From a virus (taxonomy: Duplodnaviria > Caudoviricetes): 64,000 bases of DNA. The stretch lies in the IMG/VR virus record IMGVR_UViG_2657245668_000002, positions 20,788-84,787 of that record, one strand, 5' to 3'. How positions within the stretch are numbered: position 1 is the stretch's first letter; each line of letters opens with the position of its first letter. A model generated the notes under the pieces. The model was not told the DNA's origin and did not search any database. It was given only the letters and a program-made list of their open reading frames with translations. The position numbers and the translations under genes were made by a program. Shown here in pieces: positions 1 to 64,000 of the stretch.

Positions 1-1282
1 GTTTCGAAAACTGTTGGTGAAGACTGGTCTCGAGAGAAGGGGCATCAACAGAGTAAATTAGTGCGTGTATGTCATATTTAAATGGAACAGAAGCCGAACC
101 AAGTTCATTTACACGATCTTCTGGTTCTAATCTGCGAGTTAAGCCGATTTTATAAATATCCTCCCCAAAAGCTCCAATATTTGAAATTACATATACGTGC
201 CCACTTCTAGTTAATTGTGCCTGTGATTTAGCTCGTTCAGACAAAGCACGAGCCTCTTCGAGTTGAGACTCTAGTTCAGAAATTCTAGCTTCAATCTGTT
301 CTTTCTGCTCTTGGTTGGCTTTATCTAACTCTTTACGCGCCCGTTCCATTGCTTTTTCGAAGTCCCGTTCGGCTTTCAATTCTTCTTTTATCGCTTTGTC
401 ATATTCACGCTGGGCCTTTTCTTCCTCTCGTTGAAGCTCTCGATCCTCCCTCAAAATCTCCCTTTCTTTTTGTAGCTTAAGCTCTTTCTCATGACATAGA
501 GTAAGCTCTTCCAGTCGAAGATTAAGATAGTTGCGAGTTATACTGATATTCATAGAATGACCGAACTTATTCAACGCATCGAAAGCAGTTTCAATTCTCT
601 TATGTAACTGAGCAATATTTCCAGATTTTACCTTAGCTATAGCTGCATCACATTCGCTGTTAAACGCTCTTGTCAGCAATTTGACATAGCGTTTAATCAT
701 TTTTCCGCCTTCAGCCTTACTTCCATTCACCGTCCAATTAGTATCAGAGTCACAAGCTGCATCTTGACGTATAAGTGCCTTTTGGCGCTCTTTATTGCGT
801 GTTATTGCTTCTTGGAAGGCTACCGAGTCATGGTAATCGAAACGAGGTTTATAAATGCCAAACTCAACCATATCAGCATCATCACTAACCTGAGAAAGTT
901 TTTCTGTTAACTCTAAAAGCCGTGCTCTTTTTTCTCTATACTCTTCTTTTAACAAAATAAGTTCGCGCCGTTGTTCAGAAAGCTGCCGCTCTGATTCGTT
1001 TTCCTTTCTTTCGATTTCATTTAGTTTTTCTTTTACTTCATTATCGATAGATTCTTTCGCGGTTTTTTCTTCTAGCTCTAGAGTTTTTCTGCGTTCTTTT
1101 TCTTCACTATCAAGTTCTTTTCGTAATCTCTCAGCCTCTTTTTCTATATCAACTATTTTGCTATATCTTTCGATATTTGCTCCATATTGCTTTTTTTCCT
1201 TATTTCTAACGTATAAAAGTATCAATACAACAATGGATAAAACGGCACAGACAGCAACCAATCCCCAAATCATCGGATCCAT
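1..1282 (-). CDS. DUF4041 + GIY-YIG (T5orf172-like) membrane-anchored nuclease, PD-lambda-1/SNIPE-like anti-phage protein (runs off the window; not in ORF track)
   Basis: Manual translation from ATG at 1282: MDPMIWGLVAVCAVLSIVVLILLY (TM helix), long coiled coil, FGIYKPRFDY..WTVNGSKAEG..RAFNSECD (DUF4041), then GHVYVISNIGAFGEDIYKIGLTRRLEPEDRVNELGSASVPF (GIY-YIG). Open to the window edge. Confidence 0.85.
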   Translation of the reverse strand, partial: MDPMIWGLVAVCAVLSIVVLILLYVRNKEKKQYGANIERYSKIVDIEKEAERLRKELDSEEKERRKTLELEEKTAKESIDNEVKEKLNEIERKENESERQLSEQRRELILLKEEYREKRARLLELTEKLSQVSDDADMVEFGIYKPRFDYHDSVAFQEAITRNKERQKALIRQDAACDSDTNWTVNGSKAEGGKMIKRYVKLLTRAFNSECDAAIAKVKSGNIAQLHKRIETAFDALNKFGHSMNISITRNYLNLRLEELTLCHEKELKLQKEREILREDRELQREEEKAQREYDKAIKEELKAERDFEKAMERARKELDKANQEQKEQIEARISELESQLEEARALSERAKSQAQLTRSGHVYVISNIGAFGEDIYKIGLTRRLEPEDRVNELGSASVPFKYDIHALIYSVDAPSLETSLHQQFSK

Positions 1283-1373
1283 TCCATCAAATAAAAAGAT
1301 ACAAGAATTGTATCAAAATATATCTAATAGTTCATCGGTTACTATTAAGCTAAACCCTCATAGCGTTGATTGT

Positions 1374-1595
1374 TTATGCTTTTCCCCTTTCCACCACCGC
1401 CATAATCTCATCCAACACCTCATGCATCAGTTGCACATCATCAATGGTGTAAGTGCCATCCAGCATATCTGACCATCTTGCCAGTGGCGGGCAATGTTGC
1501 CCGGCACCGGCACAAGGTCGCCATAAAAACCAGTCTACGCGGGAGGGTGCTGCGGATTGTTTTCCGCGCTTTTTCCCTCGCCGCTGAGTTGCCAA
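1374..1595 (-). CDS. Tail assembly chaperone frameshift extension (gpT-like)
   Basis: Overlaps the 3' end of 1535-1924 in the -1 frame; VDWFLWRPC...GTYTIDDVQLMHE; slippery G GGA AAA at 1577-1571. Confidence 0.7.
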   Translation of the reverse strand: MATQRRGKKRGKQSAAPSRVDWFLWRPCAGAGQHCPPLARWSDMLDGTYTIDDVQLMHEVLDEIMAVVERGKA

Positions 1596-1924
1596 AAAGG
1601 GCCGATATTTTCCCTCAGTACCTGCCCCAGCAATACCAGGTAATTATGGGCTTCATCCTGGAACAGGTTTTCGCCCACCGGGATATTATCGGATTGGCGA
1701 ACGATGCTACCGCTGTTAAAACACAGCTCTTTCAAGCGGTTTAAGCTCATCATATCGACGGAAGCTAAACTGGCGGCCATACCCATTGCGGTGACATTGG
1801 GGTTGATCGCCGGTAACAAACCAGACTTAGCCGCGATTTGCAGCATTTCGACCTGATCTCTGGCCGGTGATGTTGCCCCGCGAAAAAGGGTGTCACCGAT
1901 CACGACTTCAATTTGACGCCCCAT
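1535..1924 (-). CDS. Tail assembly chaperone (gpG-like)
   Basis: Follows the tail tube gene; size; overlapping -1 frame ORF. Confidence 0.7.
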   Translation of the reverse strand: MGRQIEVVIGDTLFRGATSPARDQVEMLQIAAKSGLLPAINPNVTAMGMAASLASVDMMSLNRLKELCFNSGSIVRQSDNIPVGENLFQDEAHNYLVLLGQVLRENIGPFWQLSGEGKSAENNPQHPPA

Positions 1925-1926
1925 AA

Positions 1927-2331
1927 TTAAGTTTCCTCAGAGTCAGCAAATTCAAAAATAAATTGTTCATCAGACACACCACTTTTCCCGGCGCGGGTGG
2001 CTGAACCACGGTTAGTCATAATGCCGTCGAATCCGGCAAAACGTTCGTCAGTGCCGGTCTGTGAAAAGGTAAAAGTGGCATCAATACCGGATTTCTCCAC
2101 CGCCAATAACTGGCGGGCCTGCACCGAGCCGGGGATCAGGTTGATGGTCAACCGTTTGGCGCGAGTTTTATTGTCCAGCCGTACTGACGTGCCGCCGATA
2201 CCGCGTTTTAGCGCGGCGCGGGGTTCTAAATCTTCAATGGTGATCGGTGGGTCGGTATCACCAAAATCATCAATCGGGATACCAAAGACGGTGAGGTTAG
2301 AGCCATCAGCGCCGTATCTGTGCATGGTCAT
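1927..2331 (-). CDS. Phage tail tube protein
   Basis: 134 aa, beta-rich, directly after sheath. Confidence 0.7.
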   Translation of the reverse strand: MTMHRYGADGSNLTVFGIPIDDFGDTDPPITIEDLEPRAALKRGIGGTSVRLDNKTRAKRLTINLIPGSVQARQLLAVEKSGIDATFTFSQTGTDERFAGFDGIMTNRGSATRAGKSGVSDEQFIFEFADSEET

Positions 2332-2337
2332 AAGGGA

Positions 2338-2808
2338 TTACTCCACGGTGGCATTGATTTCAGCGATATGACCGGCACGGCCTAAAATCACTAACAAGGT
2401 GGTTAATGGGAAAACACGTTTTTTGCGTTGGTCTGAGGTCAGCGCAAGGACATCTTCCGGGCGGGAGCGGATAACAAAACCAAAATCAGCCACTTTAGTC
2501 ACGCCATCGTCAGGATCAACATAAGAGCCGGTACCCAGCACACCGTTATTGAAAAAGCGTTTGCAGGTAGTGGCAACCGTAGACAGTAACCCGTCATAGT
2601 CGCGTGGTGTCAGTGCGCGCTTGGTGCCAACATTAGCAATGTAGTTGTAGCCATCCACCTGAATATGGTTTTTCAACACATCCAGATTGACCACATCATC
2701 AATAAATTCGCCATAGGACGACATCGATTTACTGTTGATCACCCGGCTGTTATCAATTTGCCCGGCCAGTTCAATTTTAGTGAAAAACACCGCGTTCTTG
2801 GCTTTTAG
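2338..2808 (-). pseudogene. Tail sheath protein (DUF3383-like), C-terminal fragment
   Basis: GEFIDDVVNLDVLK...RAGHIAEINATVE resembles a sheath C-terminus; only ~155 aa remain; 5' end replaced by integrase sequence. Confidence 0.75.
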
Positions 2809-3404
2809 ATAATAATCCAGTGACACCGACACGCTCAGCTAAACCGGTGGTGAAACGTGAGCGCCTGGAACTGGATCAGTATCTCGCTATTCGTGAGGTC
2901 GCTGACACATTACCGGCGTGGTTCGGGTTATCAATGGATCTGGCGCTAGTCACTGGCCAACGCCGTGAGGATTTATCTCTGATGCGCTTTGACCAGATTG
3001 TTGATGGCAGATTACAGATAGACCAAGGCAAAACCGGAGCCATGATCTCCCTGCCCTTAGATCTTGAACTTAAAGCCGTTGGCCTACGCCTTAGCACCGT
3101 GATTGAACAATGTAAATTAGCCAGTAAAACAGACTTTATGATAAGTGCTGGCATCAGAAAAAATAGCCCTGACGGATCACTACATCCAGATAGCCTGACA
3201 AAGAAATTCGTAACGGCGAGAAAAGGAACAGATTTTCGTTTTGATGAGAGTCCGCCAACTTTTCACGAGATCAGAAGTCTCGCTGGGCGATTGTATGAAA
3301 AGGAAAAAGGTAAAGAATTTGCGATGAAACTGCTGGGGCATAAATCGGAGAAGATGACGAACAAGTATCTTGATACGAGAGGGAAAGAATACGTGATGCT
3401 ATAA
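2805..3404 (+). pseudogene. int: Tyrosine integrase, catalytic-domain fragment (N-terminus deleted)
   Basis: LDNNPV..KRERL..TGQRREDL..QGKTG..FHEIRSLAGR..LLGHKS..Y; colinear with the C-terminal half of the integrase at 62205-63314. Confidence 0.9.
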
Positions 3405-3419
3405 AAGACCGAATATCAG

Positions 3420-3450
3420 ATTTCGATAAAATTTCGATAAATTTCGATAA
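3420..3450 (+). repeat. Integrase arm-type sites, 3x ATTTCGATAA
   Basis: Direct repeats at 3420, 3431, 3441 between the int stop and the att core. Confidence 0.7.
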
Positions 3451-3488
3451 ACCACAAAATTCACCTTTAAAATCAACAGCTTAAAAAG

Positions 3489-3507
3489 AGACCGAATACG
3501 ATTCCTA
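3489..3507 (+). repeat. att core (attL of the intact prophage / attR of the remnant), AGACCGAATACGATTCCTA
   Basis: Identical 19-mer at 63397-63415 in the SdsR terminator. Confidence 0.92.
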
Positions 3508-3670
3508 AAGGTGAGAATTCTCAATTTTATCTATATAAAACAATAAGATAACCAGAGTTATGACCTTTAGCCTACGTTTAACACCGTCTTTAAAAGATCA
3601 ACATGATCATATACTTATCAGCTATTTCGAAAATTCTCGGGAAAATTTCGAGCGCTAAAATGAGGAAAAC

Positions 3671-3883
3671 ATGACTTCAACACTGTTTATAGTCTGCCTA
3701 ATGCTGACAGCCGTAATGATCACCATCCACCCTGCTCTCTGCGTTCCGTTTGTTATCGTCGCTTACCTGCTGGCGGGCAAAGGCAATATACACATGGACA
3801 GTAACACCAGTATCATTTTAGGTATCATCGGATTTATTCTGTTATTGGTTCTGTTCGTCATTGTGAAAGATACCCTCGAATAA
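3671..3883 (+). CDS. Small two-TM membrane protein
   Basis: 70 aa, two hydrophobic segments, SD GAGGA upstream. Confidence 0.6.
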   Translation: MTSTLFIVCLMLTAVMITIHPALCVPFVIVAYLLAGKGNIHMDSNTSIILGIIGFILLLVLFVIVKDTLE

Positions 3884-3926
3884 TTATTGGTGCTGTAATA
3901 TGGATTAATCGTTACTCAATCTGACA

Positions 3927-3950
3927 GTCGGTTAAGAGCGAGGAGCAGAA
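3927..3950 (+). repeat. Inter-cassette palindromic site, B unit (core GAGCGA)
   Basis: GTCGGTTAA-GAGCGA-GGAGCAGAA; related to units at 5035, 7195, 9970. Confidence 0.55.
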
Positions 3951-3994
3951 ACCGTGTCTATGAGTAATGAATTCAACATTAATGATGTGTAGTT

Positions 3995-4855
3995 TTACAA
4001 TCTATCACGAAGGAATTTCACCCCAAAAAAATGGCCTTTGTTCTTCTCTAGTATGCCGAGGTTTAAATCGTGAAAGTACCACATTAGCTTCGTTTTTTTT
4101 GGTTGTTCTAGTGATGGGATTTGTAATTTCCCATCTTTATATAATTGAGATATAAAATGGCTATCATTAATTTATGGGTCTATAGAGTTAATTGTATCTT
4201 CGCAATGTATTGCATAGCCAAATATTTCCAGTGTATGACCAGTGCATGTTACAGGATTTAGCATATATGGTTGGTTAGGCGGTATATCTCTTTCAAGATA
4301 CATACGGCGTATGTGAAAAAACTTAAGCGCATCCTCGCTGCCGTGGTAAAATACACTGTGAGGGGCGATAGCAACTATGGTGAAAGTATCTTTTGAAACA
4401 TCAGCGAAGATAAGATAGTTGCTTCGCCCTTTCGGGTTTTTGTTATTTCTTGGTGCAAAATGAAAGTGATACAGTCCTTCTCTGAGGACAAAAGAATCTA
4501 TATCTTTCCCTTTGCTTTTCAAAGAAGCACCAGGCAAAACAACACCATGCGTTCTAACTTGTTCAGATAGATATTGGTTTAGATCATCACCGTTAATGAC
4601 TTTATTTAGAAATCCTTTTATGTCAGGGTATTTGTTTATGAAAATATTGAAGTCTATCCCCATAGGAAAGACCTTAATGGTTCGTTTTCTTACCGGGACA
4701 GTTCTGATCTTCCATGTGATATAATTGGAAATGATTACTCTTGTCGGCATCTTTTCGAGTTCTGCTATTGCCATAGGAGTATTAGGAACCTTCGGTAATT
4801 CCTTAATCATCATTTGTCTGAAACGCTCTATACTAGCTGAATATTCGTCACTCAT
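3995..4855 (-). pseudogene. Uncharacterised putative defence protein (HFH motif) with internal TAA
   Basis: 227-aa ORF stops at TAA 4172-4174, but the same frame stays open for 58 more codons (INDSHFISQLY...WYFHDLNLGILE...DRL*, stop at 3995). Confidence 0.65.
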
Positions 4856-4942
4856 ATCTTCTGTTTCGCTGCATTACAAATGGCTCACTGGTATCGGTAT
4901 CAACATAAAACCATATGAGACAATTTTCAATTCATAAACGCC

Positions 4943-4964
4943 TGACCTGCTCATCGTTGATTAG
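4943..4964 (+). repeat. IS3-family (IS407/IS1222 group)-like terminal inverted repeat remnant
   Basis: TGACCTGCTCATCGTTGATTAG resembles the TGACCTGCTCCCCGTTGATTA-type IS end; no transposase follows. Confidence 0.5.
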
Positions 4965-4984
4965 CCTATTTTATTCTTAGCTAG

Positions 4985-5058
4985 GTCCGTTTTTGGCACA
5001 AAGTCGCCGGCACATTGTACACCAGATATCGACAGGCAGCTTCGAGCGAGGAGCGGAC
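4985..5058 (+). repeat. Inter-cassette bipartite palindromic site (A+B units)
   Basis: GTCCGTTTT-TGGCAC-AAAGTCGCC at 4985 and GGCAGCTTC-GAGCGA-GGAGCGGAC at 5035. Confidence 0.7.
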
Positions 5059-5309
5059 ATAAAACTCTTTTAGTTGCGTGCCATTTTTTGCCGGGTCAGT
5101 GCTATTTTTTTTACGGAGTCCTATCGGGCCATCAGGCTGCCAATCGTAACATATATACCGTCCCTTCTAGTGAGTTGAATAGTCATATTGAGAGCCAATG
5201 CAATATGGCTGACCCTTTAAAAAAGCAAAGGTGGAGGGAGACATTTTTTAGAATCTCCCTATATTGCTTTAGGTATTAGCTGTAGAACTTGCTTTAGAAA
5301 ACCAAGAGA

Positions 5310-6917
5310 TCATGATGGAATACTTTGTTGCGTCACTCTCTCTAGTATTTCTAAAATTTCATTTACGAAGTGTTTAGCTAAGTCTGTGCTTTTTCTTGTT
5401 TTGATATCTTTGATATTTAGGACTGACCATTTTTTACATTTTGCTTCATCATAAGATTCCCAAGATTTTTTTTGCAAAATGTCGTGAGAATAGTGAGCGT
5501 AAAACTCCTTATCTGAATATATGAACACTACCCATAAAGATACTTTAGGGAGTAATTGTAATTTAGGATTTAATTCAACCTTGAATATATTATTTTCATA
5601 ATAGCTTGTATATTCAAACCCTGATATATAACTTTCGTTGGTTTTTACATCTTTTAGAACCAACTCTTCTTCATGATGCCTTCTAGAGAAAAAAGAATCC
5701 ATTCGTCGGCTGGTTAAACCTAAAAGATCATCAATATACTCGTTTTTCTTCTTTACAATAATTTTTTCTGGTTTCACGTACTCTTTTTTTATTACTACTC
5801 GAGATGAGTAGGTTTGAGAAGCAAAAAGATTATTTTTCTTACTCAGCCAATCACCTATTTGTTCTTTGTTTGGCACGAATTTAACTGAACTATTATCAAT
5901 ATTTAAATTAAAGGCATCTTTTACATATTTAGGTATGGATTTTTCCAGACTGTCTTGGAATCCACCGAGCAAGGGCTCTATAGTCTTTTCATCAAAACAA
6001 ATACTGCTTGAACGAGCTGCTATAGCCTTTAGTTTTTCAGCCAATGAGTGTGATTCATTTTTTTCATCACTTTCCTCAGGAACAGTAGTTGTTTCTGTCT
6101 TAACCCCTATTTTATTCATGAGCTGAGATATCTGCTGCGTTGTGATTTTACCAAATCCGTCGAGATATGAACCTTGCATCACAAATATAGGTTGCTGAGT
6201 ATCAGAGTCAGCAGAGAATGCAGAGAATGCATCCGCTAGTTCTTTTGATAGATCAATATATCGCACATCTCTCTCTTGATCTAAAATGCAGCTTATTAGC
6301 TGATCTGTGAAGTAACTCATTCCCTTTCTATCAGCGTATGATACTTGATTATCTCTTGATGAGAAGAAATAATAAATATTTTCAAGCTCAAGCTTTCCTG
6401 CTTGTTTTTGCAAGATTCTTTCTTTGTTCTCTCGGGAATCCTTTATATATTTAGTGCCGCTAAAACAAGCGTCAATTATCTTTGTGAACACCCTTGGTTT
6501 TGCTTCTCTTATTAGCCCATCAAGGTAGTCTTCAGATAGTCCCGTCGAATTTTTTCTTTTCTCTTGAAAGTCATTCAGGACATAATAGTATTGATCTTCA
6601 ACTCTCTCTCCATGACCACTAAAGTAGAAAACAATCTCATTTATTTTTCTTCCTTTATATTCTTCTATTAAAGAAATTATTTGATCTTTAATTATGCTCG
6701 ATTTTTCATTTTTTAATATTATTGCTTTGTCGAACTTTTTTATCTCGATAGCAACAGCATGCATACGCTCAACATCTTTATCGCATGCCGGCAGTGCTTC
6801 ATATGCGGGGCTTTCATACTGCGATACGCCTATAAAAATACCAAGATTAACTGCTTCAGAGGGGGCTTTTGCGTTACTCATTAACTGCTCATCCATGTAG
6901 TGTTTTTTAGGGCTCAA
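5310..6917 (-). CDS. Caspase-like (peptidase C14) protein with unknown C-terminal domain
   Basis: IFIGVSQY..LPACDKD, FYFSGHG (His), IIDACFSG (Cys), QQP motif; start codon uncertain (6917/6896/6881). Confidence 0.88.
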   Translation of the reverse strand: MSPKKHYMDEQLMSNAKAPSEAVNLGIFIGVSQYESPAYEALPACDKDVERMHAVAIEIKKFDKAIILKNEKSSIIKDQIISLIEEYKGRKINEIVFYFSGHGERVEDQYYYVLNDFQEKRKNSTGLSEDYLDGLIREAKPRVFTKIIDACFSGTKYIKDSRENKERILQKQAGKLELENIYYFFSSRDNQVSYADRKGMSYFTDQLISCILDQERDVRYIDLSKELADAFSAFSADSDTQQPIFVMQGSYLDGFGKITTQQISQLMNKIGVKTETTTVPEESDEKNESHSLAEKLKAIAARSSSICFDEKTIEPLLGGFQDSLEKSIPKYVKDAFNLNIDNSSVKFVPNKEQIGDWLSKKNNLFASQTYSSRVVIKKEYVKPEKIIVKKKNEYIDDLLGLTSRRMDSFFSRRHHEEELVLKDVKTNESYISGFEYTSYYENNIFKVELNPKLQLLPKVSLWVVFIYSDKEFYAHYSHDILQKKSWESYDEAKCKKWSVLNIKDIKTRKSTDLAKHFVNEILEILERVTQQSIPS

Positions 6918-7152
6918 TCATAACCAAATGGCACTAAACAACCTATACCAGAAAACAGTTTTTTTTGCAGGTCATTCATAAGAGATACATATCCAACACT
7001 CATCATTAACCAGTACACACGGGGTTTTCTATAACGAGGGGGAGCGAACCTAGCGAAGATCACATCTTTTAATCTCTTCTTCTGATATCTGTAAAAGCAA
7101 CCCATAACTGAGCAAATAGAGCTATTCGTCATCCAACTAAGACATACTGTAG

Positions 7153-7218
7153 TCGCGCTGCTGGCACGAAGCGGACCGCCCGAAGCACCACGATGTCCGC
7201 TATGAGCGAAAAGCGGAA
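7153..7218 (+). repeat. Inter-cassette bipartite palindromic site (A+B units)
   Basis: TCGCGCTGC-TGGCAC-GAAGCGGAC at 7153 and GTCCGCTAT-GAGCGA-AAAGCGGAA at 7195. Confidence 0.72.
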
Positions 7219-7247
7219 GTTCAGAGTGCATATTTACATTGTTCTGT

Positions 7248-7270
7248 CTTCATAAATGGGGAACAGGTTA
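7248..7270 (-). repeat. IS3-family-like terminal inverted repeat remnant
   Basis: Minus strand TAACCTGTTCCCCATTTATG; 14/21 match to the 4943 copy, facing it. Confidence 0.4.
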
Positions 7271-7402
7271 GGTCGCTGATACCGACCGTGAGATCTTCTA
7301 TCAAATTGACTAAGTAGCTGCTAAACAAATTAAGTGCGATTATCGCTCTTTAAATATGTACACCTATATTTAAGGGGTACAAGTTGTAGTCAGAAGAAGA
7401 AA

Positions 7403-8686
7403 CTATTGCGGCCAATCCCAATGATCATATTGTCTAATTTTCTCTGCCAACTCTTGAGGCGCACCGCCATGAGTAAGGTTTGCTGCATAACCGATTCGTC
7501 CGATATAATTAATATTTTCAGAAGTGAGGGTGTTTGTCTCCCATGGTCTTATTCTGCAATTGGGTTCGCAAATGGCTACATCTCGATTAACAAATTTTAA
7601 CCATGAAATATTTATAACTTCCGCTCCTGCAGCCTTTAAATACATCCTGGCGGTTTCATGAGCATTTCCCTCAGTGCAGAAGTCATCAATAATTAGTACT
7701 TTCTTTCCACGCAATACTGGCCTGTTAACATATCGTTCTCCAGTGTTAAGATTTTTGATAGGAGAGGCGTTTAAATTCACAGTATTAGTTTGCGATGTTA
7801 TTATAACCTGTCGGCGCTCTATTCTTTCCTGCTGAGATTTTACGGCTGTAGTATGTCTTATAAAGAGATCTTTGAGATATTTACCTTTAAATGATACTGC
7901 CAACCCTTTGAGGTCATGCTCCATGATATTTGCCAACTTATAGGGGTCGTTAGCATTATGTCCAACATAAGTTGTGATAAAACTTGCACCTTCACTTAAA
8001 CCAGAGAAGTAAATACTAGCACCAAGATACCTAATCCAAAAATCAGGGCTCCCAATGGATAACTTAGCTAAGTTTCGTGCATTGGCAGAGTACATTGTAA
8101 ACTCAGGGTTATGAGTACTAAAGGGAGCTAAGGCATAATAGTGGACATCTTGGTTTAAGTGGCCCTGCCATCCCCATAATTCCTCTCTTAAACAAAACAC
8201 ATCGATAAATCTCGCAATCTCTTTTGGTTCAGAGAACTGAAAACCATACTCAGTGACCGGTTGATACCAAGTGGCATTAATAAATAAAGTTTTTCCATTT
8301 GTCGCGGCCTGTAAGTCTTCTTCTGAACGGCCAACATAAATTATCTCATTACGATTTATATCTAAATCATTCATGATGAAATCGGTGGCTCTTCCTGTTT
8401 GTTTCGCAGGTATTTCATTGTTAAGTTCACGGCAATAATGGATTGAGTCTGGGAATTGTTGCATAAGATAATCATCCAGTGCAATGTTTCCATTATTAGT
8501 CTTAACATTCCTATTATTATTTGTTAGAAAAAGGACTTTAATATTTTTAGATAATAAAAAAGCGAACAACTTCCTCAACTCAACATCGATTCGTGACTTA
8601 AGTTGCTGAGATTGCGGATTTGATGTTGTGGGCAAAACAACATCTGCTATTGAAAATATAACAGCTTTCAAATGCATTTTATTCAT
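7403..8686 (-). CDS. shosT: ShosT-like toxin: HAD-like domain + phosphoribosyltransferase
   Basis: KAVIFSIAD..LTNN..IYVGRSEEDLQAA (HAD-like) and KVLIIDDFCTEG (PRPP-binding loop); overlaps the dprA-like gene. Confidence 0.85.
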   Translation of the reverse strand: MNKMHLKAVIFSIADVVLPTTSNPQSQQLKSRIDVELRKLFAFLLSKNIKVLFLTNNNRNVKTNNGNIALDDYLMQQFPDSIHYCRELNNEIPAKQTGRATDFIMNDLDINRNEIIYVGRSEEDLQAATNGKTLFINATWYQPVTEYGFQFSEPKEIARFIDVFCLREELWGWQGHLNQDVHYYALAPFSTHNPEFTMYSANARNLAKLSIGSPDFWIRYLGASIYFSGLSEGASFITTYVGHNANDPYKLANIMEHDLKGLAVSFKGKYLKDLFIRHTTAVKSQQERIERRQVIITSQTNTVNLNASPIKNLNTGERYVNRPVLRGKKVLIIDDFCTEGNAHETARMYLKAAGAEVINISWLKFVNRDVAICEPNCRIRPWETNTLTSENINYIGRIGYAANLTHGGAPQELAEKIRQYDHWDWPQ

Positions 8687-9662
8687 CCCCCAGAAGTGAC
8701 AATTGTTGTAATTTATTACTAGATCTTGTTTTAATTAACTCCATCACATCTTTATATCCCGTCAAAGGAGTCTCCAATATTATTGCAGAGTATTCGTCCT
8801 GAGAGTATTTAATCTCCTCCCGAACAGATTCACCTCTTAGTAATGGACACAGTATCGTTCTCTTAAGTTGAGCAGCATTTCGAACCGTGTGCGACGTTCC
8901 GCTTTTCAAGTTCCATTCGACAGGAATTAAAATATCACTTAAAGCAGCCTGTATTCTGTTTCTACGAACAAAGTTTTCTTGCGATGGTTTTTGATGTGGG
9001 AGATACTCTGTGAGTATAAGTCCACCGGCATTTACAATACCCTCCCTAAGTCCAACACTGTTTTTTGGATAGTTAGAATTTAAACCTGTTCCTAGAACGG
9101 CTATTGTGGGTATTTTAAATAAAATAGATGCTTCATGAGCAGCTTGGTCAATACCATAAGCTAACCCACTTACAGTTACATAATCTGATGCAATAAACTG
9201 CGAGACAACTGCTTGTGTTAAATAAATTCCAAGAGTAGTTGGATTTCTTGTACCAACAACACCAACACATTTTTTACTAAGCAATGAAGTATCGCCCTGC
9301 GCAAAAATCCAGTAAGGGCGCTCATTTAAATCATTCAATTTCTCCGGATAATCTGGAGAACCATGATGTATTAATTTATAACCGCTGCTATGATAGTGTG
9401 TTAAAAGACTTTTCGCGGCAGAAATCATTCCATCACGAAAAGTCGACCAATTATTCTCAGTCAAAGAATATGGTGCACGATGTAGTTTCACTCCGAGAAT
9501 TGATTCGAATTTTGATAATGTGGAGCAAGTTACAACATCTCTGAAACGGATCCCTTTTTGAGCAACCTTATATAGGGACCAATAACTAACGCCACGTATT
9601 TCTGATAGAACTAGCAAAGCAGCGCTTTCTGTGTTCCATCGAGCTGTATCAGTATCAGTCAT
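8679..9662 (-). CDS. shosA: ShosA-like DprA/Smf-family antitoxin
   Basis: YPEKL, VGVVGTR, VSGLAYGIDQAAH, IAVLGTG, FVRRNRIQAALS, SGTSHT; probable ATG at 9662. Confidence 0.88.
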   Translation of the reverse strand: MTDTDTARWNTESAALLVLSEIRGVSYWSLYKVAQKGIRFRDVVTCSTLSKFESILGVKLHRAPYSLTENNWSTFRDGMISAAKSLLTHYHSSGYKLIHHGSPDYPEKLNDLNERPYWIFAQGDTSLLSKKCVGVVGTRNPTTLGIYLTQAVVSQFIASDYVTVSGLAYGIDQAAHEASILFKIPTIAVLGTGLNSNYPKNSVGLREGIVNAGGLILTEYLPHQKPSQENFVRRNRIQAALSDILIPVEWNLKSGTSHTVRNAAQLKRTILCPLLRGESVREEIKYSQDEYSAIILETPLTGYKDVMELIKTRSSNKLQQLSLLGDE

Positions 9663-9848
9663 AGCGTTCGCCAAAAATGAAGTGTTTTATTGTTTTTATC
9701 ATAGGTTTGAGAAAATGTGTAGTAAGTCTAAAGAAGGACTTCTAAAAAGCATGAATCTGCATCAGTATGCATGCCAAATTAACAATCTAATCTGCGTTAC
9801 GCACCAGAGCAGTTGAAGTCCAGTTAACACCGCCTCATAAAGCGGGCA

Positions 9849-9867
9849 GGCGTGGCGGGTAAAGCAT
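9849..9867 (+). other. P2/P4/186-type cos-like sequence
   Basis: GGCGTGGCGGGTAAAGCAT, 18/19 match to the 186-type cohesive end GGCGTGGCGGGGAAAGCAT, preceded by AAAGCGGGCA and TGCAT repeats. Confidence 0.75.
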
Positions 9868-9931
9868 GGCACTCAGGATCACCGTAACAAACATCCCAAT
9901 TTTGACTTACTGCCACCGTCAGCCACTTAAT

Positions 9932-9993
9932 GTCCGCTGTTGGCACTTACCTGCCTCTCAAAAATCTCGGTCTGCTCAGAGCGAGAAACAGAC
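9932..9993 (+). repeat. Inter-cassette bipartite palindromic site (A+B units)
   Basis: GTCCGCTGT-TGGCAC-TTACCTGCC at 9932 and GTCTGCTCA-GAGCGA-GAAACAGAC at 9970. Confidence 0.7.
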
Positions 9994-10387
9994 TTTATTG
10001 CCATGCCAAGAAGGGGCTAGCAGCAACCATTGGTTATGCGATTCGGCCACCAATGCGGCGCTATATTCCCGAGTTGTGGGTGAAAATAAAAAGGATATAA
10101 GCAATAATCCCTTTCAAATCGAATGAAAAAACCAGTCAAAACGGGCGTCTAAAGCTGTATGAACAGATTTTACAAAAAGCACAGCGTTGTCCAACATTGC
10201 TTTACCCTATTAAAAGAAAATTGCCGGATCGCCACACGCTCAGAAAAACGGCTTGAGCTATCTAAGCATGCTCTGATTGGACTCCATCCGTTTGTTTTTG
10301 AAGAAATTGCTAAGTTAAGAGACGTAGTCTAATCTTTATTGATACAATGGAAGTCGCAATTCACTAACATGAGGTCTGAGTGTATCT

Positions 10388-12217
10388 ATGGGGGCATTTA
10401 CTGGAGCAGTGTTAACCTCAGCAGCTAATAATCTCGCAAAAAAAACAATAGAGTCCACTTTTGATTTTTTAGTCAAAAAATACGAGTTAATAGACATACT
10501 GAGATTTAAGGATCACTACCTAGAGTATTGTGAAAAAAATTTAGAAATAAAAACATTAGTATCTCAAGATAAATCCTTTCACGTTGATGACATTTACATC
10601 CCGATCCATATAATGCAATCAGGCACTCAGACCAGACAAGAAATAAACGGAATTACTACTTTAGATAATGATAGAGCCATATTGATAAAAGGGTTGGCGG
10701 GACAAGGAAAATCAACGTTATTGCGAAAGCTATTATCTAACAATGCGAAAAGATTTAGCCGACTTCCTGTTTTTTATGAACTTAAAAATTATAATGGTGG
10801 AACTTTAGAACTATCAATATCAAAATCATTAAGTCATTTTGGAGTCAAAATATCAGAGCATGCACTAAAAAAACTACTTTCAGATAGTAATGTAAAAATA
10901 TATCTTGATGCGTTTGATGAGGTTAGACCTGAATTTAGATCTGAACTAACTGATGAAATAAAACGTTTTATTAACTCGTTTAAGTGTCATGTGATTTGTA
11001 CAAGTAGACCTGACACTGAAATAGATGCCTTATCCGAGTTTAGAACGTTTTCAGTATGCGAATTAACTGAGGAGCAAATATTTGGGATTATAAAAAAAAC
11101 AGCATCTGATCAAGAAAAATGTAATGAACTATGTGATGCTCTTAGGCGAAGTCCTTTACATACAAACAAAGATTCAATTCTCAAGTCACCTATATTAGTC
11201 GTTTTGTTCTGCATCAGTTACAACTTAGGCGAAGATATACCAAATACACTGTCACAATTTTATTCAAACATTTTCGATACTGTCTTTCATAGGCATGACA
11301 ATATAAAAGGAAAAGTATATAGAGAACGTCACTGGAATGATAACAGACGTATTTATAGAGAGCTTTTCGATTGTTTATGTTTCATTTCTCTAAGAGATGG
11401 TCTAAATGGATTCAGTCATGAGAAACTAGTAAAATTTGTATCAATTTCACTTACGCATATAAATGAAGAGTGCTCCATAGCTGAAAAGGCTGTAAAAGAG
11501 TTATCTTCTATTACAAATTTAATTATCGAAGATGGATTTAATGAATACCGCTTTGTTCATAAGTCAATTCAAGAATTTTTTGCCGCATCATTTATTACAT
11601 CATTACAGCATGATAAAAAAATATCATTTTATAAAAAATGCTTTAACGATTATCATTTTTACACTACATTTCATAACACCTTATTCTTCCTAGAAGAATT
11701 AGATTATTATAATTACCATGAGTATGGTTTTATTCCTGCAATAACCAACTTCCTCTCTTTATCTCAAGATATAACCATTGATAATTACACAATTCCCACT
11801 TCTGTTAAAGATTCTTTCTTGAATGATATTTACATTCGCACCAAATACTCTATTTTTAAAGCTGGCACTAGAGAGAGCTATGAATTAGAGAAAACAAATT
11901 TCACCTTTGATATATCAGAGTCCTACCCAAGTCTACTTTCGAGTATATTTATATTTTCTCTTGACTTTATAAAAACAGATCTAACTGACAAGGAATTAAT
12001 AACCCTTACTAAAAAAAATAAGAATATGTCAGTAAATGGTTGGTGTAAGCTAAGCATTAGGACAATCCTCGAATTTAAAAAGCTGCCTGAAACAGTTGCT
12101 TTAGATGCATTAAAAATAGGCATTGACGTACTTATTAGAAGAAAATTCAATAAAGCAATTGATAAATTAAATAATAGAAGAGAATCATTAAACTCAACTG
12201 ATTATTTCAACTTTTAA
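10388..12217 (+). CDS. NACHT/STAND NTPase, bacterial NLR-like anti-phage protein
   Basis: Walker A GLAGQGKST, Walker B IYLDAFDE, sensor TSRP, SPIL, winged-helix YRFVHKSIQEFFAA. Confidence 0.9.
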   Translation: MGAFTGAVLTSAANNLAKKTIESTFDFLVKKYELIDILRFKDHYLEYCEKNLEIKTLVSQDKSFHVDDIYIPIHIMQSGTQTRQEINGITTLDNDRAILIKGLAGQGKSTLLRKLLSNNAKRFSRLPVFYELKNYNGGTLELSISKSLSHFGVKISEHALKKLLSDSNVKIYLDAFDEVRPEFRSELTDEIKRFINSFKCHVICTSRPDTEIDALSEFRTFSVCELTEEQIFGIIKKTASDQEKCNELCDALRRSPLHTNKDSILKSPILVVLFCISYNLGEDIPNTLSQFYSNIFDTVFHRHDNIKGKVYRERHWNDNRRIYRELFDCLCFISLRDGLNGFSHEKLVKFVSISLTHINEECSIAEKAVKELSSITNLIIEDGFNEYRFVHKSIQEFFAASFITSLQHDKKISFYKKCFNDYHFYTTFHNTLFFLEELDYYNYHEYGFIPAITNFLSLSQDITIDNYTIPTSVKDSFLNDIYIRTKYSIFKAGTRESYELEKTNFTFDISESYPSLLSSIFIFSLDFIKTDLTDKELITLTKKNKNMSVNGWCKLSIRTILEFKKLPETVALDALKIGIDVLIRRKFNKAIDKLNNRRESLNSTDYFNF

Positions 12218-12335
12218 TTAGGATTGTATAATTCACATCATATTTTAAAACATACAAACCTATTTGGATTTATTCTATGAAGCAACTAAAACTATAGTCA
12301 GTGACAGCATTGTTTTACTCAAAAATTAATAAATT

Positions 12336-12362
12336 AGGGAGTTCTTTCAAACTCCCTTTTAA
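12336..12362. terminator. Probable bidirectional terminator between convergent NACHT and giant genes
   Basis: GGGAGTT/AACTCCC stem followed by a T run. Confidence 0.5.
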
Positions 12363-12363
12363 A

Positions 12364-15300
12364 TTACTTATTAAAATACGGATTCACACGTTCCACCGCC
12401 TGTTGTACCAGTTTATTTCTGGTTGCCATCAGCCGGTCTATCTTTTCTCTTTTCTGATCCGCTGTTAGTATCCGGTCCCGTCTCATCATTTCAATCTGGG
12501 CATTCAGTGCTTTCACTTGTTTCTGAGTCGCTGTTAGCCCCTGACGCTGCGATAACTTACCCCTATTTTCCTCTATCAATTCATTGGCATCATCGCCACG
12601 CCCCTGTTTGCGGAAGCTGTTAATGGTGCTGTTGATCTGGTTGGCTTCGGTCATCATGCGGTAAAAATCTTCGGTGAATTGGGTAGACTTGGCCGGATCG
12701 GAACCTCGGAAGAAGGATTTAATCACCGGCATCTCATCCAGGCGCATGGCCGGGGTTTCGCCGTAGTCTTTCAGGTTACTCATCAGCAGATTGGTCGCGC
12801 CCATCACATAGCTGCCCAGGCTGCCGGTATACCCCATGGCAATATGATCCAGCATCTTCGGTGACATATTGGTAGCCTGCCCAACTTCACGCATTAACAG
12901 GCTTGTCTGGTCGTTATAACGAGCACCCGCAATCAAATTGCTGTCGGCCATGTTCTCAATCGGGCCACCTTTGAAGAAATCATAGTTAACATAAGCCTCA
13001 GCAATCGGCATCGCGACTTGTGGGATAGGGTTGAATGCCATCGTTTCCATAAAGTTATGCGCCACCAGCTTGCCAAATTTAGCCCCGGTATCTTTACCGC
13101 CCAGCGCGCGGACAAATCGCTCGGGTAAAGTGCCAAACATCAAGCCAATCTCAAACGGTTTCGGGAAACGGATATGCTGACCACCAATCCATGCATGCCA
13201 ATAGGTGTCTTTATCCCAGTCCTGTAGCTCTTCATAACGCTTATCGTCCCAATTTAGCGCCATCAGTGCCAGAGAGGCCGCCGTAATCATGCCGCCGCGC
13301 TTCAGCACTTCACGCGGGTTCTCTTTGATACCTCGGCCTAATTTACTCAGCCCCTGCATGCGGGCGTTGAAGAACGGCAGCATATCACTCAGGTTAATCA
13401 TGATATTGCTGGCACCCATCATGCTAAAGTCCATCAAATCACGCGATTCAAATGCTGCCTGAGCCTTACTTTTCCCTGATTTAATGGCGGCCTCATAAGT
13501 GGCCAGTCGGTTAGCATTCTCCGCCGCTTCGCTGAGATTTTTATATTTATGCAAACCCTGTTCAATCTTGCCCATCACCTCTTTGCTGTTACGGGCAATT
13601 GAGGACTCAAACTCTTGTATCTGACTATCGGTGTAACCTTTACGCCGTAGAACACTACGAATGGTTTTAGCAGTCGATGCCGGATCATAAACATTCGAAT
13701 AACCACCACCAAAAGTGGCACCGGCAAACATCATATCCACCAGGCTATCATCAGTGCGTAATGCTTTTTTAAATCCGGCCCATGAAGCGGTAACAGGCTT
13801 AAAACCATCTTTGTTAATGGCCCATGAATGAATAGAGTCACGCATAAAGTTACGAATGATAAAGTCAGGCATGGATGTGGTGCTGACGGTCAGCACCTTT
13901 TTAGCCTGGCGGGCCGCTTTCATAAAGGTGGAATTACTGCGCTCAAGGTCAATCATGGTAAAGGCGCGATACAGTTCAGGATCATTAACCTGTACCAGTT
14001 TTTCCTGCCCATCAACAAACACCTTCACCACATCTTTGCCGATGCGCTCAAAGTCCATCTTGTTCGGTGATTCAATCACCTCCAGCACACCAGTATCAGC
14101 AAGGTTCACCACTGACCTGCGCATTGCTTCATTTTTCATCGAAGCATCGACCGATTTCGCCACGTAGTTAAACAGGTTTTCGATAGGATCCTTAATGGTC
14201 AAATCACTGCCTTTTAACTTGCGTACGGTACTGCTCTGGTTGGCAATGCCTTTGCTGGTCCACGGCCCCTTTACCTCGCCATTTTCTGCTTCACGGTAAT
14301 ATGGCAAGTACCAGGCATCCTCCCACTGTGCGCGGCTTTCTGGATCAATCAATCCCATATCCTGTTGCAGATCCAGAATCGATTTAATAAAGGCATCATA
14401 CTTTTTCTTCTGGCCTTCGAATAAAGTCTCATTACCCCGGCTGAGAGTTTTCATATAAGCAATTTCGTCGGCATTAAAGTTGTTCTCTTTGCCCTCTTTC
14501 ATCAGCCGTTCAGAGCGATGGCCGGCGATCCATTTAAAGAAGTTTTCCCGATGGTTTCCCAGTCCGTCGAGAATACCCATAAGAGCGTCCTCTTTACCGG
14601 TACCGGATTGTCGCTCTACTATCCCTTCGACTTTATTATAGCGAGGTAAGCCATGTTCTAAAGTGGCAGCAGTAACAGAGCCTGCCCCGGCAGCCATACG
14701 CGCTCCAATGTAGGCAGAACTTCGTGCATCATTGATACCAGCCGCATCCTCGGCATACTTCAGCGGAGCCATGCCATCAAAGGTTTTAGTATTGAGTTTA
14801 CGGCCAGTTTCTTTTAGCCAGGCTTTCAGTTCCGTTTTATCTTTGCTGGTCACTGTACCGTAGAAAGTCTTGGCCTTATCAAACCACCCCTGCTCAACGT
14901 TAAAGCCCATTTTGCGGCTGGTTTCAGCATCCATTGATGGGTTAGCAGTGCGGGAGTAAAGTGCCTTATTCTTGCGAATATCGGTTGATGAGAGTATATT
15001 TTCAACTGAATCTTGATTTGGTGAACCGCGTTTGAGCAATTGAAGCTCTTGGGCCGTACCAGATTGGGATTCTGAACCCTGATAAGTGTTCTCCTTGGGC
15101 AATTGAAGCCCTCTGGAATGAAGCTTCTCAGGGTTTTGTTTTTCTCGCTTGTATAAAGTTAACCCCGCATCTTCCATCCCATTAATTTTTTGCATCCCAC
15201 CAACAGTGCCATAAACAGATGCAATTTTATTGACCTCAATAAATCCTTTTTTTGCATTCAAGTGGATAGCTGTTACTACTGGGTTATTGCTTACATCTTT

Positions 15301-18300
15301 TGCCTCTAATAAAACGACAACGGCATTATCCTGAGTCGATGAGCGATAGACTGCCAGCGGGTCATGTAGTAGTTCAGGCAATTGTTCGATGATCGACATT
15401 GGCACTTCATGCTTAATACCATTAGTAGCTTTGCGGACCGTATCACGGGTAATAAACATATCCAGATTCGGTGCACCCAATGCTTTCAGCACTGGAGGTG
15501 TTCTACCTAATTTTACTGGTGTGTCTACTGAGCGTAGTGACCGCATAGCCTTATCAAGTTCAGATCTATATTGCTCGGCTTCCACCGGCACTGGCTTGAG
15601 TGGGTCAACATCATCATGTTTCGAATACAACGCATCAGAGCGAGAGAAAGTATTATCAAACTCCCGCGTTCCCGGTTGTTCGCCATCATACATAGCCGTC
15701 TTTTTGAAGCGCCCCGCGACCGTGCGCAGAATATTACGTATTTCCGTTGGGGAAATGTCATTCGCATTCATGATGCCCGTTTTCTTCAATCCATTGATCA
15801 GCACAGAAACAAAACGGTCCCACATCGCTCCAAGGCCGGTGAGTTCTGAACGCTCAGCCATGTGAGCCAAAAACTCATTAGCCTGCATTTCGAGAGACTC
15901 ATTGCGGTATGATTTATCGACTTCCCGCCATACATCCTGAATTTCTTTATTTTTGCTGTCACGCGTTTGATGTAATACACGCATGATACGATCATATTCC
16001 ACATCGCCAATGACGGAAGCTAGCCCGTGGTGCGCCAAGACCTCATGCCGCAATTTAGCCCGAAGCTCGCGGTCAGAAGTAATGTTATCCGCTACCACAA
16101 TCACCCGGCTAAGTTCAGGTTGATAAATGGCATGGACAATGCCGAATTCTTTTGGGATCCCGCTCGGCATCATGGCAGCCGCTTCAGCTTGGGTTTGCAC
16201 TACCTTAACTTTGATTTTTGCTGCACCATTCAAATTGCGCACCCAGACATCAGCGATAACTTGAGCCCGCCCTTGCCGTATTCCCTGAGTGGGTTTGTCG
16301 CCAGCAGCAGTGTGACCGGTATCTGAAATCACATTGCCTTTGCCAATGTCAGTACCCTTACGCGAGTAGAAAGCGATACCTTTATCGGTTGGCTTGGTTT
16401 TGAGCGTTTGGAATAGGTGATCAAATGCCTGGCGCACGCCGCCGTTTAATTCAGCTTCGGTTGGATAGGCATAAGTTTCGGGGTTTGCATGTTCGTCAGC
16501 TTTACGCAGGTTAACCAGATAGTCGTTACTGATACCTTTACTCTGTGCTTTATCCAGCAGGTAGCGTTCAAAAGCTCGTGCCGACATTTCCAGTTTAGTC
16601 GTCCAGTATGCCTTGCTTCGACTCCCGTCCAGCAATGAGGCACGTTCCATCATTCCACTATGGGTAACTTTCTCGACGACGCTCTTAAAGGCGTCATGCA
16701 CCTCTTGCCTGACTGGATGGATGATTTCTTGCCTTTTACCGCCGCTAAATTCATAGCGAGGACGTTTACGATCGGTAATAAATTCAGATGAACGCTTACC
16801 GGACGACTCGCCATGGACATCATAGGTACCAAAATAGTTATCCAGTGCATGGAACCACTCATGTGCAAGTGAGCCTGCGCCATTACCTTTAGTTAGATTG
16901 ATAACCACTTGCCCAGGCTCATAATGAGCTTTGGCCCCCGCCTTACCTCGCGCGCCAAATGCCAAGCCCAACTCGCCATTCAAGGACAGCGCTTGTGGCG
17001 GCACATTCAGTAATTCGGCCATATCAACCAACGAGTCATAAGCATCGTTTAATTCAGTTTGTCGGCGCGCACCCTCAACATAGTTACCAAACTGCACACC
17101 TCGGAAGCCAAATGCATCACTAAATTGTTCAGGCGTCACATTGCCATTACGGCGTTCAATTCCTATCCGGGGCTCGTTGGTTAATTTGCGTTGTTCTTCT
17201 CGCGATGTTTTGCGTAATTTATCCAGTTTGGCTTCTATTTCAGCGCGATTCTCTGCCAGATAAGCGCGTGCTTCGGTAGGTGTTTTGAAGCCAGCTTTAA
17301 GCGGTAACACGCCCATGGCCCCTTTGTAGCCAATAAACACACTCTTGTCTGCCCGTCGGGTATAGATCTCTAACTTAGCCTGTCTAGGCGTTAACTGAGC
17401 CTGTTTAAGCGCGTCATCTCCTTTATCACTATTAATCTTGGTCTCAATAAATTCCTTGGCTTTGGGTAATAGCTCCGGTATTGAACCCGCTGAAATGTCA
17501 GTTTTCATCCCTCCAGGGGTAACCAGCTCATATAGGGTTTTCCCACCGGGATAGCTCTTGCCATCAAAGTAAGTGTAATGGCCGGAACGAATTGAGTATT
17601 TTGACGCTTCGGCCATATGCTCAGGCTTAAACTGCGAGATTAAGTCAATAGCATCTGCGGCAGAACGTAAGGAGGACTTACTGCGGAAAATGGTTTTTAT
17701 ATCGTCAACACTCGCATGGCTATTGATAATGGAACCCGCTAAATCACGAACTCCCTTAACCTGTTCTGCCCACTGATTAAGCTTATAAGGGGATCCCGGC
17801 TTGGTGGGGATAAACGAACGCAATGCTGCAAGCAATGCCAGTTTCCCTGGTTCAATGCCATTCTCATGCATTTTGGTGTAGTCAGGGTGCGGGAATAGTT
17901 TCGAAAGAGGCTGTTTCTTAATTTCTTCAATATCATGATCGGCTTTCAGTGACTCTGCCAATTGGCCCCATTTATGCTTCGCCGCCCCCTTAAGTTCCTC
18001 ACCAAAATCATCAATTTTTGCGTCCCTGTTTTTGGCTTGCCCCACTGGCTCAGGTACGGGTAAGCGGACACCGTACCCCTTTCCTACCGGTTCAATCGTG
18101 GCACCCGGCATCCTGCCCCATTTGGAATACTTAGCGACTTTCTCACTGTTGAAGGGTTTGCCGAGATGCAGTCTTAATTCACCGACTTGCTGCTCACCAG
18201 ACGCCACAACGCCCTCATTAGAGGGCGCTGTTTTCGTATTTGCCGTTGTTGGCTCAGGTGGCAATCGCACACCAAAACCATCACTAACCGGTTCAATCAC

Positions 18301-20712
18301 CGCCCCCGGCATCTTGGCCCATTTCGTGAATCTGGCTACTTTTTCATTGGGGAATGGCTTGCCGTGGTGCAATCTCAACTCGCCTTGTGGAGTTCCTGAT
18401 TCAATATGCCCCTCTTTGGTTGATGCAATACCGCTATCAGTTGATTTTGCAGGTAATCGCACGCCAAAACCGTCGCCTACTGGCTCAATAACAGCACCTG
18501 GCATTTTTGCCCACTTAGTGAATCTGGCCACTTTCTCATTAGGGAATGGCTTGCCGTGGTGCAATCTCAACTCGCCAAGAGTTTCACCTTTTGCATAAGC
18601 TTCGGTACGTGCATCTATAGGGACACCACCAGCACGCTGACGCTGATCGGTAATCGCTGTTTCAGACTGCGCTCCCATCGCCTCAGTAAAGCGGCGCACA
18701 TCTTTACGCTGCCCTCCCTCAAACTGCGGCGCTTTCCCTGACTGAACATCATCAGGATTAACTACAGGTCCATCAGCAAAGATGATGTTTTTATCCGTAA
18801 TGGCCTGCTGATCCGTTTGCCCATCGTAGGTATGGGTTTCTCTGACCGCACCTTGCTGCTCTGCCTGCTCCCTCGGCAAATACACTTGCCCACGAGTCTG
18901 TTCCCCGGCGGTGAATTGTGGCGCGGAACCCGCTTGAGGTTCATCACCTTGAATTGGTCCTGGCATTGGGAAACCTTCACCCGGATGAATATTACCGGGA
19001 GCTGGCAGGCGTGGAGTTCGCTGCGCCCGAATCTGATCAGCCTGCTGAAGTATCGACAACTCATCAGGTGTAAAGCCCTGCTCACCCGACTCCATTTGTT
19101 GCTGAATCAGATCTTGTGCGGTCGGCTGTGCTTCTGGCTCTGCAAGTGAACGTTGAACATCGCTATCATCAGCAAAACCTTGCACGCGAGGATCCTGACG
19201 CAGATAGGCTGGAGTATCGCGGAAATCATCAATCTGGGAGTTAGGTACACCATTTTCGCTCACTGAATTCTGCTGAACTGCCACTTCAGGGGCAGCCTGA
19301 TTTTCTGCCTGCGGTGTCACTTCTGGCTGTAGGGAGGGATCGATATTTTCAGATACTGGCGAACCCTCGATATCAACTGGAGTCTCTGGTGTGGTTTCCG
19401 CTGCGAATCTGCGACCTCGAATCCCACCGATAGTACCGGCCCCCATACCAATCCCACCCCCAACAATTGCATTGTTGGCCCCTGTTTCAAAAACATCTTT
19501 CATCGGGTCAATTTTTTGGCCTGCGGTGTTAATTAATTGCTGATTCTGGACATATCGCTGGGAGGCACCTTGAGCAAACTCAGTACTGCTTTCCGCGAAG
19601 GTTCCCGTCGCTGCACTAGAAATAACACTTTTAGTTGCCATCTTTTTAGTAAGCAATTTTGCTAGGGTATGATCCCCCAATGTAGAAGCGGCAATATTAA
19701 TAGCCAGCATCCGAGGATCAGCAGTAACACTATTAGCAGCTTGTTCTGCAACCTGGCTTCGAGCCAAAGTTAATTTTTGTGTGTCAGTTAATGAGGAATT
19801 AGAGGGGTCGCTATCAATATCAGCAAACGCTTTTTGGAATGTTGTGCTTTCGAGTAATTGATCAAAGGGGATGGAATTAGTCTCTTCACGCATATCAATA
19901 CCGCCTTGACCTTGAGCGGTACCCGTCGATACGCCAACAAACCCCGTGACTTGGGCTCTCCTTTTTGCCATCTGAGCAGTTTCTTTTGCTGTGGCCCTTG
20001 CCGCCTCTTCAGGAAGCACCTTAATTAAACGATTGTAGGCTCCCTTTTCAACCATGCTTTCAACCGCATTAGCCCCTAGCTTTGCCCCACTTGCCGTTAA
20101 AAACATTTGCGATATTGATGGGATTGCATTAATCATCCATGCATCTTTATCGAATAGGCCAGCACCAGCTTTAATCCCAGTAACATTTTTATTTTTGTCA
20201 CGTTCAAAAGTTATAAAATCCATCGCAGCAGCTTCTTTAGCGCCCTCGCTATAATTGCTTTTGATTTCTTTCGAAGCGCTTTGAGCAAGATCACCCACCC
20301 CACTAATCACTGTATTACCAGCACGTGATAACAGATTGCCGCTGTTCGCTTGCATCACCCTCAACATTTCAGGACTAACCGGAATATCAATCAGCGGTTT
20401 CTTTTCACCACTTCGATATTCTGATGCTTTATCATCTAAACGCTGATTACCCGCCTTAAATAACTGAGCATTGCCACTAATGATATCTGTTGGTGCCGCC
20501 GCAGCGGAAAGAAGTACATCTTTTAAACCTACGCTAGGGTCATTGGCTTGCGGAGCTTTTGACTGCCGTCCAGCAGCCTCACGCGCTGCCCTGACGGCAC
20601 CCCAGTCGAAACCAGTATTAGCATTCTCACCTGGTTGCTGGATATTGAGTGTTTCACGATTACTGTTATTGGTTTGCTCTTCTGGACGTTGTTGTTGCGG
20701 ATCGTAAGTCAT
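12364..20712 (-). CDS. Giant polyvalent virion/ejection protein (~2780 aa; LPD1/zincin, MuF-C-like, LPD38-like domains)
   Basis: FRGVQFGNYV..AHYEP..SLAHEWFH, second HEVLAHH, GRTPPVL..KIASVYG region, C-terminal PFFNARMQG..PKPFEIG; last gene of the late operon as in 933W-like phages; ATG at 20712 with SD GGAG. Confidence 0.85.
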   Translation of the reverse strand: MTYDPQQQRPEEQTNNSNRETLNIQQPGENANTGFDWGAVRAAREAAGRQSKAPQANDPSVGLKDVLLSAAAAPTDIISGNAQLFKAGNQRLDDKASEYRSGEKKPLIDIPVSPEMLRVMQANSGNLLSRAGNTVISGVGDLAQSASKEIKSNYSEGAKEAAAMDFITFERDKNKNVTGIKAGAGLFDKDAWMINAIPSISQMFLTASGAKLGANAVESMVEKGAYNRLIKVLPEEAARATAKETAQMAKRRAQVTGFVGVSTGTAQGQGGIDMREETNSIPFDQLLESTTFQKAFADIDSDPSNSSLTDTQKLTLARSQVAEQAANSVTADPRMLAINIAASTLGDHTLAKLLTKKMATKSVISSAATGTFAESSTEFAQGASQRYVQNQQLINTAGQKIDPMKDVFETGANNAIVGGGIGMGAGTIGGIRGRRFAAETTPETPVDIEGSPVSENIDPSLQPEVTPQAENQAAPEVAVQQNSVSENGVPNSQIDDFRDTPAYLRQDPRVQGFADDSDVQRSLAEPEAQPTAQDLIQQQMESGEQGFTPDELSILQQADQIRAQRTPRLPAPGNIHPGEGFPMPGPIQGDEPQAGSAPQFTAGEQTRGQVYLPREQAEQQGAVRETHTYDGQTDQQAITDKNIIFADGPVVNPDDVQSGKAPQFEGGQRKDVRRFTEAMGAQSETAITDQRQRAGGVPIDARTEAYAKGETLGELRLHHGKPFPNEKVARFTKWAKMPGAVIEPVGDGFGVRLPAKSTDSGIASTKEGHIESGTPQGELRLHHGKPFPNEKVARFTKWAKMPGAVIEPVSDGFGVRLPPEPTTANTKTAPSNEGVVASGEQQVGELRLHLGKPFNSEKVAKYSKWGRMPGATIEPVGKGYGVRLPVPEPVGQAKNRDAKIDDFGEELKGAAKHKWGQLAESLKADHDIEEIKKQPLSKLFPHPDYTKMHENGIEPGKLALLAALRSFIPTKPGSPYKLNQWAEQVKGVRDLAGSIINSHASVDDIKTIFRSKSSLRSAADAIDLISQFKPEHMAEASKYSIRSGHYTYFDGKSYPGGKTLYELVTPGGMKTDISAGSIPELLPKAKEFIETKINSDKGDDALKQAQLTPRQAKLEIYTRRADKSVFIGYKGAMGVLPLKAGFKTPTEARAYLAENRAEIEAKLDKLRKTSREEQRKLTNEPRIGIERRNGNVTPEQFSDAFGFRGVQFGNYVEGARRQTELNDAYDSLVDMAELLNVPPQALSLNGELGLAFGARGKAGAKAHYEPGQVVINLTKGNGAGSLAHEWFHALDNYFGTYDVHGESSGKRSSEFITDRKRPRYEFSGGKRQEIIHPVRQEVHDAFKSVVEKVTHSGMMERASLLDGSRSKAYWTTKLEMSARAFERYLLDKAQSKGISNDYLVNLRKADEHANPETYAYPTEAELNGGVRQAFDHLFQTLKTKPTDKGIAFYSRKGTDIGKGNVISDTGHTAAGDKPTQGIRQGRAQVIADVWVRNLNGAAKIKVKVVQTQAEAAAMMPSGIPKEFGIVHAIYQPELSRVIVVADNITSDRELRAKLRHEVLAHHGLASVIGDVEYDRIMRVLHQTRDSKNKEIQDVWREVDKSYRNESLEMQANEFLAHMAERSELTGLGAMWDRFVSVLINGLKKTGIMNANDISPTEIRNILRTVAGRFKKTAMYDGEQPGTREFDNTFSRSDALYSKHDDVDPLKPVPVEAEQYRSELDKAMRSLRSVDTPVKLGRTPPVLKALGAPNLDMFITRDTVRKATNGIKHEVPMSIIEQLPELLHDPLAVYRSSTQDNAVVVLLEAKDVSNNPVVTAIHLNAKKGFIEVNKIASVYGTVGGMQKINGMEDAGLTLYKREKQNPEKLHSRGLQLPKENTYQGSESQSGTAQELQLLKRGSPNQDSVENILSSTDIRKNKALYSRTANPSMDAETSRKMGFNVEQGWFDKAKTFYGTVTSKDKTELKAWLKETGRKLNTKTFDGMAPLKYAEDAAGINDARSSAYIGARMAAGAGSVTAATLEHGLPRYNKVEGIVERQSGTGKEDALMGILDGLGNHRENFFKWIAGHRSERLMKEGKENNFNADEIAYMKTLSRGNETLFEGQKKKYDAFIKSILDLQQDMGLIDPESRAQWEDAWYLPYYREAENGEVKGPWTSKGIANQSSTVRKLKGSDLTIKDPIENLFNYVAKSVDASMKNEAMRRSVVNLADTGVLEVIESPNKMDFERIGKDVVKVFVDGQEKLVQVNDPELYRAFTMIDLERSNSTFMKAARQAKKVLTVSTTSMPDFIIRNFMRDSIHSWAINKDGFKPVTASWAGFKKALRTDDSLVDMMFAGATFGGGYSNVYDPASTAKTIRSVLRRKGYTDSQIQEFESSIARNSKEVMGKIEQGLHKYKNLSEAAENANRLATYEAAIKSGKSKAQAAFESRDLMDFSMMGASNIMINLSDMLPFFNARMQGLSKLGRGIKENPREVLKRGGMITAASLALMALNWDDKRYEELQDWDKDTYWHAWIGGQHIRFPKPFEIGLMFGTLPERFVRALGGKDTGAKFGKLVAHNFMETMAFNPIPQVAMPIAEAYVNYDFFKGGPIENMADSNLIAGARYNDQTSLLMREVGQATNMSPKMLDHIAMGYTGSLGSYVMGATNLLMSNLKDYGETPAMRLDEMPVIKSFFRGSDPAKSTQFTEDFYRMMTEANQINSTINSFRKQGRGDDANELIEENRGKLSQRQGLTATQKQVKALNAQIEMMRRDRILTADQKREKIDRLMATRNKLVQQAVERVNPYFNK

Positions 20713-21284
20713 TGGGCGCTCCAAATTTCAGACGTAAAAAAAGCCTCATTGTGAGGCTGTTCGATAGTATTAATAAGGTCCGGTTGAGCGAGATCTTTAA
20801 TCCGTTCATATTCAAGATTAAGTCTGTGTTTTTCCTTCTTTCTCGCATTCATCAATCGACTACCGATAGTCCCCTTAACCTTCGAAACATTTTCTTTTAT
20901 GGCAAATAGATGCTGTGCTTGTTCACCAATTGCGCGACGACGCTTTAGTTGCTCTGCCATCCAGTTGAAAGCATTGATATACGCCTCTTTAATCGCTGTC
21001 GCAGGTTTACCGGTAAATCCCATAATTAACATCATGCAGCCATCACGGGTTATATTAAACATCGGCTGCGTATCGCCATTTTTATCAATGAAATCAGTGG
21101 GCGCAAAATTGCGCTGGGTAAAATCATCGGAACATTTCAGGTTTCGAATTGCCCTTAGAACATCTTTGTGACGCTTGCTAAAGCATTGAGCAACCTTAAG
21201 TGAGGTGGTTATCACTTTGTTCTCTGACATAACCACCATGTCTCGAAAATCAAATTGTGGGATGACTACCATTTGTTTGTTCAT
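20709..21284 (-). CDS. Rha-family phage regulatory protein
   Basis: TTSLKVA..KRHKDVLRAIRNL..ITRDGCMMLIMGFTG..KEAYINAF; ATG at 21284 with SD AAGGA. Confidence 0.9.
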   Translation of the reverse strand: MNKQMVVIPQFDFRDMVVMSENKVITTSLKVAQCFSKRHKDVLRAIRNLKCSDDFTQRNFAPTDFIDKNGDTQPMFNITRDGCMMLIMGFTGKPATAIKEAYINAFNWMAEQLKRRRAIGEQAQHLFAIKENVSKVKGTIGSRLMNARKKEKHRLNLEYERIKDLAQPDLINTIEQPHNEAFFTSEIWSAQ

Positions 21285-21472
21285 TGGCACTTCCTTATTA
21301 GAAATGAACCTTTGGCGCATAGGAAACCAGCCCATCGAGGCGTACCAACCGTACTGGCTCCTCAAAGGCTCATTTCTAATCAGGTTCGATGATTTGAAGC
21401 ACATGCGTTGTGCTGGGGAAACTGGAATAAAAAAAACCCGGCAGGCGAACCTGTCGAGGCTAGATTTCGTGC

Positions 21473-21549
21473 ATAAAAAAACCGAAGGGCTTTTTAAAGC
21501 TCACTTCGGCATCTTTGGATAATTTAGCGCGTTCCGTTTGGCTAAGCAA
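21473..21549 (-). promoter_or_regulatory. Late promoter + leader terminator unit 1 (TTGCTT-N17-TAAATT)
   Basis: -35 at 21549-21544, -10 at 21526-21521, shared ACGCGCTAAATT..AAAGATGC motif, CCGAAG/CTTCGG hairpin + T tract. Confidence 0.75.
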
Positions 21550-21630
21550 GATTATAAATTGCAAATATCTCATACTACAATTGACGATACAGACTCCAAT
21601 ATTTTATAGTCTCAATTAAAAGCAATACAG

Positions 21631-22344
21631 TCAGTAGTATTCGGTGTTATACATGGCAGAGTATACTTCTGTTACTCTGCCATCAGGGTATATGTCTTTT
21701 ATTTTACAGGATACAGGGTTACCATGTGAATCTATCGTACACTCTCTTATTGTTGAAACTTCAAGCTTATCATTAATGTAAGTTTTCGTTTCATAGTTAA
21801 ATGGATTTATTGCTTTAGCATCAAATTCAGTCACTATTTTATTCACAAAATTCTCTTCATAACTTACGTCTAAAATAGGATATCCACTTTCGTCATACTC
21901 GTAATGTTTTCTTATTTTCCCACTTTCTGATATTTTAACATCCGTTACAAACCCTTTATCATTCAGTAGTGCTTTAACATCTCCATTCATAGTTTGCGTA
22001 ATGTTGCATTTCTCATTCAAAATTAACTTTCTTTCTTTGGTATTACTATTAATATAAAAATTACCATCTTTAACGTAATCCGTATCTATTTCTGATATTG
22101 GAGTGCGGACCTTTATTGAAGTAAAGCAGCCTTTCTCATCAATATTTGCATGAGCTTCAGAAATAACATTCCCATTGGCATCCAGCATTTTTTGACTGAG
22201 TGATTTAACAGGTCCATGTAACGGGTCTAACCCAAATATGTTAGAGATGCTTGCAACATTCGGCGTAAAAACTAAAGATTCATTATTCCTATCGCAGGCA
22301 CTTAATGCCACAATCAGGGTGCAGACACTTATAATCCGTTTCAC
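21631..22344 (-). CDS. YnfC-like (UPF0257) lipoprotein moron
   Basis: Lipobox LSAC, FTPNVASISNIFGLDPLHGPVKS motif, AT-rich. Confidence 0.7.
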   Translation of the reverse strand: MKRIISVCTLIVALSACDRNNESLVFTPNVASISNIFGLDPLHGPVKSLSQKMLDANGNVISEAHANIDEKGCFTSIKVRTPISEIDTDYVKDGNFYINSNTKERKLILNEKCNITQTMNGDVKALLNDKGFVTDVKISESGKIRKHYEYDESGYPILDVSYEENFVNKIVTEFDAKAINPFNYETKTYINDKLEVSTIRECTIDSHGNPVSCKIKDIYPDGRVTEVYSAMYNTEYY

Positions 22345-22419
22345 TATGCACTATTCCTTATAATAAGTAGCTGATTACATAATATCAGGAGTCGCTAAGA
22401 ATAATAAGAAACATATTTA

Positions 22420-23796
22420 TTACTTTGCCGCTCGACTATAAACTTCTCGTAACTGCTGCGCAGTAAAGCTATCACCAGAAACGAGTGTTTCCTGGGTGGT
22501 ACTGTTTGTAGCCCTCTGCTGCCTTCCTTCCCTTTGTTTCTGTTTCCATGCCACAAAGGCCTGCTGATCCTGTGGGCTATTCAGATCAGGCGCTTCACCA
22601 AACTCTTTTTGGTACTCTCCTGCAAATGCTTCCAACTCTGCCGGGTCAATACCTGATTGATTTTGCGAACTACGTCCCCCGCCAACACCGTAGAGTTCTG
22701 ACGCTTGTTGACGGCGTTGCTCCGAGTTGCTCTTAATCTCCTGTTTTGCAGCAGTCAGTTGTTTTTCATCCATCATCGCACCATCTTTATTCAGTGCAGT
22801 CAGTTGCTTACCTTCATCTTTGCTAATATCCAGCAGTTCTTTACGATAGCCCTCACTTTCCTGACGCATAGCGGCTTTATCTGGCGGGTTAACCATGCTG
22901 CCAATGAACTTGGCCCTATCTGGTTGGTTAAGCTGACCAACCATCTGGCTGTAACCTCTGACTTTATTCATAAACTCATCGATAGGGATTTTAGCTACCT
23001 GGTTATCATTCACATCAGCGGAACCGAATTGAGTCATAGGTTTGTTGGCGGTTGAACCATCGCTATAAGTGACTTTCAGACCGGGAATAACAAACTTGCC
23101 ATCTTCACTGATACCAATATGAGCCAACTCTTTGCTCTTAATCTTCTTCCCTGACGCTGGATCGACTTCATCAATATTGCGTTCAATATAGGGGGCCAGC
23201 ACAGTATTCATCGTTTTTAATACTTTCGGGTCGTTATAGTTCATTTCCCCGGAAAGCACCTTCGGCATAATCTGGTTAATCTCCATCACATTATCAATTG
23301 CTCCCTGACCAAAGAAACGCGAAGGGTGAAGCGGGTTATCCTTTGAAATTTGCCCATACAATTGAGGGTCAACCTGACCGGTGGTTTCAATTTGCTTATA
23401 CAGCGCCTGAACAACCGGCATTTCTTCTTGCATGCGCTGCTGCCGCTCAGCTTGAGAACGTTGGAAATTAAACTCGTTCTTACGCATATTGAGTTCCTGC
23501 GCCCGCATGCCCAAGCTGGCATTTGCCGTGCGCTGACTAGCCTGCGCCAAGCCATAGTTCTTATTCCACTGCTCATCACCCACGCTATCACGCTGTGATT
23601 TATATTGATGATCACGATTGTCAGTTTCTTTGCGCCAGTTAACCTGATCCTGCGCCAGACCATAGTTACGGTCAGAGTCCTTAACCTGTTGTTGTTGTGC
23701 CGCATCCCGCAAACCCAGTTCACGGTCACGACTGATAGCCTGATCCGCAGTATTGAAGCCTGCCAAGAAGCCGTCTGCTAAACCTTGTACGCCCAT
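22420..23796 (-). CDS. Internal virion / DNA ejection protein
   Basis: Q-rich helical protein, GLADGFLAGF N-terminus, position before the giant gene. Confidence 0.65.
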   Translation of the reverse strand: MGVQGLADGFLAGFNTADQAISRDRELGLRDAAQQQQVKDSDRNYGLAQDQVNWRKETDNRDHQYKSQRDSVGDEQWNKNYGLAQASQRTANASLGMRAQELNMRKNEFNFQRSQAERQQRMQEEMPVVQALYKQIETTGQVDPQLYGQISKDNPLHPSRFFGQGAIDNVMEINQIMPKVLSGEMNYNDPKVLKTMNTVLAPYIERNIDEVDPASGKKIKSKELAHIGISEDGKFVIPGLKVTYSDGSTANKPMTQFGSADVNDNQVAKIPIDEFMNKVRGYSQMVGQLNQPDRAKFIGSMVNPPDKAAMRQESEGYRKELLDISKDEGKQLTALNKDGAMMDEKQLTAAKQEIKSNSEQRRQQASELYGVGGGRSSQNQSGIDPAELEAFAGEYQKEFGEAPDLNSPQDQQAFVAWKQKQREGRQQRATNSTTQETLVSGDSFTAQQLREVYSRAAK

Positions 23797-23808
23797 AATA
23801 ATGATCCT

Positions 23809-24069
23809 TTAGAAGAAACTACTTGCCAGCAAACCTACTGCGGCACCAATACCCGCACCAATCGGCCCACCCGCAGCACCATAGGTGGCACCAACCGCCA
23901 TACCAGTACCGGCCCCCACGCCAATCATGCTCATTTGGCTCTGTTTCTGTTGGGATTTGAGCTGCTCATTTGCAGATTCGCGCTGTATCTCGCGGTTAGA
24001 AGCATCACCTAGCCCTTGCATGGCCTGCTGCCGAGTATCCCGTGCAACATCAATCAGTCCGTATCCCAT
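23809..24069 (-). CDS. Small glycine-rich ejection protein
   Basis: GxxxG-rich hydrophobic C-terminus; operon position. Confidence 0.65.
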   Translation of the reverse strand: MGYGLIDVARDTRQQAMQGLGDASNREIQRESANEQLKSQQKQSQMSMIGVGAGTGMAVGATYGAAGGPIGAGIGAAVGLLASSFF

Positions 24070-24452
24070 TAGTTACTCCCCCCGCCAATACTCATTTGCT
24101 CACGTAGACTTGCACTGCCACCGGTTAAAATATTCATCTGCCGATCTTGCTCAGCCTCCCGGATACCATTCTTCGCCCCGGCAGTGGCCAGTGCTGAGCG
24201 CAAGCCTAAACTGTTATCGTTCGGGTTTGCCGTCTGAGTAGTGCCATAACGCGCCAACTGATTTTGAGTACCCAACTGAGCAGAACGCAGACTGTTAGCA
24301 GAACTATCACTGACGCGGGTTAATTGCTGATTCATCAGTTCGCCGCTGGTAGCCAAACCCATCAGCTCTTTTTGCTTTGGATAAAAACGAGTGAGCCAAT
24401 CGTTATACTGATCACGAATAAGATTGGCATAGGTATCAGATGCTTGTCCCAT
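24069..24452 (-). CDS. Internal virion protein
   Basis: Coupled gene in the ejection cluster. Confidence 0.6.
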   Translation of the reverse strand: MGQASDTYANLIRDQYNDWLTRFYPKQKELMGLATSGELMNQQLTRVSDSSANSLRSAQLGTQNQLARYGTTQTANPNDNSLGLRSALATAGAKNGIREAEQDRQMNILTGGSASLREQMSIGGGSN

Positions 24453-24467
24453 AACTACCTCCTATCA

Positions 24468-25103
24468 TTAGCTGCCGCCAAAGATGCCAGTGGATTTACT
24501 ACTCACGTCTTTGAGACCATAAGTCGATTTGCTGCTGACATCCTTTACCCCATAATTACGAGCGGCCATACCACCAGCAGCACCAACTAATTGCCCTACT
24601 GCCTGTCGGTCGCTAAGTGACTTCTGTGCATCGCTGGTCGCTTTACTTAAACTCTGGCTGGCAATGTTGCTATAACCAGACAGTGCATCAGCTTTTTGCC
24701 CTGAGCCCATAGCGACAACATCCTGTAACCCGGCTACATATTTATCCTGTTGTGAGGTTTGCGCTCGGTTAGTAGTGTCGATTTGCCCTGCCACCTGATC
24801 ACTTTGCAACGTTTGTAGTGTTCCCTGGAATTTACCGCTACTCGGATCAACGCCCCCCGCAGACAATTCAGTAGCCGCCTGTTGGCGTGCCTTACCAAAC
24901 TCCTGTTGATAACCTAAGTTGACGGTCCCAGCGGCATCGTCATATTTCGACTCGTTATTCATACTGTCTACTTTGCTAATAAACAGATTTTCCATTGGCT
25001 TAAGTTCGTTCTGGTACAGCGTCCATTGTTTACCCGCAATTTCAGCCGCTGCCAGTTCCTGAGAGGTTTCTTTAACCTCGGTGCTACCGCCACCTTTGCC
25101 CAT
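24468..25103 (-). CDS. Internal virion / ejection protein
   Basis: MGKGGGS N-terminus typical of podovirus pilot proteins; C-terminal 11-aa duplication. Confidence 0.65.
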   Translation of the reverse strand: MGKGGGSTEVKETSQELAAAEIAGKQWTLYQNELKPMENLFISKVDSMNNESKYDDAAGTVNLGYQQEFGKARQQAATELSAGGVDPSSGKFQGTLQTLQSDQVAGQIDTTNRAQTSQQDKYVAGLQDVVAMGSGQKADALSGYSNIASQSLSKATSDAQKSLSDRQAVGQLVGAAGGMAARNYGVKDVSSKSTYGLKDVSSKSTGIFGGS

Positions 25104-25110
25104 AATGACC

Positions 25111-25485
25111 TCATACCGGTATTTTGAATTTCATCAGTCCATCTTTATCAGGCATGCGCTCAAAACCGAGACGCCGCGCAATTCGGATAAACCCTTTTCG
25201 TGCTGTATAAAACTCCGCCCAGCGCCCGCCTATCATCCGAGTCAGTTGCTGAACCTCTGGGGTGTACTTAACCAAACCTTGCTGCCCGCTACTAATACCC
25301 AGCCAAACCACCACATAAGGAATGCCTTCTTTCATTCGCGGGCGCAGGACTATCACTGCATCGTCCGCTGAAAAGCAAAACGCCTGCTTGTTACGGCAGG
25401 CGTCTTGGACATGAATGAGGAGTTCCGGATCACCGGCATCGCTGGCTATTCGGGCCAGTTTAGAAGTGAAAGTAGTTTGCAGCAT
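25111..25485 (-). CDS. Putative GNAT-like virion assembly protein
   Basis: TARKGFIRIARRLGF; precedes the ejection genes as in podoviruses; start uncertain. Confidence 0.5.
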   Translation of the reverse strand: MLQTTFTSKLARIASDAGDPELLIHVQDACRNKQAFCFSADDAVIVLRPRMKEGIPYVVVWLGISSGQQGLVKYTPEVQQLTRMIGGRWAEFYTARKGFIRIARRLGFERMPDKDGLMKFKIPV

Positions 25486-26458
25486 CCAGCACCATGATAG
25501 GAATACTTGAAACGTAATAGGTTAATGGGCCATGGGATGCCGGTTGATTTCTGGCCCATCCCCAAGCAGGGCCAATCTGCGTGCCGTTGCTGTTCACCCA
25601 GACATAAACCTGCCACGGGTAACTGTACATCGCACCAATATTGCACGGCGCGTACATTGGTCGGGCAATGCCCTCAACACTCCGCATTGAGCCTAATGCT
25701 GCACCGGTTAAAGGAACCAATTTAGGGCGGGCCAAAATATCGTAGCCAGAGTTATAAACCACTGAGCCATTTTGTTTTGAATAGATTTCCAAGCCATATT
25801 TGCTGCGATTTAACGCACCATTACCAAAGATACAGACCTTGGCTCTAATAGTCGCGCCGCCACCGCCATTGACATAAAAAACCCGATATCGGCGGTCAGT
25901 GGGGTCAGGCGACATACAAATGGTTTTACTGGCATCTGTTGTGTAGAAATAACACATCACCTGATCGGCTGCGAATGCCGGATTAATATAACTGGGTAAC
26001 CAGCCATCATTTATATCAACTTCACCTTTAAATAACAGGCAAGAGAATTGACTGATATTGCTAATGCCGGTGAAGTTATTAACCCCCATAAATTGGATAC
26101 CATAACCGCCCACCGATCCAGAAGCGGGCCAGATATAAACACCATAATATGAAGATGGAATAGCACCATAATAATTAACTGAGTTTACTTTCAGTGTACG
26201 GTTAGCGTCTAAATAAGGTTGATTATAAGCGAATCCACCTGGTACCCACTGACTACCACTAACGGTGTAATCAAGCCAGGCATAAGAAGACATCCAAAGA
26301 AAATAGTCATAGCCAGAAGGAATAGTAATCCCCGTATTCCATTCCCCATATGAAGTACCTTTACTGCCCATGCCAACTATTTTAGTGACCGTAGTTTTGT
26401 TATCCATCACGACTGATGTGCCATCAGGGCGGAATACTTCTAAACCGTAGCGCGACAC
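25460..26458 (-). CDS. Tail tip / putative receptor-binding protein (DUF6453-like)
   Basis: Three YG(L/I)(E/Q) repeats, Y/G/W-rich beta protein. Confidence 0.6.
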   Translation of the reverse strand: MSRYGLEVFRPDGTSVVMDNKTTVTKIVGMGSKGTSYGEWNTGITIPSGYDYFLWMSSYAWLDYTVSGSQWVPGGFAYNQPYLDANRTLKVNSVNYYGAIPSSYYGVYIWPASGSVGGYGIQFMGVNNFTGISNISQFSCLLFKGEVDINDGWLPSYINPAFAADQVMCYFYTTDASKTICMSPDPTDRRYRVFYVNGGGGATIRAKVCIFGNGALNRSKYGLEIYSKQNGSVVYNSGYDILARPKLVPLTGAALGSMRSVEGIARPMYAPCNIGAMYSYPWQVYVWVNSNGTQIGPAWGWARNQPASHGPLTYYVSSIPIMVLDAANYFHF

Positions 26459-26524
26459 TGCCAGATACCGTTAAAGTTAAAATCAGGAGGGGGATTCTTA
26501 CCCACGGACATACACGCGGTTAAA

Positions 26525-27631
26525 CTAATCAAGCTTGCCAAGACGAACCATAAGCGCACCTTTCTCATCATAAACCTCTATTCTCTCGTTAGTGATAACC
26601 AGGCCAATACTGCCTGCACCTTGCCTGATGGTAATTCTTCCCGTATTTGAAACACTGAATAGGTCGCCAATTTTCAGATTACCGGCGGCATCAACTGTGA
26701 ACTTACCGTTATTTATCGTGGCGCTATTGAGCGTGGGCGTTGAAATGCTGATCCCCGCTTTAACTTCATCAGCGATAATCGTTTGAGCGTTCAAAATCTT
26801 AATAGTGGCTTCACGAATGGCAGCCTCATCAATGACCACTCGCCCGCCGGAAATAGAAAACGGAATCGCATAGGAACCGGTATCGGTTGGATTATTCGGA
26901 TCAAAGACAAAAAACTGACTGGCCGATATGGCGACCTGAGCAATGGGTTTACCCTCAGCATCCCTGCCAGCGACAATTCCGATACCTGCGGTGATGCCGC
27001 TGGCATCAACTTTGGTGCTCCACATTTTCTGAAATGCCTGGCCGCCATTCTGGTCAAGATCATTGACGCTATTGGTCAGCTCACCGATTAATGGAGAGTC
27101 ATTAATCTCCTTATTAATCAGGTCAATGATTTCATCAATATCAGCAGCGGTTTTGGCCGGTGTTCCCTCACTGGCGTTATATGGCCCCGCCACACCAGCA
27201 GAATTGATAAAGCGGATCCAGTAATACCCTTGCCAACCCGGATCAACCGGGTCGCCATATACCGCCGCCGCCGAGCTGGCCACCATCACCGCATTAGCCA
27301 GGTTATCTTCAGTGCTACGATAGATTTCCGTCAGCGAATGCCCACGGTAATTCGGCATATCCCATTCCAGCAGTACCGCACCGAATCCCCCATTAGCTTT
27401 GAAGTTTCGCGGTTGAGTGGGAAAAGAGGGGGCTGGGCCAGTATTATCATTGGGATGAGGTTTGAGCTGTAATTTACCGCCTGCTCCGGTGCGTAACTTG
27501 GCTAAATCCAGATCGGCCAACTCGGCATAAGTGACGGCACGATTACGACCGTCACCGCGCTGCCCGGTCAACACCTCAATATTTTCAGAGAGTGCCGCAG
27601 CATCACGACCCGCACGGAATCCTTTGGTCAT
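26525..27631 (-). CDS. Tail needle/spike protein (gpJ C-terminal/DUF1983-like)
   Basis: YYWIRFINSAG FN3-like domain, AGIGI..IPFSISGGRVVIDEAAI, MVRLGKL end. Confidence 0.7.
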   Translation of the reverse strand: MTKGFRAGRDAAALSENIEVLTGQRGDGRNRAVTYAELADLDLAKLRTGAGGKLQLKPHPNDNTGPAPSFPTQPRNFKANGGFGAVLLEWDMPNYRGHSLTEIYRSTEDNLANAVMVASSAAAVYGDPVDPGWQGYYWIRFINSAGVAGPYNASEGTPAKTAADIDEIIDLINKEINDSPLIGELTNSVNDLDQNGGQAFQKMWSTKVDASGITAGIGIVAGRDAEGKPIAQVAISASQFFVFDPNNPTDTGSYAIPFSISGGRVVIDEAAIREATIKILNAQTIIADEVKAGISISTPTLNSATINNGKFTVDAAGNLKIGDLFSVSNTGRITIRQGAGSIGLVITNERIEVYDEKGALMVRLGKLD

Positions 27632-29256
27632 GCTGGCATCTCCGCCATTGAGGTACTCAGGGTAATACGGTCAACTTGCGCGTAACCCCAGACCTCAACC
27701 GTCCATTTGCGGCCAGTGATCGGCGGCAACTTCAGAAGCCCATCCATTAAGGAGCCTGGCGGCAGCGACAGCACCGGCGCACCATCAACAATCAAATTGA
27801 CCCCCACGCGAATTACACTCTCACTCATGATGCGCAAGCAGGAAAATGAGGTGCCGGGAGGGGCCAGAAATGGCTTGCTGCGCCATGTGATCGGCAACGG
27901 CGTGGTGCTGACTTGAGAGATGGTTAATTTATCGTCTTTAATGGTATAGAGCGTATCCGACTCCAGATCATTAAAGGCCGTATCAAAAACGGTGGTCAGG
28001 TGACGGATATCCATCGCTTGTGGATCGAAAATAAATCCGGCGCTGGTTCCTTTTTCCGTCTGGTAAATCGCCAGATATTCGCCTTCCACCTGCCATGCTT
28101 TGATACTTTCAGGATTGAAGTTTTTCCGCCATTGCCGTGGCTCGATAATCTGCTCAGTGGCAACTAATGCATTGCCAGCACTATCAACCGATACCAACCC
28201 ATTGGGTGACGCGTAGAGCGCAAAGCTATCCATACTCACCATGCTGCGGCGGCTGACACAGGCTTGCATCACCGGTAACTTGGCGTTGGTTATATTGGAC
28301 GGAGTGATACCACTGAACAGATAAGGCCGCCCTTTGGTTCCCACCACCAGCCCGGCACCAATAGGTGCAATAGCCACAATATCGTGCTCGGTACTTTGCT
28401 TGTAATTTTCCGGCCAGGCATAGGGGAGAAACGCCTCAGAGAACATGACTTGGTTACCAGCAAAACCAGCTGCTATACCGTTTGCCATCAGGCACAAACC
28501 AATCATTTCATCTGGCGGCATCAGGAAGTTTTCGGTTTCCAATACCGGCCCAAGTTCTTTATCAAGCAAAGTGTCCTGATACACAAGCACACCAACGTCC
28601 AACTCGACCAACAGCAGATAATCAGCAACCCCGCCGCCAGAGGCAGAGCGATAAATGCGGCGGCGGGTGATATTTGAATTCTGGCTGCCAGGTGGTTGCA
28701 GGGCGAGGTCTACGCTACTGCCGGGGTACACAATGGTCACTTCCTGCGAAACTGGCCCCGGCGGCCCCTCTTCCCCGTAGCCCGTGACATAGGTTTCAAC
28801 ATAAAAACGGGTATCGTCATCGGTTGGATCATCATCACCATGATCAGCCGGCGGCGTAATCGCAGTCACTTCAATAGGATTAACTGGAGCTGGAATGCCC
28901 AGCCGAAAACTCACCGCTGGGAAGTTACCCTCTCCTTGAGTCGCTATTTCATTGCTGGTGACCTTGGGATATTTGCCATCAGTGAAATACACTCGCTCAT
29001 ATTTATCCTGCGCCACCGGGCTGCGGATCGCGTCAACAATGTCAGTCCAGGCAAACCAATAATCATCGCGGTAACGGAAAATAGTGGTTGGCTTCAACTT
29101 AAATGTTTTCCCACTATCAACATCCGCCATAACCGGAGTAATAACGCCGTGGCGGAAATGGCAGTTTTTAGCAATGGTCGCCGCTTGCTCTGGCAATAGA
29201 TGTGGCACCGCCCGTGGCATTTCGCCACGCATGGTAGTGATATCGATAGCTGACAT
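27628..29256 (-). CDS. Tail nozzle / tubular protein
   Basis: 542-aa beta-propeller-like protein, GEEGPP, LPYAWP motifs. Confidence 0.7.
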   Translation of the reverse strand: MSAIDITTMRGEMPRAVPHLLPEQAATIAKNCHFRHGVITPVMADVDSGKTFKLKPTTIFRYRDDYWFAWTDIVDAIRSPVAQDKYERVYFTDGKYPKVTSNEIATQGEGNFPAVSFRLGIPAPVNPIEVTAITPPADHGDDDPTDDDTRFYVETYVTGYGEEGPPGPVSQEVTIVYPGSSVDLALQPPGSQNSNITRRRIYRSASGGGVADYLLLVELDVGVLVYQDTLLDKELGPVLETENFLMPPDEMIGLCLMANGIAAGFAGNQVMFSEAFLPYAWPENYKQSTEHDIVAIAPIGAGLVVGTKGRPYLFSGITPSNITNAKLPVMQACVSRRSMVSMDSFALYASPNGLVSVDSAGNALVATEQIIEPRQWRKNFNPESIKAWQVEGEYLAIYQTEKGTSAGFIFDPQAMDIRHLTTVFDTAFNDLESDTLYTIKDDKLTISQVSTTPLPITWRSKPFLAPPGTSFSCLRIMSESVIRVGVNLIVDGAPVLSLPPGSLMDGLLKLPPITGRKWTVEVWGYAQVDRITLSTSMAEMPA

Positions 29257-29279
29257 AGGGAGTGATTTCCGACAGGCAT

Positions 29280-29350
29280 AAAAAAAGCCCCACTAAAAAG
29301 TGAGGCTTGGCATCTTTGGGTAATTTAGCGCGTTGTTGATAAGAGAGCAA
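29280..29350 (-). promoter_or_regulatory. Late promoter + leader terminator unit 2 (TTGCTC-N17-TAAATT)
   Basis: -35 at 29350-29345, -10 at 29327-29322, AAAGATGC, AGCCTCACT/AGTGGGGCT hairpin + T tract. Confidence 0.75.
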
Positions 29351-29537
29351 TGGGGTATTTATTTAATTTAAGGCGCATAACGACCAGGCTTCGAGGTAGC
29401 GGATATTTTTCAATATATGTGGGAAATATCTGATGTTGTTATATTTTCAGAATTTTGCTCGCCATAATTGTTTGGAGTAATCATCCAAATCCAATATTCT
29501 TGGACGGGGATTAATGTGGTAATAACAAGGAAAAGTT

Positions 29538-30179
29538 ATGGAGACATCAAGATTTATTAAAGCTATGGCTGAGGGAATCAAATCCATCCCCATGGATTTA
29601 TATTTGGGGGTTGAACGAACTTTTCAAGATTTGAACCTTTCAGATGGCGGACGATATTATCAGCAGCGCAATATGTTTGATGATAAACGTTTTGTCAGTG
29701 CTTTTAGTAATCTCATTCGCGATCGATTTATTATCGCTAAGGTGGCTAATATCATCATTAATGATACTCTTAGCCGTCTACCCGATGAAACCATACAGCA
29801 ATTACACCAAGAGCTTATTTATGGTGCAACGGGTAAGGCCACCCGCATGACGGCTCAAACGCTGATAGCAGGCCACATAAGTGGTAAGGTTGTCAGTGGC
29901 TTAGCTGCTGGGATTACAGTAAAACTTAGTTTAAGATTTGGTACCACCATTATGATTTCCGGTGTAATGTTTCAAGGGGTTATGGCTCGAGCATGTGAAG
30001 CATCTCGAACATTGGCACGAGAGAATCCATCTCTTTTCAATAAGCTAAAACCGGATGACTACGATATGCTGTTCTTCCTGTTTGAGAAGCCATTTGAGCG
30101 TTTTACTCAACTCAGTAAAATGGCAAAAAATAACCCTTTAGCTTTGAGGCGCTTTGCTGATGAAATCAAAAGTTATTAA
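29538..30179 (+). CDS. Moron protein with hydrophobic helices, unknown function
   Basis: Opposite strand to the late operon, own SD AAGGA. Confidence 0.75.
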   Translation: METSRFIKAMAEGIKSIPMDLYLGVERTFQDLNLSDGGRYYQQRNMFDDKRFVSAFSNLIRDRFIIAKVANIIINDTLSRLPDETIQQLHQELIYGATGKATRMTAQTLIAGHISGKVVSGLAAGITVKLSLRFGTTIMISGVMFQGVMARACEASRTLARENPSLFNKLKPDDYDMLFFLFEKPFERFTQLSKMAKNNPLALRRFADEIKSY

Positions 30180-30378
30180 TGGGTTACTACGTTTTACCTT
30201 TGATATGATTGGGACTATAGTCTCATTTGCAGTAGTAGTAGGACTGGTTGTTGCTTATGCCTTCTATGAAGGGATAACTGCCTGGCTAGTCGCTATCGGA
30301 TCCATCATCGGTGGCGCCATACTCTTTTGGTATGTACAAAAATGCAGTGATAAATTCACAGTAACGAAACAGAAATAA
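30154..30378 (+). CDS. Small two-TM membrane protein coupled to the upstream moron gene
   Basis: Overlapping start, two hydrophobic helices. Confidence 0.7.
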   Translation: MLMKSKVINGLLRFTFDMIGTIVSFAVVVGLVVAYAFYEGITAWLVAIGSIIGGAILFWYVQKCSDKFTVTKQK

Positions 30379-30428
30379 AAGATTGGTAATTGCGAATGGT
30401 GATATCTGACATTTTTAGCCAGCTTTAA

Positions 30429-30455
30429 ATAACCGGGCCATTAAGCCCGGTTTTA
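30429..30455. terminator. Bidirectional terminator
   Basis: AACCGGGC-CATTAA-GCCCGGTT flanked by A/T runs. Confidence 0.65.
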
Positions 30456-30459
30456 TATT

Positions 30460-30870
30460 TTATGCTTCTGTTAGAACAGCATCAGGTGACACTGGCCACT
30501 CAATATTCGGCGCAAGAGAAACATCAACGTTTTTCACTACAACACGGTATTGCTTCCACGCTTTCAAATCAGCACGCAGTTTATCCGACACATCTTTTTC
30601 GCTATCCACCAGCTCCTCTATCTCATCAGCAATAGCACCTATCATGTCAGAAGCATGAGATAAAATAGCCGTTTGCTTTTGTGTAGCTTCAATAATCATC
30701 TGTTGCAGAACGCGCGGCGCGGGGCCAGGTAACCATTCGCCATTTTCATTTGCGTAGTAAGTAGGATCGGGTCGTGGGCCAGACATGATGACGTAGCTAT
30801 CTGGCAAAGCAAAAGGTTCGATGTAAGAAATACTCTCGGTAGATTCACCGGGTATCGCGTAAATAACCAT
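30460..30870 (-). CDS. Tail fibre assembly chaperone (Tfa-like)
   Basis: WKQYRV..VDVSLAPNIEWP C-terminus. Confidence 0.85.
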   Translation of the reverse strand: MVIYAIPGESTESISYIEPFALPDSYVIMSGPRPDPTYYANENGEWLPGPAPRVLQQMIIEATQKQTAILSHASDMIGAIADEIEELVDSEKDVSDKLRADLKAWKQYRVVVKNVDVSLAPNIEWPVSPDAVLTEA

Positions 30871-30877
30871 AGTTACC

Positions 30878-33094
30878 TCAATCTATTGTCCATACAGCAA
30901 CTCTGTATGGGAGTGTTGTAGCAACATTGGCATTATTTGAAAATCCATTTAAAGTCAATGGGCTATACGAACCGAGCTGTTGGTTTGCAGAAACCACAAC
31001 AATCTTGTCATCTACATATGAAGCGGCTATCCCATAGGATGATGAACCAGAACCAATATTACTACCGTCTCGCATTTCACCCCATGCACCAACTAGAACT
31101 TCAACACGGCAATCGGTTTTTCTGCCGGGAAATGGGTTAGTAACTTCAACGCGCTGTGACAGGGTTATATTTCCCGGTGATGCCTGAGTTCCTCCTGGGT
31201 AAACATATGCGAATTGTGGTTGCTTTCTAGCCTCTAATGTCGTGACTCGAGTTGTCAGCAATGTTATTTGAGTCGCCAGCTCCAGCGCATTTATCTGACC
31301 TTCATTGAATGCCGTACCAGCAAGTAGAATGACATAGCAACCCGTTGCGTTGAGCATCCGAGTTTCTGCCGCAACACGAGGTGTTCCATTTGTTCCATCG
31401 TCTTTTAAAACTAAGTTTTCGGTGACTGCGGAGGTATTAGCGATAGTGTTCACCCCAACAGTACCACCGGTACCAACATACGCGAAAACACCACTATTAC
31501 GTGTGCCGGATAGTCCAATTGCATGCCCTTGAAAAGCATCCATCTGAATAGTGCCGGTAACCCCATTTGATTTAGCGCCATCGCCACGCCGGACAGGCGC
31601 ACCCACACTACCGGGGGATTTGCCGTTCTCATCGGGCAGCCTAAATGTTGTAGTGCCGTTGCCGCTTGACCACTTCATTCTTTTGAGGGGATCGGCTTGC
31701 CATTCAGCCTCTGTAATTACAAAGCCTTTAGCTTGAGCCGCCGCCCATGCATCTGGGAATAAAGCCCTGCTAAGTTCTTGTCCATCGCGCGGGGCCGTTC
31801 CCTCTGGGATGTGTGTGCGGTTTTCTTCCCACCAACTGAACAGTAGCGGTAAACCGCCAGCTGGCTTTGCGTCTAACTGTTGCTTAGTGACTGCACCTTT
31901 CGGGTCTGTGGCATCACCGGCTAATATAAGGGGGCCGGTTAATGTGCCTCCTTTAATATCCAGCTTCCCGGCCAACCCATCTGTCAGCGCCTGATTGCTG
32001 ACCTTGCCTGCAATAGCCTTATCAAACTCCGTCTGGCTGACTTTCTGATTAATCTGTTGTTCAAGCGCTGATACATCGATGCTTTCTGCTGATGCTTTCG
32101 CCCTGGCGGCGAACTGTTCCGCTTCATCCCGAAACCCCTTGGCGGCAGTTTTATCTCCCGCGGCCGCTGTTGCTGAGTTTCTCGCAGCCTCGGCACCGGC
32201 CAAAGCCGATTCCTCACTCAGTGCAGCGGCGTTCTCGCTGCTTTCGCTTTCACTGGCAGATTGGGCGGCACTGTTCGCACTACCGGCAGCAGCAGAGGCT
32301 AATTGCCTCACTTCAGTATGCAGTCGGTTAACTTCACCGACCTGGGTATCAACCGCTAATTGTGCGGTTTCGGCACCTTCGCGAGCAGCTTCAGCCCGAT
32401 CTGCATCCGTTTTCACTGCCAGCTTAATTTTAGTGGCGGTCTGTTCAGCTGCGAGTGTTGATGCTTCGTCTGCTGCTGACTGGGCCTCATTTCTATACTG
32501 CAAAGTATTGGCTTCAGACAAAGCCGCAGCATTGGCGTTAGCAATAACAACACTCTCACTTTCAAACGCATGAATCGCTGATTTAGCGGCGGCAGCGGCA
32601 CTGACACCCGACTCATCCCGGTAACCTTGTGCGACTGCCAACGCAGTGTCTAAATCCGCTGCATACTGTTTTGCTTCGTCACGATAATGGGCGGCGCTCT
32701 CTGCCGCATCTGTGGCACTGCTTTCTAAAACCTTAATGGTCGCCAGATCATTAGCAACCTGCTGTTGAATCTGTCGGAAGTACAGGATCACATCAGGTGT
32801 TAGCTCTGACTCCATAATCTGCTGCTTCAGCAATTGATTAAGGGTGCTGGGGCCGGTGGTGTTATCCAGCGTAACCGCGCCATAGACAAAACTACGACCA
32901 TTGGCCGCCACCGTAATAGAGTAGCTACCCTCTTCCAACTGGATGCGGTATGCACCTGTGTTGTCTGTTCTTACCGTCACTGAAAAAGTATTTAGGACAG
33001 TCAGACTATTTGCTACCGCAGTCAGGGTGATTTGTGCATTGACCACCGGCTCACCCACCGGATTAATCATAATACCGGATACTGTTACGCTCAC
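30878..33094 (-). CDS. Tail fibre protein (Stf-like)
   Basis: Prophage tail N-terminal domain, long A/S/E coiled coil, collar motif GNGTTTFRLPD..QMDAFQGH. Confidence 0.9.
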   Translation of the reverse strand: MSVTVSGIMINPVGEPVVNAQITLTAVANSLTVLNTFSVTVRTDNTGAYRIQLEEGSYSITVAANGRSFVYGAVTLDNTTGPSTLNQLLKQQIMESELTPDVILYFRQIQQQVANDLATIKVLESSATDAAESAAHYRDEAKQYAADLDTALAVAQGYRDESGVSAAAAAKSAIHAFESESVVIANANAAALSEANTLQYRNEAQSAADEASTLAAEQTATKIKLAVKTDADRAEAAREGAETAQLAVDTQVGEVNRLHTEVRQLASAAAGSANSAAQSASESESSENAAALSEESALAGAEAARNSATAAAGDKTAAKGFRDEAEQFAARAKASAESIDVSALEQQINQKVSQTEFDKAIAGKVSNQALTDGLAGKLDIKGGTLTGPLILAGDATDPKGAVTKQQLDAKPAGGLPLLFSWWEENRTHIPEGTAPRDGQELSRALFPDAWAAAQAKGFVITEAEWQADPLKRMKWSSGNGTTTFRLPDENGKSPGSVGAPVRRGDGAKSNGVTGTIQMDAFQGHAIGLSGTRNSGVFAYVGTGGTVGVNTIANTSAVTENLVLKDDGTNGTPRVAAETRMLNATGCYVILLAGTAFNEGQINALELATQITLLTTRVTTLEARKQPQFAYVYPGGTQASPGNITLSQRVEVTNPFPGRKTDCRVEVLVGAWGEMRDGSNIGSGSSSYGIAASYVDDKIVVVSANQQLGSYSPLTLNGFSNNANVATTLPYRVAVWTID

Positions 33095-33744
33095 TGTCCA
33101 CCTCCCTGATACTGCGCTTCTTTCAATTGCTGGGCGAAACTCTCAGAGTTCTGTTTAACCCCCAACTGGTCGCTGAATGCCTGGTAATGCTGCATCGCTA
33201 AATTGAGATTAGCTCCGGCATCACCATCTTTGCTAAATGAACGAAACAGCATCCAATCCACCAACGGATTCACATAAAGCTCGTCAATCGGTACCGGCGT
33301 TTTATCTGCCAGATCATGGATAGCAACCACAGTTGGAACTCTGGCAACGACCGCCTCGATATCCGTAGGCTGAGTGGCACCGGGAAACAGGTAATACACT
33401 TTGGGAGTTAATTCGTTATAGGTATAACGCTCAATTGAACCCGTCATCTGATGCCAGTCAGGATATTGGCTATCCAGAACATCGCGAGGTACCGGCCTTA
33501 ATGCCCTGCCGTCTACTAAACGAATCATCTCAATTAAACGGATCGCACCCTCCGGCAACCTCTGTCTGGTTCCCACTTCCGTGGTCATCACTTCAGTCGT
33601 AGCGCCCGCATCAGGTCGCGCCAGAATAACGGCCCGGATAGCATCATTGTAATAATCACATAGCTCCGCCAACGGCCAGCGTAGCCATGCAGTATCTTTG
33701 AGCTGGGTGTTAACCCGCCCAATAATCTCGGCAATGGTGATCAT
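33091..33744 (-). CDS. Head-tail adaptor protein (DUF6682-like)
   Basis: RW..EL..Y.ND..RPDA, LFRSFSKD motifs. Confidence 0.7.
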   Translation of the reverse strand: MITIAEIIGRVNTQLKDTAWLRWPLAELCDYYNDAIRAVILARPDAGATTEVMTTEVGTRQRLPEGAIRLIEMIRLVDGRALRPVPRDVLDSQYPDWHQMTGSIERYTYNELTPKVYYLFPGATQPTDIEAVVARVPTVVAIHDLADKTPVPIDELYVNPLVDWMLFRSFSKDGDAGANLNLAMQHYQAFSDQLGVKQNSESFAQQLKEAQYQGGGQ

Positions 33745-34340
33745 TAGAAGAACTCGTGTTTACGAACGGGGTTATTGAAGGCGGTGATCGGGGAGTTATC
33801 CAGTGCCTCACGGAATGCGCGACGGTAACCATCGACAAAGCGCACGCCAAAGTATTGTGAGCGCTGCGGATCAGTCCACGGTTTGCCCGGCATGATAAAT
33901 AAATCTTCCAGCGCACCAATGGCGATCACATCAGCGTAATCATCTGCCAGTACATCCGGCACTTCAGTTACATCACGCTTGGGTTCAATGGCAAAATCCA
34001 CAGTCACTTTGGTCAACGGCTGATTGAAAGTGATTTGATTGGCAGACTTGACGGTAAATTCAATGCCTGCCGTCAACATGACACCCGGTGCACTGGCATT
34101 ACTAAGCTGATTAGTGAGGTCCAATACCCGTAGACGCTTGACGCATTTCACCAGCTCACTGTCCGTCAGGATATAAGTCGTGCCCGGAGTAACATCATTA
34201 AAAGTGACCGCGTCACGGCAGAGTAATGACTCACGACAAAAGGTGATCGCTGCTTCTAATGCGGCCTGTTTCATCATGATATCCAGCGGGCCGCTGATAT
34301 GCTTTCGTATGGTTGGCAGAAATGCGTCAAGTGTCGCCAT
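33744..34340 (-). CDS. Head-tail adaptor protein
   Basis: AAITFCRES, MPGKPWTDP motifs; position. Confidence 0.65.
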   Translation of the reverse strand: MATLDAFLPTIRKHISGPLDIMMKQAALEAAITFCRESLLCRDAVTFNDVTPGTTYILTDSELVKCVKRLRVLDLTNQLSNASAPGVMLTAGIEFTVKSANQITFNQPLTKVTVDFAIEPKRDVTEVPDVLADDYADVIAIGALEDLFIMPGKPWTDPQRSQYFGVRFVDGYRRAFREALDNSPITAFNNPVRKHEFF

Positions 34341-34342
34341 GG

Positions 34343-34795
34343 TTATTCGGCCTCGGTGCTGGCGGCGCTCTTGGCCTGAATGGCTTCACGAACACGCACG
34401 CGGAAATCATCTACCTTTTCCTGAGCACCCTGTTTGATATCCAGATCTTCAGATTCGACTAATGTCGCCAGTTGAACCGAGGTCAGTTTGGCAATATCAA
34501 CCTCATCACCACCGATCTTCAGGACAAAACTATTTTTTGCGGCCTCAAGTTTGGCTTGTTCTATCAATTGCGCCGCTAATTCTGCATGTTCTTGCTCTGA
34601 GGCTTGTTGCAGATTGAGCGTACTTTCCAATTCATCGTGTCGAATAAATACTGTTGGAAAATCCAACAACTGATGGGCAATGGCACTTTCAACATCGACC
34701 GGTTTATGGCGCGGGAAGACCAGGCGACTACCGGTAATGGTGTCACGTTTTTTTTCTTTTGGGCCGATATAGACCACTGCGATTTTATTAGGCAT
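34343..34795 (-). CDS. Phage structural/assembly protein, unknown function
   Basis: VVYIGPK..KRD motif; after the cement gene. Confidence 0.6.
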   Translation of the reverse strand: MPNKIAVVYIGPKEKKRDTITGSRLVFPRHKPVDVESAIAHQLLDFPTVFIRHDELESTLNLQQASEQEHAELAAQLIEQAKLEAAKNSFVLKIGGDEVDIAKLTSVQLATLVESEDLDIKQGAQEKVDDFRVRVREAIQAKSAASTEAE

Positions 34796-34875
34796 GGGAA
34801 ACTCCAGATTGCGGGTAGTAAATAACAGACAGTAAAAAGCCCACCGAAGCGGGCTGAGAGGGGAATAATATGGAA

Positions 34876-35259
34876 TTAGTAACCGACAGCTACGTACAAA
34901 ATGTTAACGACCAGACGGCCATTTGCCGCGCCACCGGCAATCACCGCAGTCACTTTCTCACCTGCTGCTTGCGTGCTGTAAGGGACAATTGGCACATTCT
35001 TTGCGACAGCAGCGGCATGGCTAGCTGCGGCCACTAATGAGGTGGTTCCGCTCTTAACCTCTACGGTTACACCTGCACCAAGCGCTTCACTGACGACACT
35101 CACACCATAAATCCGCATACCAATAGGCAACTCCAAAAACTCAATCACATCACCGGCAGCAGCATCTTTCAAAATAATCTGCCCTTCAGCCAGCGACAGG
35201 TTTCCTTGCGGGCCTTGATATACCGCATCGCCAATAGAAGGCGCTTTAATAATTGTCAT
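34876..35259 (-). CDS. Capsid cement/decoration protein
   Basis: 127-aa beta-rich protein directly after the capsid gene. Confidence 0.7.
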   Translation of the reverse strand: MTIIKAPSIGDAVYQGPQGNLSLAEGQIILKDAAAGDVIEFLELPIGMRIYGVSVVSEALGAGVTVEVKSGTTSLVAAASHAAAVAKNVPIVPYSTQAAGEKVTAVIAGGAANGRLVVNILYVAVGY

Positions 35260-35336
35260 AACATTTTTCTCCAGACAAAAAGAGAGCAGACCGAAGTCTG
35301 TCCCTTAGGGTATTAGCGTATTGAATTACTGAGGGA

Positions 35337-36560
35337 TTACTTGCCCAAAGTGACCGCTGAATCCACTACCATGACGCCGTGGTCATTGACTCGACCATCT
35401 TTCTGTTTGAAACGGATCTTCTTCAAACCGTTAATCCAGCGGATAGAGACTTCAGTACCGTTGCCATGGTCCACTTTCTCTTCGTTGTAACCAAAGAAAC
35501 CGCCGCCATCACCAGTACCGTAAGCGTTAGCCAGTGCCTGGCCGCCCAGCAACATAGCGCGGTCAATGGTGGTACCGGTGGTGATAATCTTGGTGGAAGC
35601 CGCTAAGTCATTATTGGATACCAGTACTTTAGAACCCGCGTTGAAGCGAACGGGTGTACCGCCATATTTCCGCACCAGCACGTTACGCCACATGGCACAT
35701 TCGCCTTTGAATAGCGGGTGATCGAAGCCCTTAGAACGCTGCACTGCTCGGGTCATCATAGCTTGCCAGTCTTTACCGGACGTCGAGGTATACCAGTCAT
35801 TCCACTGGCGCGGTGTCACGTACAGCACAAAGTACGGATCCTCATTAGCCAGCTCATCCTTAGACATACGAATGGGCTGTAACGGGTGAGCCATTTCATC
35901 AAGGAACAATGCAATGTTATCGACCGTAGCCAGCGTGAACAGGTCCGCTGCATCCAATGTTTCCATTGAGGTTGCATCACCAGAATAGAAATGACGGTCA
36001 TAAGTCGGCGGCAACACATCGTTGATCATGATTTTGCCAAATTCACCGTGATCAGCTAGCGGCACAATGGTGTCATCGGCCATGTAATCACCACGCGCAC
36101 CAGCCAGATGGAAGGTTGCTGACTGGTCCTGCACATCATTGAAGTAAGTTCCCAGCAGAGTGCGGGCTGTCTTATTAAGGTTGTGTTTGAAACGCTGCTC
36201 AGACATCTTCCCACCCGCATCAACCAGATGGCGACCTTGGTTAATCTTCAGTGAGAAATCCGCAAAGGCCAGATTTTCACCGCGACCAGCCAATTTCTCA
36301 TCGCCCATAGTTGGACGCTTAGACAGTTTGTGCACGATCTGCATATCTACTTCATCACCCTTCTGCTTTTGCAGGTCAGTGATACGAACAACCGGCGCAT
36401 TGTGGCTGGTTTGAGTGGTACCTTTCTTATCAGGATTGACCGACTTCGGCGCTTCCTGCTGTTCGGTCAGAACATTAACAAACGAGCGGTTACGGTTTGC
36501 GGCCGTAAACAGCGCAACCTGCATTAGCTTATTCGCCTGGGCAGAGGTGATAGTGGTCAT
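35337..36560 (-). CDS. Major capsid protein (N4-gp56/DUF4043 family)
   Basis: MTTITSAQANKL.QVALFTAANRNRS..., recognisably the 933W/phi24B-type capsid. Confidence 0.92.
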   Translation of the reverse strand: MTTITSAQANKLMQVALFTAANRNRSFVNVLTEQQEAPKSVNPDKKGTTQTSHNAPVVRITDLQKQKGDEVDMQIVHKLSKRPTMGDEKLAGRGENLAFADFSLKINQGRHLVDAGGKMSEQRFKHNLNKTARTLLGTYFNDVQDQSATFHLAGARGDYMADDTIVPLADHGEFGKIMINDVLPPTYDRHFYSGDATSMETLDAADLFTLATVDNIALFLDEMAHPLQPIRMSKDELANEDPYFVLYVTPRQWNDWYTSTSGKDWQAMMTRAVQRSKGFDHPLFKGECAMWRNVLVRKYGGTPVRFNAGSKVLVSNNDLAASTKIITTGTTIDRAMLLGGQALANAYGTGDGGGFFGYNEEKVDHGNGTEVSIRWINGLKKIRFKQKDGRVNDHGVMVVDSAVTLGK

Positions 36561-36619
36561 AGATACTCCATAAATAAAAAGCCCGCCGAAGCGGGTTGAG
36601 GTTTAAATCGATTGGGTAA

Positions 36620-37705
36620 TTACATTGCCTGCTCTAACAACGCCTCAATCTGGGCATCAGTCATCCCGGCAAACATTGCCTGTAGCTGATCTGGGGAAGC
36701 ATTAGCCGCTTGTTCCAGTGGTGATGCTGTATGAGTGGTTGTTACCCCGAGATCAGACGGTGAGCCAGGTACTTGAGTCGCTACAGTTGCAGCAGCTAGT
36801 TTCTCGGCGGCAATCCGTTGTACATCTGCGTTGGTCGTCGCAGTAGCCGTAGTGGTAGATGCCGTCGTGACCGGTTCTGGTTGAACTGGCTCGACCGACT
36901 CACCATAAGCGGCCTTGGTGCGTTTCGCGACTTCCGCAAAGCGCTCAGTTAAAGACTTGTCTTTCCATGCGGGGTCATTTTGCAGATTGCCATCAATGTG
37001 TACCGCCAGTGTGAAACGGTCAGGGTCTTGATCCTGCCATGACTTCAAATCAGGTACGGCATTCATGGCATCTGCAACTGGATTACCGCTCGGCTGATGG
37101 GTAGCTTGTGCTGGCTGGCCTTGTTGCAGGTAATCGATTTTCTGCACCACGGTGTCCAGCACTGCCGCCATCTCAGGAAAGTTTTCACGGATGAAATTGA
37201 TTTGCTCAGGGGTAACCTGTGCTTTTTCAGGTAAGGGAACGGGCTGCATACCAGCAGAGTTGATTTGTCGCGTTAACGCTGCCAGTTGGCGTTTCGCTTC
37301 AGCTAACTCCGTTGCCGTTTGCTGATTGGTGCCTGCTAAGCGCTGTTTTTCAGTCCGCTCGGCCACCAGCACATCGTAAGGAATGACGTGCTGACCGTCT
37401 TTGCTGAGAATACCTTTTGGCTTATCAGTGCCTTCAGTTGTTGCCGCTGGCGTGGTTGCAGCCGTTTTAGTGATTGGCACTTCCGTGGTTTGTGCTGTAG
37501 TCGCGCCCGGCGTCAGCTCGTCTTTCTTATCGCCCGTATTGACTACTGCATTGGTGTCTTCAGTACTATTGTCCGTAACGACAGCAACTGGGGTAGTCGT
37601 TACCGCTGCTGTATGTGTTACATCAGAAATATCCACATCACCAAATCCATCGATCAGCGCTTCCAACTCTTCTGGCGTTTCATTACCTGTTAATTCAATG
37701 TCCAC
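36620..37705 (-). CDS. Scaffolding protein
   Basis: Acidic low-complexity protein, KDGQHVIPYDVL motif, between portal and capsid. Confidence 0.8.
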   Translation of the reverse strand: MDIELTGNETPEELEALIDGFGDVDISDVTHTAAVTTTPVAVVTDNSTEDTNAVVNTGDKKDELTPGATTAQTTEVPITKTAATTPAATTEGTDKPKGILSKDGQHVIPYDVLVAERTEKQRLAGTNQQTATELAEAKRQLAALTRQINSAGMQPVPLPEKAQVTPEQINFIRENFPEMAAVLDTVVQKIDYLQQGQPAQATHQPSGNPVADAMNAVPDLKSWQDQDPDRFTLAVHIDGNLQNDPAWKDKSLTERFAEVAKRTKAAYGESVEPVQPEPVTTASTTTATATTNADVQRIAAEKLAAATVATQVPGSPSDLGVTTTHTASPLEQAANASPDQLQAMFAGMTDAQIEALLEQAM

Positions 37706-37885
37706 GTTATGACTCCTGCATGACTATTTACCGGATAGATCCGAATGAGAAAGGCGTATCGCTGCCCATGCGAATAAGCACTCTTGGATAAGAGCGCTTA
37801 GCGGCATGAACCTTGATGGTAGAAAAAGAAAAGCCCACGAATTGTGGGCAAGTAATTCAGATGAAAATCAGAGATACCAGAAAGC

Positions 37886-37971
37886 AAAAAGCCCCGCGGT
37901 TAGGCGAGGCTTAATTCAGTGCAATGTAGTGCATCTTTCGGAAATTTAGCGCGTATTTTGCAGGCATGCAA
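37886..37971 (-). promoter_or_regulatory. Late promoter + leader terminator unit 3 (TTGCAT-N17-TAAATT)
   Basis: -35 at 37971-37966, -10 at 37948-37943, AAAGATGC, AGCCTCGC/GCGGGGCT hairpin + T tract. Confidence 0.75.
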
Positions 37972-37974
37972 TAG

Positions 37975-40101
37975 CTATAATGGTATTTGGTCAATTTGAC
38001 CTTGAATGGTCTGCATCATTTCTTCATGTAACGCACCAATCTCTTCGGTCACATTCTGCATATCTTGCAGCACCTGCCCCGTTTTAGCCTGAGTATAAGC
38101 ATCATTGAAGCGCTGACCATTCGCTAATGTTGCCTCGCGTTCCGCTTGGGCATTAATACGTTGGGCTTCAGCCTCCAATTTTGCAACCTTACCGGCAACC
38201 TCACGCATTGCCAGCTCTTGCTGTTGCTGCTGTAACTGTTGTTCCTGCTGCGCCGCCTGCTGTTCTTCTGGTGTCATCTCATCCGGCGATTTTGGTGTAC
38301 CCAATGCGCCACGGATCCGCTCAACAAATTCTTGTTTATTTGGCAGGTCTAACAGTTCTACCCACATATCCAACACGCTAACCTGAATCTGCGGTGGCAA
38401 CCCGACAATAACTTCAGATAACCGTTGTGCCAGTTGAGATTTATAGGCTGGCGTCTGTTGAATCGGTGCCAGAGCGATATGCGCACGTAGCCGTGATACA
38501 TCGTTATTCATCCGGCCAGCCTCTTCGGCGGCATTCAATACCACCTCTTTGCGCTTGCGTGGATCATCACGATTAATCACTACCGGATAATTTCGGCGCT
38601 TGGTTAACTCTTCCAGCAAATAGCACAACAATAACTGGCCCACTTGTTGGCAAGCAAACTGATAGTTATCGTTGATCTCCGCCAAAGTAGTCGCACCCTG
38701 CTCTACCAAGTTACTGATTGCCACACCACTGGATGCGTTGGAGTCTTGCCCGAGGAACGCTGAGTAAACACCCAGCCCATCCTGAATCAACTTCATGGAT
38801 TCCTGCATAACCTGAAACTGCTGCTGTGCAACTTGAAAGTCTTGCTGGATGTTTAATGCATCTGCCGCTGTCGTCTTATTTGCACGGTTGGGATTTAGGT
38901 TAATCACCCCATCCGGGCGTTCAATTTCTTCGGCCAACTGTTTATCGGTCATGTTAGTCGCGTCCGCATCCTTAATCACTCGCTTGGCCTGCAATAGCCA
39001 GGTCAGTTTAATGCGGCGGAAATTCACTTCATCCTGTGCGGGAATGGCACGGCAGGCCAAACCATACGGTGCTCCCGTTTTATCTTTGCGATAACCCCAG
39101 AATGGGATCAGCGGAAACATACCTTGCGGCGCTGTACATGGGCGGTCAATGATGAAATGAGGACCGACAAACCACGACTCACGGATCCGGCTGACACGAG
39201 CCATGGTGACCTGAACCCGGTCAGTGGCCACAGCCACAGCATGCATAACGTTGTTCTTGTCATATTCTACAACGCGGCCATTGCTTAATTGCAGGATTGG
39301 CAGGCGCTGGAAGGTCCGATAGTAGATAACCTGAAGCAATACGCGCTTACGGTTGGATGATACCCATTCGGTGCTCTCACGGCTCCACGATTGATACTCT
39401 TCATAGGCGCTCATCAGATCCGATTCTTGCCCGGCCGCCAGTTCGGTATCAACAAAGCCTTTCCACTCATTGAGGGAATAATCGATAATTTGCGATTTGT
39501 CGGGGAATGTCCCTTTCACCTCATCCACATCCAGCCAACGCTTACGCATCAACCAACGGCAATCACTCAGATCCGCCTCGCGGCTGAACCAATCCCAGAA
39601 CACCTCATTACGATGAACGGTAGACACTTTGAATTTATTATCGAATGGGTCACTGTTGCGGCGCACCTCAACCCATGATAGCCCGGCTTTAATTTGTTCA
39701 GCATAAGCATCGCTACGGGCCTTATTCAAACCACTTAGTCGGCAGGCATCAGCAAACTCAGCATTGACTGCTTCGGCCATCACTTCCATTTCTTCGTTAG
39801 GATCATCAGCAATCACCATTAGATCGGTGCGGGTCTTAGCCTCCATGCCCAGCACGCCGTCGATAGTCGGAGCGATAAGGTTATGTTGCGTTAATGGTTG
39901 TCCGCGTTCTCGTAGCTTTGCTACCACTTCCGGTGCAAGCTGGTCACCATCGTAATAGGCGCAGGCGGTATTCGCGTTAGTGCGCCAGTCTGGCTGATGG
40001 TCAATATCCGAAGAGATATCCATCAATCGCTCAAGTGTAAAGCGGTCACGGTTTGCTGACTGAGATTGAGGAACCTCAGATTCATTAGTTGGGATATTCA
40101 T
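37975..40101 (-). CDS. Portal protein
   Basis: YYDGDQ, NLIAPTIDGVLG, SGVAI motifs, Q-rich barrel C-terminus. Confidence 0.92.
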   Translation of the reverse strand: MNIPTNESEVPQSQSANRDRFTLERLMDISSDIDHQPDWRTNANTACAYYDGDQLAPEVVAKLRERGQPLTQHNLIAPTIDGVLGMEAKTRTDLMVIADDPNEEMEVMAEAVNAEFADACRLSGLNKARSDAYAEQIKAGLSWVEVRRNSDPFDNKFKVSTVHRNEVFWDWFSREADLSDCRWLMRKRWLDVDEVKGTFPDKSQIIDYSLNEWKGFVDTELAAGQESDLMSAYEEYQSWSRESTEWVSSNRKRVLLQVIYYRTFQRLPILQLSNGRVVEYDKNNVMHAVAVATDRVQVTMARVSRIRESWFVGPHFIIDRPCTAPQGMFPLIPFWGYRKDKTGAPYGLACRAIPAQDEVNFRRIKLTWLLQAKRVIKDADATNMTDKQLAEEIERPDGVINLNPNRANKTTAADALNIQQDFQVAQQQFQVMQESMKLIQDGLGVYSAFLGQDSNASSGVAISNLVEQGATTLAEINDNYQFACQQVGQLLLCYLLEELTKRRNYPVVINRDDPRKRKEVVLNAAEEAGRMNNDVSRLRAHIALAPIQQTPAYKSQLAQRLSEVIVGLPPQIQVSVLDMWVELLDLPNKQEFVERIRGALGTPKSPDEMTPEEQQAAQQEQQLQQQQQELAMREVAGKVAKLEAEAQRINAQAEREATLANGQRFNDAYTQAKTGQVLQDMQNVTEEIGALHEEMMQTIQGQIDQIPL

Positions 40102-41807
40102 CAGATAGCCATCCAGTGTTTAGGTTTAGAACGGTCAATAGGTTGGTGTTTCGGACGTGCAGGCATTCGCGCACGCATTTCTTGTGCAATGGCATAGCTC
40201 ATCACCTGGTCATCAAAACAACCCGTTTGGGCATTCATGCGACCTCTTGCGTCATAAACGTAGGTATTCAATTCATTGATGGTGCCAATCCAGCGGACTC
40301 CAGAAGCATTCTCACGAAGCAGTGATTTAAGCCCCTCGATGATGACCGGCTTGCTTTGTGCTGTAGTTAGCCAGCCAAGCTTTGGTGTTTCATCATCATG
40401 ATCACGGTCGAGGTATTGCTCTGAGTAGATAGAGCGGTGTGGGTAAACTTCACGTAACTTCTGTATGACTGCGTGACCATGGTTGTTTCGTTCTGGACCG
40501 ATAAATGCCGTGTTGTACCATTTGCCAACATGGGCTAGAAGTTGAGCGAACAATTCAGCATCCAGATAGCCGAACCAGTGGGCGACCTGTTCCCCGGTAG
40601 ACTTTTTCACCACATCAAATGATGATCGGTCGCCATTTTCCAAGCCCTCAGCGACATCCCCACCAATAGCGTAATCCTCATCTGGATCCGGCAGTTCCCA
40701 CACCAATAAGTGATTCAGTAGCGTGCGTTGAAGTTCTTCTGCATTGCCAGCACGTAACGCCTGAACTTTGGTTCGCTTACCGGTTACTGGCTCAATGTCA
40801 TATACCAGCAACGGAGACTGACACTGACCTTCGGCCTGCATGACATTGATGGCGGCAAATACGCGGCGGCCAGAGGTGAGAAATGCCTCAGATGGCGTGC
40901 TGGGGAATTCCTGTTTCATTTCCTCCTGCTGCTCAATTTCTTTGCGGATATACCACTGCTTTTGTTCATCGAGCAAAGTGATACCCATCGTTTGCTCAAC
41001 AGCAGCAAAATACGCCTGATGGTATTTACTTAAACGCAGGCCCCCCGTTGGCACTGAAGTCTGATATTTAGGATCCTGCCACCAGGCAAAGAAATGGAAT
41101 TTATAATCTTGTGAGGTGAGCGGCAGATTTAATTGGCCTAAATCCATGGCTCGCGTGCTCATGGTGTGGAAATCACCGCCTACGCCTTCAGCAGTGCTTT
41201 CAATAAATACAATGCAGCCGTCTTTGATGGCGTTGAGCGTTCCCGTTCTGACCTCTTTCGCCTTGGCCGGATACTTGGCGCAAATTTTTCCATGCTCTGA
41301 AATATGTAGCCGTTGAACCGTCCCTGAGCGAAATGAGGTTGATACGCGGATCTTTGAACCATGAGCAAATTCTATATGCCCACCATTGGCACCTTCACGT
41401 CGGGTATTGATTTGAAACGTTGCGCGTAACCAAACAGGCAAGTTATCGAACGGAATAGATATTTTGGTACTGAATATTTCCCCTGCCGCCGGTAAATCCT
41501 GAGCAATGATCCCACAGGAGAGATTTTTGTTAAAAAGCGCCTGATCTAGAAGGTAGATATCTATACCTGTTGAGAAGCCTAGTTGGCGAGCTTTTAGAAT
41601 GATATTTCGATAGTGCATATTCTTGAACAACTCTCGCTGTGCAGGGCGCATGCGAAAGGTCACTAGCTCGCCATCTTCATTGACTATCTTGTATAGGTTA
41701 TTCAACCGCCACCAAACATCAGATAAATGAGCTTTGATATAGGCTATCTGTTCTGCCTCAGTCATTACGGCAATATCGGCATCGTTAAGTCTATCGTCTT
41801 GTTTCAC
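40101..41807 (-). CDS. Terminase large subunit
   Basis: ILKARQLGFST, LHISE, IESTAEG, DVAEG, FDDQVMS. Confidence 0.95.
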   Translation of the reverse strand: MKQDDRLNDADIAVMTEAEQIAYIKAHLSDVWWRLNNLYKIVNEDGELVTFRMRPAQRELFKNMHYRNIILKARQLGFSTGIDIYLLDQALFNKNLSCGIIAQDLPAAGEIFSTKISIPFDNLPVWLRATFQINTRREGANGGHIEFAHGSKIRVSTSFRSGTVQRLHISEHGKICAKYPAKAKEVRTGTLNAIKDGCIVFIESTAEGVGGDFHTMSTRAMDLGQLNLPLTSQDYKFHFFAWWQDPKYQTSVPTGGLRLSKYHQAYFAAVEQTMGITLLDEQKQWYIRKEIEQQEEMKQEFPSTPSEAFLTSGRRVFAAINVMQAEGQCQSPLLVYDIEPVTGKRTKVQALRAGNAEELQRTLLNHLLVWELPDPDEDYAIGGDVAEGLENGDRSSFDVVKKSTGEQVAHWFGYLDAELFAQLLAHVGKWYNTAFIGPERNNHGHAVIQKLREVYPHRSIYSEQYLDRDHDDETPKLGWLTTAQSKPVIIEGLKSLLRENASGVRWIGTINELNTYVYDARGRMNAQTGCFDDQVMSYAIAQEMRARMPARPKHQPIDRSKPKHWMAI

Positions 41808-42661
41808 AGCAAACCGTCCTGTCCTGAGTCCCTAACTTCCTTCACTGCTTCGCCGAGTGGTGTTGTAACTCCCTTGCCTTCTGACGTTAATTTTTGAGTC
41901 TCAGCCTCCAACTTAGAAGTGGCTGCTTTAATGCGGTAGGTATCAGCCTTTAAACGAGGTCCGTTGATGGCATCCAATTTCAATTTACTCAAACTGTTCT
42001 CTATGGATTCAATACGGCCAATGTTTCTATCCAGCGCTGATTCAGCCTTGAGCAGCTTGTCATACAGTTCTATTCGCGCTTCAACAGACTCCGCTGCCAC
42101 TAAATCCTCGTGGATTTTCCGCATGGTCTTGGTAACTGATAATGCCCGCGCTCGGGTGAATATCAGTTCGTCATGGAGATCTGAATCTGCCGCCGCCTCA
42201 AACAAATCATCTGCATTCAGATACCGCGCATAAGCGCCATGCTTTCTGGCTGCCTGATTGCCGGGAGTAAAAGCGCCAACCGGATTGGGATTACCTGCAT
42301 TACCTTCTGAATGACGGTTGCCTTTGGTGAACTGCCCATTGCCAGATCTGCCGGAGTTCGGTTTCTCGGTTGGCTCTGACTCGGGATCGCGGTCATCGTC
42401 TGTGTCCGATGATAATTTCTGTTCTTCCTCTTCCACGTCATCACTGTTTGCGCACTGTTGCGCAGTAGCATCGGATTGCGCATTGTGCGCAGTTCTACGG
42501 GGTTTCTTTTGCGCAGACTGCGCAGCACGAGGTTTGATATAGCGGCGTGCAGATTGGTAATTAAGTCCATGCTGTTCACACCATTGCTGAGCGGTAATTC
42601 CTGTAACCGCGTTATCAGCCAGAAAGGCAGCTTGTAACGCTTCCCAATCATGCTTTGCCAT
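41804..42661 (-). CDS. Terminase small subunit
   Basis: N-terminal HTH, GNQAARKHGAY motif, upstream of terL. Confidence 0.85.
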   Translation of the reverse strand: MAKHDWEALQAAFLADNAVTGITAQQWCEQHGLNYQSARRYIKPRAAQSAQKKPRRTAHNAQSDATAQQCANSDDVEEEEQKLSSDTDDDRDPESEPTEKPNSGRSGNGQFTKGNRHSEGNAGNPNPVGAFTPGNQAARKHGAYARYLNADDLFEAAADSDLHDELIFTRARALSVTKTMRKIHEDLVAAESVEARIELYDKLLKAESALDRNIGRIESIENSLSKLKLDAINGPRLKADTYRIKAATSKLEAETQKLTSEGKGVTTPLGEAVKEVRDSGQDGLL

Positions 42662-42736
42662 AGTGTTCTATTAGTCTGTTGTGGGCCATTATTGAGCCAC
42701 CTCTTGGGAAGTGACTCTGTAATGACTTGCTTCAGC

Positions 42737-43273
42737 TCATTTATCCCCATTGGATTGCTGTGATGGCAGACTGCGGATCAACGCTCTATCGTTATTGGCC
42801 CGGTCTAACAGGGTCAGTAACGGGTCAAGCCACAGCACTGCTTGGCGGTAAGTCATTCTGTGGGGGGAAGTGGTACCAGTAAGGGTTCCGTCAGGTTGGC
42901 CGGAATTGCGCATTGCCCTGGCACGTAGACCGTCCGTATAGTCGTACATCCGCTGAGCAGTAGAATCAGGGATATACCGATCAGCGCATTCCTCAACTTT
43001 GAGGTCTTTGCGGTTTTCAATTTGCCTTTCCTCGCTTTTGGCAGAAATGGTGACGTTATAGCTACCGGCCTGTGCAGCTATCTCATTGGAGCGCTGGAAC
43101 TGAAAAGCCTGTAATGCCTGGGTGGTTTTTGATTCATCTAGATCACTTTGCAGTTGTGATAATTGCCCAGTCTTCTCAACAGCAGATTTGTGGAAATAGA
43201 AAGTAGTACCGCCGAGGCACAGGATCACCACCAGCAGAACGCTGGCAATCGCGATAAGTAGTTTTGTGGACAT
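42737..43273 (-). CDS. i-spanin (Rz-like)
   Basis: N-terminal TM, periplasmic coiled coil, after the endolysin. Confidence 0.8.
   Translation of the reverse strand: MSTKLLIAIASVLLVVILCLGGTTFYFHKSAVEKTGQLSQLQSDLDESKTTQALQAFQFQRSNEIAAQAGSYNVTISAKSEERQIENRKDLKVEECADRYIPDSTAQRMYDYTDGLRARAMRNSGQPDGTLTGTTSPHRMTYRQAVLWLDPLLTLLDRANNDRALIRSLPSQQSNGDK
42853..43020 (-). CDS. Embedded o-spanin lipoprotein (Rz1-like), not in ORF track
   Basis: +1 frame: MKTAKTSKLRNALIGISLILLLSG-C-TTIRTVYVPGQCAIPANLTEPLLVPLPPTE*; lipobox LSGC; SD GAGGAAAGG before TTG. Confidence 0.8.
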   Translation of the reverse strand: MKTAKTSKLRNALIGISLILLLSGCTTIRTVYVPGQCAIPANLTEPLLVPLPPTE

Positions 43274-43404
43274 ATCAGGATCCGGGCTTAATGCCGTTTA
43301 CTATGAAAAAAGCAGGGGTAATGGCATACACCAGTGATTCAGATTTCACGTAGCGTTACCAAAACAGCATGTAAATGGGTGTTATTAGCTAATTTATAAC
43401 GGCT

Positions 43405-43893
43405 TTATGGCATCAGACATAATTCGCGTTCGACTTCACGGCGATTGACTAACCCCTTCCAGACCTTGCCACCAGCCTTAATCCATCTACGCAGTTCATT
43501 GCACGCGCCAGAAGTATCGCCACGGTTGAGTTTTTTCACCATGGTGGAATTGGTCATGGCAGTAATACCAACGTTGTAGACGAATGATGCCAGGGCAGCT
43601 TTGCGAAAATCGGACATTGGAACTTTAACGATGCGGTCGATGGCGGCAAATACGGGGATCAGATCTTTGTGTAGCAAAGCATCACATTCAGCATCGATGT
43701 AACGTTTGCTGGGGATGATATCTTTGCCAGTGTGACCATCGCAGACCGTTAGCACGCCAACCACATCACGATAAGGCATATACTCACGCCCTTCCAATCC
43801 ATCGCTGCCACCCACAAGGGCAATTGCGATCGCCATAGCACCACCAGCAACTACACCGTATATTTTCTTCATTAAATGGGAGGACACTGCCAT
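43405..43893 (-). CDS. SAR endolysin (T4-lysozyme-like, phage 21 R type)
   Basis: G/A-rich SAR anchor, LEG..PYRDVVGVLTVCDGHTG triad, GLVNRREVER. Confidence 0.93.
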   Translation of the reverse strand: MAVSSHLMKKIYGVVAGGAMAIAIALVGGSDGLEGREYMPYRDVVGVLTVCDGHTGKDIIPSKRYIDAECDALLHKDLIPVFAAIDRIVKVPMSDFRKAALASFVYNVGITAMTNSTMVKKLNRGDTSGACNELRRWIKAGGKVWKGLVNRREVERELCLMP

Positions 43894-44129
43894 TATTTAT
43901 CCCCCCTGATTATTGTGTATCCCTCTCGCGCTGCTTTTTCGATAGCTTTTGTCTGCCGGCGCTGCCAGTAGGCGTTCAGAAAAAAGGTAGCCACCCCGAT
44001 GATAATACCGATGACAATCGCCCAATCATTCAGGGTTAAATCTTTTAATAGGTTACCCAGCTTCCCAACCAATACCAGCACTGCCCCTGTGAGATATGAG
44101 GCAAATGATGTTTTTTCAGGCATTTTCAT
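43893..44129 (-). CDS. Holin (2-TM, dual-start MKM)
   Basis: Two TMs, basic C-terminus, M1-K2-M3, TCCCC/GGGGA hairpin at the SD. Confidence 0.88.
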   Translation of the reverse strand: MKMPEKTSFASYLTGAVLVLVGKLGNLLKDLTLNDWAIVIGIIIGVATFFLNAYWQRRQTKAIEKAAREGYTIIRGDK

Positions 44130-44220
44130 GCTCCACCTCCCCGGTTTGGGGAAATAAAAAAGCCTGCTGGGCGAACCATGCAGGCTTTTGGGGTAGTCAG
44201 GACTGACCGGAACTGACCAA

Positions 44221-44294
44221 TAAAAAACCGGAGCAGCTTTTAAGCATACTCCGGCATCTTTCGGAAATTTAGCGCGTTATGAGATTCAAATCAA
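44221..44294 (-). promoter_or_regulatory. Late promoter pR'-like + leader terminator unit 4 (TTGATT-N17-TAAATT)
   Basis: -35 at 44294-44289, -10 at 44271-44266, AAAGATGC, CCGGAG/CTCCGG hairpin + T6; upstream of the holin. Confidence 0.8.
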
Positions 44295-44426
44295 TATGTA
44301 ATTAGTAATCATACACGGTAGCTATCTTTACTTGGATCACACATATTTGACAATAATCACTAATCGCTTCTTAATTTGTAGTACATAACTTAAGCTGATT
44401 TTAATTTAGGATGTAAAGGGAATTAT

Positions 44427-44762
44427 ATGAACGAAGAGCTTATCGATAGATTTCATAAAGAAATGTTAGGAATCTATAATTCAGCGCTAAACTTAACACC
44501 CCCCTATCGAGCCACTCGGTTTTATCAAATGGTTTTACAGCATGGTGGGTATGAAACAGCAAAGCGCTTGTTAGCAACAGGGAATCCGTCTGAAGGATTC
44601 ACTCAACTTTATCTCCGAGGGCCTGAGAACTTGCGCCTTAGTGTCGAATATTTAGTGTTGCAACAACCTTGGCGTATATTATTTGAAGAACAGCATCTAG
44701 CTAAAGCAAAAAAACGCTTAGTGGATATGCGAGTATCAATCCCAAAAGATGACGTTCAATAA
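44427..44762 (+). CDS. Moron, small helical domain of unknown function
   Basis: YRATRFYQMV..HGG..AKRLL..PSEGFT.L..LSVEYLVL motif; opposite strand. Confidence 0.75.
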   Translation: MNEELIDRFHKEMLGIYNSALNLTPPYRATRFYQMVLQHGGYETAKRLLATGNPSEGFTQLYLRGPENLRLSVEYLVLQQPWRILFEEQHLAKAKKRLVDMRVSIPKDDVQ

Positions 44763-44777
44763 ATATGAGAAACCCTC

Positions 44778-45584
44778 TTATCTCATTTCGGATTGAATTC
44801 TTTCAATTAAAACCTCACCTGCATCGGACTCTTCAACGTACAGCCAGTGCATGCATTCTTTAACCACAGGCGCATATAGCGCAGCCCATTCCCCGGCGGG
44901 TATCTCAGCCCCTATGATGCCCATCGATTTACGCAGATGTTCCATTGTTGGCGGTATACGGCCACCACCGCCGCATTCGTTGCATGTTTCTGGATGAGGT
45001 CGCAGAGTTTTACCGGCACCGTGACAACGTGGACATACCTGCGTTATAGATGCCTGCTGCTTAGCCCATGCCCGCAATGCGCCACGCTCTGTTTTGATTT
45101 TGGACTGAAGGGTTTTTATTTCGTCTGCCAGTAATGCGATAGTGCCATCATCAAGTGCCTGGGCTTTATCTCTTTCCAGCAATTTGATTTGCTGCTGTAG
45201 CCCATCAACGACTTTTCTGGTCATTCCAGTACGGGAGCCGTAACGTCGTAATAAAGTTGCAATTTGCTCTACCTGCGCCGGGAGATTTCTATCCAATACC
45301 ATATTCAGCGCTAACTGGCAGGCAGCAATGGCTCGAGGTGGATGTGGTCGCTTATGCAGCCACACACTAATTGCGGCCCGTAAGCGTTGCTCTGCTTTGC
45401 AGTCATTGCGGTATTTGGTCATCAAAATATCGAATCCGACAGGGTGTATATGCTGGCACGTAGCAAAGGTACCTAATATCTGGTCTTTGGTCAAAACTGC
45501 ACGGCCTCGGCCAATGTTCAGCGATTCAATGCTGACGCAGCGCGGATCGTGCATTTTGATAAGTTGTTCAATAGCAGTGGTCAT
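44778..45584 (-). CDS. Q-like late antiterminator (TIGR02642-type, Zn finger)
   Basis: CPRCHGAG..CNECGGGG; last early gene before the lysis promoter. Confidence 0.75.
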   Translation of the reverse strand: MTTAIEQLIKMHDPRCVSIESLNIGRGRAVLTKDQILGTFATCQHIHPVGFDILMTKYRNDCKAEQRLRAAISVWLHKRPHPPRAIAACQLALNMVLDRNLPAQVEQIATLLRRYGSRTGMTRKVVDGLQQQIKLLERDKAQALDDGTIALLADEIKTLQSKIKTERGALRAWAKQQASITQVCPRCHGAGKTLRPHPETCNECGGGGRIPPTMEHLRKSMGIIGAEIPAGEWAALYAPVVKECMHWLYVEESDAGEVLIERIQSEMR

Positions 45585-45756
45585 TGGTCAGTCCTGTGTT
45601 TGGCGGTCAGGACTGATTGTATAGCTCATACTATGAATCGCAACAATGATTAGAGTCATTTTGAGCAGTCAATGCCTATCCATTGCTCTTTTTTCAAAAA
45701 AATAACGATACCTATTATCTATAATAAGCACAAAATCACATTTGTTATACAACCAA

Positions 45757-46737
45757 TCATTTACTCTTATTGAATAGATTATCCCTATGCCACTTAAGAT
45801 ATTTCATTGATCTATTATTAATTTTTATTTTTATATCTGTTTTTATATTGAGTTCTTCTATTATTTCACTAATTAATGGCTCGTCTCCGATAAGCATTTC
45901 CCCCTGATCGGAAAAACTAATAAAACCCTTATCGAACAATACATCCACATGCGCGGCCAGCATCAAACCATTATATCGATCTAATCTCTCTTTATCAGAG
46001 CTTTCTCGCCACGGTTTTATGTGACTAGCACGGATCATTTCAGGCATACCTATGCCGGTAACTGGGCATTTGGGGTAGAGTTCTATTAATTTTTTTCTAA
46101 AACCACCTTGACCTACACGTGCATCAACTAAAAGTTTCTTGGTAGTTTCAGGAATATTATTTGAGTCAAGAACCTCTTGCACATCCTGATAAATATCATC
46201 GACTCCCAATGATTCAGCTAATTGCGATTCCCTTACTGACATTGAAATCTTATCAGATATTTTTAATATATTCTTGCTTTCACTCAATTTGAGCAAAAGC
46301 ATACCGAGCTCTTCACTCAGTTTCGTTAAATAGAACTTTTGATTTCCGCCTCCGTCAGTACGAATTGGCGAGTATTTATTTTCAAGAAGCGGCGAGATTT
46401 CTTTTATTTTATCTTTAGGTTTGAATGGAGTCAGTGGATAACTGAAGTCCACGTTAACTTTTTGAAGTGGTTTTTCAAATCCATTTAAATCTGGAGATCT
46501 TACAACTTGATACGATGTAGAGGTAGCAACACCTAGAGCACCAATCTCTTGTTTGGCGAATGAAAAAATTATATCACCAAGTTTCACGTCCCGGATATTT
46601 GTATAAGTTTGATTATTAGAACCATCCTTATTGGTATAAGGGCAGCGTAAAAAACCACCACTTCGTTCAGTTTTATATAGCTTATTATGATTTACCCAGA
46701 AAAATTGCCGTGCCGATGTATCACTCTTCATAATCAT
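45757..46737 (-). CDS. EVE/PUA-like + HNH modification-dependent restriction endonuclease (VcaM4I-like)
   Basis: FWVN..E..GG...GDIIFS N-terminal domain; RVGQGGFR, CPVTG, ASHIKPW, YNGLML..D.LFDKG; AT-rich. Confidence 0.82.
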   Translation of the reverse strand: MIMKSDTSARQFFWVNHNKLYKTERSGGFLRCPYTNKDGSNNQTYTNIRDVKLGDIIFSFAKQEIGALGVATSTSYQVVRSPDLNGFEKPLQKVNVDFSYPLTPFKPKDKIKEISPLLENKYSPIRTDGGGNQKFYLTKLSEELGMLLLKLSESKNILKISDKISMSVRESQLAESLGVDDIYQDVQEVLDSNNIPETTKKLLVDARVGQGGFRKKLIELYPKCPVTGIGMPEMIRASHIKPWRESSDKERLDRYNGLMLAAHVDVLFDKGFISFSDQGEMLIGDEPLISEIIEELNIKTDIKIKINNRSMKYLKWHRDNLFNKSK

Positions 46738-46935
46738 CTCATAACATTATAACTTTCAGACAAAGTTACAACCGAAACAATTACATATCAACTAATGTAT
46801 CTACTTATTAGGAGTTCGTGACCAAAATCACAGAACAATGATAACACATAGTTATTATAATGGATTAGCTCGAGTTTGGGTATAAATATAAAGAACTATT
46901 AAAAATGGTATTAATCCTCAATTTTTACTACTAAT

Positions 46936-47373
46936 TTAGGATAAGTAGCACCTTATCTCTGCTTTGGCATGTTCAAATCCATGGCAAACTTTAGCCACAT
47001 ATTTGGCATCAGTTAGTCGATATATCCACCCTAGTTGCATTTTAGTGACCTTTCCGTTTTCCGCTTTCATCTCAATCCACAACCCCGCATAGCCACCGCG
47101 CGGCAAAGCCAGAAACAAATCCGGCACCCCCTTCCTCAATCCAAGCCGCTTAGCATCCCTCGCAGCCTTTGGCCCGCGTTTACCCTCATTGGGGATATGG
47201 ATCAGATAATCCCCGATACAAATACCATCAATAACAGTTTTATCTGCCCACTCAATAAGCGCGGCCTGTTCCTCGGTTTCCGCCTGGTGGTTAACTTTAC
47301 GAACTTTCCCGTTACGCACTTCCAGCTTTGCTGCTGTTCCGATGATGCCAATGGCATCTATGCTATTAAGCAA
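46936..47373 (-). CDS. VRR-NUC domain nuclease (putative resolvase)
   Basis: HIPNEG, GVPDLFL, WIEMK. Confidence 0.88.
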   Translation of the reverse strand: MLNSIDAIGIIGTAAKLEVRNGKVRKVNHQAETEEQAALIEWADKTVIDGICIGDYLIHIPNEGKRGPKAARDAKRLGLRKGVPDLFLALPRGGYAGLWIEMKAENGKVTKMQLGWIYRLTDAKYVAKVCHGFEHAKAEIRCYLS

Positions 47374-47695
47374 ACTGGCCCCCTTTAGCGGTTACCAGCG
47401 ATTCCTCCAGCCAAATCCTAAGAGTTGCATGCAATGCCAGTAATATCGTTTCCTCAAGCTCTCCAGGCTGCCATTCATATGGTACCCGCCCATCAATAAC
47501 ATCATGGCAGCAGTTGCACCCAAATACGGCCCAGTAATCATCTGACTTATACCCCAGGCCGTGGGTTGAACTGGGTAAATGGCACAGTACCGTTGTTTCT
47601 GGGTTACTGTTACAGATGCTGGGGATCTGTAGCGTGCAGCATTGGCCCCGCGCGGAATCGCGTAGGGCTTTACTTCTAAATGCCGGAGATTTCAT
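47366..47695 (-). CDS. DUF1364/YbcO-family nuclease-like protein
   Basis: LRDSARGQCCTLQIP..ETTVLCH..C..CHD; probable ATG at 47695. Confidence 0.85.
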   Translation of the reverse strand: MKSPAFRSKALRDSARGQCCTLQIPSICNSNPETTVLCHLPSSTHGLGYKSDDYWAVFGCNCCHDVIDGRVPYEWQPGELEETILLALHATLRIWLEESLVTAKGGQFA

Positions 47696-47696
47696 C

Positions 47697-48344
47697 TCAA
47701 TACTCCAGCAGCCGGTTAACTGCCAGTTCCATTTCATAGTCATTATCAAAGTGCTGGCCTAATGTCTCATTCCAGATAACACCGGCCACGCCTTTATAAA
47801 TATGGTCAAAAGAGCCCTGATCCATATTCACGAATGCGATACTCCAACGCTGTTTCAATGTGCCACCCTCTGGGTTTGGCATCAGGTCATAGAATCCGGC
47901 TTTGATCATTACGTGGTTGAAGTAGGCTGCATCAGTCTTTACAGCCTCCCCATCAAACCTCTTCTGGCGCTGCCTGATTACCCTGTCTAATACTGCTTGA
48001 GCAATAGACTTTGTAACATTCTCATAGAGTTCAGGATCTCCAGCGGCACTACCCACAGCTTTAGCCACCTCATGGGCTATCCATTCCTCTGGCGCACTAA
48101 CAAAGGTCCAATCCGGTACCCAATATGAGAAACCCAGCTCCAACAATTTCCAGAATTTACGGTGATGCTTCAGGTTGCGCCGGTCGCCAATTGGACTCAT
48201 TGAGATTGGTGTGCCCGCAGGCACCCCTTTCATCGTTTCGCGATCATGATCAGTGGCGTACTTGATTCCACCACCAGGTAACAGGACGCCCAGCACCTCA
48301 GTCTTTTTCTTTCTCGGGGACTTAGTTCGCTGCGTTGTTGTCAT
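47697..48344 (-). CDS. DUF1367-family nin-region protein
   Basis: RNLKHHRKF..LGFSYW, SIAFVNMD. Confidence 0.82.
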   Translation of the reverse strand: MTTTQRTKSPRKKKTEVLGVLLPGGGIKYATDHDRETMKGVPAGTPISMSPIGDRRNLKHHRKFWKLLELGFSYWVPDWTFVSAPEEWIAHEVAKAVGSAAGDPELYENVTKSIAQAVLDRVIRQRQKRFDGEAVKTDAAYFNHVMIKAGFYDLMPNPEGGTLKQRWSIAFVNMDQGSFDHIYKGVAGVIWNETLGQHFDNDYEMELAVNRLLEY

Positions 48345-49006
48345 ACGGCCCCCATTGAGGACAGCCGCTCGGCCTCTCTACGGATCTGGGCTAAAAATGC
48401 TTCGCCAGTGGCAAGTAACTGCTCACGGCTGATATAGCTAATGGCTGGGCCACGCCATTCCTTATCGAAAATGGCAATAGCCGCACCAAACCCGGCATTA
48501 CAGGCCACCTGAGTGCTATCTTCGGGACGGAACCATGCAGGTACTTCAAAACCAATTCTGCCGCGAATGAAAGCAATATGGTCAGCTTCTTCAGGCCACC
48601 ACACCTCTGACGTTGCCGCTTTGGTCAAATAGACATATCGACCGCCGCGCTGCCGCATTTCAGAGGTATAAGCCATGATGTGCCGCATACCAGTGATATA
48701 TTGCCCTTCATGCTTCTTCGCCGTGCTGTAGGGAGGATTGGCGAAAGCGGCACCATTCAACTCGGTCAGTTTCGCTGCCCAATCTTGAGTGAGCGCATTA
48801 TCTTCAGCAGTGTAATAAGCAGGCGTTTTCGCATTCTCACCATCACTGAACAGATCCAGAACTAACGGGCCAAACATCGCATTGATACCCCAGAACAGAG
48901 CATCTGGCGTGCGCCACTGATCACCAATCAATTTCAACTTATGCGTTTGGGCGGATTTGAGAGCTGCCAGATCATGAACATATTGGGTATTGGAGAAATC
49001 AATCAT
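48341..49006 (-). CDS. dam: Phage N6-adenine DNA methyltransferase
   Basis: DQWRTP, LDLF, NPPYS, GRIGF; probable ATG at 49006. Confidence 0.9.
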   Translation of the reverse strand: MIDFSNTQYVHDLAALKSAQTHKLKLIGDQWRTPDALFWGINAMFGPLVLDLFSDGENAKTPAYYTAEDNALTQDWAAKLTELNGAAFANPPYSTAKKHEGQYITGMRHIMAYTSEMRQRGGRYVYLTKAATSEVWWPEEADHIAFIRGRIGFEVPAWFRPEDSTQVACNAGFGAAIAIFDKEWRGPAISYISREQLLATGEAFLAQIRREAERLSSMGAV

Positions 49007-49355
49007 GCAATGGCTCCCCATGACCAGAATTTGGAACCAGGCGATAAAACCAAACACGCTTACCGCTATCCTCATTGCGGACAGTTCTAACCTGCTTCAC
49101 CAGCCCATGGCGGACAGGATTAATTTCACGCAGGCGTGCGCTTATAGCGGTCTGGGTATCACCTTCACCGGGGAACATCTGGGATAATAACTTTTCGAGA
49201 TCGCGCAGGGTCCGCCAGTCAGCACCGCTGGCGGCACTGATCACGCGGTTTAACTGGCTGTTGGTATCGCTTAAACGGCCAGCAAGGCGCATAGACCTTA
49301 CATCGTTGTTAATACCAACCCTTTCGGCGTTGGGTACGTGTGGCTTGATCACCAT
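48999..49355 (-). CDS. Hypothetical winged-helix-like protein
   Basis: WRTLRDL..ISARLREI..WFYRL; coupled to neighbouring genes. Confidence 0.6.
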   Translation of the reverse strand: MVIKPHVPNAERVGINNDVRSMRLAGRLSDTNSQLNRVISAASGADWRTLRDLEKLLSQMFPGEGDTQTAISARLREINPVRHGLVKQVRTVRNEDSGKRVWFYRLVPNSGHGEPLHD

Positions 49356-50491
49356 TACGCGCCCTCCCCGACCAGCACTTGGCGGGTTCCGTCTGGCGTT
49401 GGTTGTGACACAATGCCTTCAACCTGCATTCTTTCTAGCAGCCAGGCAGCACGGTTATAACCAATGCGGAGTTCACGCTGTAGCCCAGAGATTGAAGCTT
49501 TACCTTTTGCCTTGATGAACTCCACTGCTTCAGGATAGCGATCATCATCGTCCCGTTCTGCACCGTCCAAATCTACCCATGAACTACTGGTTGCCTCTCC
49601 GCCTAAAGCGGTAACCAAATCCGCAATCAAGGCAGCTAATTCACCCGTCATCAGAATAAAGTCCGCATCGAAACGCTGAGCATAATCCTCGCGATCGATA
49701 TCGTCGTTTTGCTCCAGAAGCGTGGCACTGTATTTCACTCTCTTCAGGCTGCCATCGTCGGACAACATGAAACTAATACGTTCCCGCCACTCCAAAGCCA
49801 ACTTGGTAACCAGTTTACCGGCGGCGATATGCCCACGGATCTCGTCACTGACTAAATCCTGATGTTTACTGCGCAGAATACCACCCTGTTCCAACACAGC
49901 CTTTAACTCAGCTTCTTCCTGAAGCACAAACCCAGCAGGCGCGGCACCTGAGCGCAACCATTCGGTCAGCGTCAGTTCAATTGGGGTATCAAGTGTCATA
50001 GGGATAACTGGCAGTGAACCCATGGTTTTGCGCAGTAATGACAATGCATTTTCAGCTTTCCGCGCGCTAGCGGCATCGATGATGATTAACCCAGTCCCTG
50101 CGTTAATCCAGATGGATGTTGTAGAGTATTTGCTAAAGGCGCGTGGCAGCAGAGTCTGGATAACTTCATCTTTCAGCGAGTCTTTTTCTGTTTTTTTCAG
50201 TTTACGGTGTTGCTCTTGTTCCAAGCGTTCAACTTTACTCGCCAGCTCACGGGCGATAACCGGCGCAGGTAAATCCTTTTTTTCACACTGCAATGTGATC
50301 AGGATTTGCTTGTTAGCCACATGCGCTAGCGTGGCGCTTTCGTTACCCATTGGTGATATCCAACCAGTTTTCGCCATATCCTGGCTACCACACGGTGTAA
50401 ATGCGAATTGCGCCATTTGCTCTTCCAGATTGGCGAAAGATACATCGCGGGATAGTTTGTAAATCAACACGTTCTTGAAATTAATGCTCAT
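49355..50491 (-). CDS. rdgC: RdgC recombination protein with C-terminal FtsK-gamma domain
   Basis: [29 protein letters not shown]; then [22 protein letters not shown]. Confidence 0.92.
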
Positions 50492-50494
50492 TGG

Positions 50495-51277
50495 TCAGTC
50501 CTCAGTAATTTGATTATTATGCAAACCGTGGTCGGCGGCCTGCTGTAATGACTCTCGGTGTTTACTGTCCAGAGACTCTTGTAACCTGATACTTTCATCT
50601 CTCCATCCTCTTGCCCTTTCCTCCTGATCTTGTTTAATTTTGTCTTTCAACTCGTCTAAAAAATGACGGATTTTTGTTGGTACCCCATTACCCAACTTGC
50701 CCTTATCTGATAACAACAATTGATATTTCTCAGCTTTAGGTTTGGGCAAGAGTCCTGTTGTTACCGCCTGTTCAACCGTGCCTTTTACCGTTTCTTTGTC
50801 CCATCCCTCCGACACTGACCACTCTGGTGATCGGCCTATCCCCTGTGCTGCTTTAGTCAATCGCTCATAGGCCGCAATGAAAGCCATACGCGCACCTACC
50901 TTGTCGCCTTCCTGCATAATTGGCTGAGCAATATTCCATGCTTGGGCAATTTCATTCGTCCAGACCACGGTGTTAGCCTCATCTTGCGCAGGTAATGCCA
51001 ATGCCCACGCCTCATTCGCTGAAAGCCAATCGGGCTTACCGGCAATATGTTGGATATTGCGGATAATATCGGCAGGCTTTGGCGAGAAACGGCCCTGATC
51101 CGGATCGGTCAGCCAGTTACTGAATGCCTGGCGCACTGTGTCGATATCGTTGGGCAGCAACGCATTCCAATAGAGTTCCAGCACGGCTTTTGAAGCATCT
51201 TTGCCGTATATCGCCAGAGTGGCTTTCATGATTTCTGCAAATTCACGTTTATCATCTAAACCCTGCATACTCACCAC
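50495..51277 (-). CDS. Replication accessory protein (DUF6475-like, putative helicase loader)
   Basis: FSPKPADI, EAW, ARMAFIAAYERL; follows the initiator. Confidence 0.7.
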   Translation of the reverse strand: MVSMQGLDDKREFAEIMKATLAIYGKDASKAVLELYWNALLPNDIDTVRQAFSNWLTDPDQGRFSPKPADIIRNIQHIAGKPDWLSANEAWALALPAQDEANTVVWTNEIAQAWNIAQPIMQEGDKVGARMAFIAAYERLTKAAQGIGRSPEWSVSEGWDKETVKGTVEQAVTTGLLPKPKAEKYQLLLSDKGKLGNGVPTKIRHFLDELKDKIKQDQEERARGWRDESIRLQESLDSKHRESLQQAADHGLHNNQITED

Positions 51278-52116
51278 CCATCATTGACAAAATCATCCGC
51301 AACCCGCGCATTGTGCGCCTCCAGCGCTTCCTGACGACTCATGCCGGTGTTACCAGCGCACTGATTTTGTGGCCGAGTACGATTCTGCAACCATTCAAAT
51401 TTCAACCCCTGCCAACCGGCGGCCATGGCTTCAGACAACGCATCATCCACAGACCATCCAGCAGCAACCGCTTTACTCAACTCCTTACCCAGCATGTTCA
51501 CCACGGTCTGAGTCATTGGCGCTCGTTTTGCTTTTCGGTGTTTTAGGTAGTCATCCCAAATCTCAGAGCTAACAGCCATCGGAAAAGCTGAGAAGTCTAT
51601 TGCCGAACTTTTAGCCGCCTTACGTGTGCGCTTCTCTGTAGTAATCTCTGTAGTAATCTCTGTATGATCGAAATGGGGAATCCCTTGCCCGCCAGTTAGG
51701 GAATCCCTTGCTGGCGGCTTGGGCTTTTCCTCGTTCGCCAATTGGGGTTTTCCCGTTTCCCGAAATGGGCTTTCCCCATTTGGGGACTTATCAATAGGTT
51801 GCGATAGCATTCCATCCAACCGGTCGGTATCAATCTGATAGTAAATACGGTGTTCTAACCGCTTATTTGTTTCTTTCAAAACCCCCGCTTGCTTGAGCTT
51901 TTTACGAGCTGTGAGTTGTTCCTCGTAGGTCAATCCTGTTTCAGATTCAATCTCTTCCGTAGTTTTAAAAATGCCAAACTCTGAAGTTTCTTTGCCAGTC
52001 CAATAGAATAACTGGCAGAACAAAATGACTGCGTTTACGCTCCCAAGATATGGAACCAAGCCAGGGTAGTAAGCAATCGGCCGGCCAAATTGGTATATGA
52101 GTTCAGATGGCGTCAT
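51271..52116 (-). CDS. Replication initiator (gpO-like)
   Basis: N-terminal wHTH, TEITTEITTE linker, C-terminal W..Y..HRK..GWQG domain. Confidence 0.85.
   Translation of the reverse strand: MTPSELIYQFGRPIAYYPGLVPYLGSVNAVILFCQLFYWTGKETSEFGIFKTTEEIESETGLTYEEQLTARKKLKQAGVLKETNKRLEHRIYYQIDTDRLDGMLSQPIDKSPNGESPFRETGKPQLANEEKPKPPARDSLTGGQGIPHFDHTEITTEITTEKRTRKAAKSSAIDFSAFPMAVSSEIWDDYLKHRKAKRAPMTQTVVNMLGKELSKAVAAGWSVDDALSEAMAAGWQGLKFEWLQNRTRPQNQCAGNTGMSRQEALEAHNARVADDFVNDGW
51672..51780. repeat. Putative ori iterons inside the initiator gene
   Basis: Five GGG-N4/5-CC(C) imperfect palindromes spaced ~23 bp apart (near 51674, 51697, 51720, 51743, 51766). Confidence 0.6.
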
Positions 52117-52300
52117 AGTTCCCCCTACAGCTGCTTTGCATCAGAGGGACTATGTTGGCGGGAATAAAATGCCTGGGTAATACCAGACAAAGCCCCTGTG
52201 ATAGCCATACGGCGGGCCTCCTGCCCGTCAATAGCCAGTTTTTTACCCACAATACTGGCAATCAATTCTACCGATTGTGTGGTCGTTGGCGTGATGTTAG

Positions 52301-52663
52301 TCATTGGGATTTCTCCTGGCTGATTGGAAGATCAGGCAGCCATTCAGGTACCGGCAGCCCGGCGAGTTTTAATTCGGCATGGACGTGAGCCAGCATTTCT
52401 GGAGCTTCAGCAAACATCGCCAAAAAACCACGAATTGCGGCCACATTGGTTTCTACTGCGGGGTTTGATTCCAGCGCATTGGCGGTGCTTTTTATGGCCA
52501 CTGCCTCGCTTTCTGTCCACCTGGTCTTAATCTGATCTTCACGCACGGTATGGAACGGTAAACCGTTCTTTCCCACCTTTTTCCGGGATAGCAACTCCCG
52601 CCGGACGTCAGAGGCTATCGTAGCCCCTGCCGTTATAGCGGCAGGTTGATAAATTGTGGTCAT
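52301..52663 (-). CDS. Hypothetical early regulatory protein (cII position)
   Basis: Between cro and the initiator; phage SD motif. Confidence 0.6.
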   Translation of the reverse strand: MTTIYQPAAITAGATIASDVRRELLSRKKVGKNGLPFHTVREDQIKTRWTESEAVAIKSTANALESNPAVETNVAAIRGFLAMFAEAPEMLAHVHAELKLAGLPVPEWLPDLPISQEKSQ

Positions 52664-52748
52664 TAGTCAGTCCTTAAATATCTTGGGTGATTACACGCAT
52701 GGACATAAACTGTTAATCGCTTCTTTTTTAGTCCGCCATGGAGGCGCA

Positions 52749-53054
52749 ATGTCCAGTGATAATTCCCTTAGTTACATTAGAGCCTTGGTCGATGTTGTCG
52801 CCATTACCGTGCTATCCGGTAGTGATGAACAACATAAGCTCCGCATCAAGCAAAGTCTGGATGCAATCATGAATCATCCGACATTGGAGATTTCACCTGA
52901 GGGTCAGGAATTATTTGCTCACTTTGCTGCCCTTCTGGATGGTTCAAGCACTGAGGTTTTCCTTTCAGCACGGATAAGCCAAGAAGATCCAGATCCTGAA
53001 AAGTCACACTCTTCCCCTCATTTGCATTTATTGAGAGGGGGCAAAGAGGAGTAG
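52749..53054 (+). CDS. Hypothetical protein antisense to the early operon
   Basis: SD GGAGG 4 nt before ATG at 52749; 101 aa. Confidence 0.5.
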   Translation: MSSDNSLSYIRALVDVVAITVLSGSDEQHKLRIKQSLDAIMNHPTLEISPEGQELFAHFAALLDGSSTEVFLSARISQEDPDPEKSHSSPHLHLLRGGKEE

Positions 53055-53118
53055 CAATTTTTTGTGTCTTACGTTTAGCTCTCCAGCTAGCGAGCCAACG
53101 CTTTGGGCTAATAGTCAT
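52867..53118 (-). CDS. Hypothetical early protein
   Basis: Perfect GAGGACTGACCAATG start motif right after cro. Confidence 0.55.
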   Translation of the reverse strand: MTISPKRWLASWRAKRKTQKIATPLCPLSINANEGKSVTFQDLDLLGLSVLKGKPQCLNHPEGQQSEQIIPDPQVKSPMSDDS

Positions 53119-53135
53119 TGGTCAGTCCTCTACCT

Positions 53136-53405
53136 TTACTGATGAGCTGGTTTGGTCAGAACCAGGCTGAGATTTTCCGGATTACGGCCATAGTCGGCCG
53201 GGTTATAGGTGTATGGGATGTCGGTAGACATATGGCAAAGCAAGGCAACCTTTTCAGGTAACCCACGCTTACGGTAGGTTTTGATCGCTTCATAGGAACA
53301 CTCAAGGGCTTTCGCCGCCTGATACGGGCTACTGAAATGGTTGATCACCTGTTCCGCAGCCTTGATGCGCACATCCAGCGAATTCGATTTAATATCATTC
53401 ATCAC
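53136..53405 (-). CDS. cro: Cro-like repressor
   Basis: Short HTH protein divergent from cI. Confidence 0.7.
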   Translation of the reverse strand: MMNDIKSNSLDVRIKAAEQVINHFSSPYQAAKALECSYEAIKTYRKRGLPEKVALLCHMSTDIPYTYNPADYGRNPENLSLVLTKPAHQ

Positions 53406-53512
53406 AGATTTTCACCTTAAGAACCAAGGGTAGAATTATACCCATAAAGGTGAATATATACCGAAACTATACCGAGCGCAAAGTTTACTAAAGTTGAGTT
53501 ACTTTTATACCT
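53406..53512. promoter_or_regulatory. OR operator/promoter region
   Basis: Four TATACC boxes; ATACCGAAACT (53458-53468) recurs at 54631-54641. Confidence 0.6.
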
Positions 53513-54184
53513 ATGAATACATATAGCACTTTCGGTGAGCGCCTGTTGGCGAGACGTGAAGAACTCGGCATGACGCAGGAAGATCTTGCGGCAAAAGCCG
53601 GTATTACTCGCATGGCAATAAGCAAAATTGAGCTTGGGATGACGCAAAAGCCCCGAGCAGATAATCTATTTGCGTTAGCCAAAGCCTTGCAATTGAACCC
53701 CAATTGGTTGGTTTCAGGGAAAGGAGAAAAAGAAGCTAATAATCAAGCCACGATCAAAATCGATAACGCTTCACCGATTGACGTACTCACCAGAGAGGTT
53801 CCATTGATTAGCTGGGTACAGGCTGGCGCATTCACAGAAGTCACTATGCTGCCGCGAGAAGAGTATGTTTATTATCCCTGCCCTGTGATTTGCAGCCCGG
53901 AAAGTTTCGCTTTGCGCATCGAAGGCGAATCGATGCTGCCTCGATTTGAGCCGAGCGATATTATTTATGTTGACCCGGAATTAAATGATCCTCCGAGTGG
54001 CAAATATGTAATTGCCCGAATGGAAGGTAGCGCAGAAGCGACATTTAAACAGCTACAAATACTCGATAACCAACGTTATCTTAAAGCCTTGAACCCAGAC
54101 TACCCGTCTGATGCCAGATTTGTAAAAGTAAACGGTAATTGCGAGATTATCGGCACCGTGGTGTGCCATGTTAAACCAGTATAA
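53513..54184 (+). CDS. cI: CI repressor (HTH + S24 autopeptidase)
   Basis: MTQEDLA..ISKIE HTH, VQAG cleavage site, GESM, TFKQL. Confidence 0.95.
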   Translation: MNTYSTFGERLLARREELGMTQEDLAAKAGITRMAISKIELGMTQKPRADNLFALAKALQLNPNWLVSGKGEKEANNQATIKIDNASPIDVLTREVPLISWVQAGAFTEVTMLPREEYVYYPCPVICSPESFALRIEGESMLPRFEPSDIIYVDPELNDPPSGKYVIARMEGSAEATFKQLQILDNQRYLKALNPDYPSDARFVKVNGNCEIIGTVVCHVKPV

Positions 54185-54193
54185 GGATATGAA

Positions 54194-54559
54194 ATGATTG
54201 TTAATCATCCGATATCAAAAGACGATAAATCAGCTTGGTTGGCAAAGTTAGGCAGTGGGCATCTGGGTGTCGCTAAGACTTACCTCCATTTTCTTCTCGC
54301 TATGATTTTTATCTCCGCGGCTACTTTTTTTGCCGTGTTTGCTGACTGGAATTTCTGGGTTATTGTGCTGGCGATGGTGATTTACGCAATCTACATATTC
54401 AATGTGGGCCGGGGCCTCTGGTGTGTATCTAAAATTATCAACAACAAAGCACTTAGAATCTTGACCAAGTGTGTCTCTGTATTCTCCTATTTCTGTGGGA
54501 TATCCGCTTTTATACGGGCAGCTAACCTCGTACTTTTGTATCTCCAACTTCAGTCATAA
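54194..54559 (+). CDS. Membrane protein co-transcribed with cI (putative exclusion protein)
   Basis: Three hydrophobic helices, 9 nt after cI, terminator after it. Confidence 0.65.
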   Translation: MIVNHPISKDDKSAWLAKLGSGHLGVAKTYLHFLLAMIFISAATFFAVFADWNFWVIVLAMVIYAIYIFNVGRGLWCVSKIINNKALRILTKCVSVFSYFCGISAFIRAANLVLLYLQLQS

Positions 54560-54581
54560 TTCCCCACAATCCGAACCTACT

Positions 54582-54604
54582 AACCGGCGCATGCCGGTTT
54601 TTTT
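54582..54604 (+). terminator. Immunity operon terminator
   Basis: AACCGGC-GCAT-GCCGGTT followed by T run. Confidence 0.75.
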
Positions 54605-54703
54605 GTCTTAAATTCAATTCAATACGTTAAATACCGAAACTTATCGATCTTTTAGTTGCAAAAGTACCGGTATAGTTATACCTTTTAAGCATCCGCAAGG
54701 ATA

Positions 54704-54715
54704 TGCTCTTTAACA
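54704..54715 (+). promoter_or_regulatory. boxA (nut-like) antitermination element downstream of PL
   Basis: TGCTCTTTAACA consensus match. Confidence 0.75.
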
Positions 54716-54870
54716 AACAGGTTAAGTGACACTAAACGGTCCGCGTGTACCGGTCACGGCTCAGCTAAACCACGAATCACCCACAATTGAGGAAAAAATT
54801 ATGAAGTGGACTTACCCTGCCTCTGTCAGTGTGAGGAGGTAGGTATAAGATCACTGATAACGGTATTTAC

Positions 54871-55086
54871 ATGAATAAACCTAGCCTAGATATACAACTA
54901 CAAATAAAGGAACTACTGGAAAAATATCCGAGCTTTACTTTCCAGCAACTCAATAACTGGCTGAATAAAGACGGTCTTATGCTGTCAATTTGCACTATTG
55001 AAGAAAATCAACAGTTAGCGGGCACTGATATAACGATGAGTAACTCTGCTCCCTGTCGGAAGAACCTCAAAAGCAATCTCCAATAA
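54871..55086 (+). CDS. Hypothetical protein
   Basis: 71-aa ORF in the PL operon; weak SD. Confidence 0.4.
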   Translation: MNKPSLDIQLQIKELLEKYPSFTFQQLNNWLNKDGLMLSICTIEENQQLAGTDITMSNSAPCRKNLKSNLQ

Positions 55087-55293
55087 TGGTTCTTCTGGAA
55101 TAGTGTTTGCCAGCGATGCATAAAATGCTCTTCTCTCTAGTGGCATATTTCTTACTAGTTTTTCTGCATGCGTACTGATTTCAAATATTCCGCACTCGAC
55201 ACATTTGTAAGCTTTGTAGTTAGAAGAATCGGTGAACACATAGCTTCCAGCGCTATCACATAGCGGGCAAGTAGATTCAAATCTTTCTTTCAT
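55015..55293 (-). CDS. Zn-ribbon protein moron
   Basis: CPLC..CVECG; SD TAAGGA before ATG at 55293. Confidence 0.6.
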   Translation of the reverse strand: MKERFESTCPLCDSAGSYVFTDSSNYKAYKCVECGIFEISTHAEKLVRNMPLERRAFYASLANTIPEEPLLEIAFEVLPTGSRVTHRYISAR

Positions 55294-55384
55294 ACAGATA
55301 TCCTTACTTGTTGTGGTGACAGCAAGGATAGCACGCGCCGGGCGTGGATAAATATCCCGGCAAAAACCAACTGAGGACTGACCA

Positions 55385-55630
55385 ATGGCCACAACATCTC
55401 GTCAAAAGCGTATGGCAAAAAAACGCAATGCCCATATCCAGGCACTGGCAAAGCGTGAAAGTAACCGAGTTGAAAAAGCAGTATTAGTTTTGGTGCGGTG
55501 TAAACCGATGCCAGATATGCCAGCAGTACCCCGCAAGCCCAGAACTTCAGCAGATCCAGAGAAACGGATTGCAGCAGTTGCCCGCCAAAAGATGCGTGGT
55601 TGCAGTAAGTTACCTCGCGGCGTGCGTTAA
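55385..55630 (+). CDS. N-like antiterminator (arginine-rich motif)
   Basis: TSRQKRMAKKR N-terminus, position after PL/boxA, followed by a terminator. Confidence 0.6.
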   Translation: MATTSRQKRMAKKRNAHIQALAKRESNRVEKAVLVLVRCKPMPDMPAVPRKPRTSADPEKRIAAVARQKMRGCSKLPRGVR

Positions 55631-55665
55631 GCATTAATTAGCAGTAAAGCAAAATAAACCATCGG

Positions 55666-55697
55666 AGCTACAGCTTAGGCTGTGGCTCTTTTTTTTA
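55666..55697 (+). terminator. tL1-like terminator
   Basis: GAGCTACAGC/GCTGTGGCTC stem + T8. Confidence 0.75.
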
Positions 55698-55713
55698 CCT
55701 AAAAGGAACCAAT

Positions 55714-55983
55714 ATGAGCAATTTCCCAGCAATTAGTATGAAGCAGATTGAATCTTCCCAGATCCACAGCATCGGCCATGACCCAGTTAGCAACACTCTG
55801 GCGATTCGTTTTAAGTCGAAGGGTGAACCGGCAGCCCTGTATCACTACCAGAATGTGTCCGCTGATGATTACGCGGCATTCTCCGGTGCTGAATCAATTG
55901 GCTCTCACTTCTACCGCAATATCAAGCCAGATACTGATCGTTATCCATTCCAACGCATTAATGAAAAGAAAGACGGCGAATAA
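55714..55983 (+). CDS. KTSC domain protein
   Basis: ESSQIHSIGHD..LAIRF..YHYQNV..AESIGSHF. Confidence 0.88.
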   Translation: MSNFPAISMKQIESSQIHSIGHDPVSNTLAIRFKSKGEPAALYHYQNVSADDYAAFSGAESIGSHFYRNIKPDTDRYPFQRINEKKDGE

Positions 55984-56046
55984 GTGGCTTTACCGCTGCC
56001 TCTGTTCGCAGGGGCTTCGGCAACACTCCTTACCGTGAGGTGCATC

Positions 56047-56373
56047 GTGAATGAATACAACTATCAGCGAATGGTTGAGCAATCGCTGGAACAGTATGAC
56101 CGCCTATTAATTTCGGATCCTGATGAGCAAGAGGAATTAGGCAAGAGGATTGAGTTTTTACGCCGTCATTCAAAAATGCTCGGCGCTTTTAAAACCGCTG
56201 TCAAAAATGGCTGCTTTATTGCGGGTGCAAGTACCCATTACCTTGCAGCACTTACCGAAACAACCGCTATGGAACTCTATCTGGATGAGGTGCAGGAGGA
56301 AATATTTCTCCGTGTTGCCAAAGCAGAAAGAGCCATGGAGTTAGATGCAACACAAAGCACCCTCATAGACTAG
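56047..56373 (+). CDS. Hypothetical helical protein, possibly Gam-like
   Basis: GTG at 56047 with SD GAGG; acidic ~108 aa; upstream of the recombination genes. Confidence 0.5.
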   Translation: MNEYNYQRMVEQSLEQYDRLLISDPDEQEELGKRIEFLRRHSKMLGAFKTAVKNGCFIAGASTHYLAALTETTAMELYLDEVQEEIFLRVAKAERAMELDATQSTLID

Positions 56374-56391
56374 GAATAATAATCGCGATAA

Positions 56392-57042
56392 TTATTTGAT
56401 AGCCTTTTCAATAAAAATTGCTCTGCAATTAGCAAGGAATTCATTCTTTGTTGCTATTGGATCTGCTTTAATCTCAGCCCCCATTTCTGGGTTAGCCTTA
56501 GCCTGATTCAATATCGATCTTAAATAGTAATAAGCCGATTTATTAAATTCAGCATCAGCAGATTTTCCTATTTTTTTATTGAAATCATCCCAAACGCTAA
56601 CGCCTGCGGCGATAGCAAGCTCGTCTGATTTTCCTTCACTGAAATAAGCTTTTAGTGTTTGAAAACCGGCAAGGCAGTTTGTATCTAATATCGTTAGAGT
56701 CTTATACCAAGATGCCTCTGATTCTTTGCCTTCACATCCAGTCAGACGATACTCACTTTTCTCATTCTTAGAAAGATCTGAACTCACGTAGATAGTTTTG
56801 TGTTGAGTATAAGCAAAGGGAATGAAATCAGCCTCTTGACTATTTTCCCCTGTAATACGGACCTCACCACAAACAAACGTTTCGCCGGTAGAGTTGGTTA
56901 CTTCAGTGATTGACCGATATTCCACTGTTTTCGGGTTCTGCATGCCTTCACGCATTACCTTTTCCATGGCTGGAATATCTACAGCAAATGCTGATGGAAT
57001 ACTAAGAATTGATGCTAATAAAACTACAAGTTGTCTTTTCAT
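56392..57042 (-). CDS. Exported (periplasmic) moron protein
   Basis: Signal peptide ending AFA, four Cys, opposite strand, AT-rich. Confidence 0.75.
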   Translation of the reverse strand: MKRQLVVLLASILSIPSAFAVDIPAMEKVMREGMQNPKTVEYRSITEVTNSTGETFVCGEVRITGENSQEADFIPFAYTQHKTIYVSSDLSKNEKSEYRLTGCEGKESEASWYKTLTILDTNCLAGFQTLKAYFSEGKSDELAIAAGVSVWDDFNKKIGKSADAEFNKSAYYYLRSILNQAKANPEMGAEIKADPIATKNEFLANCRAIFIEKAIK

Positions 57043-57210
57043 ACCTTTTCTTACTTATCCATATCCTAAAAGAGAAAAGCCCCAGCGATTAAGCCGGGGC
57101 TATCCCAGGAGTGCGGGACCAACCGCAAACCTACTGAGGACTGAACAATAACCACGAGGATTATTATCAGCGTGGTTGAGTGACCAAACCCAACCATGGG
57201 AAAGCATACC

Positions 57211-57360
57211 ATGACTATTGAATTCATCAAGAAACTCCAATACCGCCACCGCGTTACCGGCGACGACTTCAACCTGTATCCCCGCCAATCTGGCATGAAA
57301 TTCTTCTTCGCCTGTGTTTTAGGCGCGTTCATGTTTCTGGCTATCGCTATCAAAATCTGA
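57211..57360 (+). CDS. 49-aa single-TM protein (not in ORF track)
   Basis: MTIEFIKKLQYRHRVTGDDFNLYPRQSGMKFFFACVLGAFMFLAIAIKI*. Confidence 0.55.
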   Translation: MTIEFIKKLQYRHRVTGDDFNLYPRQSGMKFFFACVLGAFMFLAIAIKI

Positions 57361-57372
57361 GGGCTGATCAAT

Positions 57373-58434
57373 ATGACTAACAAAATCAACTTCCCCGAGG
57401 TAATCATTAAGGATGATGCGGCACCAGTCTTATATACCAACGGTGGATTAAAAGCATTTGTAGACCAAGCACGCCAAGCAGTTGAAAACGAAGTGGTAGA
57501 CGCAACTACCAAAGAAGGTCGCGCTCGTGGTAAATCTTTGGCCAGACAGGTATCCAGTAGCAAAAATGCTATTGAAAAACCGGGCAGAGACTATTTACGG
57601 CGCTTGAAAGAAGCAGTTAAACCAGCAGAACAAGAGTTACGGTGGTTTGTTGATGAAATGGATAAGCTACGTGACGATGTTCGCCGTCCTGTTGATGAGT
57701 GGGAAAGTAAGGAAAAACAAAGAATTGAAAAGCTAAATGAGAAACTTAGCTTTTTGAGAAATACAGGCAACGTTATAGATGAGCTCGGTAATTTGCAAAA
57801 CTCTCAAATAATCGAAAGCCGTTTAGAGACACTAAAAAATACAGTTATTGACGAAAGTTGGCTTGAAATACAACAAGAGTCTATTGCTGCAAAAGATGCC
57901 TCTATCACTAAGTTAGAGCAGGCACTAGTCGTTGCTCATGAGAATGAAGCTCAAGCCGCTGAACTTTCCCGACTCCGCAGGGAAGCAGAAGACAAAAAGC
58001 GTCATGATGAAACTGAACGGGTAAAACGGGAAGCGGCTGATTTGGCAAGGATAACCGCTGAAGCTGAAGCAGATCGAAAACTTCAGACTCAGCGTGATGC
58101 TGCGGCCAAGGCAGAAGCAGAGGCTAAAGCAGAAAGAGATATGCTTCAGCAGCAGGCCCTATTAGCGGAGGCACGGCGCAAGAAAGATATTGAAGATGCG
58201 GAAAATCGCGCACGCTTCGAAGCTGAAAAAAGCCAGCGTGAGCACTTGCAAGAAGAACAACGCCGTCAAGAAGAACAAGGCAAACGTGAAGCAGATAAAG
58301 CTCATCGCCAAAAAATATTTGGTGAGATCATGGATAACTTAGTTCAAGAAGCAGGAATTGACCGGGTTGCTGCCCGTGCAATTGTTGTTGCAATTGCCGC
58401 ACGAAAAATAGCCCATACACAAATTAATTTCTGA
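57373..58434 (+). CDS. Coiled-coil phage early protein (often annotated TolA-like)
   Basis: DATTKEGRAR.KSLA..V, LRDDVRRPVDEWE, READKAHR motifs. Confidence 0.8.
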   Translation: MTNKINFPEVIIKDDAAPVLYTNGGLKAFVDQARQAVENEVVDATTKEGRARGKSLARQVSSSKNAIEKPGRDYLRRLKEAVKPAEQELRWFVDEMDKLRDDVRRPVDEWESKEKQRIEKLNEKLSFLRNTGNVIDELGNLQNSQIIESRLETLKNTVIDESWLEIQQESIAAKDASITKLEQALVVAHENEAQAAELSRLRREAEDKKRHDETERVKREAADLARITAEAEADRKLQTQRDAAAKAEAEAKAERDMLQQQALLAEARRKKDIEDAENRARFEAEKSQREHLQEEQRRQEEQGKREADKAHRQKIFGEIMDNLVQEAGIDRVAARAIVVAIAARKIAHTQINF

Positions 58435-58441
58435 GGTACTC

Positions 58442-59227
58442 ATGAATCCGGGTATTTACTATGACATTCCAAACGAGACTTATCACTCTGGCTCTGGAGT
58501 GAGTAAATCAATGCTGGATATGGTCGCTTTAGATCCCTCGCTTATTCAATGGCGGAAGAATGCCCCTGTTGATACAGATAAGCTCTCAGCGCTCGATATG
58601 GGTACAGCGCTGCATTGTGCATTACTTGAGCCGGATGAGTTTGATAGCAGATTTATCAAAGCCCCTTTGTTCAATCGTCGGTCAACAGAAGGTAAGGAAA
58701 AAGAAAAATCTTTCATAGCTGATTGCGAGGGTAGTGGGAAAATAATCTTAGATCATGAACAGCATCGCCAACTAACGCTGATGCAGGGGAGCACCTTCGC
58801 CCATCCAGCAGCAAAATTTTTACTCGAAGAGGAAGGTTTATGTGAGTCATCTATTTATTGGATAGATGATGAAACGAGCGAATTATGCCGTGTACGCCCT
58901 GACAGGTATTTGAAAAACCGCCCTGTTGTTATTGATGTTAAAAAAACTGCTGATATGGAGCGTTTTTTTCGTTGGCATATTGAGGGTTTTCGTTATCACG
59001 TACAAGCCGCTATGTACTCCGATGGCTTTTATCAGCATTTTGGAGAGTGGCCGCAATTTATATTCATCGTCGTCAGTGAAACTATTGACTGTGGTAGGTA
59101 CCCGGTGCGGGTCGTTAAGTTGGATACAGTAAAGATGGATCGAGGAAATCGCCTGTATCGAAACGACTTGATGACATATCACGAGTGTAGAGTTTCAAAT
59201 AACTGGGGCGGCATTGAAATTGTTTAA
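58442..59227 (+). CDS. recE: RecE-like PD-(D/E)XK exonuclease (DUF3799)
   Basis: PGIYYDIPNETYH..GVSKS, GTALH, CRVRPD, DVKK, YHVQAAMY. Confidence 0.9.
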   Translation: MNPGIYYDIPNETYHSGSGVSKSMLDMVALDPSLIQWRKNAPVDTDKLSALDMGTALHCALLEPDEFDSRFIKAPLFNRRSTEGKEKEKSFIADCEGSGKIILDHEQHRQLTLMQGSTFAHPAAKFLLEEEGLCESSIYWIDDETSELCRVRPDRYLKNRPVVIDVKKTADMERFFRWHIEGFRYHVQAAMYSDGFYQHFGEWPQFIFIVVSETIDCGRYPVRVVKLDTVKMDRGNRLYRNDLMTYHECRVSNNWGGIEIV

Positions 59228-59241
59228 GAGGTTTAATTAAC

Positions 59242-60228
59242 ATGTCACAGTTAATGATAATTCAGGAAAATCTATCCAAAGAACTTGAGCCAGCCCGTAA
59301 TATTCTCCCTAAACACATTCCTTTTGACCGATTTGTAAATGCCGCCGCTGTCGCCCTTGCAAATAATGCTGACCTGTACTCATCAGAACCACAAAGCCTT
59401 ATCAATGCACTCACTATGTGCGCCAAAGATGGGTTAATCCCTGATGGTCGAGAAGCAGCAATGGTTGTTTTTAATACCAAAGTCAAAAGAGACAATAAAG
59501 ATATTTGGATAAAGAAAGCCCAATATATGCCCATGGTTGACGGTGTAATGAAACGGGCGCGGCAATCTGGCGAGGTTGAAATTATTGCTTCGCGTATTGT
59601 TTATGAAAATGATGAGTTTGACGCATGGATGGACGACACTGGCGAGCATATTCGGTACCGGCCGACGCTCAAAACTCGTGGAGGTTATCTCGGTTCATTC
59701 GCTTATGTTCGAATGAAAACAGGTCACGTGCAATTCGAATGGATGAATCATGAAGATATAGAAAAAGTTCGTATGGCGAGTAAAAATAGCGATAGTGGCC
59801 CTTGGAAAGATTGGTGGGAGGGTATGGCAAGAAAATCAGTTATGCATCGACTCGCTCGGCGTTTGCCAAATAGCTCTGAATTGATGGAAATGCTTGAACG
59901 CGGCAATGAAATGAATTGGCAGAAACAACAAGAAGAACGCGATATAACACCCCAGAGCAATATCCCAGACACTATTTCGTCGCTTAATAATGCCATCAAT
60001 GGTCAACCAGAGAATATTTCACCCACTGAATATGTTATGAGTGATGATGATCGGCAAATGTTTGATGACCTAATCTGGCAAATGGAGGAATGTCAGAACG
60101 CTAATGAACTGAAATCTGTTAGCGCCAAGATTCGATTAATGCAAAAAGATCAAGCGAGCACTGATGAAGCTAACAAAACATATTCAGCAGTAAAACAACG
60201 TCTAAGCGGCCAAGAAAGTAATACTTAG
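59242..60228 (+). CDS. recT: RecT-family single-strand annealing protein
   Basis: AKDGLIPDGREA, VYENDEF, GPWKDWWEGMARKSV..LP. Confidence 0.92.
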   Translation: MSQLMIIQENLSKELEPARNILPKHIPFDRFVNAAAVALANNADLYSSEPQSLINALTMCAKDGLIPDGREAAMVVFNTKVKRDNKDIWIKKAQYMPMVDGVMKRARQSGEVEIIASRIVYENDEFDAWMDDTGEHIRYRPTLKTRGGYLGSFAYVRMKTGHVQFEWMNHEDIEKVRMASKNSDSGPWKDWWEGMARKSVMHRLARRLPNSSELMEMLERGNEMNWQKQQEERDITPQSNIPDTISSLNNAINGQPENISPTEYVMSDDDRQMFDDLIWQMEECQNANELKSVSAKIRLMQKDQASTDEANKTYSAVKQRLSGQESNT

Positions 60229-60275
60229 TATTTACCTCTCCCATATATTAACAAGCCCCCCGAAAGGAACCCATC

Positions 60276-61415
60276 ATGACCACACAGGCCACAACTGCCA
60301 GTGTGCTGGAGTCATCCCTGCGCCCAGTTCGGGCGCAGTTAGACCTTGCCATCGAGCAGACTACCGGCACCGCACAGCGCTCTATAGAGAGCGCGACTGT
60401 TTTACTCAACCAAGCACAGTCCCTATGTATTGAACAACTCAACATCGAGACGGACGAGTACAACCTTTTATTCGACCGTTTAGAAAAAACTGAAAACGAC
60501 CTAACCACGAAATCCTTGGCGTTAACACAAGTGCAGGAACGCATAGAAAATGCAGACCTGTTAGTAGCTGAAGCCAATGCGCAGCGAGACAGTATTTCAG
60601 CCAAATACAATCTTTCACTTTCAGACCAACGCGTGTTGACTACTGAGGTGAATCGGTTGAAGTCACTGAATCCTGAAAAAATGAAAATCCAGATCGTTCG
60701 CCTCAAAGATGATTTGGAGAGCAAGCGCACGCTTTTAAACCAGCAACTAACAGAGATCCGGCGATACAAAAAAGAGGTGGCAGAAAAAACCAGCAAACTG
60801 GCTGTCATGGTCAATGTTAATGACCAATTGAATAATGCCGTTTCTGACCTCACCAACCGGATCCAGCGCATGGATGGTGACGTCGAGCCAACCTACTATC
60901 GTGGTAATGATGGTATTGAGTTTTACTTTTATACCTTCCAGTGGGGACTGAAACTGCGCTCAGGTGATTACGATATGCAGCTCATTAACGATATTGACTG
61001 GCATATTGAAATTCGCTCCACCAGCGGCATTGGCCTGATCGTCTCGGTCAATCAGTGGACATTACCGGTCTATCCCATGTTTGATGACTTCAAACATAAC
61101 TGGCCGGATGGCCTCACCCCGGCGGTTACCCAGCGTATTCGTGATCTACTTGAGCCTACTCACCCACATTGGGTTAAACGTGCTGAATGGGCAGAAACCG
61201 TGCCTACCGAAACCCTGCCGTTGAAAGAGCAACATTTAGAACTGTTGGCACGCTCTGGGATCCATTCTTTGTTTGATGTTGTTCGTCGAACGCCGGATAT
61301 GTTGGCTCACGCCGTCAAAGGCTTCGGGATAGCAACTGCCCGCCAGGTACACGCTCAATGCACCAGAATCGTAAAAGAGTGGGAATTAGAGCAGAAACAG
61401 AAGGAAGCCGCATGA
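60276..61415 (+). CDS. Coiled-coil protein with C-terminal HhH / alpha-CTD-like domain
   Basis: ~200-aa heptad region; LPLKEQHLELLARSGIHSLFDVVRRTPDML..VKGFG. Confidence 0.65.
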   Translation: MTTQATTASVLESSLRPVRAQLDLAIEQTTGTAQRSIESATVLLNQAQSLCIEQLNIETDEYNLLFDRLEKTENDLTTKSLALTQVQERIENADLLVAEANAQRDSISAKYNLSLSDQRVLTTEVNRLKSLNPEKMKIQIVRLKDDLESKRTLLNQQLTEIRRYKKEVAEKTSKLAVMVNVNDQLNNAVSDLTNRIQRMDGDVEPTYYRGNDGIEFYFYTFQWGLKLRSGDYDMQLINDIDWHIEIRSTSGIGLIVSVNQWTLPVYPMFDDFKHNWPDGLTPAVTQRIRDLLEPTHPHWVKRAEWAETVPTETLPLKEQHLELLARSGIHSLFDVVRRTPDMLAHAVKGFGIATARQVHAQCTRIVKEWELEQKQKEAA

Positions 61416-61840
61416 TGGATGAGGAACTGAACCAGAGTACCGGCAGCTACTTTAAAGAAGATGACCGAGGAGACTATACCGCTCGTATCATCTGGCTAAT
61501 GCGCTGTCGCGCTGAAATCCGCAGCGGTAACCCCTACCAGCCAATACCGAAGCCGATTTATCCCAATGATGAGCGATGGCCCGGCTTATCTCATGTGAAT
61601 ACGGTCGATATAGGTATTCGTAAGCGCTACTCACTGGAAGTTTTGCTGGCTATCTATCAGTTTCACCGCGCTGGCCACAATGAAAACTTGATTGCCAGCA
61701 GCACCGGTATCCCGGTGACCACTATCCGCAAAATGTTGGAGCATAAAACCCAGAATCAGCGCAAAGCATGGCAACTGGCACACCAGCTTCGCATTCCCTC
61801 CAAAAGAGACATTATCAACCGGTTAATTCGGGAGGTTTAA
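61412..61840 (+). CDS. Hypothetical HTH protein
   Basis: NLIASSTGIPVTTIRKML; ATGA overlap with the previous gene. Confidence 0.65.
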   Translation: MMDEELNQSTGSYFKEDDRGDYTARIIWLMRCRAEIRSGNPYQPIPKPIYPNDERWPGLSHVNTVDIGIRKRYSLEVLLAIYQFHRAGHNENLIASSTGIPVTTIRKMLEHKTQNQRKAWQLAHQLRIPSKRDIINRLIREV

Positions 61841-61960
61841 CCATATCCGACCGTAGCATTCGATAGCACTATCACTAAAACATAGCCCCTTACCACCCCA
61901 GACCAAACGACCATAATAGGGCGTAACATCTTTGCGCCCTTTCCTACTGAGGAAAGACCA

Positions 61961-62230
61961 ATGACCAAACTACTGACATTAGAAGAATGGGCGGAAGAAA
62001 CCTACCGCAGCAAGCAACCAACCCCCCAGACACTCCAGCGCTGGGCGCGAGGCGGCAATATTTACCCTGCCCCTGAAAAACATGGGCGGGAATATCGTGT
62101 ACAGCCAGGTGCTATTTATATTCAACCTAAAAGCTATCGCTTAGCCAAAAAAATAATAAAAGCCTCACCCGATGTTAACTCACCATTAATAGAGAGAATT
62201 AATCATGGCATCAAGGCCGCAAAGATATGA
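61961..62230 (+). CDS. xis: Excisionase
   Basis: LTLEEWA..TLQRWARGGNIYPAPEKHGREYRV, lambda Xis family. Confidence 0.92.
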   Translation: MTKLLTLEEWAEETYRSKQPTPQTLQRWARGGNIYPAPEKHGREYRVQPGAIYIQPKSYRLAKKIIKASPDVNSPLIERINHGIKAAKI

Positions 62231-63314
62231 TGCCAATTTACCTCGGAACCTTACCTATCGCCGCTCGCGCAAATCATTTTACTGGCGTAACCCTATTACT
62301 GGGGAGGAAATAACCCTAGGGCAAATTGCCCGTAGAGATGCCATATCTCAGGCTATTCAGGCCAATAATTATATTGAATCCAATTTTCAGCCAGTTGCCC
62401 TGCTTGAACGATTACAAGCCCCTACCCCAACTTCTGCGGCTAAAGCTGAAGTTAATACCGTAGCAAGTTGGCTAAAGCGCTATTCAGAGCTATTAAAGCG
62501 TAGAGAACTGGCTGAGAACACCATGAAAATGAGAGTCCTGCAAATCGGATATATTAACCAAAAATTTGGAGATAAACCGATCGAGGCTATTACCACCAAG
62601 CATATCGCTGATTTTATTAACACCTATGTCGATAGTGGTAAAAGTTCAATGGCAGTAAATCTACGTTCTGTTTTGTCTGATGTTTTTAGGGAAGCCATTG
62701 CTGATGGCTTAATTAGCAGCAACCCAGTGGAAGCAACACGCACGCCCTCACCAAAAGTTAAGCGAGAACGGCTAGACTATGCAGCCTTTTGCAAGATTTA
62801 TGAGGCTGCCGGCCAACAACAGAACTGGGTTCAACTCAGCTTGGCACTGGCGCTGATTACCGGTCAACGCCGTGACGATGTGCGGCAATTAAAAAGAAGC
62901 GATGTGCATGATGGCAAGCTTTGGATAGTCCAAAGTAAAACTAAAATGCAGATAGCTATATCACTATCACTTCGGTTGGAAATAATGAATACCTCCGTCG
63001 GTGACGTTGTAGAACAATGCCTGAATAACAATAAGAGCGAATATCTCATTTGCTCGTCCAGTAGAAAATCAGGCCGAGAGCCCGGCGCATTAAATGCGGA
63101 CTCGCTCACCAAAGCATTTGTTAAAGCATTGAAAGCAACGGATCTGGTTTATGAAATATCCCCTCCCAGCTTTCACGAGATCCGTAGCCTGGCATCGAGA
63201 CTTTATGAGGCTGAGTACGGTAAGGAGTTTGCACAGAAATTGCTCGGTCACAAGTCGATGAAAATGACGAATGTATACCTGGATTCACGTAAAAATGAGT
63301 GGGTAGAAATTTAG
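62205..63314 (+). CDS. int: Lambda-family tyrosine integrase
   Basis: Arm-binding N-terminus, TGQRRDD, QSKT, FHEIRS, LLGHKS..Y. Confidence 0.96.
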   Translation: MASRPQRYDANLPRNLTYRRSRKSFYWRNPITGEEITLGQIARRDAISQAIQANNYIESNFQPVALLERLQAPTPTSAAKAEVNTVASWLKRYSELLKRRELAENTMKMRVLQIGYINQKFGDKPIEAITTKHIADFINTYVDSGKSSMAVNLRSVLSDVFREAIADGLISSNPVEATRTPSPKVKRERLDYAAFCKIYEAAGQQQNWVQLSLALALITGQRRDDVRQLKRSDVHDGKLWIVQSKTKMQIAISLSLRLEIMNTSVGDVVEQCLNNNKSEYLICSSSRKSGREPGALNADSLTKAFVKALKATDLVYEISPPSFHEIRSLASRLYEAEYGKEFAQKLLGHKSMKMTNVYLDSRKNEWVEI

Positions 63315-63328
63315 ACCGAGTATCAAGA

Positions 63329-63357
63329 TTTCGGACAAATTTCGGACATTTTCGGAC
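63329..63357 (+). repeat. Integrase arm-type sites, 3x TTTCGGAC
   Basis: Copies at 63329, 63340, 63350. Confidence 0.7.
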
Positions 63358-63390
63358 GAACATGAAAAATATCAATAAAATCAATAGAAT

Positions 63391-63494
63391 AAAAAAAGAC
63401 CGAATACGATTCCTATATTCGGTCTAGGGAAATGGCTCTTGGGAGAGAGCCGTGCGCTAAAAGTTGGCATTAACGTAGGCTTGTTCAGCCATAC
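63391..63494 (-). ncRNA. sdsR: SdsR (RyeB) small RNA; RyeA/SraC lies antisense
   Basis: Minus strand TTAATGCCAACTTTTAGCGCACGGCTCTCTCCCAAGAGCCATTTCCCT..GACCGAATA..TATTCGGTC-T7; sigmaS-like CTACTCT upstream; next to yebY. Confidence 0.92.
63397..63415 (+). repeat. att core (attR)
   Basis: Identical to 3489-3507. Confidence 0.92.
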
Positions 63495-63658
63495 TCTTTA
63501 AGAGTAGTCGAGGACATGTGTTTCGCCAACTTAGCAACAGAAGTAATTAATAACGGTTGCAAACTAATTTAAATGATACAAATTAGCCTACCAGTTAAGA
63601 AAGGTAATTATCTGTTAAATAGAAAATAAAGGCCGTAGCGATGCTCAAGTTGTCGTGC

Positions 63659-64000
63659 TTACTTTTCGCATAAAGTCATCGCACGCTGTTGGAAAGGTAG
63701 CAAACTCATCTTTTGACCAGGGTTCTCGCTATCATCTAATAATAAAATATCTAGCGGTTTCGCAAGGACATGGCCTGCTTTCATTTGTTCAGATGCAACA
63801 TCATTAAGTGGATATTGCGCTAATGTGCTGGGATTTATCACAAACAAAGCTCCCCCTGAGCGGCATTCCAACATCACCTCTTCTCGGGTAAATGCCCATT
63901 GTTTGCCAAATTCAAACTTACTGACAGTCACTATTTTCCCAGCGGCAAAAGCATTCACGGATAACATCAGTAACGATAACGTCAGCACCAAACCTTTCAT
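63659..64000 (-). CDS. yebY: YebY-family exported protein (host gene)
   Basis: [34 protein letters not shown]; synteny with sdsR. Confidence 0.92.

What the first reader, a model, noticed from the sequence alone, without database searches (positions are those of the whole stretch)
3927..12217. Defence cargo organised as a cassette array delimited by an unnamed bipartite 9-6-9 palindromic site
Seen: every junction between cargo units carries the same-orientation 24-bp element GTCCGCT-NN-core6-NN-AGCGGAC (inverted arms around an asymmetric hexamer). At three junctions (4985-5058, 7153-7218, 9932-9993) a TGGCAC-core unit is followed 38-50 bp later by a GAGCGA-core unit. A lone GAGCGA unit sits at 3927. 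Order: membrane gene | HFH gene | caspase | ShosTA | NACHT. The cores are invariant while the arms drift. I saw no copies in the phage backbone. Established: inverted arms around a 6-8 bp asymmetric core is the layout of tyrosine-recombinase sites (dif, loxP, pdif modules). These are not dif or integron attC sequences. Inference: a site-specific capture/shuffling platform for anti-phage cassettes, with a recombinase supplied in trans. I cannot name this element family.
Basis: partly seen in the sequence, partly recalled or inferred. Interest (0 to 1): 0.82.

Follow-up and report, generated by a model that had tools for sequence, protein, structure and literature searches.

The report
Two-site cassette boundaries in enterobacterial prophages
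The repeated 24-base sites between the defence genes are real and belong to a widespread enterobacterial system in which gene cassettes sit between two kinds of short site and are swapped at those sites, which could explain how phages trade defence genes, though the enzyme is unknown.

Summary
The window has seven same-strand 24-bp units. Four are B units (core GAGCGA; 3927, 5035, 7195, 9970) and three are A units (core TGGCAC; 4985, 7153, 9932). None occurs elsewhere in the 84.8-kb record.

The grammar is general. In 118 IMG/VR loci and 120 bacterial genome loci, cargo lies between B on the left and A on the right (0.27-7.1 kb). A is followed by B within 50 bp, mostly at 42 bp.

The same units flank fun(Z) in phage P2. 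They are the inner ends of the Z-region inverted repeats annotated in GenBank records I attribute to Nilsson et al. 2004. So the element is not wholly unnamed.

They also occur in lambdoid prophages, plasmids and chromosomal arrays with metabolic cargo, so the system is not defence-specific.

Comparative breakpoints fall at the cores. Another strain replaces window 3942-9940, from the end of the B0 core to the start of the A3 core. Two other organisms hold only 7204-9936, the ShosTA cassette.

Cores are near-invariant, arms drift without covariation, and A/B hybrid cores are almost absent (1 of about 509).

Best reading: heterospecific double-stranded recombination sites that allow cassette exchange only between like sites. 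No recombinase was found. Homology-driven exchange by phage RecET or Red remains a live rival.

The parts
2338..2832 (-). C-terminal fragment of a tail sheath gene, a remnant of another prophage outside the array
   Evidence: phrog_205 tail sheath, profile positions 290-432 of 455
2820..3404 (+). C-terminal 194-aa fragment of a tyrosine integrase. It abuts the sheath fragment and belongs to the remnant, not to the array
   Evidence: PF00589 E 9e-17; phrog_7244 positions 165-262 of 263; 49% identical to the intact integrase at 62205-63314
3467..3508 (.). attL: partial duplicate of the 3' end of the ryeA/sdsR locus, marking the left end of the prophage that carries the array
   Evidence: Alignment with 63376-63417; Rfam SraC_RyeA and SdsR_RyeB at 63387-63532
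3671..3883 (+). 70-aa membrane-like ORF. It is backbone, not cargo
   Evidence: Conserved in relative G006 and in run X12 up to B0
3927..3950 (+). B0 unit (core GAGCGA), the left boundary of the array. It is preceded by AATCTGACA, as in P2-type flanks
   Evidence: Homology with G006 ends inside or just after it. Homology with X12 ends at 3941, the last core base
3951..4984 (-). Cassette 1: 227-aa ORF at 4172-4855
   Evidence: Weak PADLOC PD-T4-7 match, E 1.7e-7; no Pfam hit
4985..5058 (+). Junction 1: A1 (4985-5008), a 26-nt spacer, then B1 (5035-5058)
5059..7152 (-). Cassette 2: caspase-domain protein at 5310-6917. The 105-aa ORF at 6914-7231 has a 5' end that overlaps junction 2
   Evidence: PF00656 E 9e-18
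7153..7218 (+). Junction 2: A2 (7153-7176), an 18-nt spacer, then B2 (7195-7218). Start-to-start distance is 42 bp
   Evidence: The X15 and X16 contigs start matching at 7204, the first base of the B2 core
7219..9931 (-). Cassette 3: ShosT (7403-8686) and ShosA (8679-9674)
   Evidence: PADLOC ShosT E 9e-290, ShosA E 1.5e-191. Found alone in two other organisms with boundaries 7204-9936
9932..9993 (+). Junction 3: A3 (9932-9955), a 14-nt spacer, then B3 (9970-9993)
   Evidence: Homology with X12 resumes at 9941, the first base of the A3 core
9994..12217 (+). Cassette 4: NACHT/STAND NTPase at 10388-12217
   Evidence: PF05729 E 1.3e-7
12218..12320 (.). Right edge of the array. It has no terminal A unit, which appears to have been lost by deletion
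   Evidence: Relative G006 has A at G006:26220-26243. Alignment resumes about 55 nt after that A
12364..20724 (-). 2786-aa polyvalent protein, the backbone gene right of the array
   Evidence: PF18819 MuF_C plus LPD1, LPD5 and LPD38; 94% DNA identity to G006
58442..60228 (+). Exonuclease VIII-like and RecT-like genes of the same prophage, possible agents of the rival homology-driven exchange
   Evidence: phrog_412 E 1.6e-89; phrog_148 E 2.6e-54
62205..63417 (+). Intact prophage integrase (62205-63314) and attR (about 63376-63417)
   Evidence: blastp to integrases in other loci; alignment; Rfam

Best explanation
The units are double-stranded DNA recombination sites of two heterospecific kinds.
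- A: GTCCGCT-NN-TGGCAC-NN-AGCGGAC
- B: GTCCGCT-NN-GAGCGA-NN-AGCGGAC

Both share arms, which I read as protein half-sites. They differ in a near-invariant 6-bp core. A cassette always lies between a B on its left and an A on its right. In arrays each A is followed about 18 bp later by the next B.

Shown:
- Exchange happens at like sites (B with B, A with A).
- The break falls within or at the edge of the core. The left arm of B and the right arm of A stay with the backbone. The right arm of B and the left arm of A travel with the cargo.
- The result is cassette replacement, like engineered recombinase-mediated cassette exchange with lox or FRT spacer variants. A with B does not recombine, so cassettes are held stably and loci are never empty.

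Inferred:
- In arrays, recombination between two direct B units (or two A units) would excise a circle carrying cargo plus one A-spacer-B junction. That circle could enter any like site, so arrays can grow.
- The catalyst is a site-specific recombinase acting in trans. The layout fits a tyrosine recombinase with a 6-bp overlap region. No enzyme was identified.

In this window the system stacks four cassettes next to attL of a prophage with a P22-like portal, integrated at ryeA/sdsR: a PD-T4-7-like gene, a caspase, ShosTA and a NACHT NTPase.
For: 1. Grammar. In 118 viral loci there are 240 units, only 4 on the minority strand. There are 77 B-to-A steps, all 317-5856 bp. Of 32 A-to-B steps, 27 are 50 bp or less and 22 are exactly 42 bp. 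In 120 genome loci there are 347 units, 7 on the minority strand. There are 94 B-to-A steps of 273-7106 bp. Of 87 A-to-B steps, 69 are 50 bp or less and 44 are exactly 42 bp.

2. Breakpoints on the window's own array.
- The X12 contig matches 3603-3941 and 9941-12400, with 5214 other letters between. That runs from the end of the B0 core to the start of the A3 core.
- X15 and X16, from other organisms, match only 7204-9936. That runs from the first base of the B2 core to inside the A3 left arm, within a different P2-type flank.
- Relative prophage G006 shares flanks up to B0 and carries a single different cassette.

3. The same 269-aa cargo sits in a lambdoid locus (L101) and a P2 locus (L102). 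The B right arm and the A left arm move with the cargo.

4. Position-wise association. B positions 4, 6, 8 and 9 follow the upstream flank. B positions 16, 17, 21 and 24 follow the cargo. A positions 1-9 follow the cargo, and A position 17 follows the downstream flank.

5. Cores. Among sites with good arms in 2.1 Mb of loci, the cores are GAGCGA 307, TGGCAC 200, hybrid GAGCAC 1 and hybrid TGGCGA 0. The predicted hybrid sites have 0 hits each in IMG/VR.

6. Arm positions vary independently. The observed Watson-Crick fraction equals the shuffled expectation, both within units and across doublets. Arms therefore look like half-sites, not stems.

7. The units sit in unrelated backbones: P2 G/FI, lambdoid replication/nin, this phage, plasmids and chromosomes.
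Against: - No recombinase gene is consistently adjacent. Prophage integrases lie far from the arrays, and none was found in the 120 genome loci of up to 8 kb each by blastp with one integrase query, which has limited sensitivity.
- No free circle, empty site or excision product was seen. The one raw-read run laid 0 reads, so there was no test.
- Crossover can only be placed between positions 9 and 16, because the core never varies.
- Samples for the association test are small: 11 B units and 14 A units in the informative clusters.
- One boundary (9936) lies in an arm, not in the core.
- Spacer length varies from 12 to 19 nt.
- The window's prophage, and many lambdoid phages, encode RecET or Red-type systems that can use short homology.
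- The loci were ascertained through the B pattern, so the presence of B is by construction.
Confidence: 0.55

Rival explanations
1. The units are only short conserved homology anchors. Cassettes are swapped by general or phage-encoded single-strand-annealing recombination (RecA, RecET, Red, Erf) between the 24-27-bp units. No dedicated site-specific enzyme is involved.
For: - The window's prophage encodes exonuclease VIII-like and RecT-like proteins.
- No adjacent recombinase was found.
- One boundary lies in an arm (9936).
- Homology breaks coincide with the unit edges, as expected for any shared sequence.
- A 2026 paper lists homologous and illegitimate recombination as candidate mechanisms for P2 hotspot exchange (passages read).
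Against: - It does not explain why a 6-bp core is near-invariant while the arms drift. An anchor should conserve contiguous identity throughout.
- It does not explain two fixed core types in a strict B-cargo-A order with almost no hybrids, even though A and B share both arms.
- 24 bp with drifting arms is very short for efficient homologous exchange (general knowledge).
- P2-like phages are not known to carry such systems (recalled).
Confidence: 0.27
2. A and B are attL/attR-type hybrid products of integrase-like insertion. The crossover would fall at the shared central GC, a 2-bp overlap as in serine recombinases. The partners would be a backbone site with core GAGCAC and a cassette-circle site with core TGGCGA.
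For: - The cores share only the central GC.
- Backbone-side half-sites read G-W next to the centre, and cassette-side half-sites read T-S.
- One GAGCAC site exists in an Erwinia array, at L247:9986.
Against: - The predicted empty and circle sites have 0 hits each in IMG/VR, against at least 117 loci for B.
- Only 1 hybrid was seen among about 509 good-arm sites.
- A-spacer-B junctions inside arrays are not predicted by simple insertion.
- P2 hotspots are reported never to be empty (passage read).
Confidence: 0.1
3. The units act as single-strand hairpins: attC-like folded sites, REP-like elements, terminators or RNA structures.
For: - The arms are inverted repeats.
- B is close to the reverse complement of A, with 2 core differences, so an A-spacer-B doublet can fold.
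- A consensus-like doublet folds better than shuffles (z -3.19).
- The cargo-side flanks AAY and RTT recall attC R boxes.
Against: - There is no covariation at any arm pair, within units or across doublets.
- Two of the window's three doublets fold no better than shuffles (z 0.37 and 0.29).
- Only 1 of 7 units looks like a terminator.
- No Rfam family matches.
- Cargo orientation is independent of unit orientation.
- Genomes hold 7-19 units clustered in a few loci, not hundreds scattered.
Confidence: 0.04

Closest known systems
P2 Z-region (Z/fun) cassettes with left and right inverted repeats. I attribute these to Nilsson, Karlsson and Haggard-Ljungquist 2004, Mol Biol Evol 21:1. The paper is not held here; only its title, citing passages and GenBank features were seen.
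   Same: Same sites. In AJ512685 and AJ512677 the annotated inverted repeats end, on the cargo side, in an A and a B unit. P2's own fun(Z) lies between a B-like and an A unit. The Z-region is cited as a hotspot of 'diverse accessory gene cassettes' (passage).
   Different: Here the sites are in a non-P2 phage next to attL, as a four-cassette tandem array with A-spacer-B junctions. The long P2 flanking repeats are absent apart from AATCTGACA. Whether the 2004 paper defined the 24-bp two-core units, arrays or non-P2 contexts I could not check.
Engineered recombinase-mediated cassette exchange with heterospecific lox or FRT spacer variants (recalled)
   Same: Two sites with the same arms but incompatible cores flank a cassette. 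Only like sites recombine, giving replacement without excision.
   Different: This is a natural system with no known recombinase. The arms are 7-10 bp and the core 6 bp. Cleavage positions are unknown.
pdif modules of Acinetobacter plasmids, which depend on XerC/XerD (recalled)
   Same: Small modules of accessory genes are bounded by short arm-core-arm sites, with the recombinase supplied in trans by the host. The same modules are found in different replicons.
   Different: The unit sequences do not resemble dif as I recall it; this was not tested with a tool. Modules here are bounded by two site kinds in one orientation, with doublets between modules, rather than by shared single sites of alternating orientation.
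Integron attC cassette arrays
   Same: Both are tandem arrays of promoter-independent cassettes separated by roughly 60-70-bp imperfectly palindromic junctions. A cassette circle would carry one junction.
   Different: No intI was found nearby. No structural covariation was seen. Crossovers fall inside both units, not at one GTT. The terminal units are halves embedded in the backbone.
PeSL (promoter-early stem-loop) motifs that mediate modular shuffling in T4-type phages (recalled)
   Same: Short repeated motifs at the boundaries of variable genes in phage hyperplastic regions, proposed to drive shuffling.
   Different: Those are promoter plus stem-loop regulatory units tied to gene orientation. 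The units here are independent of orientation and come in two kinds.

Membership tests
P2 Z-region inverted-repeat cassette system | Cargo flanked by the conserved repeats whose cargo-side ends carry the GAGCGA and TGGCAC sites | tested here: met
   The inner ends of the annotated repeats in AJ512685 and AJ512677, and the P2 fun(Z) flanks, are A and B units. The window's seven units fit the same consensus.
P2 Z-region inverted-repeat cassette system | Location between tail fibre assembly gene G and sheath gene FI of a P2-like phage | tested here: not met
   The window's array lies between attL and a polyvalent-protein gene, in a phage with a P22-like portal.
Heterospecific tyrosine-recombinase core sites | Inverted arms around a 6-8-bp asymmetric core | tested here: met
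   Consensus from 227 A units and 294 B units.
Heterospecific tyrosine-recombinase core sites | Recombination only between sites with identical cores | tested here: inconclusive
   Breakpoints at like sites and near-absence of hybrids fit this. It is comparative evidence only.
Heterospecific tyrosine-recombinase core sites | A cognate recombinase that binds the arms and cleaves at the core edges | tested here: not met
   No conserved neighbouring recombinase was found. A trans-acting enzyme is not excluded.
Integron attC | Folded single strand with conserved pairing, plus an adjacent or genomic intI | tested here: not met
   No covariation. No integrase in the 120 genome loci by blastp. The exchange points lie inside both units.
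Xer/dif-type sites (pdif modules) | XerC and XerD binding arms around a 6-bp centre | not tested
   The units look unlike the dif consensus as I recall it. No tool comparison or Xer dependence test was possible.
REP, BIME or MITE-type dispersed repeats | Many copies scattered in intergenic regions, independent of cargo boundaries | tested here: not met
   Five genomes held 7-19 matches each at up to 3 mismatches, clustered in a few loci. The B-cargo-A grammar is strict.
Intrinsic terminators | GC-rich stem followed by a T run, oriented with the gene | tested here: not met
   Only B3, read on the minus strand, was flagged among the 7 units. Cargo occurs in both orientations.

The most novel reading that the evidence does not exclude
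Enterobacteriaceae and their phages, plasmids and chromosomal islets share one natural two-site cassette-exchange system. Two heterospecific 24-bp sites would be served by a still unidentified trans-acting site-specific recombinase. Any B-cargo-A module could then move between otherwise unrelated replicons and stack into integron-like arrays without an integron integrase. This would be the missing mechanism for exchange of defence systems between P2-like phages and other mobile elements.
Probability: 0.4. Interest if true: 0.85.

Novelty: new variant of a known kind. Interest (0 to 1): 0.66.

Why it matters
Defence hotspots of P2-like and other prophages turn over fast. A 2026 survey still lists the mechanism of exchange with unrelated mobile elements as open, and notes that P2 hotspots are never empty (passages read).

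Short portable sites shared by P2-like, lambdoid and other prophages, plasmids and chromosomes would explain both facts. They would also give a sequence handle for finding cassettes of unknown function. In a sample of one genome per species from the same family, 33 of 101 carry the B unit. Among complete E. coli genomes, 1610 of 5426 carry an A-spacer-B junction.

The system makes a directly testable prediction: exchange requires identical cores. If an enzyme exists, it would be a natural cassette-exchange tool.

Tried and rejected
- Megablast of the array and of the backbone against phages and E. coli genomes gave no match.
- Rfam gave nothing at the units, with gathering or E-value thresholds.
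- The predicted hybrid sites gave 0 hits each in IMG/VR.
- Full-text search for six 15-mers of the units found 0 papers. Two keyword searches found no paper describing the 24-bp units.
  - Rousset 2022 has 0 occurrences of palindrome, inverted repeat or stem-loop.
  - The NAR 2026 paper has 0 occurrences of palindrome, motif or hairpin.
  - Passages seen in three other citing papers gave no detail. A further keyword search returned one unrelated paper.
- I looked for a conserved neighbour gene by clustering ORFs of all loci. Only context-specific backbone genes, or broad families such as LysR and SDR, recur.
- blastp with the window's integrases found only distant prophage integrases in viral loci and none in genome loci.
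- HSP ends cannot resolve the crossover inside a unit, because both partners share the unit.
- Only 7 doublet pairs shared upstream flank or cargo and 2 shared downstream cargo, too few for statistics.
- Run X21 (raw reads) laid 0 reads, so excision circles were not tested.
- Supplementary files of papers were not consulted. They may hold hotspot boundary data.

Full report
**What is in the window**

Seven same-strand 24-bp units lie between 3927 and 9993. Four have the core GAGCGA; I call these B (3927, 5035, 7195, 9970). Three have the core TGGCAC; I call these A (4985, 7153, 9932).

The arms approximate GTCCGCT and AGCGGAC and carry 0-4 mismatches. The cores are exact in all seven. The arms-only pattern is enriched: 5 matches against 1.39 expected, and 0 of 100 shuffles reach 5. 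In the whole 84,787-bp virus record no unit lies outside the array, and the backwards control pattern gives 0.

The order is B0, cassette 1, A1-B1, cassette 2, A2-B2, cassette 3, A3-B3, cassette 4.
- Cassette 1 is a 227-aa ORF with a weak PD-T4-7 match.
- Cassette 2 is a caspase-domain protein.
- Cassette 3 is ShosT and ShosA.
- Cassette 4 is a NACHT NTPase.

Cargo is on either strand, so unit orientation is independent of gene orientation.

**Setting**

The right end of the window holds the SraC/RyeA and SdsR/RyeB locus. A roughly 40-bp duplicate of its 3' end lies at about 3467-3508. An intact integrase lies at 62205-63314.

The array therefore sits just inside attL of a prophage spanning about 3.5-63.4 kb. 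That prophage has a P22-like portal and a 2786-aa polyvalent protein.

Left of attL is a remnant of another prophage: a sheath fragment fused to an integrase C-terminal fragment. This integrase fragment is not part of the array.

**The units form a large family with a strict grammar**

A scan of one genome per species stopped at 120. Because the loci were chosen by B, the presence of B is by construction. The presence and placement of A are not.

| Measure | 118 viral loci (incl. window) | 120 genome loci |
|---|---|---|
| Units at up to 3 mismatches | 240 | 347 |
| Units on the minority strand | 4 | 7 |
| B-to-A steps | 77, all 317-5856 bp | 94, all 273-7106 bp |
| A-to-B steps | 32 | 87 |
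| A-to-B steps of 50 bp or less | 27 | 69 |
| A-to-B steps of exactly 42 bp | 22 | 44 |

So cargo always lies between a B on the left and an A on the right, and A-spacer-B doublets separate cassettes. Unit centres fall within ORFs of 70 aa or more in only 36 of 240 cases.

**Where they occur**

Flanking genes identify several unrelated backbones:
- P2-like phages, between tail fibre genes H and G and sheath gene FI;
- lambdoid phages, between the O, P and Ren-like replication genes and a hok-like gene;
- loci next to DinI-like, umuD-like or polymerase-like genes.

Phage P2 itself has a B-like unit before fun(Z) and an A unit after it.

GenBank records AJ512685 and AJ512677 ('P2-EC67/EC31 proviral Z-region') annotate a 'left inverted repeat' and a 'right inverted repeat'. 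Their cargo-side ends are exactly an A and a B unit. I attribute these records to Nilsson et al. 2004, whose title speaks of site-specific recombination. The paper is not held, so I know its content only from recall. [quoted passage not shown]

Distribution in bacteria:
- In complete E. coli genomes an A-spacer-B doublet is found in 1610 of 5426 genomes, at 1-4 places each, with no annotated feature under the match in any of the 30 listed hits. The two inspected were a P2-like Z locus and a Qin-like prophage.
- The B unit occurs in 33 of 101 sampled genomes of the same family, in 2 of 151 of the order, and in 1 of 401 of the class. The centre genome is counted each time. The control pattern gave 0 throughout.
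- Named hits are mostly Erwinia, Pantoea, Rahnella, Klebsiella, Citrobacter, Enterobacter, Yersinia and Serratia. A few are Idiomarina or Alteromonas, and some are on plasmids.
- Five genomes each held 7-19 matches at up to 3 mismatches, clustered in a few loci.

**Cargo**

Among 131 representative cargo ORFs from the viral loci there are CBASS cyclases and E1-E2, Tmn, ShosTA, a group IV reverse transcriptase, PD-T7-1 and SAVED-TIR. There are also GNAT, HAD and other enzymes.

A 22-kb chromosomal array in [Erwinia] mediterraneensis, about 3 kb from an isocitrate/isopropylmalate dehydrogenase-family gene, carries AraC and short-chain dehydrogenase genes, a phytase-like gene, an MFS transporter, DeoR and GNAT. 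Other chromosomal loci around the units hold LysR, LysE, aldo-keto reductase and arsB/arsC genes. The system is therefore a general accessory-gene cassette system. Defence cargo is typical of its prophage copies.

**Where exchange happens**

Four lines of evidence agree.

1. A related prophage (G006) shares both flanks with the window at 88-94% identity but has one different cassette. Homology stops at B0.

2. Contigs of public runs laid on the window:
   - Another strain of the same organism matches 3603-3941 and 9941-12400, with 5214 other letters between. The replaced block runs from the last base of the B0 core to the first base of the A3 core.
   - Two other organisms match only 7204-9936, the ShosTA cassette. 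That runs from the first base of the B2 core to the fifth base of the A3 left arm. There the upstream flank is of a P2-type kind.

3. The same 269-aa cargo occurs in a lambdoid locus and a P2 locus. The right arm of B and the left arm of A travel with the cargo. The left arm of B and position 17 onward of A stay with the backbone.

4. Across all units, B positions 4, 6, 8 and 9 are predicted by the upstream flank. B positions 16, 17, 21 and 24 are predicted by the downstream cargo. The reverse holds for A. The informative samples are small, 11 and 14 units.

The crossover thus lies between positions 9 and 16, that is in or at the edge of the core.

**What kind of site**

- Arm positions show no covariation, within a unit or between the A and B of a doublet. 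The observed pairing equals the shuffled expectation for all 28 position pairs tested.
- Two of the window's three doublets fold no better than shuffles.
- Only one unit looks like a terminator.

These results argue against hairpin-based readings such as attC-like sites, REP elements, terminators or RNA.

The cores are the most conserved part. Among good-arm sites in 2.1 Mb there are 307 GAGCGA, 200 TGGCAC, 1 hybrid GAGCAC and 0 TGGCGA. The two predicted hybrid sites have no exact hit in IMG/VR.

An invariant centre with drifting arms is the reverse of what an operator shows. It is what a strand-exchange region that must match between partners would show. Two core types with shared arms and no hybrids are what heterospecific sites would give.

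This fits cassette exchange between like sites. It also fits the published remark that P2 hotspots are never found empty.

The cargo-side flanks extend the sites: cAAY before A and RTT after B. The commonest spacer is 18 nt (70 unique sequences), and spacers range from 12 to 19 nt.

**What is not shown**

No recombinase was identified. Nothing recurs next to arrays across contexts, and integrases are distant or absent. No circle or excision product was observed, because the only raw-read run did not hold the locus.

The window's prophage encodes exonuclease VIII-like and RecT-like proteins. Exchange by short-homology annealing therefore remains a serious rival, although it does not explain the core and arm pattern or the absence of hybrids.

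A 2-bp (GC) att-type model is weakly suggested by half-site dinucleotides and by one GAGCAC site. The missing empty and circle sites count against it.

**Novelty**

The inverted repeats of the P2 Z-region and the idea of site-specific insertion there date from 2004. The following were not found in the text I could search:
- the 24-bp two-core definition;
- the strict B-cargo-A grammar;
- tandem arrays with 42-bp doublets;
- occurrence outside P2, as here;
- the heterospecific-site logic.

**Verdict**

The element is a new variant, and a wider view, of a known kind. It is of real interest because it offers a concrete, testable mechanism for defence-cassette exchange.

Noticed in passing
window 2338-3415: A tail sheath C-terminal fragment (minus strand) abuts and overlaps an integrase C-terminal fragment (plus strand) at about 2820-2832. 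A second partial att copy (AAAAGACCGAATA) follows at 3403-3415. This looks like a decayed prophage in tandem at the same ryeA/sdsR site.
   Followed up: partly
window 63387-63532: Complete SraC/RyeA (169 bits) and antisense SdsR/RyeB (110 bits) sRNA genes serve as the prophage attachment locus.
   Followed up: partly
window 3420-3447 and 3624-3651: Direct repeats rich in ATTTCGA(T)AAA lie on either side of attL. They may be integrase arm-type or accessory-factor sites.
   Followed up: no
window 12364-20724: A 2786-aa polyvalent protein with MuF_C, LPD1, LPD5 and LPD38 domains lies directly right of the array. A bidirectional terminator-like hairpin sits at 12336-12357.
   Followed up: partly
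L247:9986-10009 (G003, [Erwinia] mediterraneensis): This is the only hybrid-core site seen, GTCCGCTTTGAGCACAAAGGGGAC (B-left plus A-right). It lies inside a 22-kb chromosomal array and may be the scar of an A-with-B deletion.
   Followed up: no
L185 (Idiomarina seosinensis) 570-4728: Two cassettes lie head to head (A' B' then B A). This shows inverted arrays outside Enterobacteriaceae.
   Followed up: no
loci L006, L018, L019, L038, L040, L059, L070, L071, L073, L085, L089, L107, L110, L121: The same cargo start (attgctaacagcattctgtgtgaat and variants) follows B in many different backbones. This is a very common cassette of unknown function.
   Followed up: no
runs X15 and X16, right of window position 9936: In the two other organisms the ShosTA cassette ends in a site with the inverted A core (GTGCCA) and a degenerate outer arm, not a standard A.
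   Followed up: no
window 6914-7231: The first ~26 codons of this 105-aa ORF overlap units A2 and B2. Its true start is probably further in, or the ORF is spurious.
   Followed up: no
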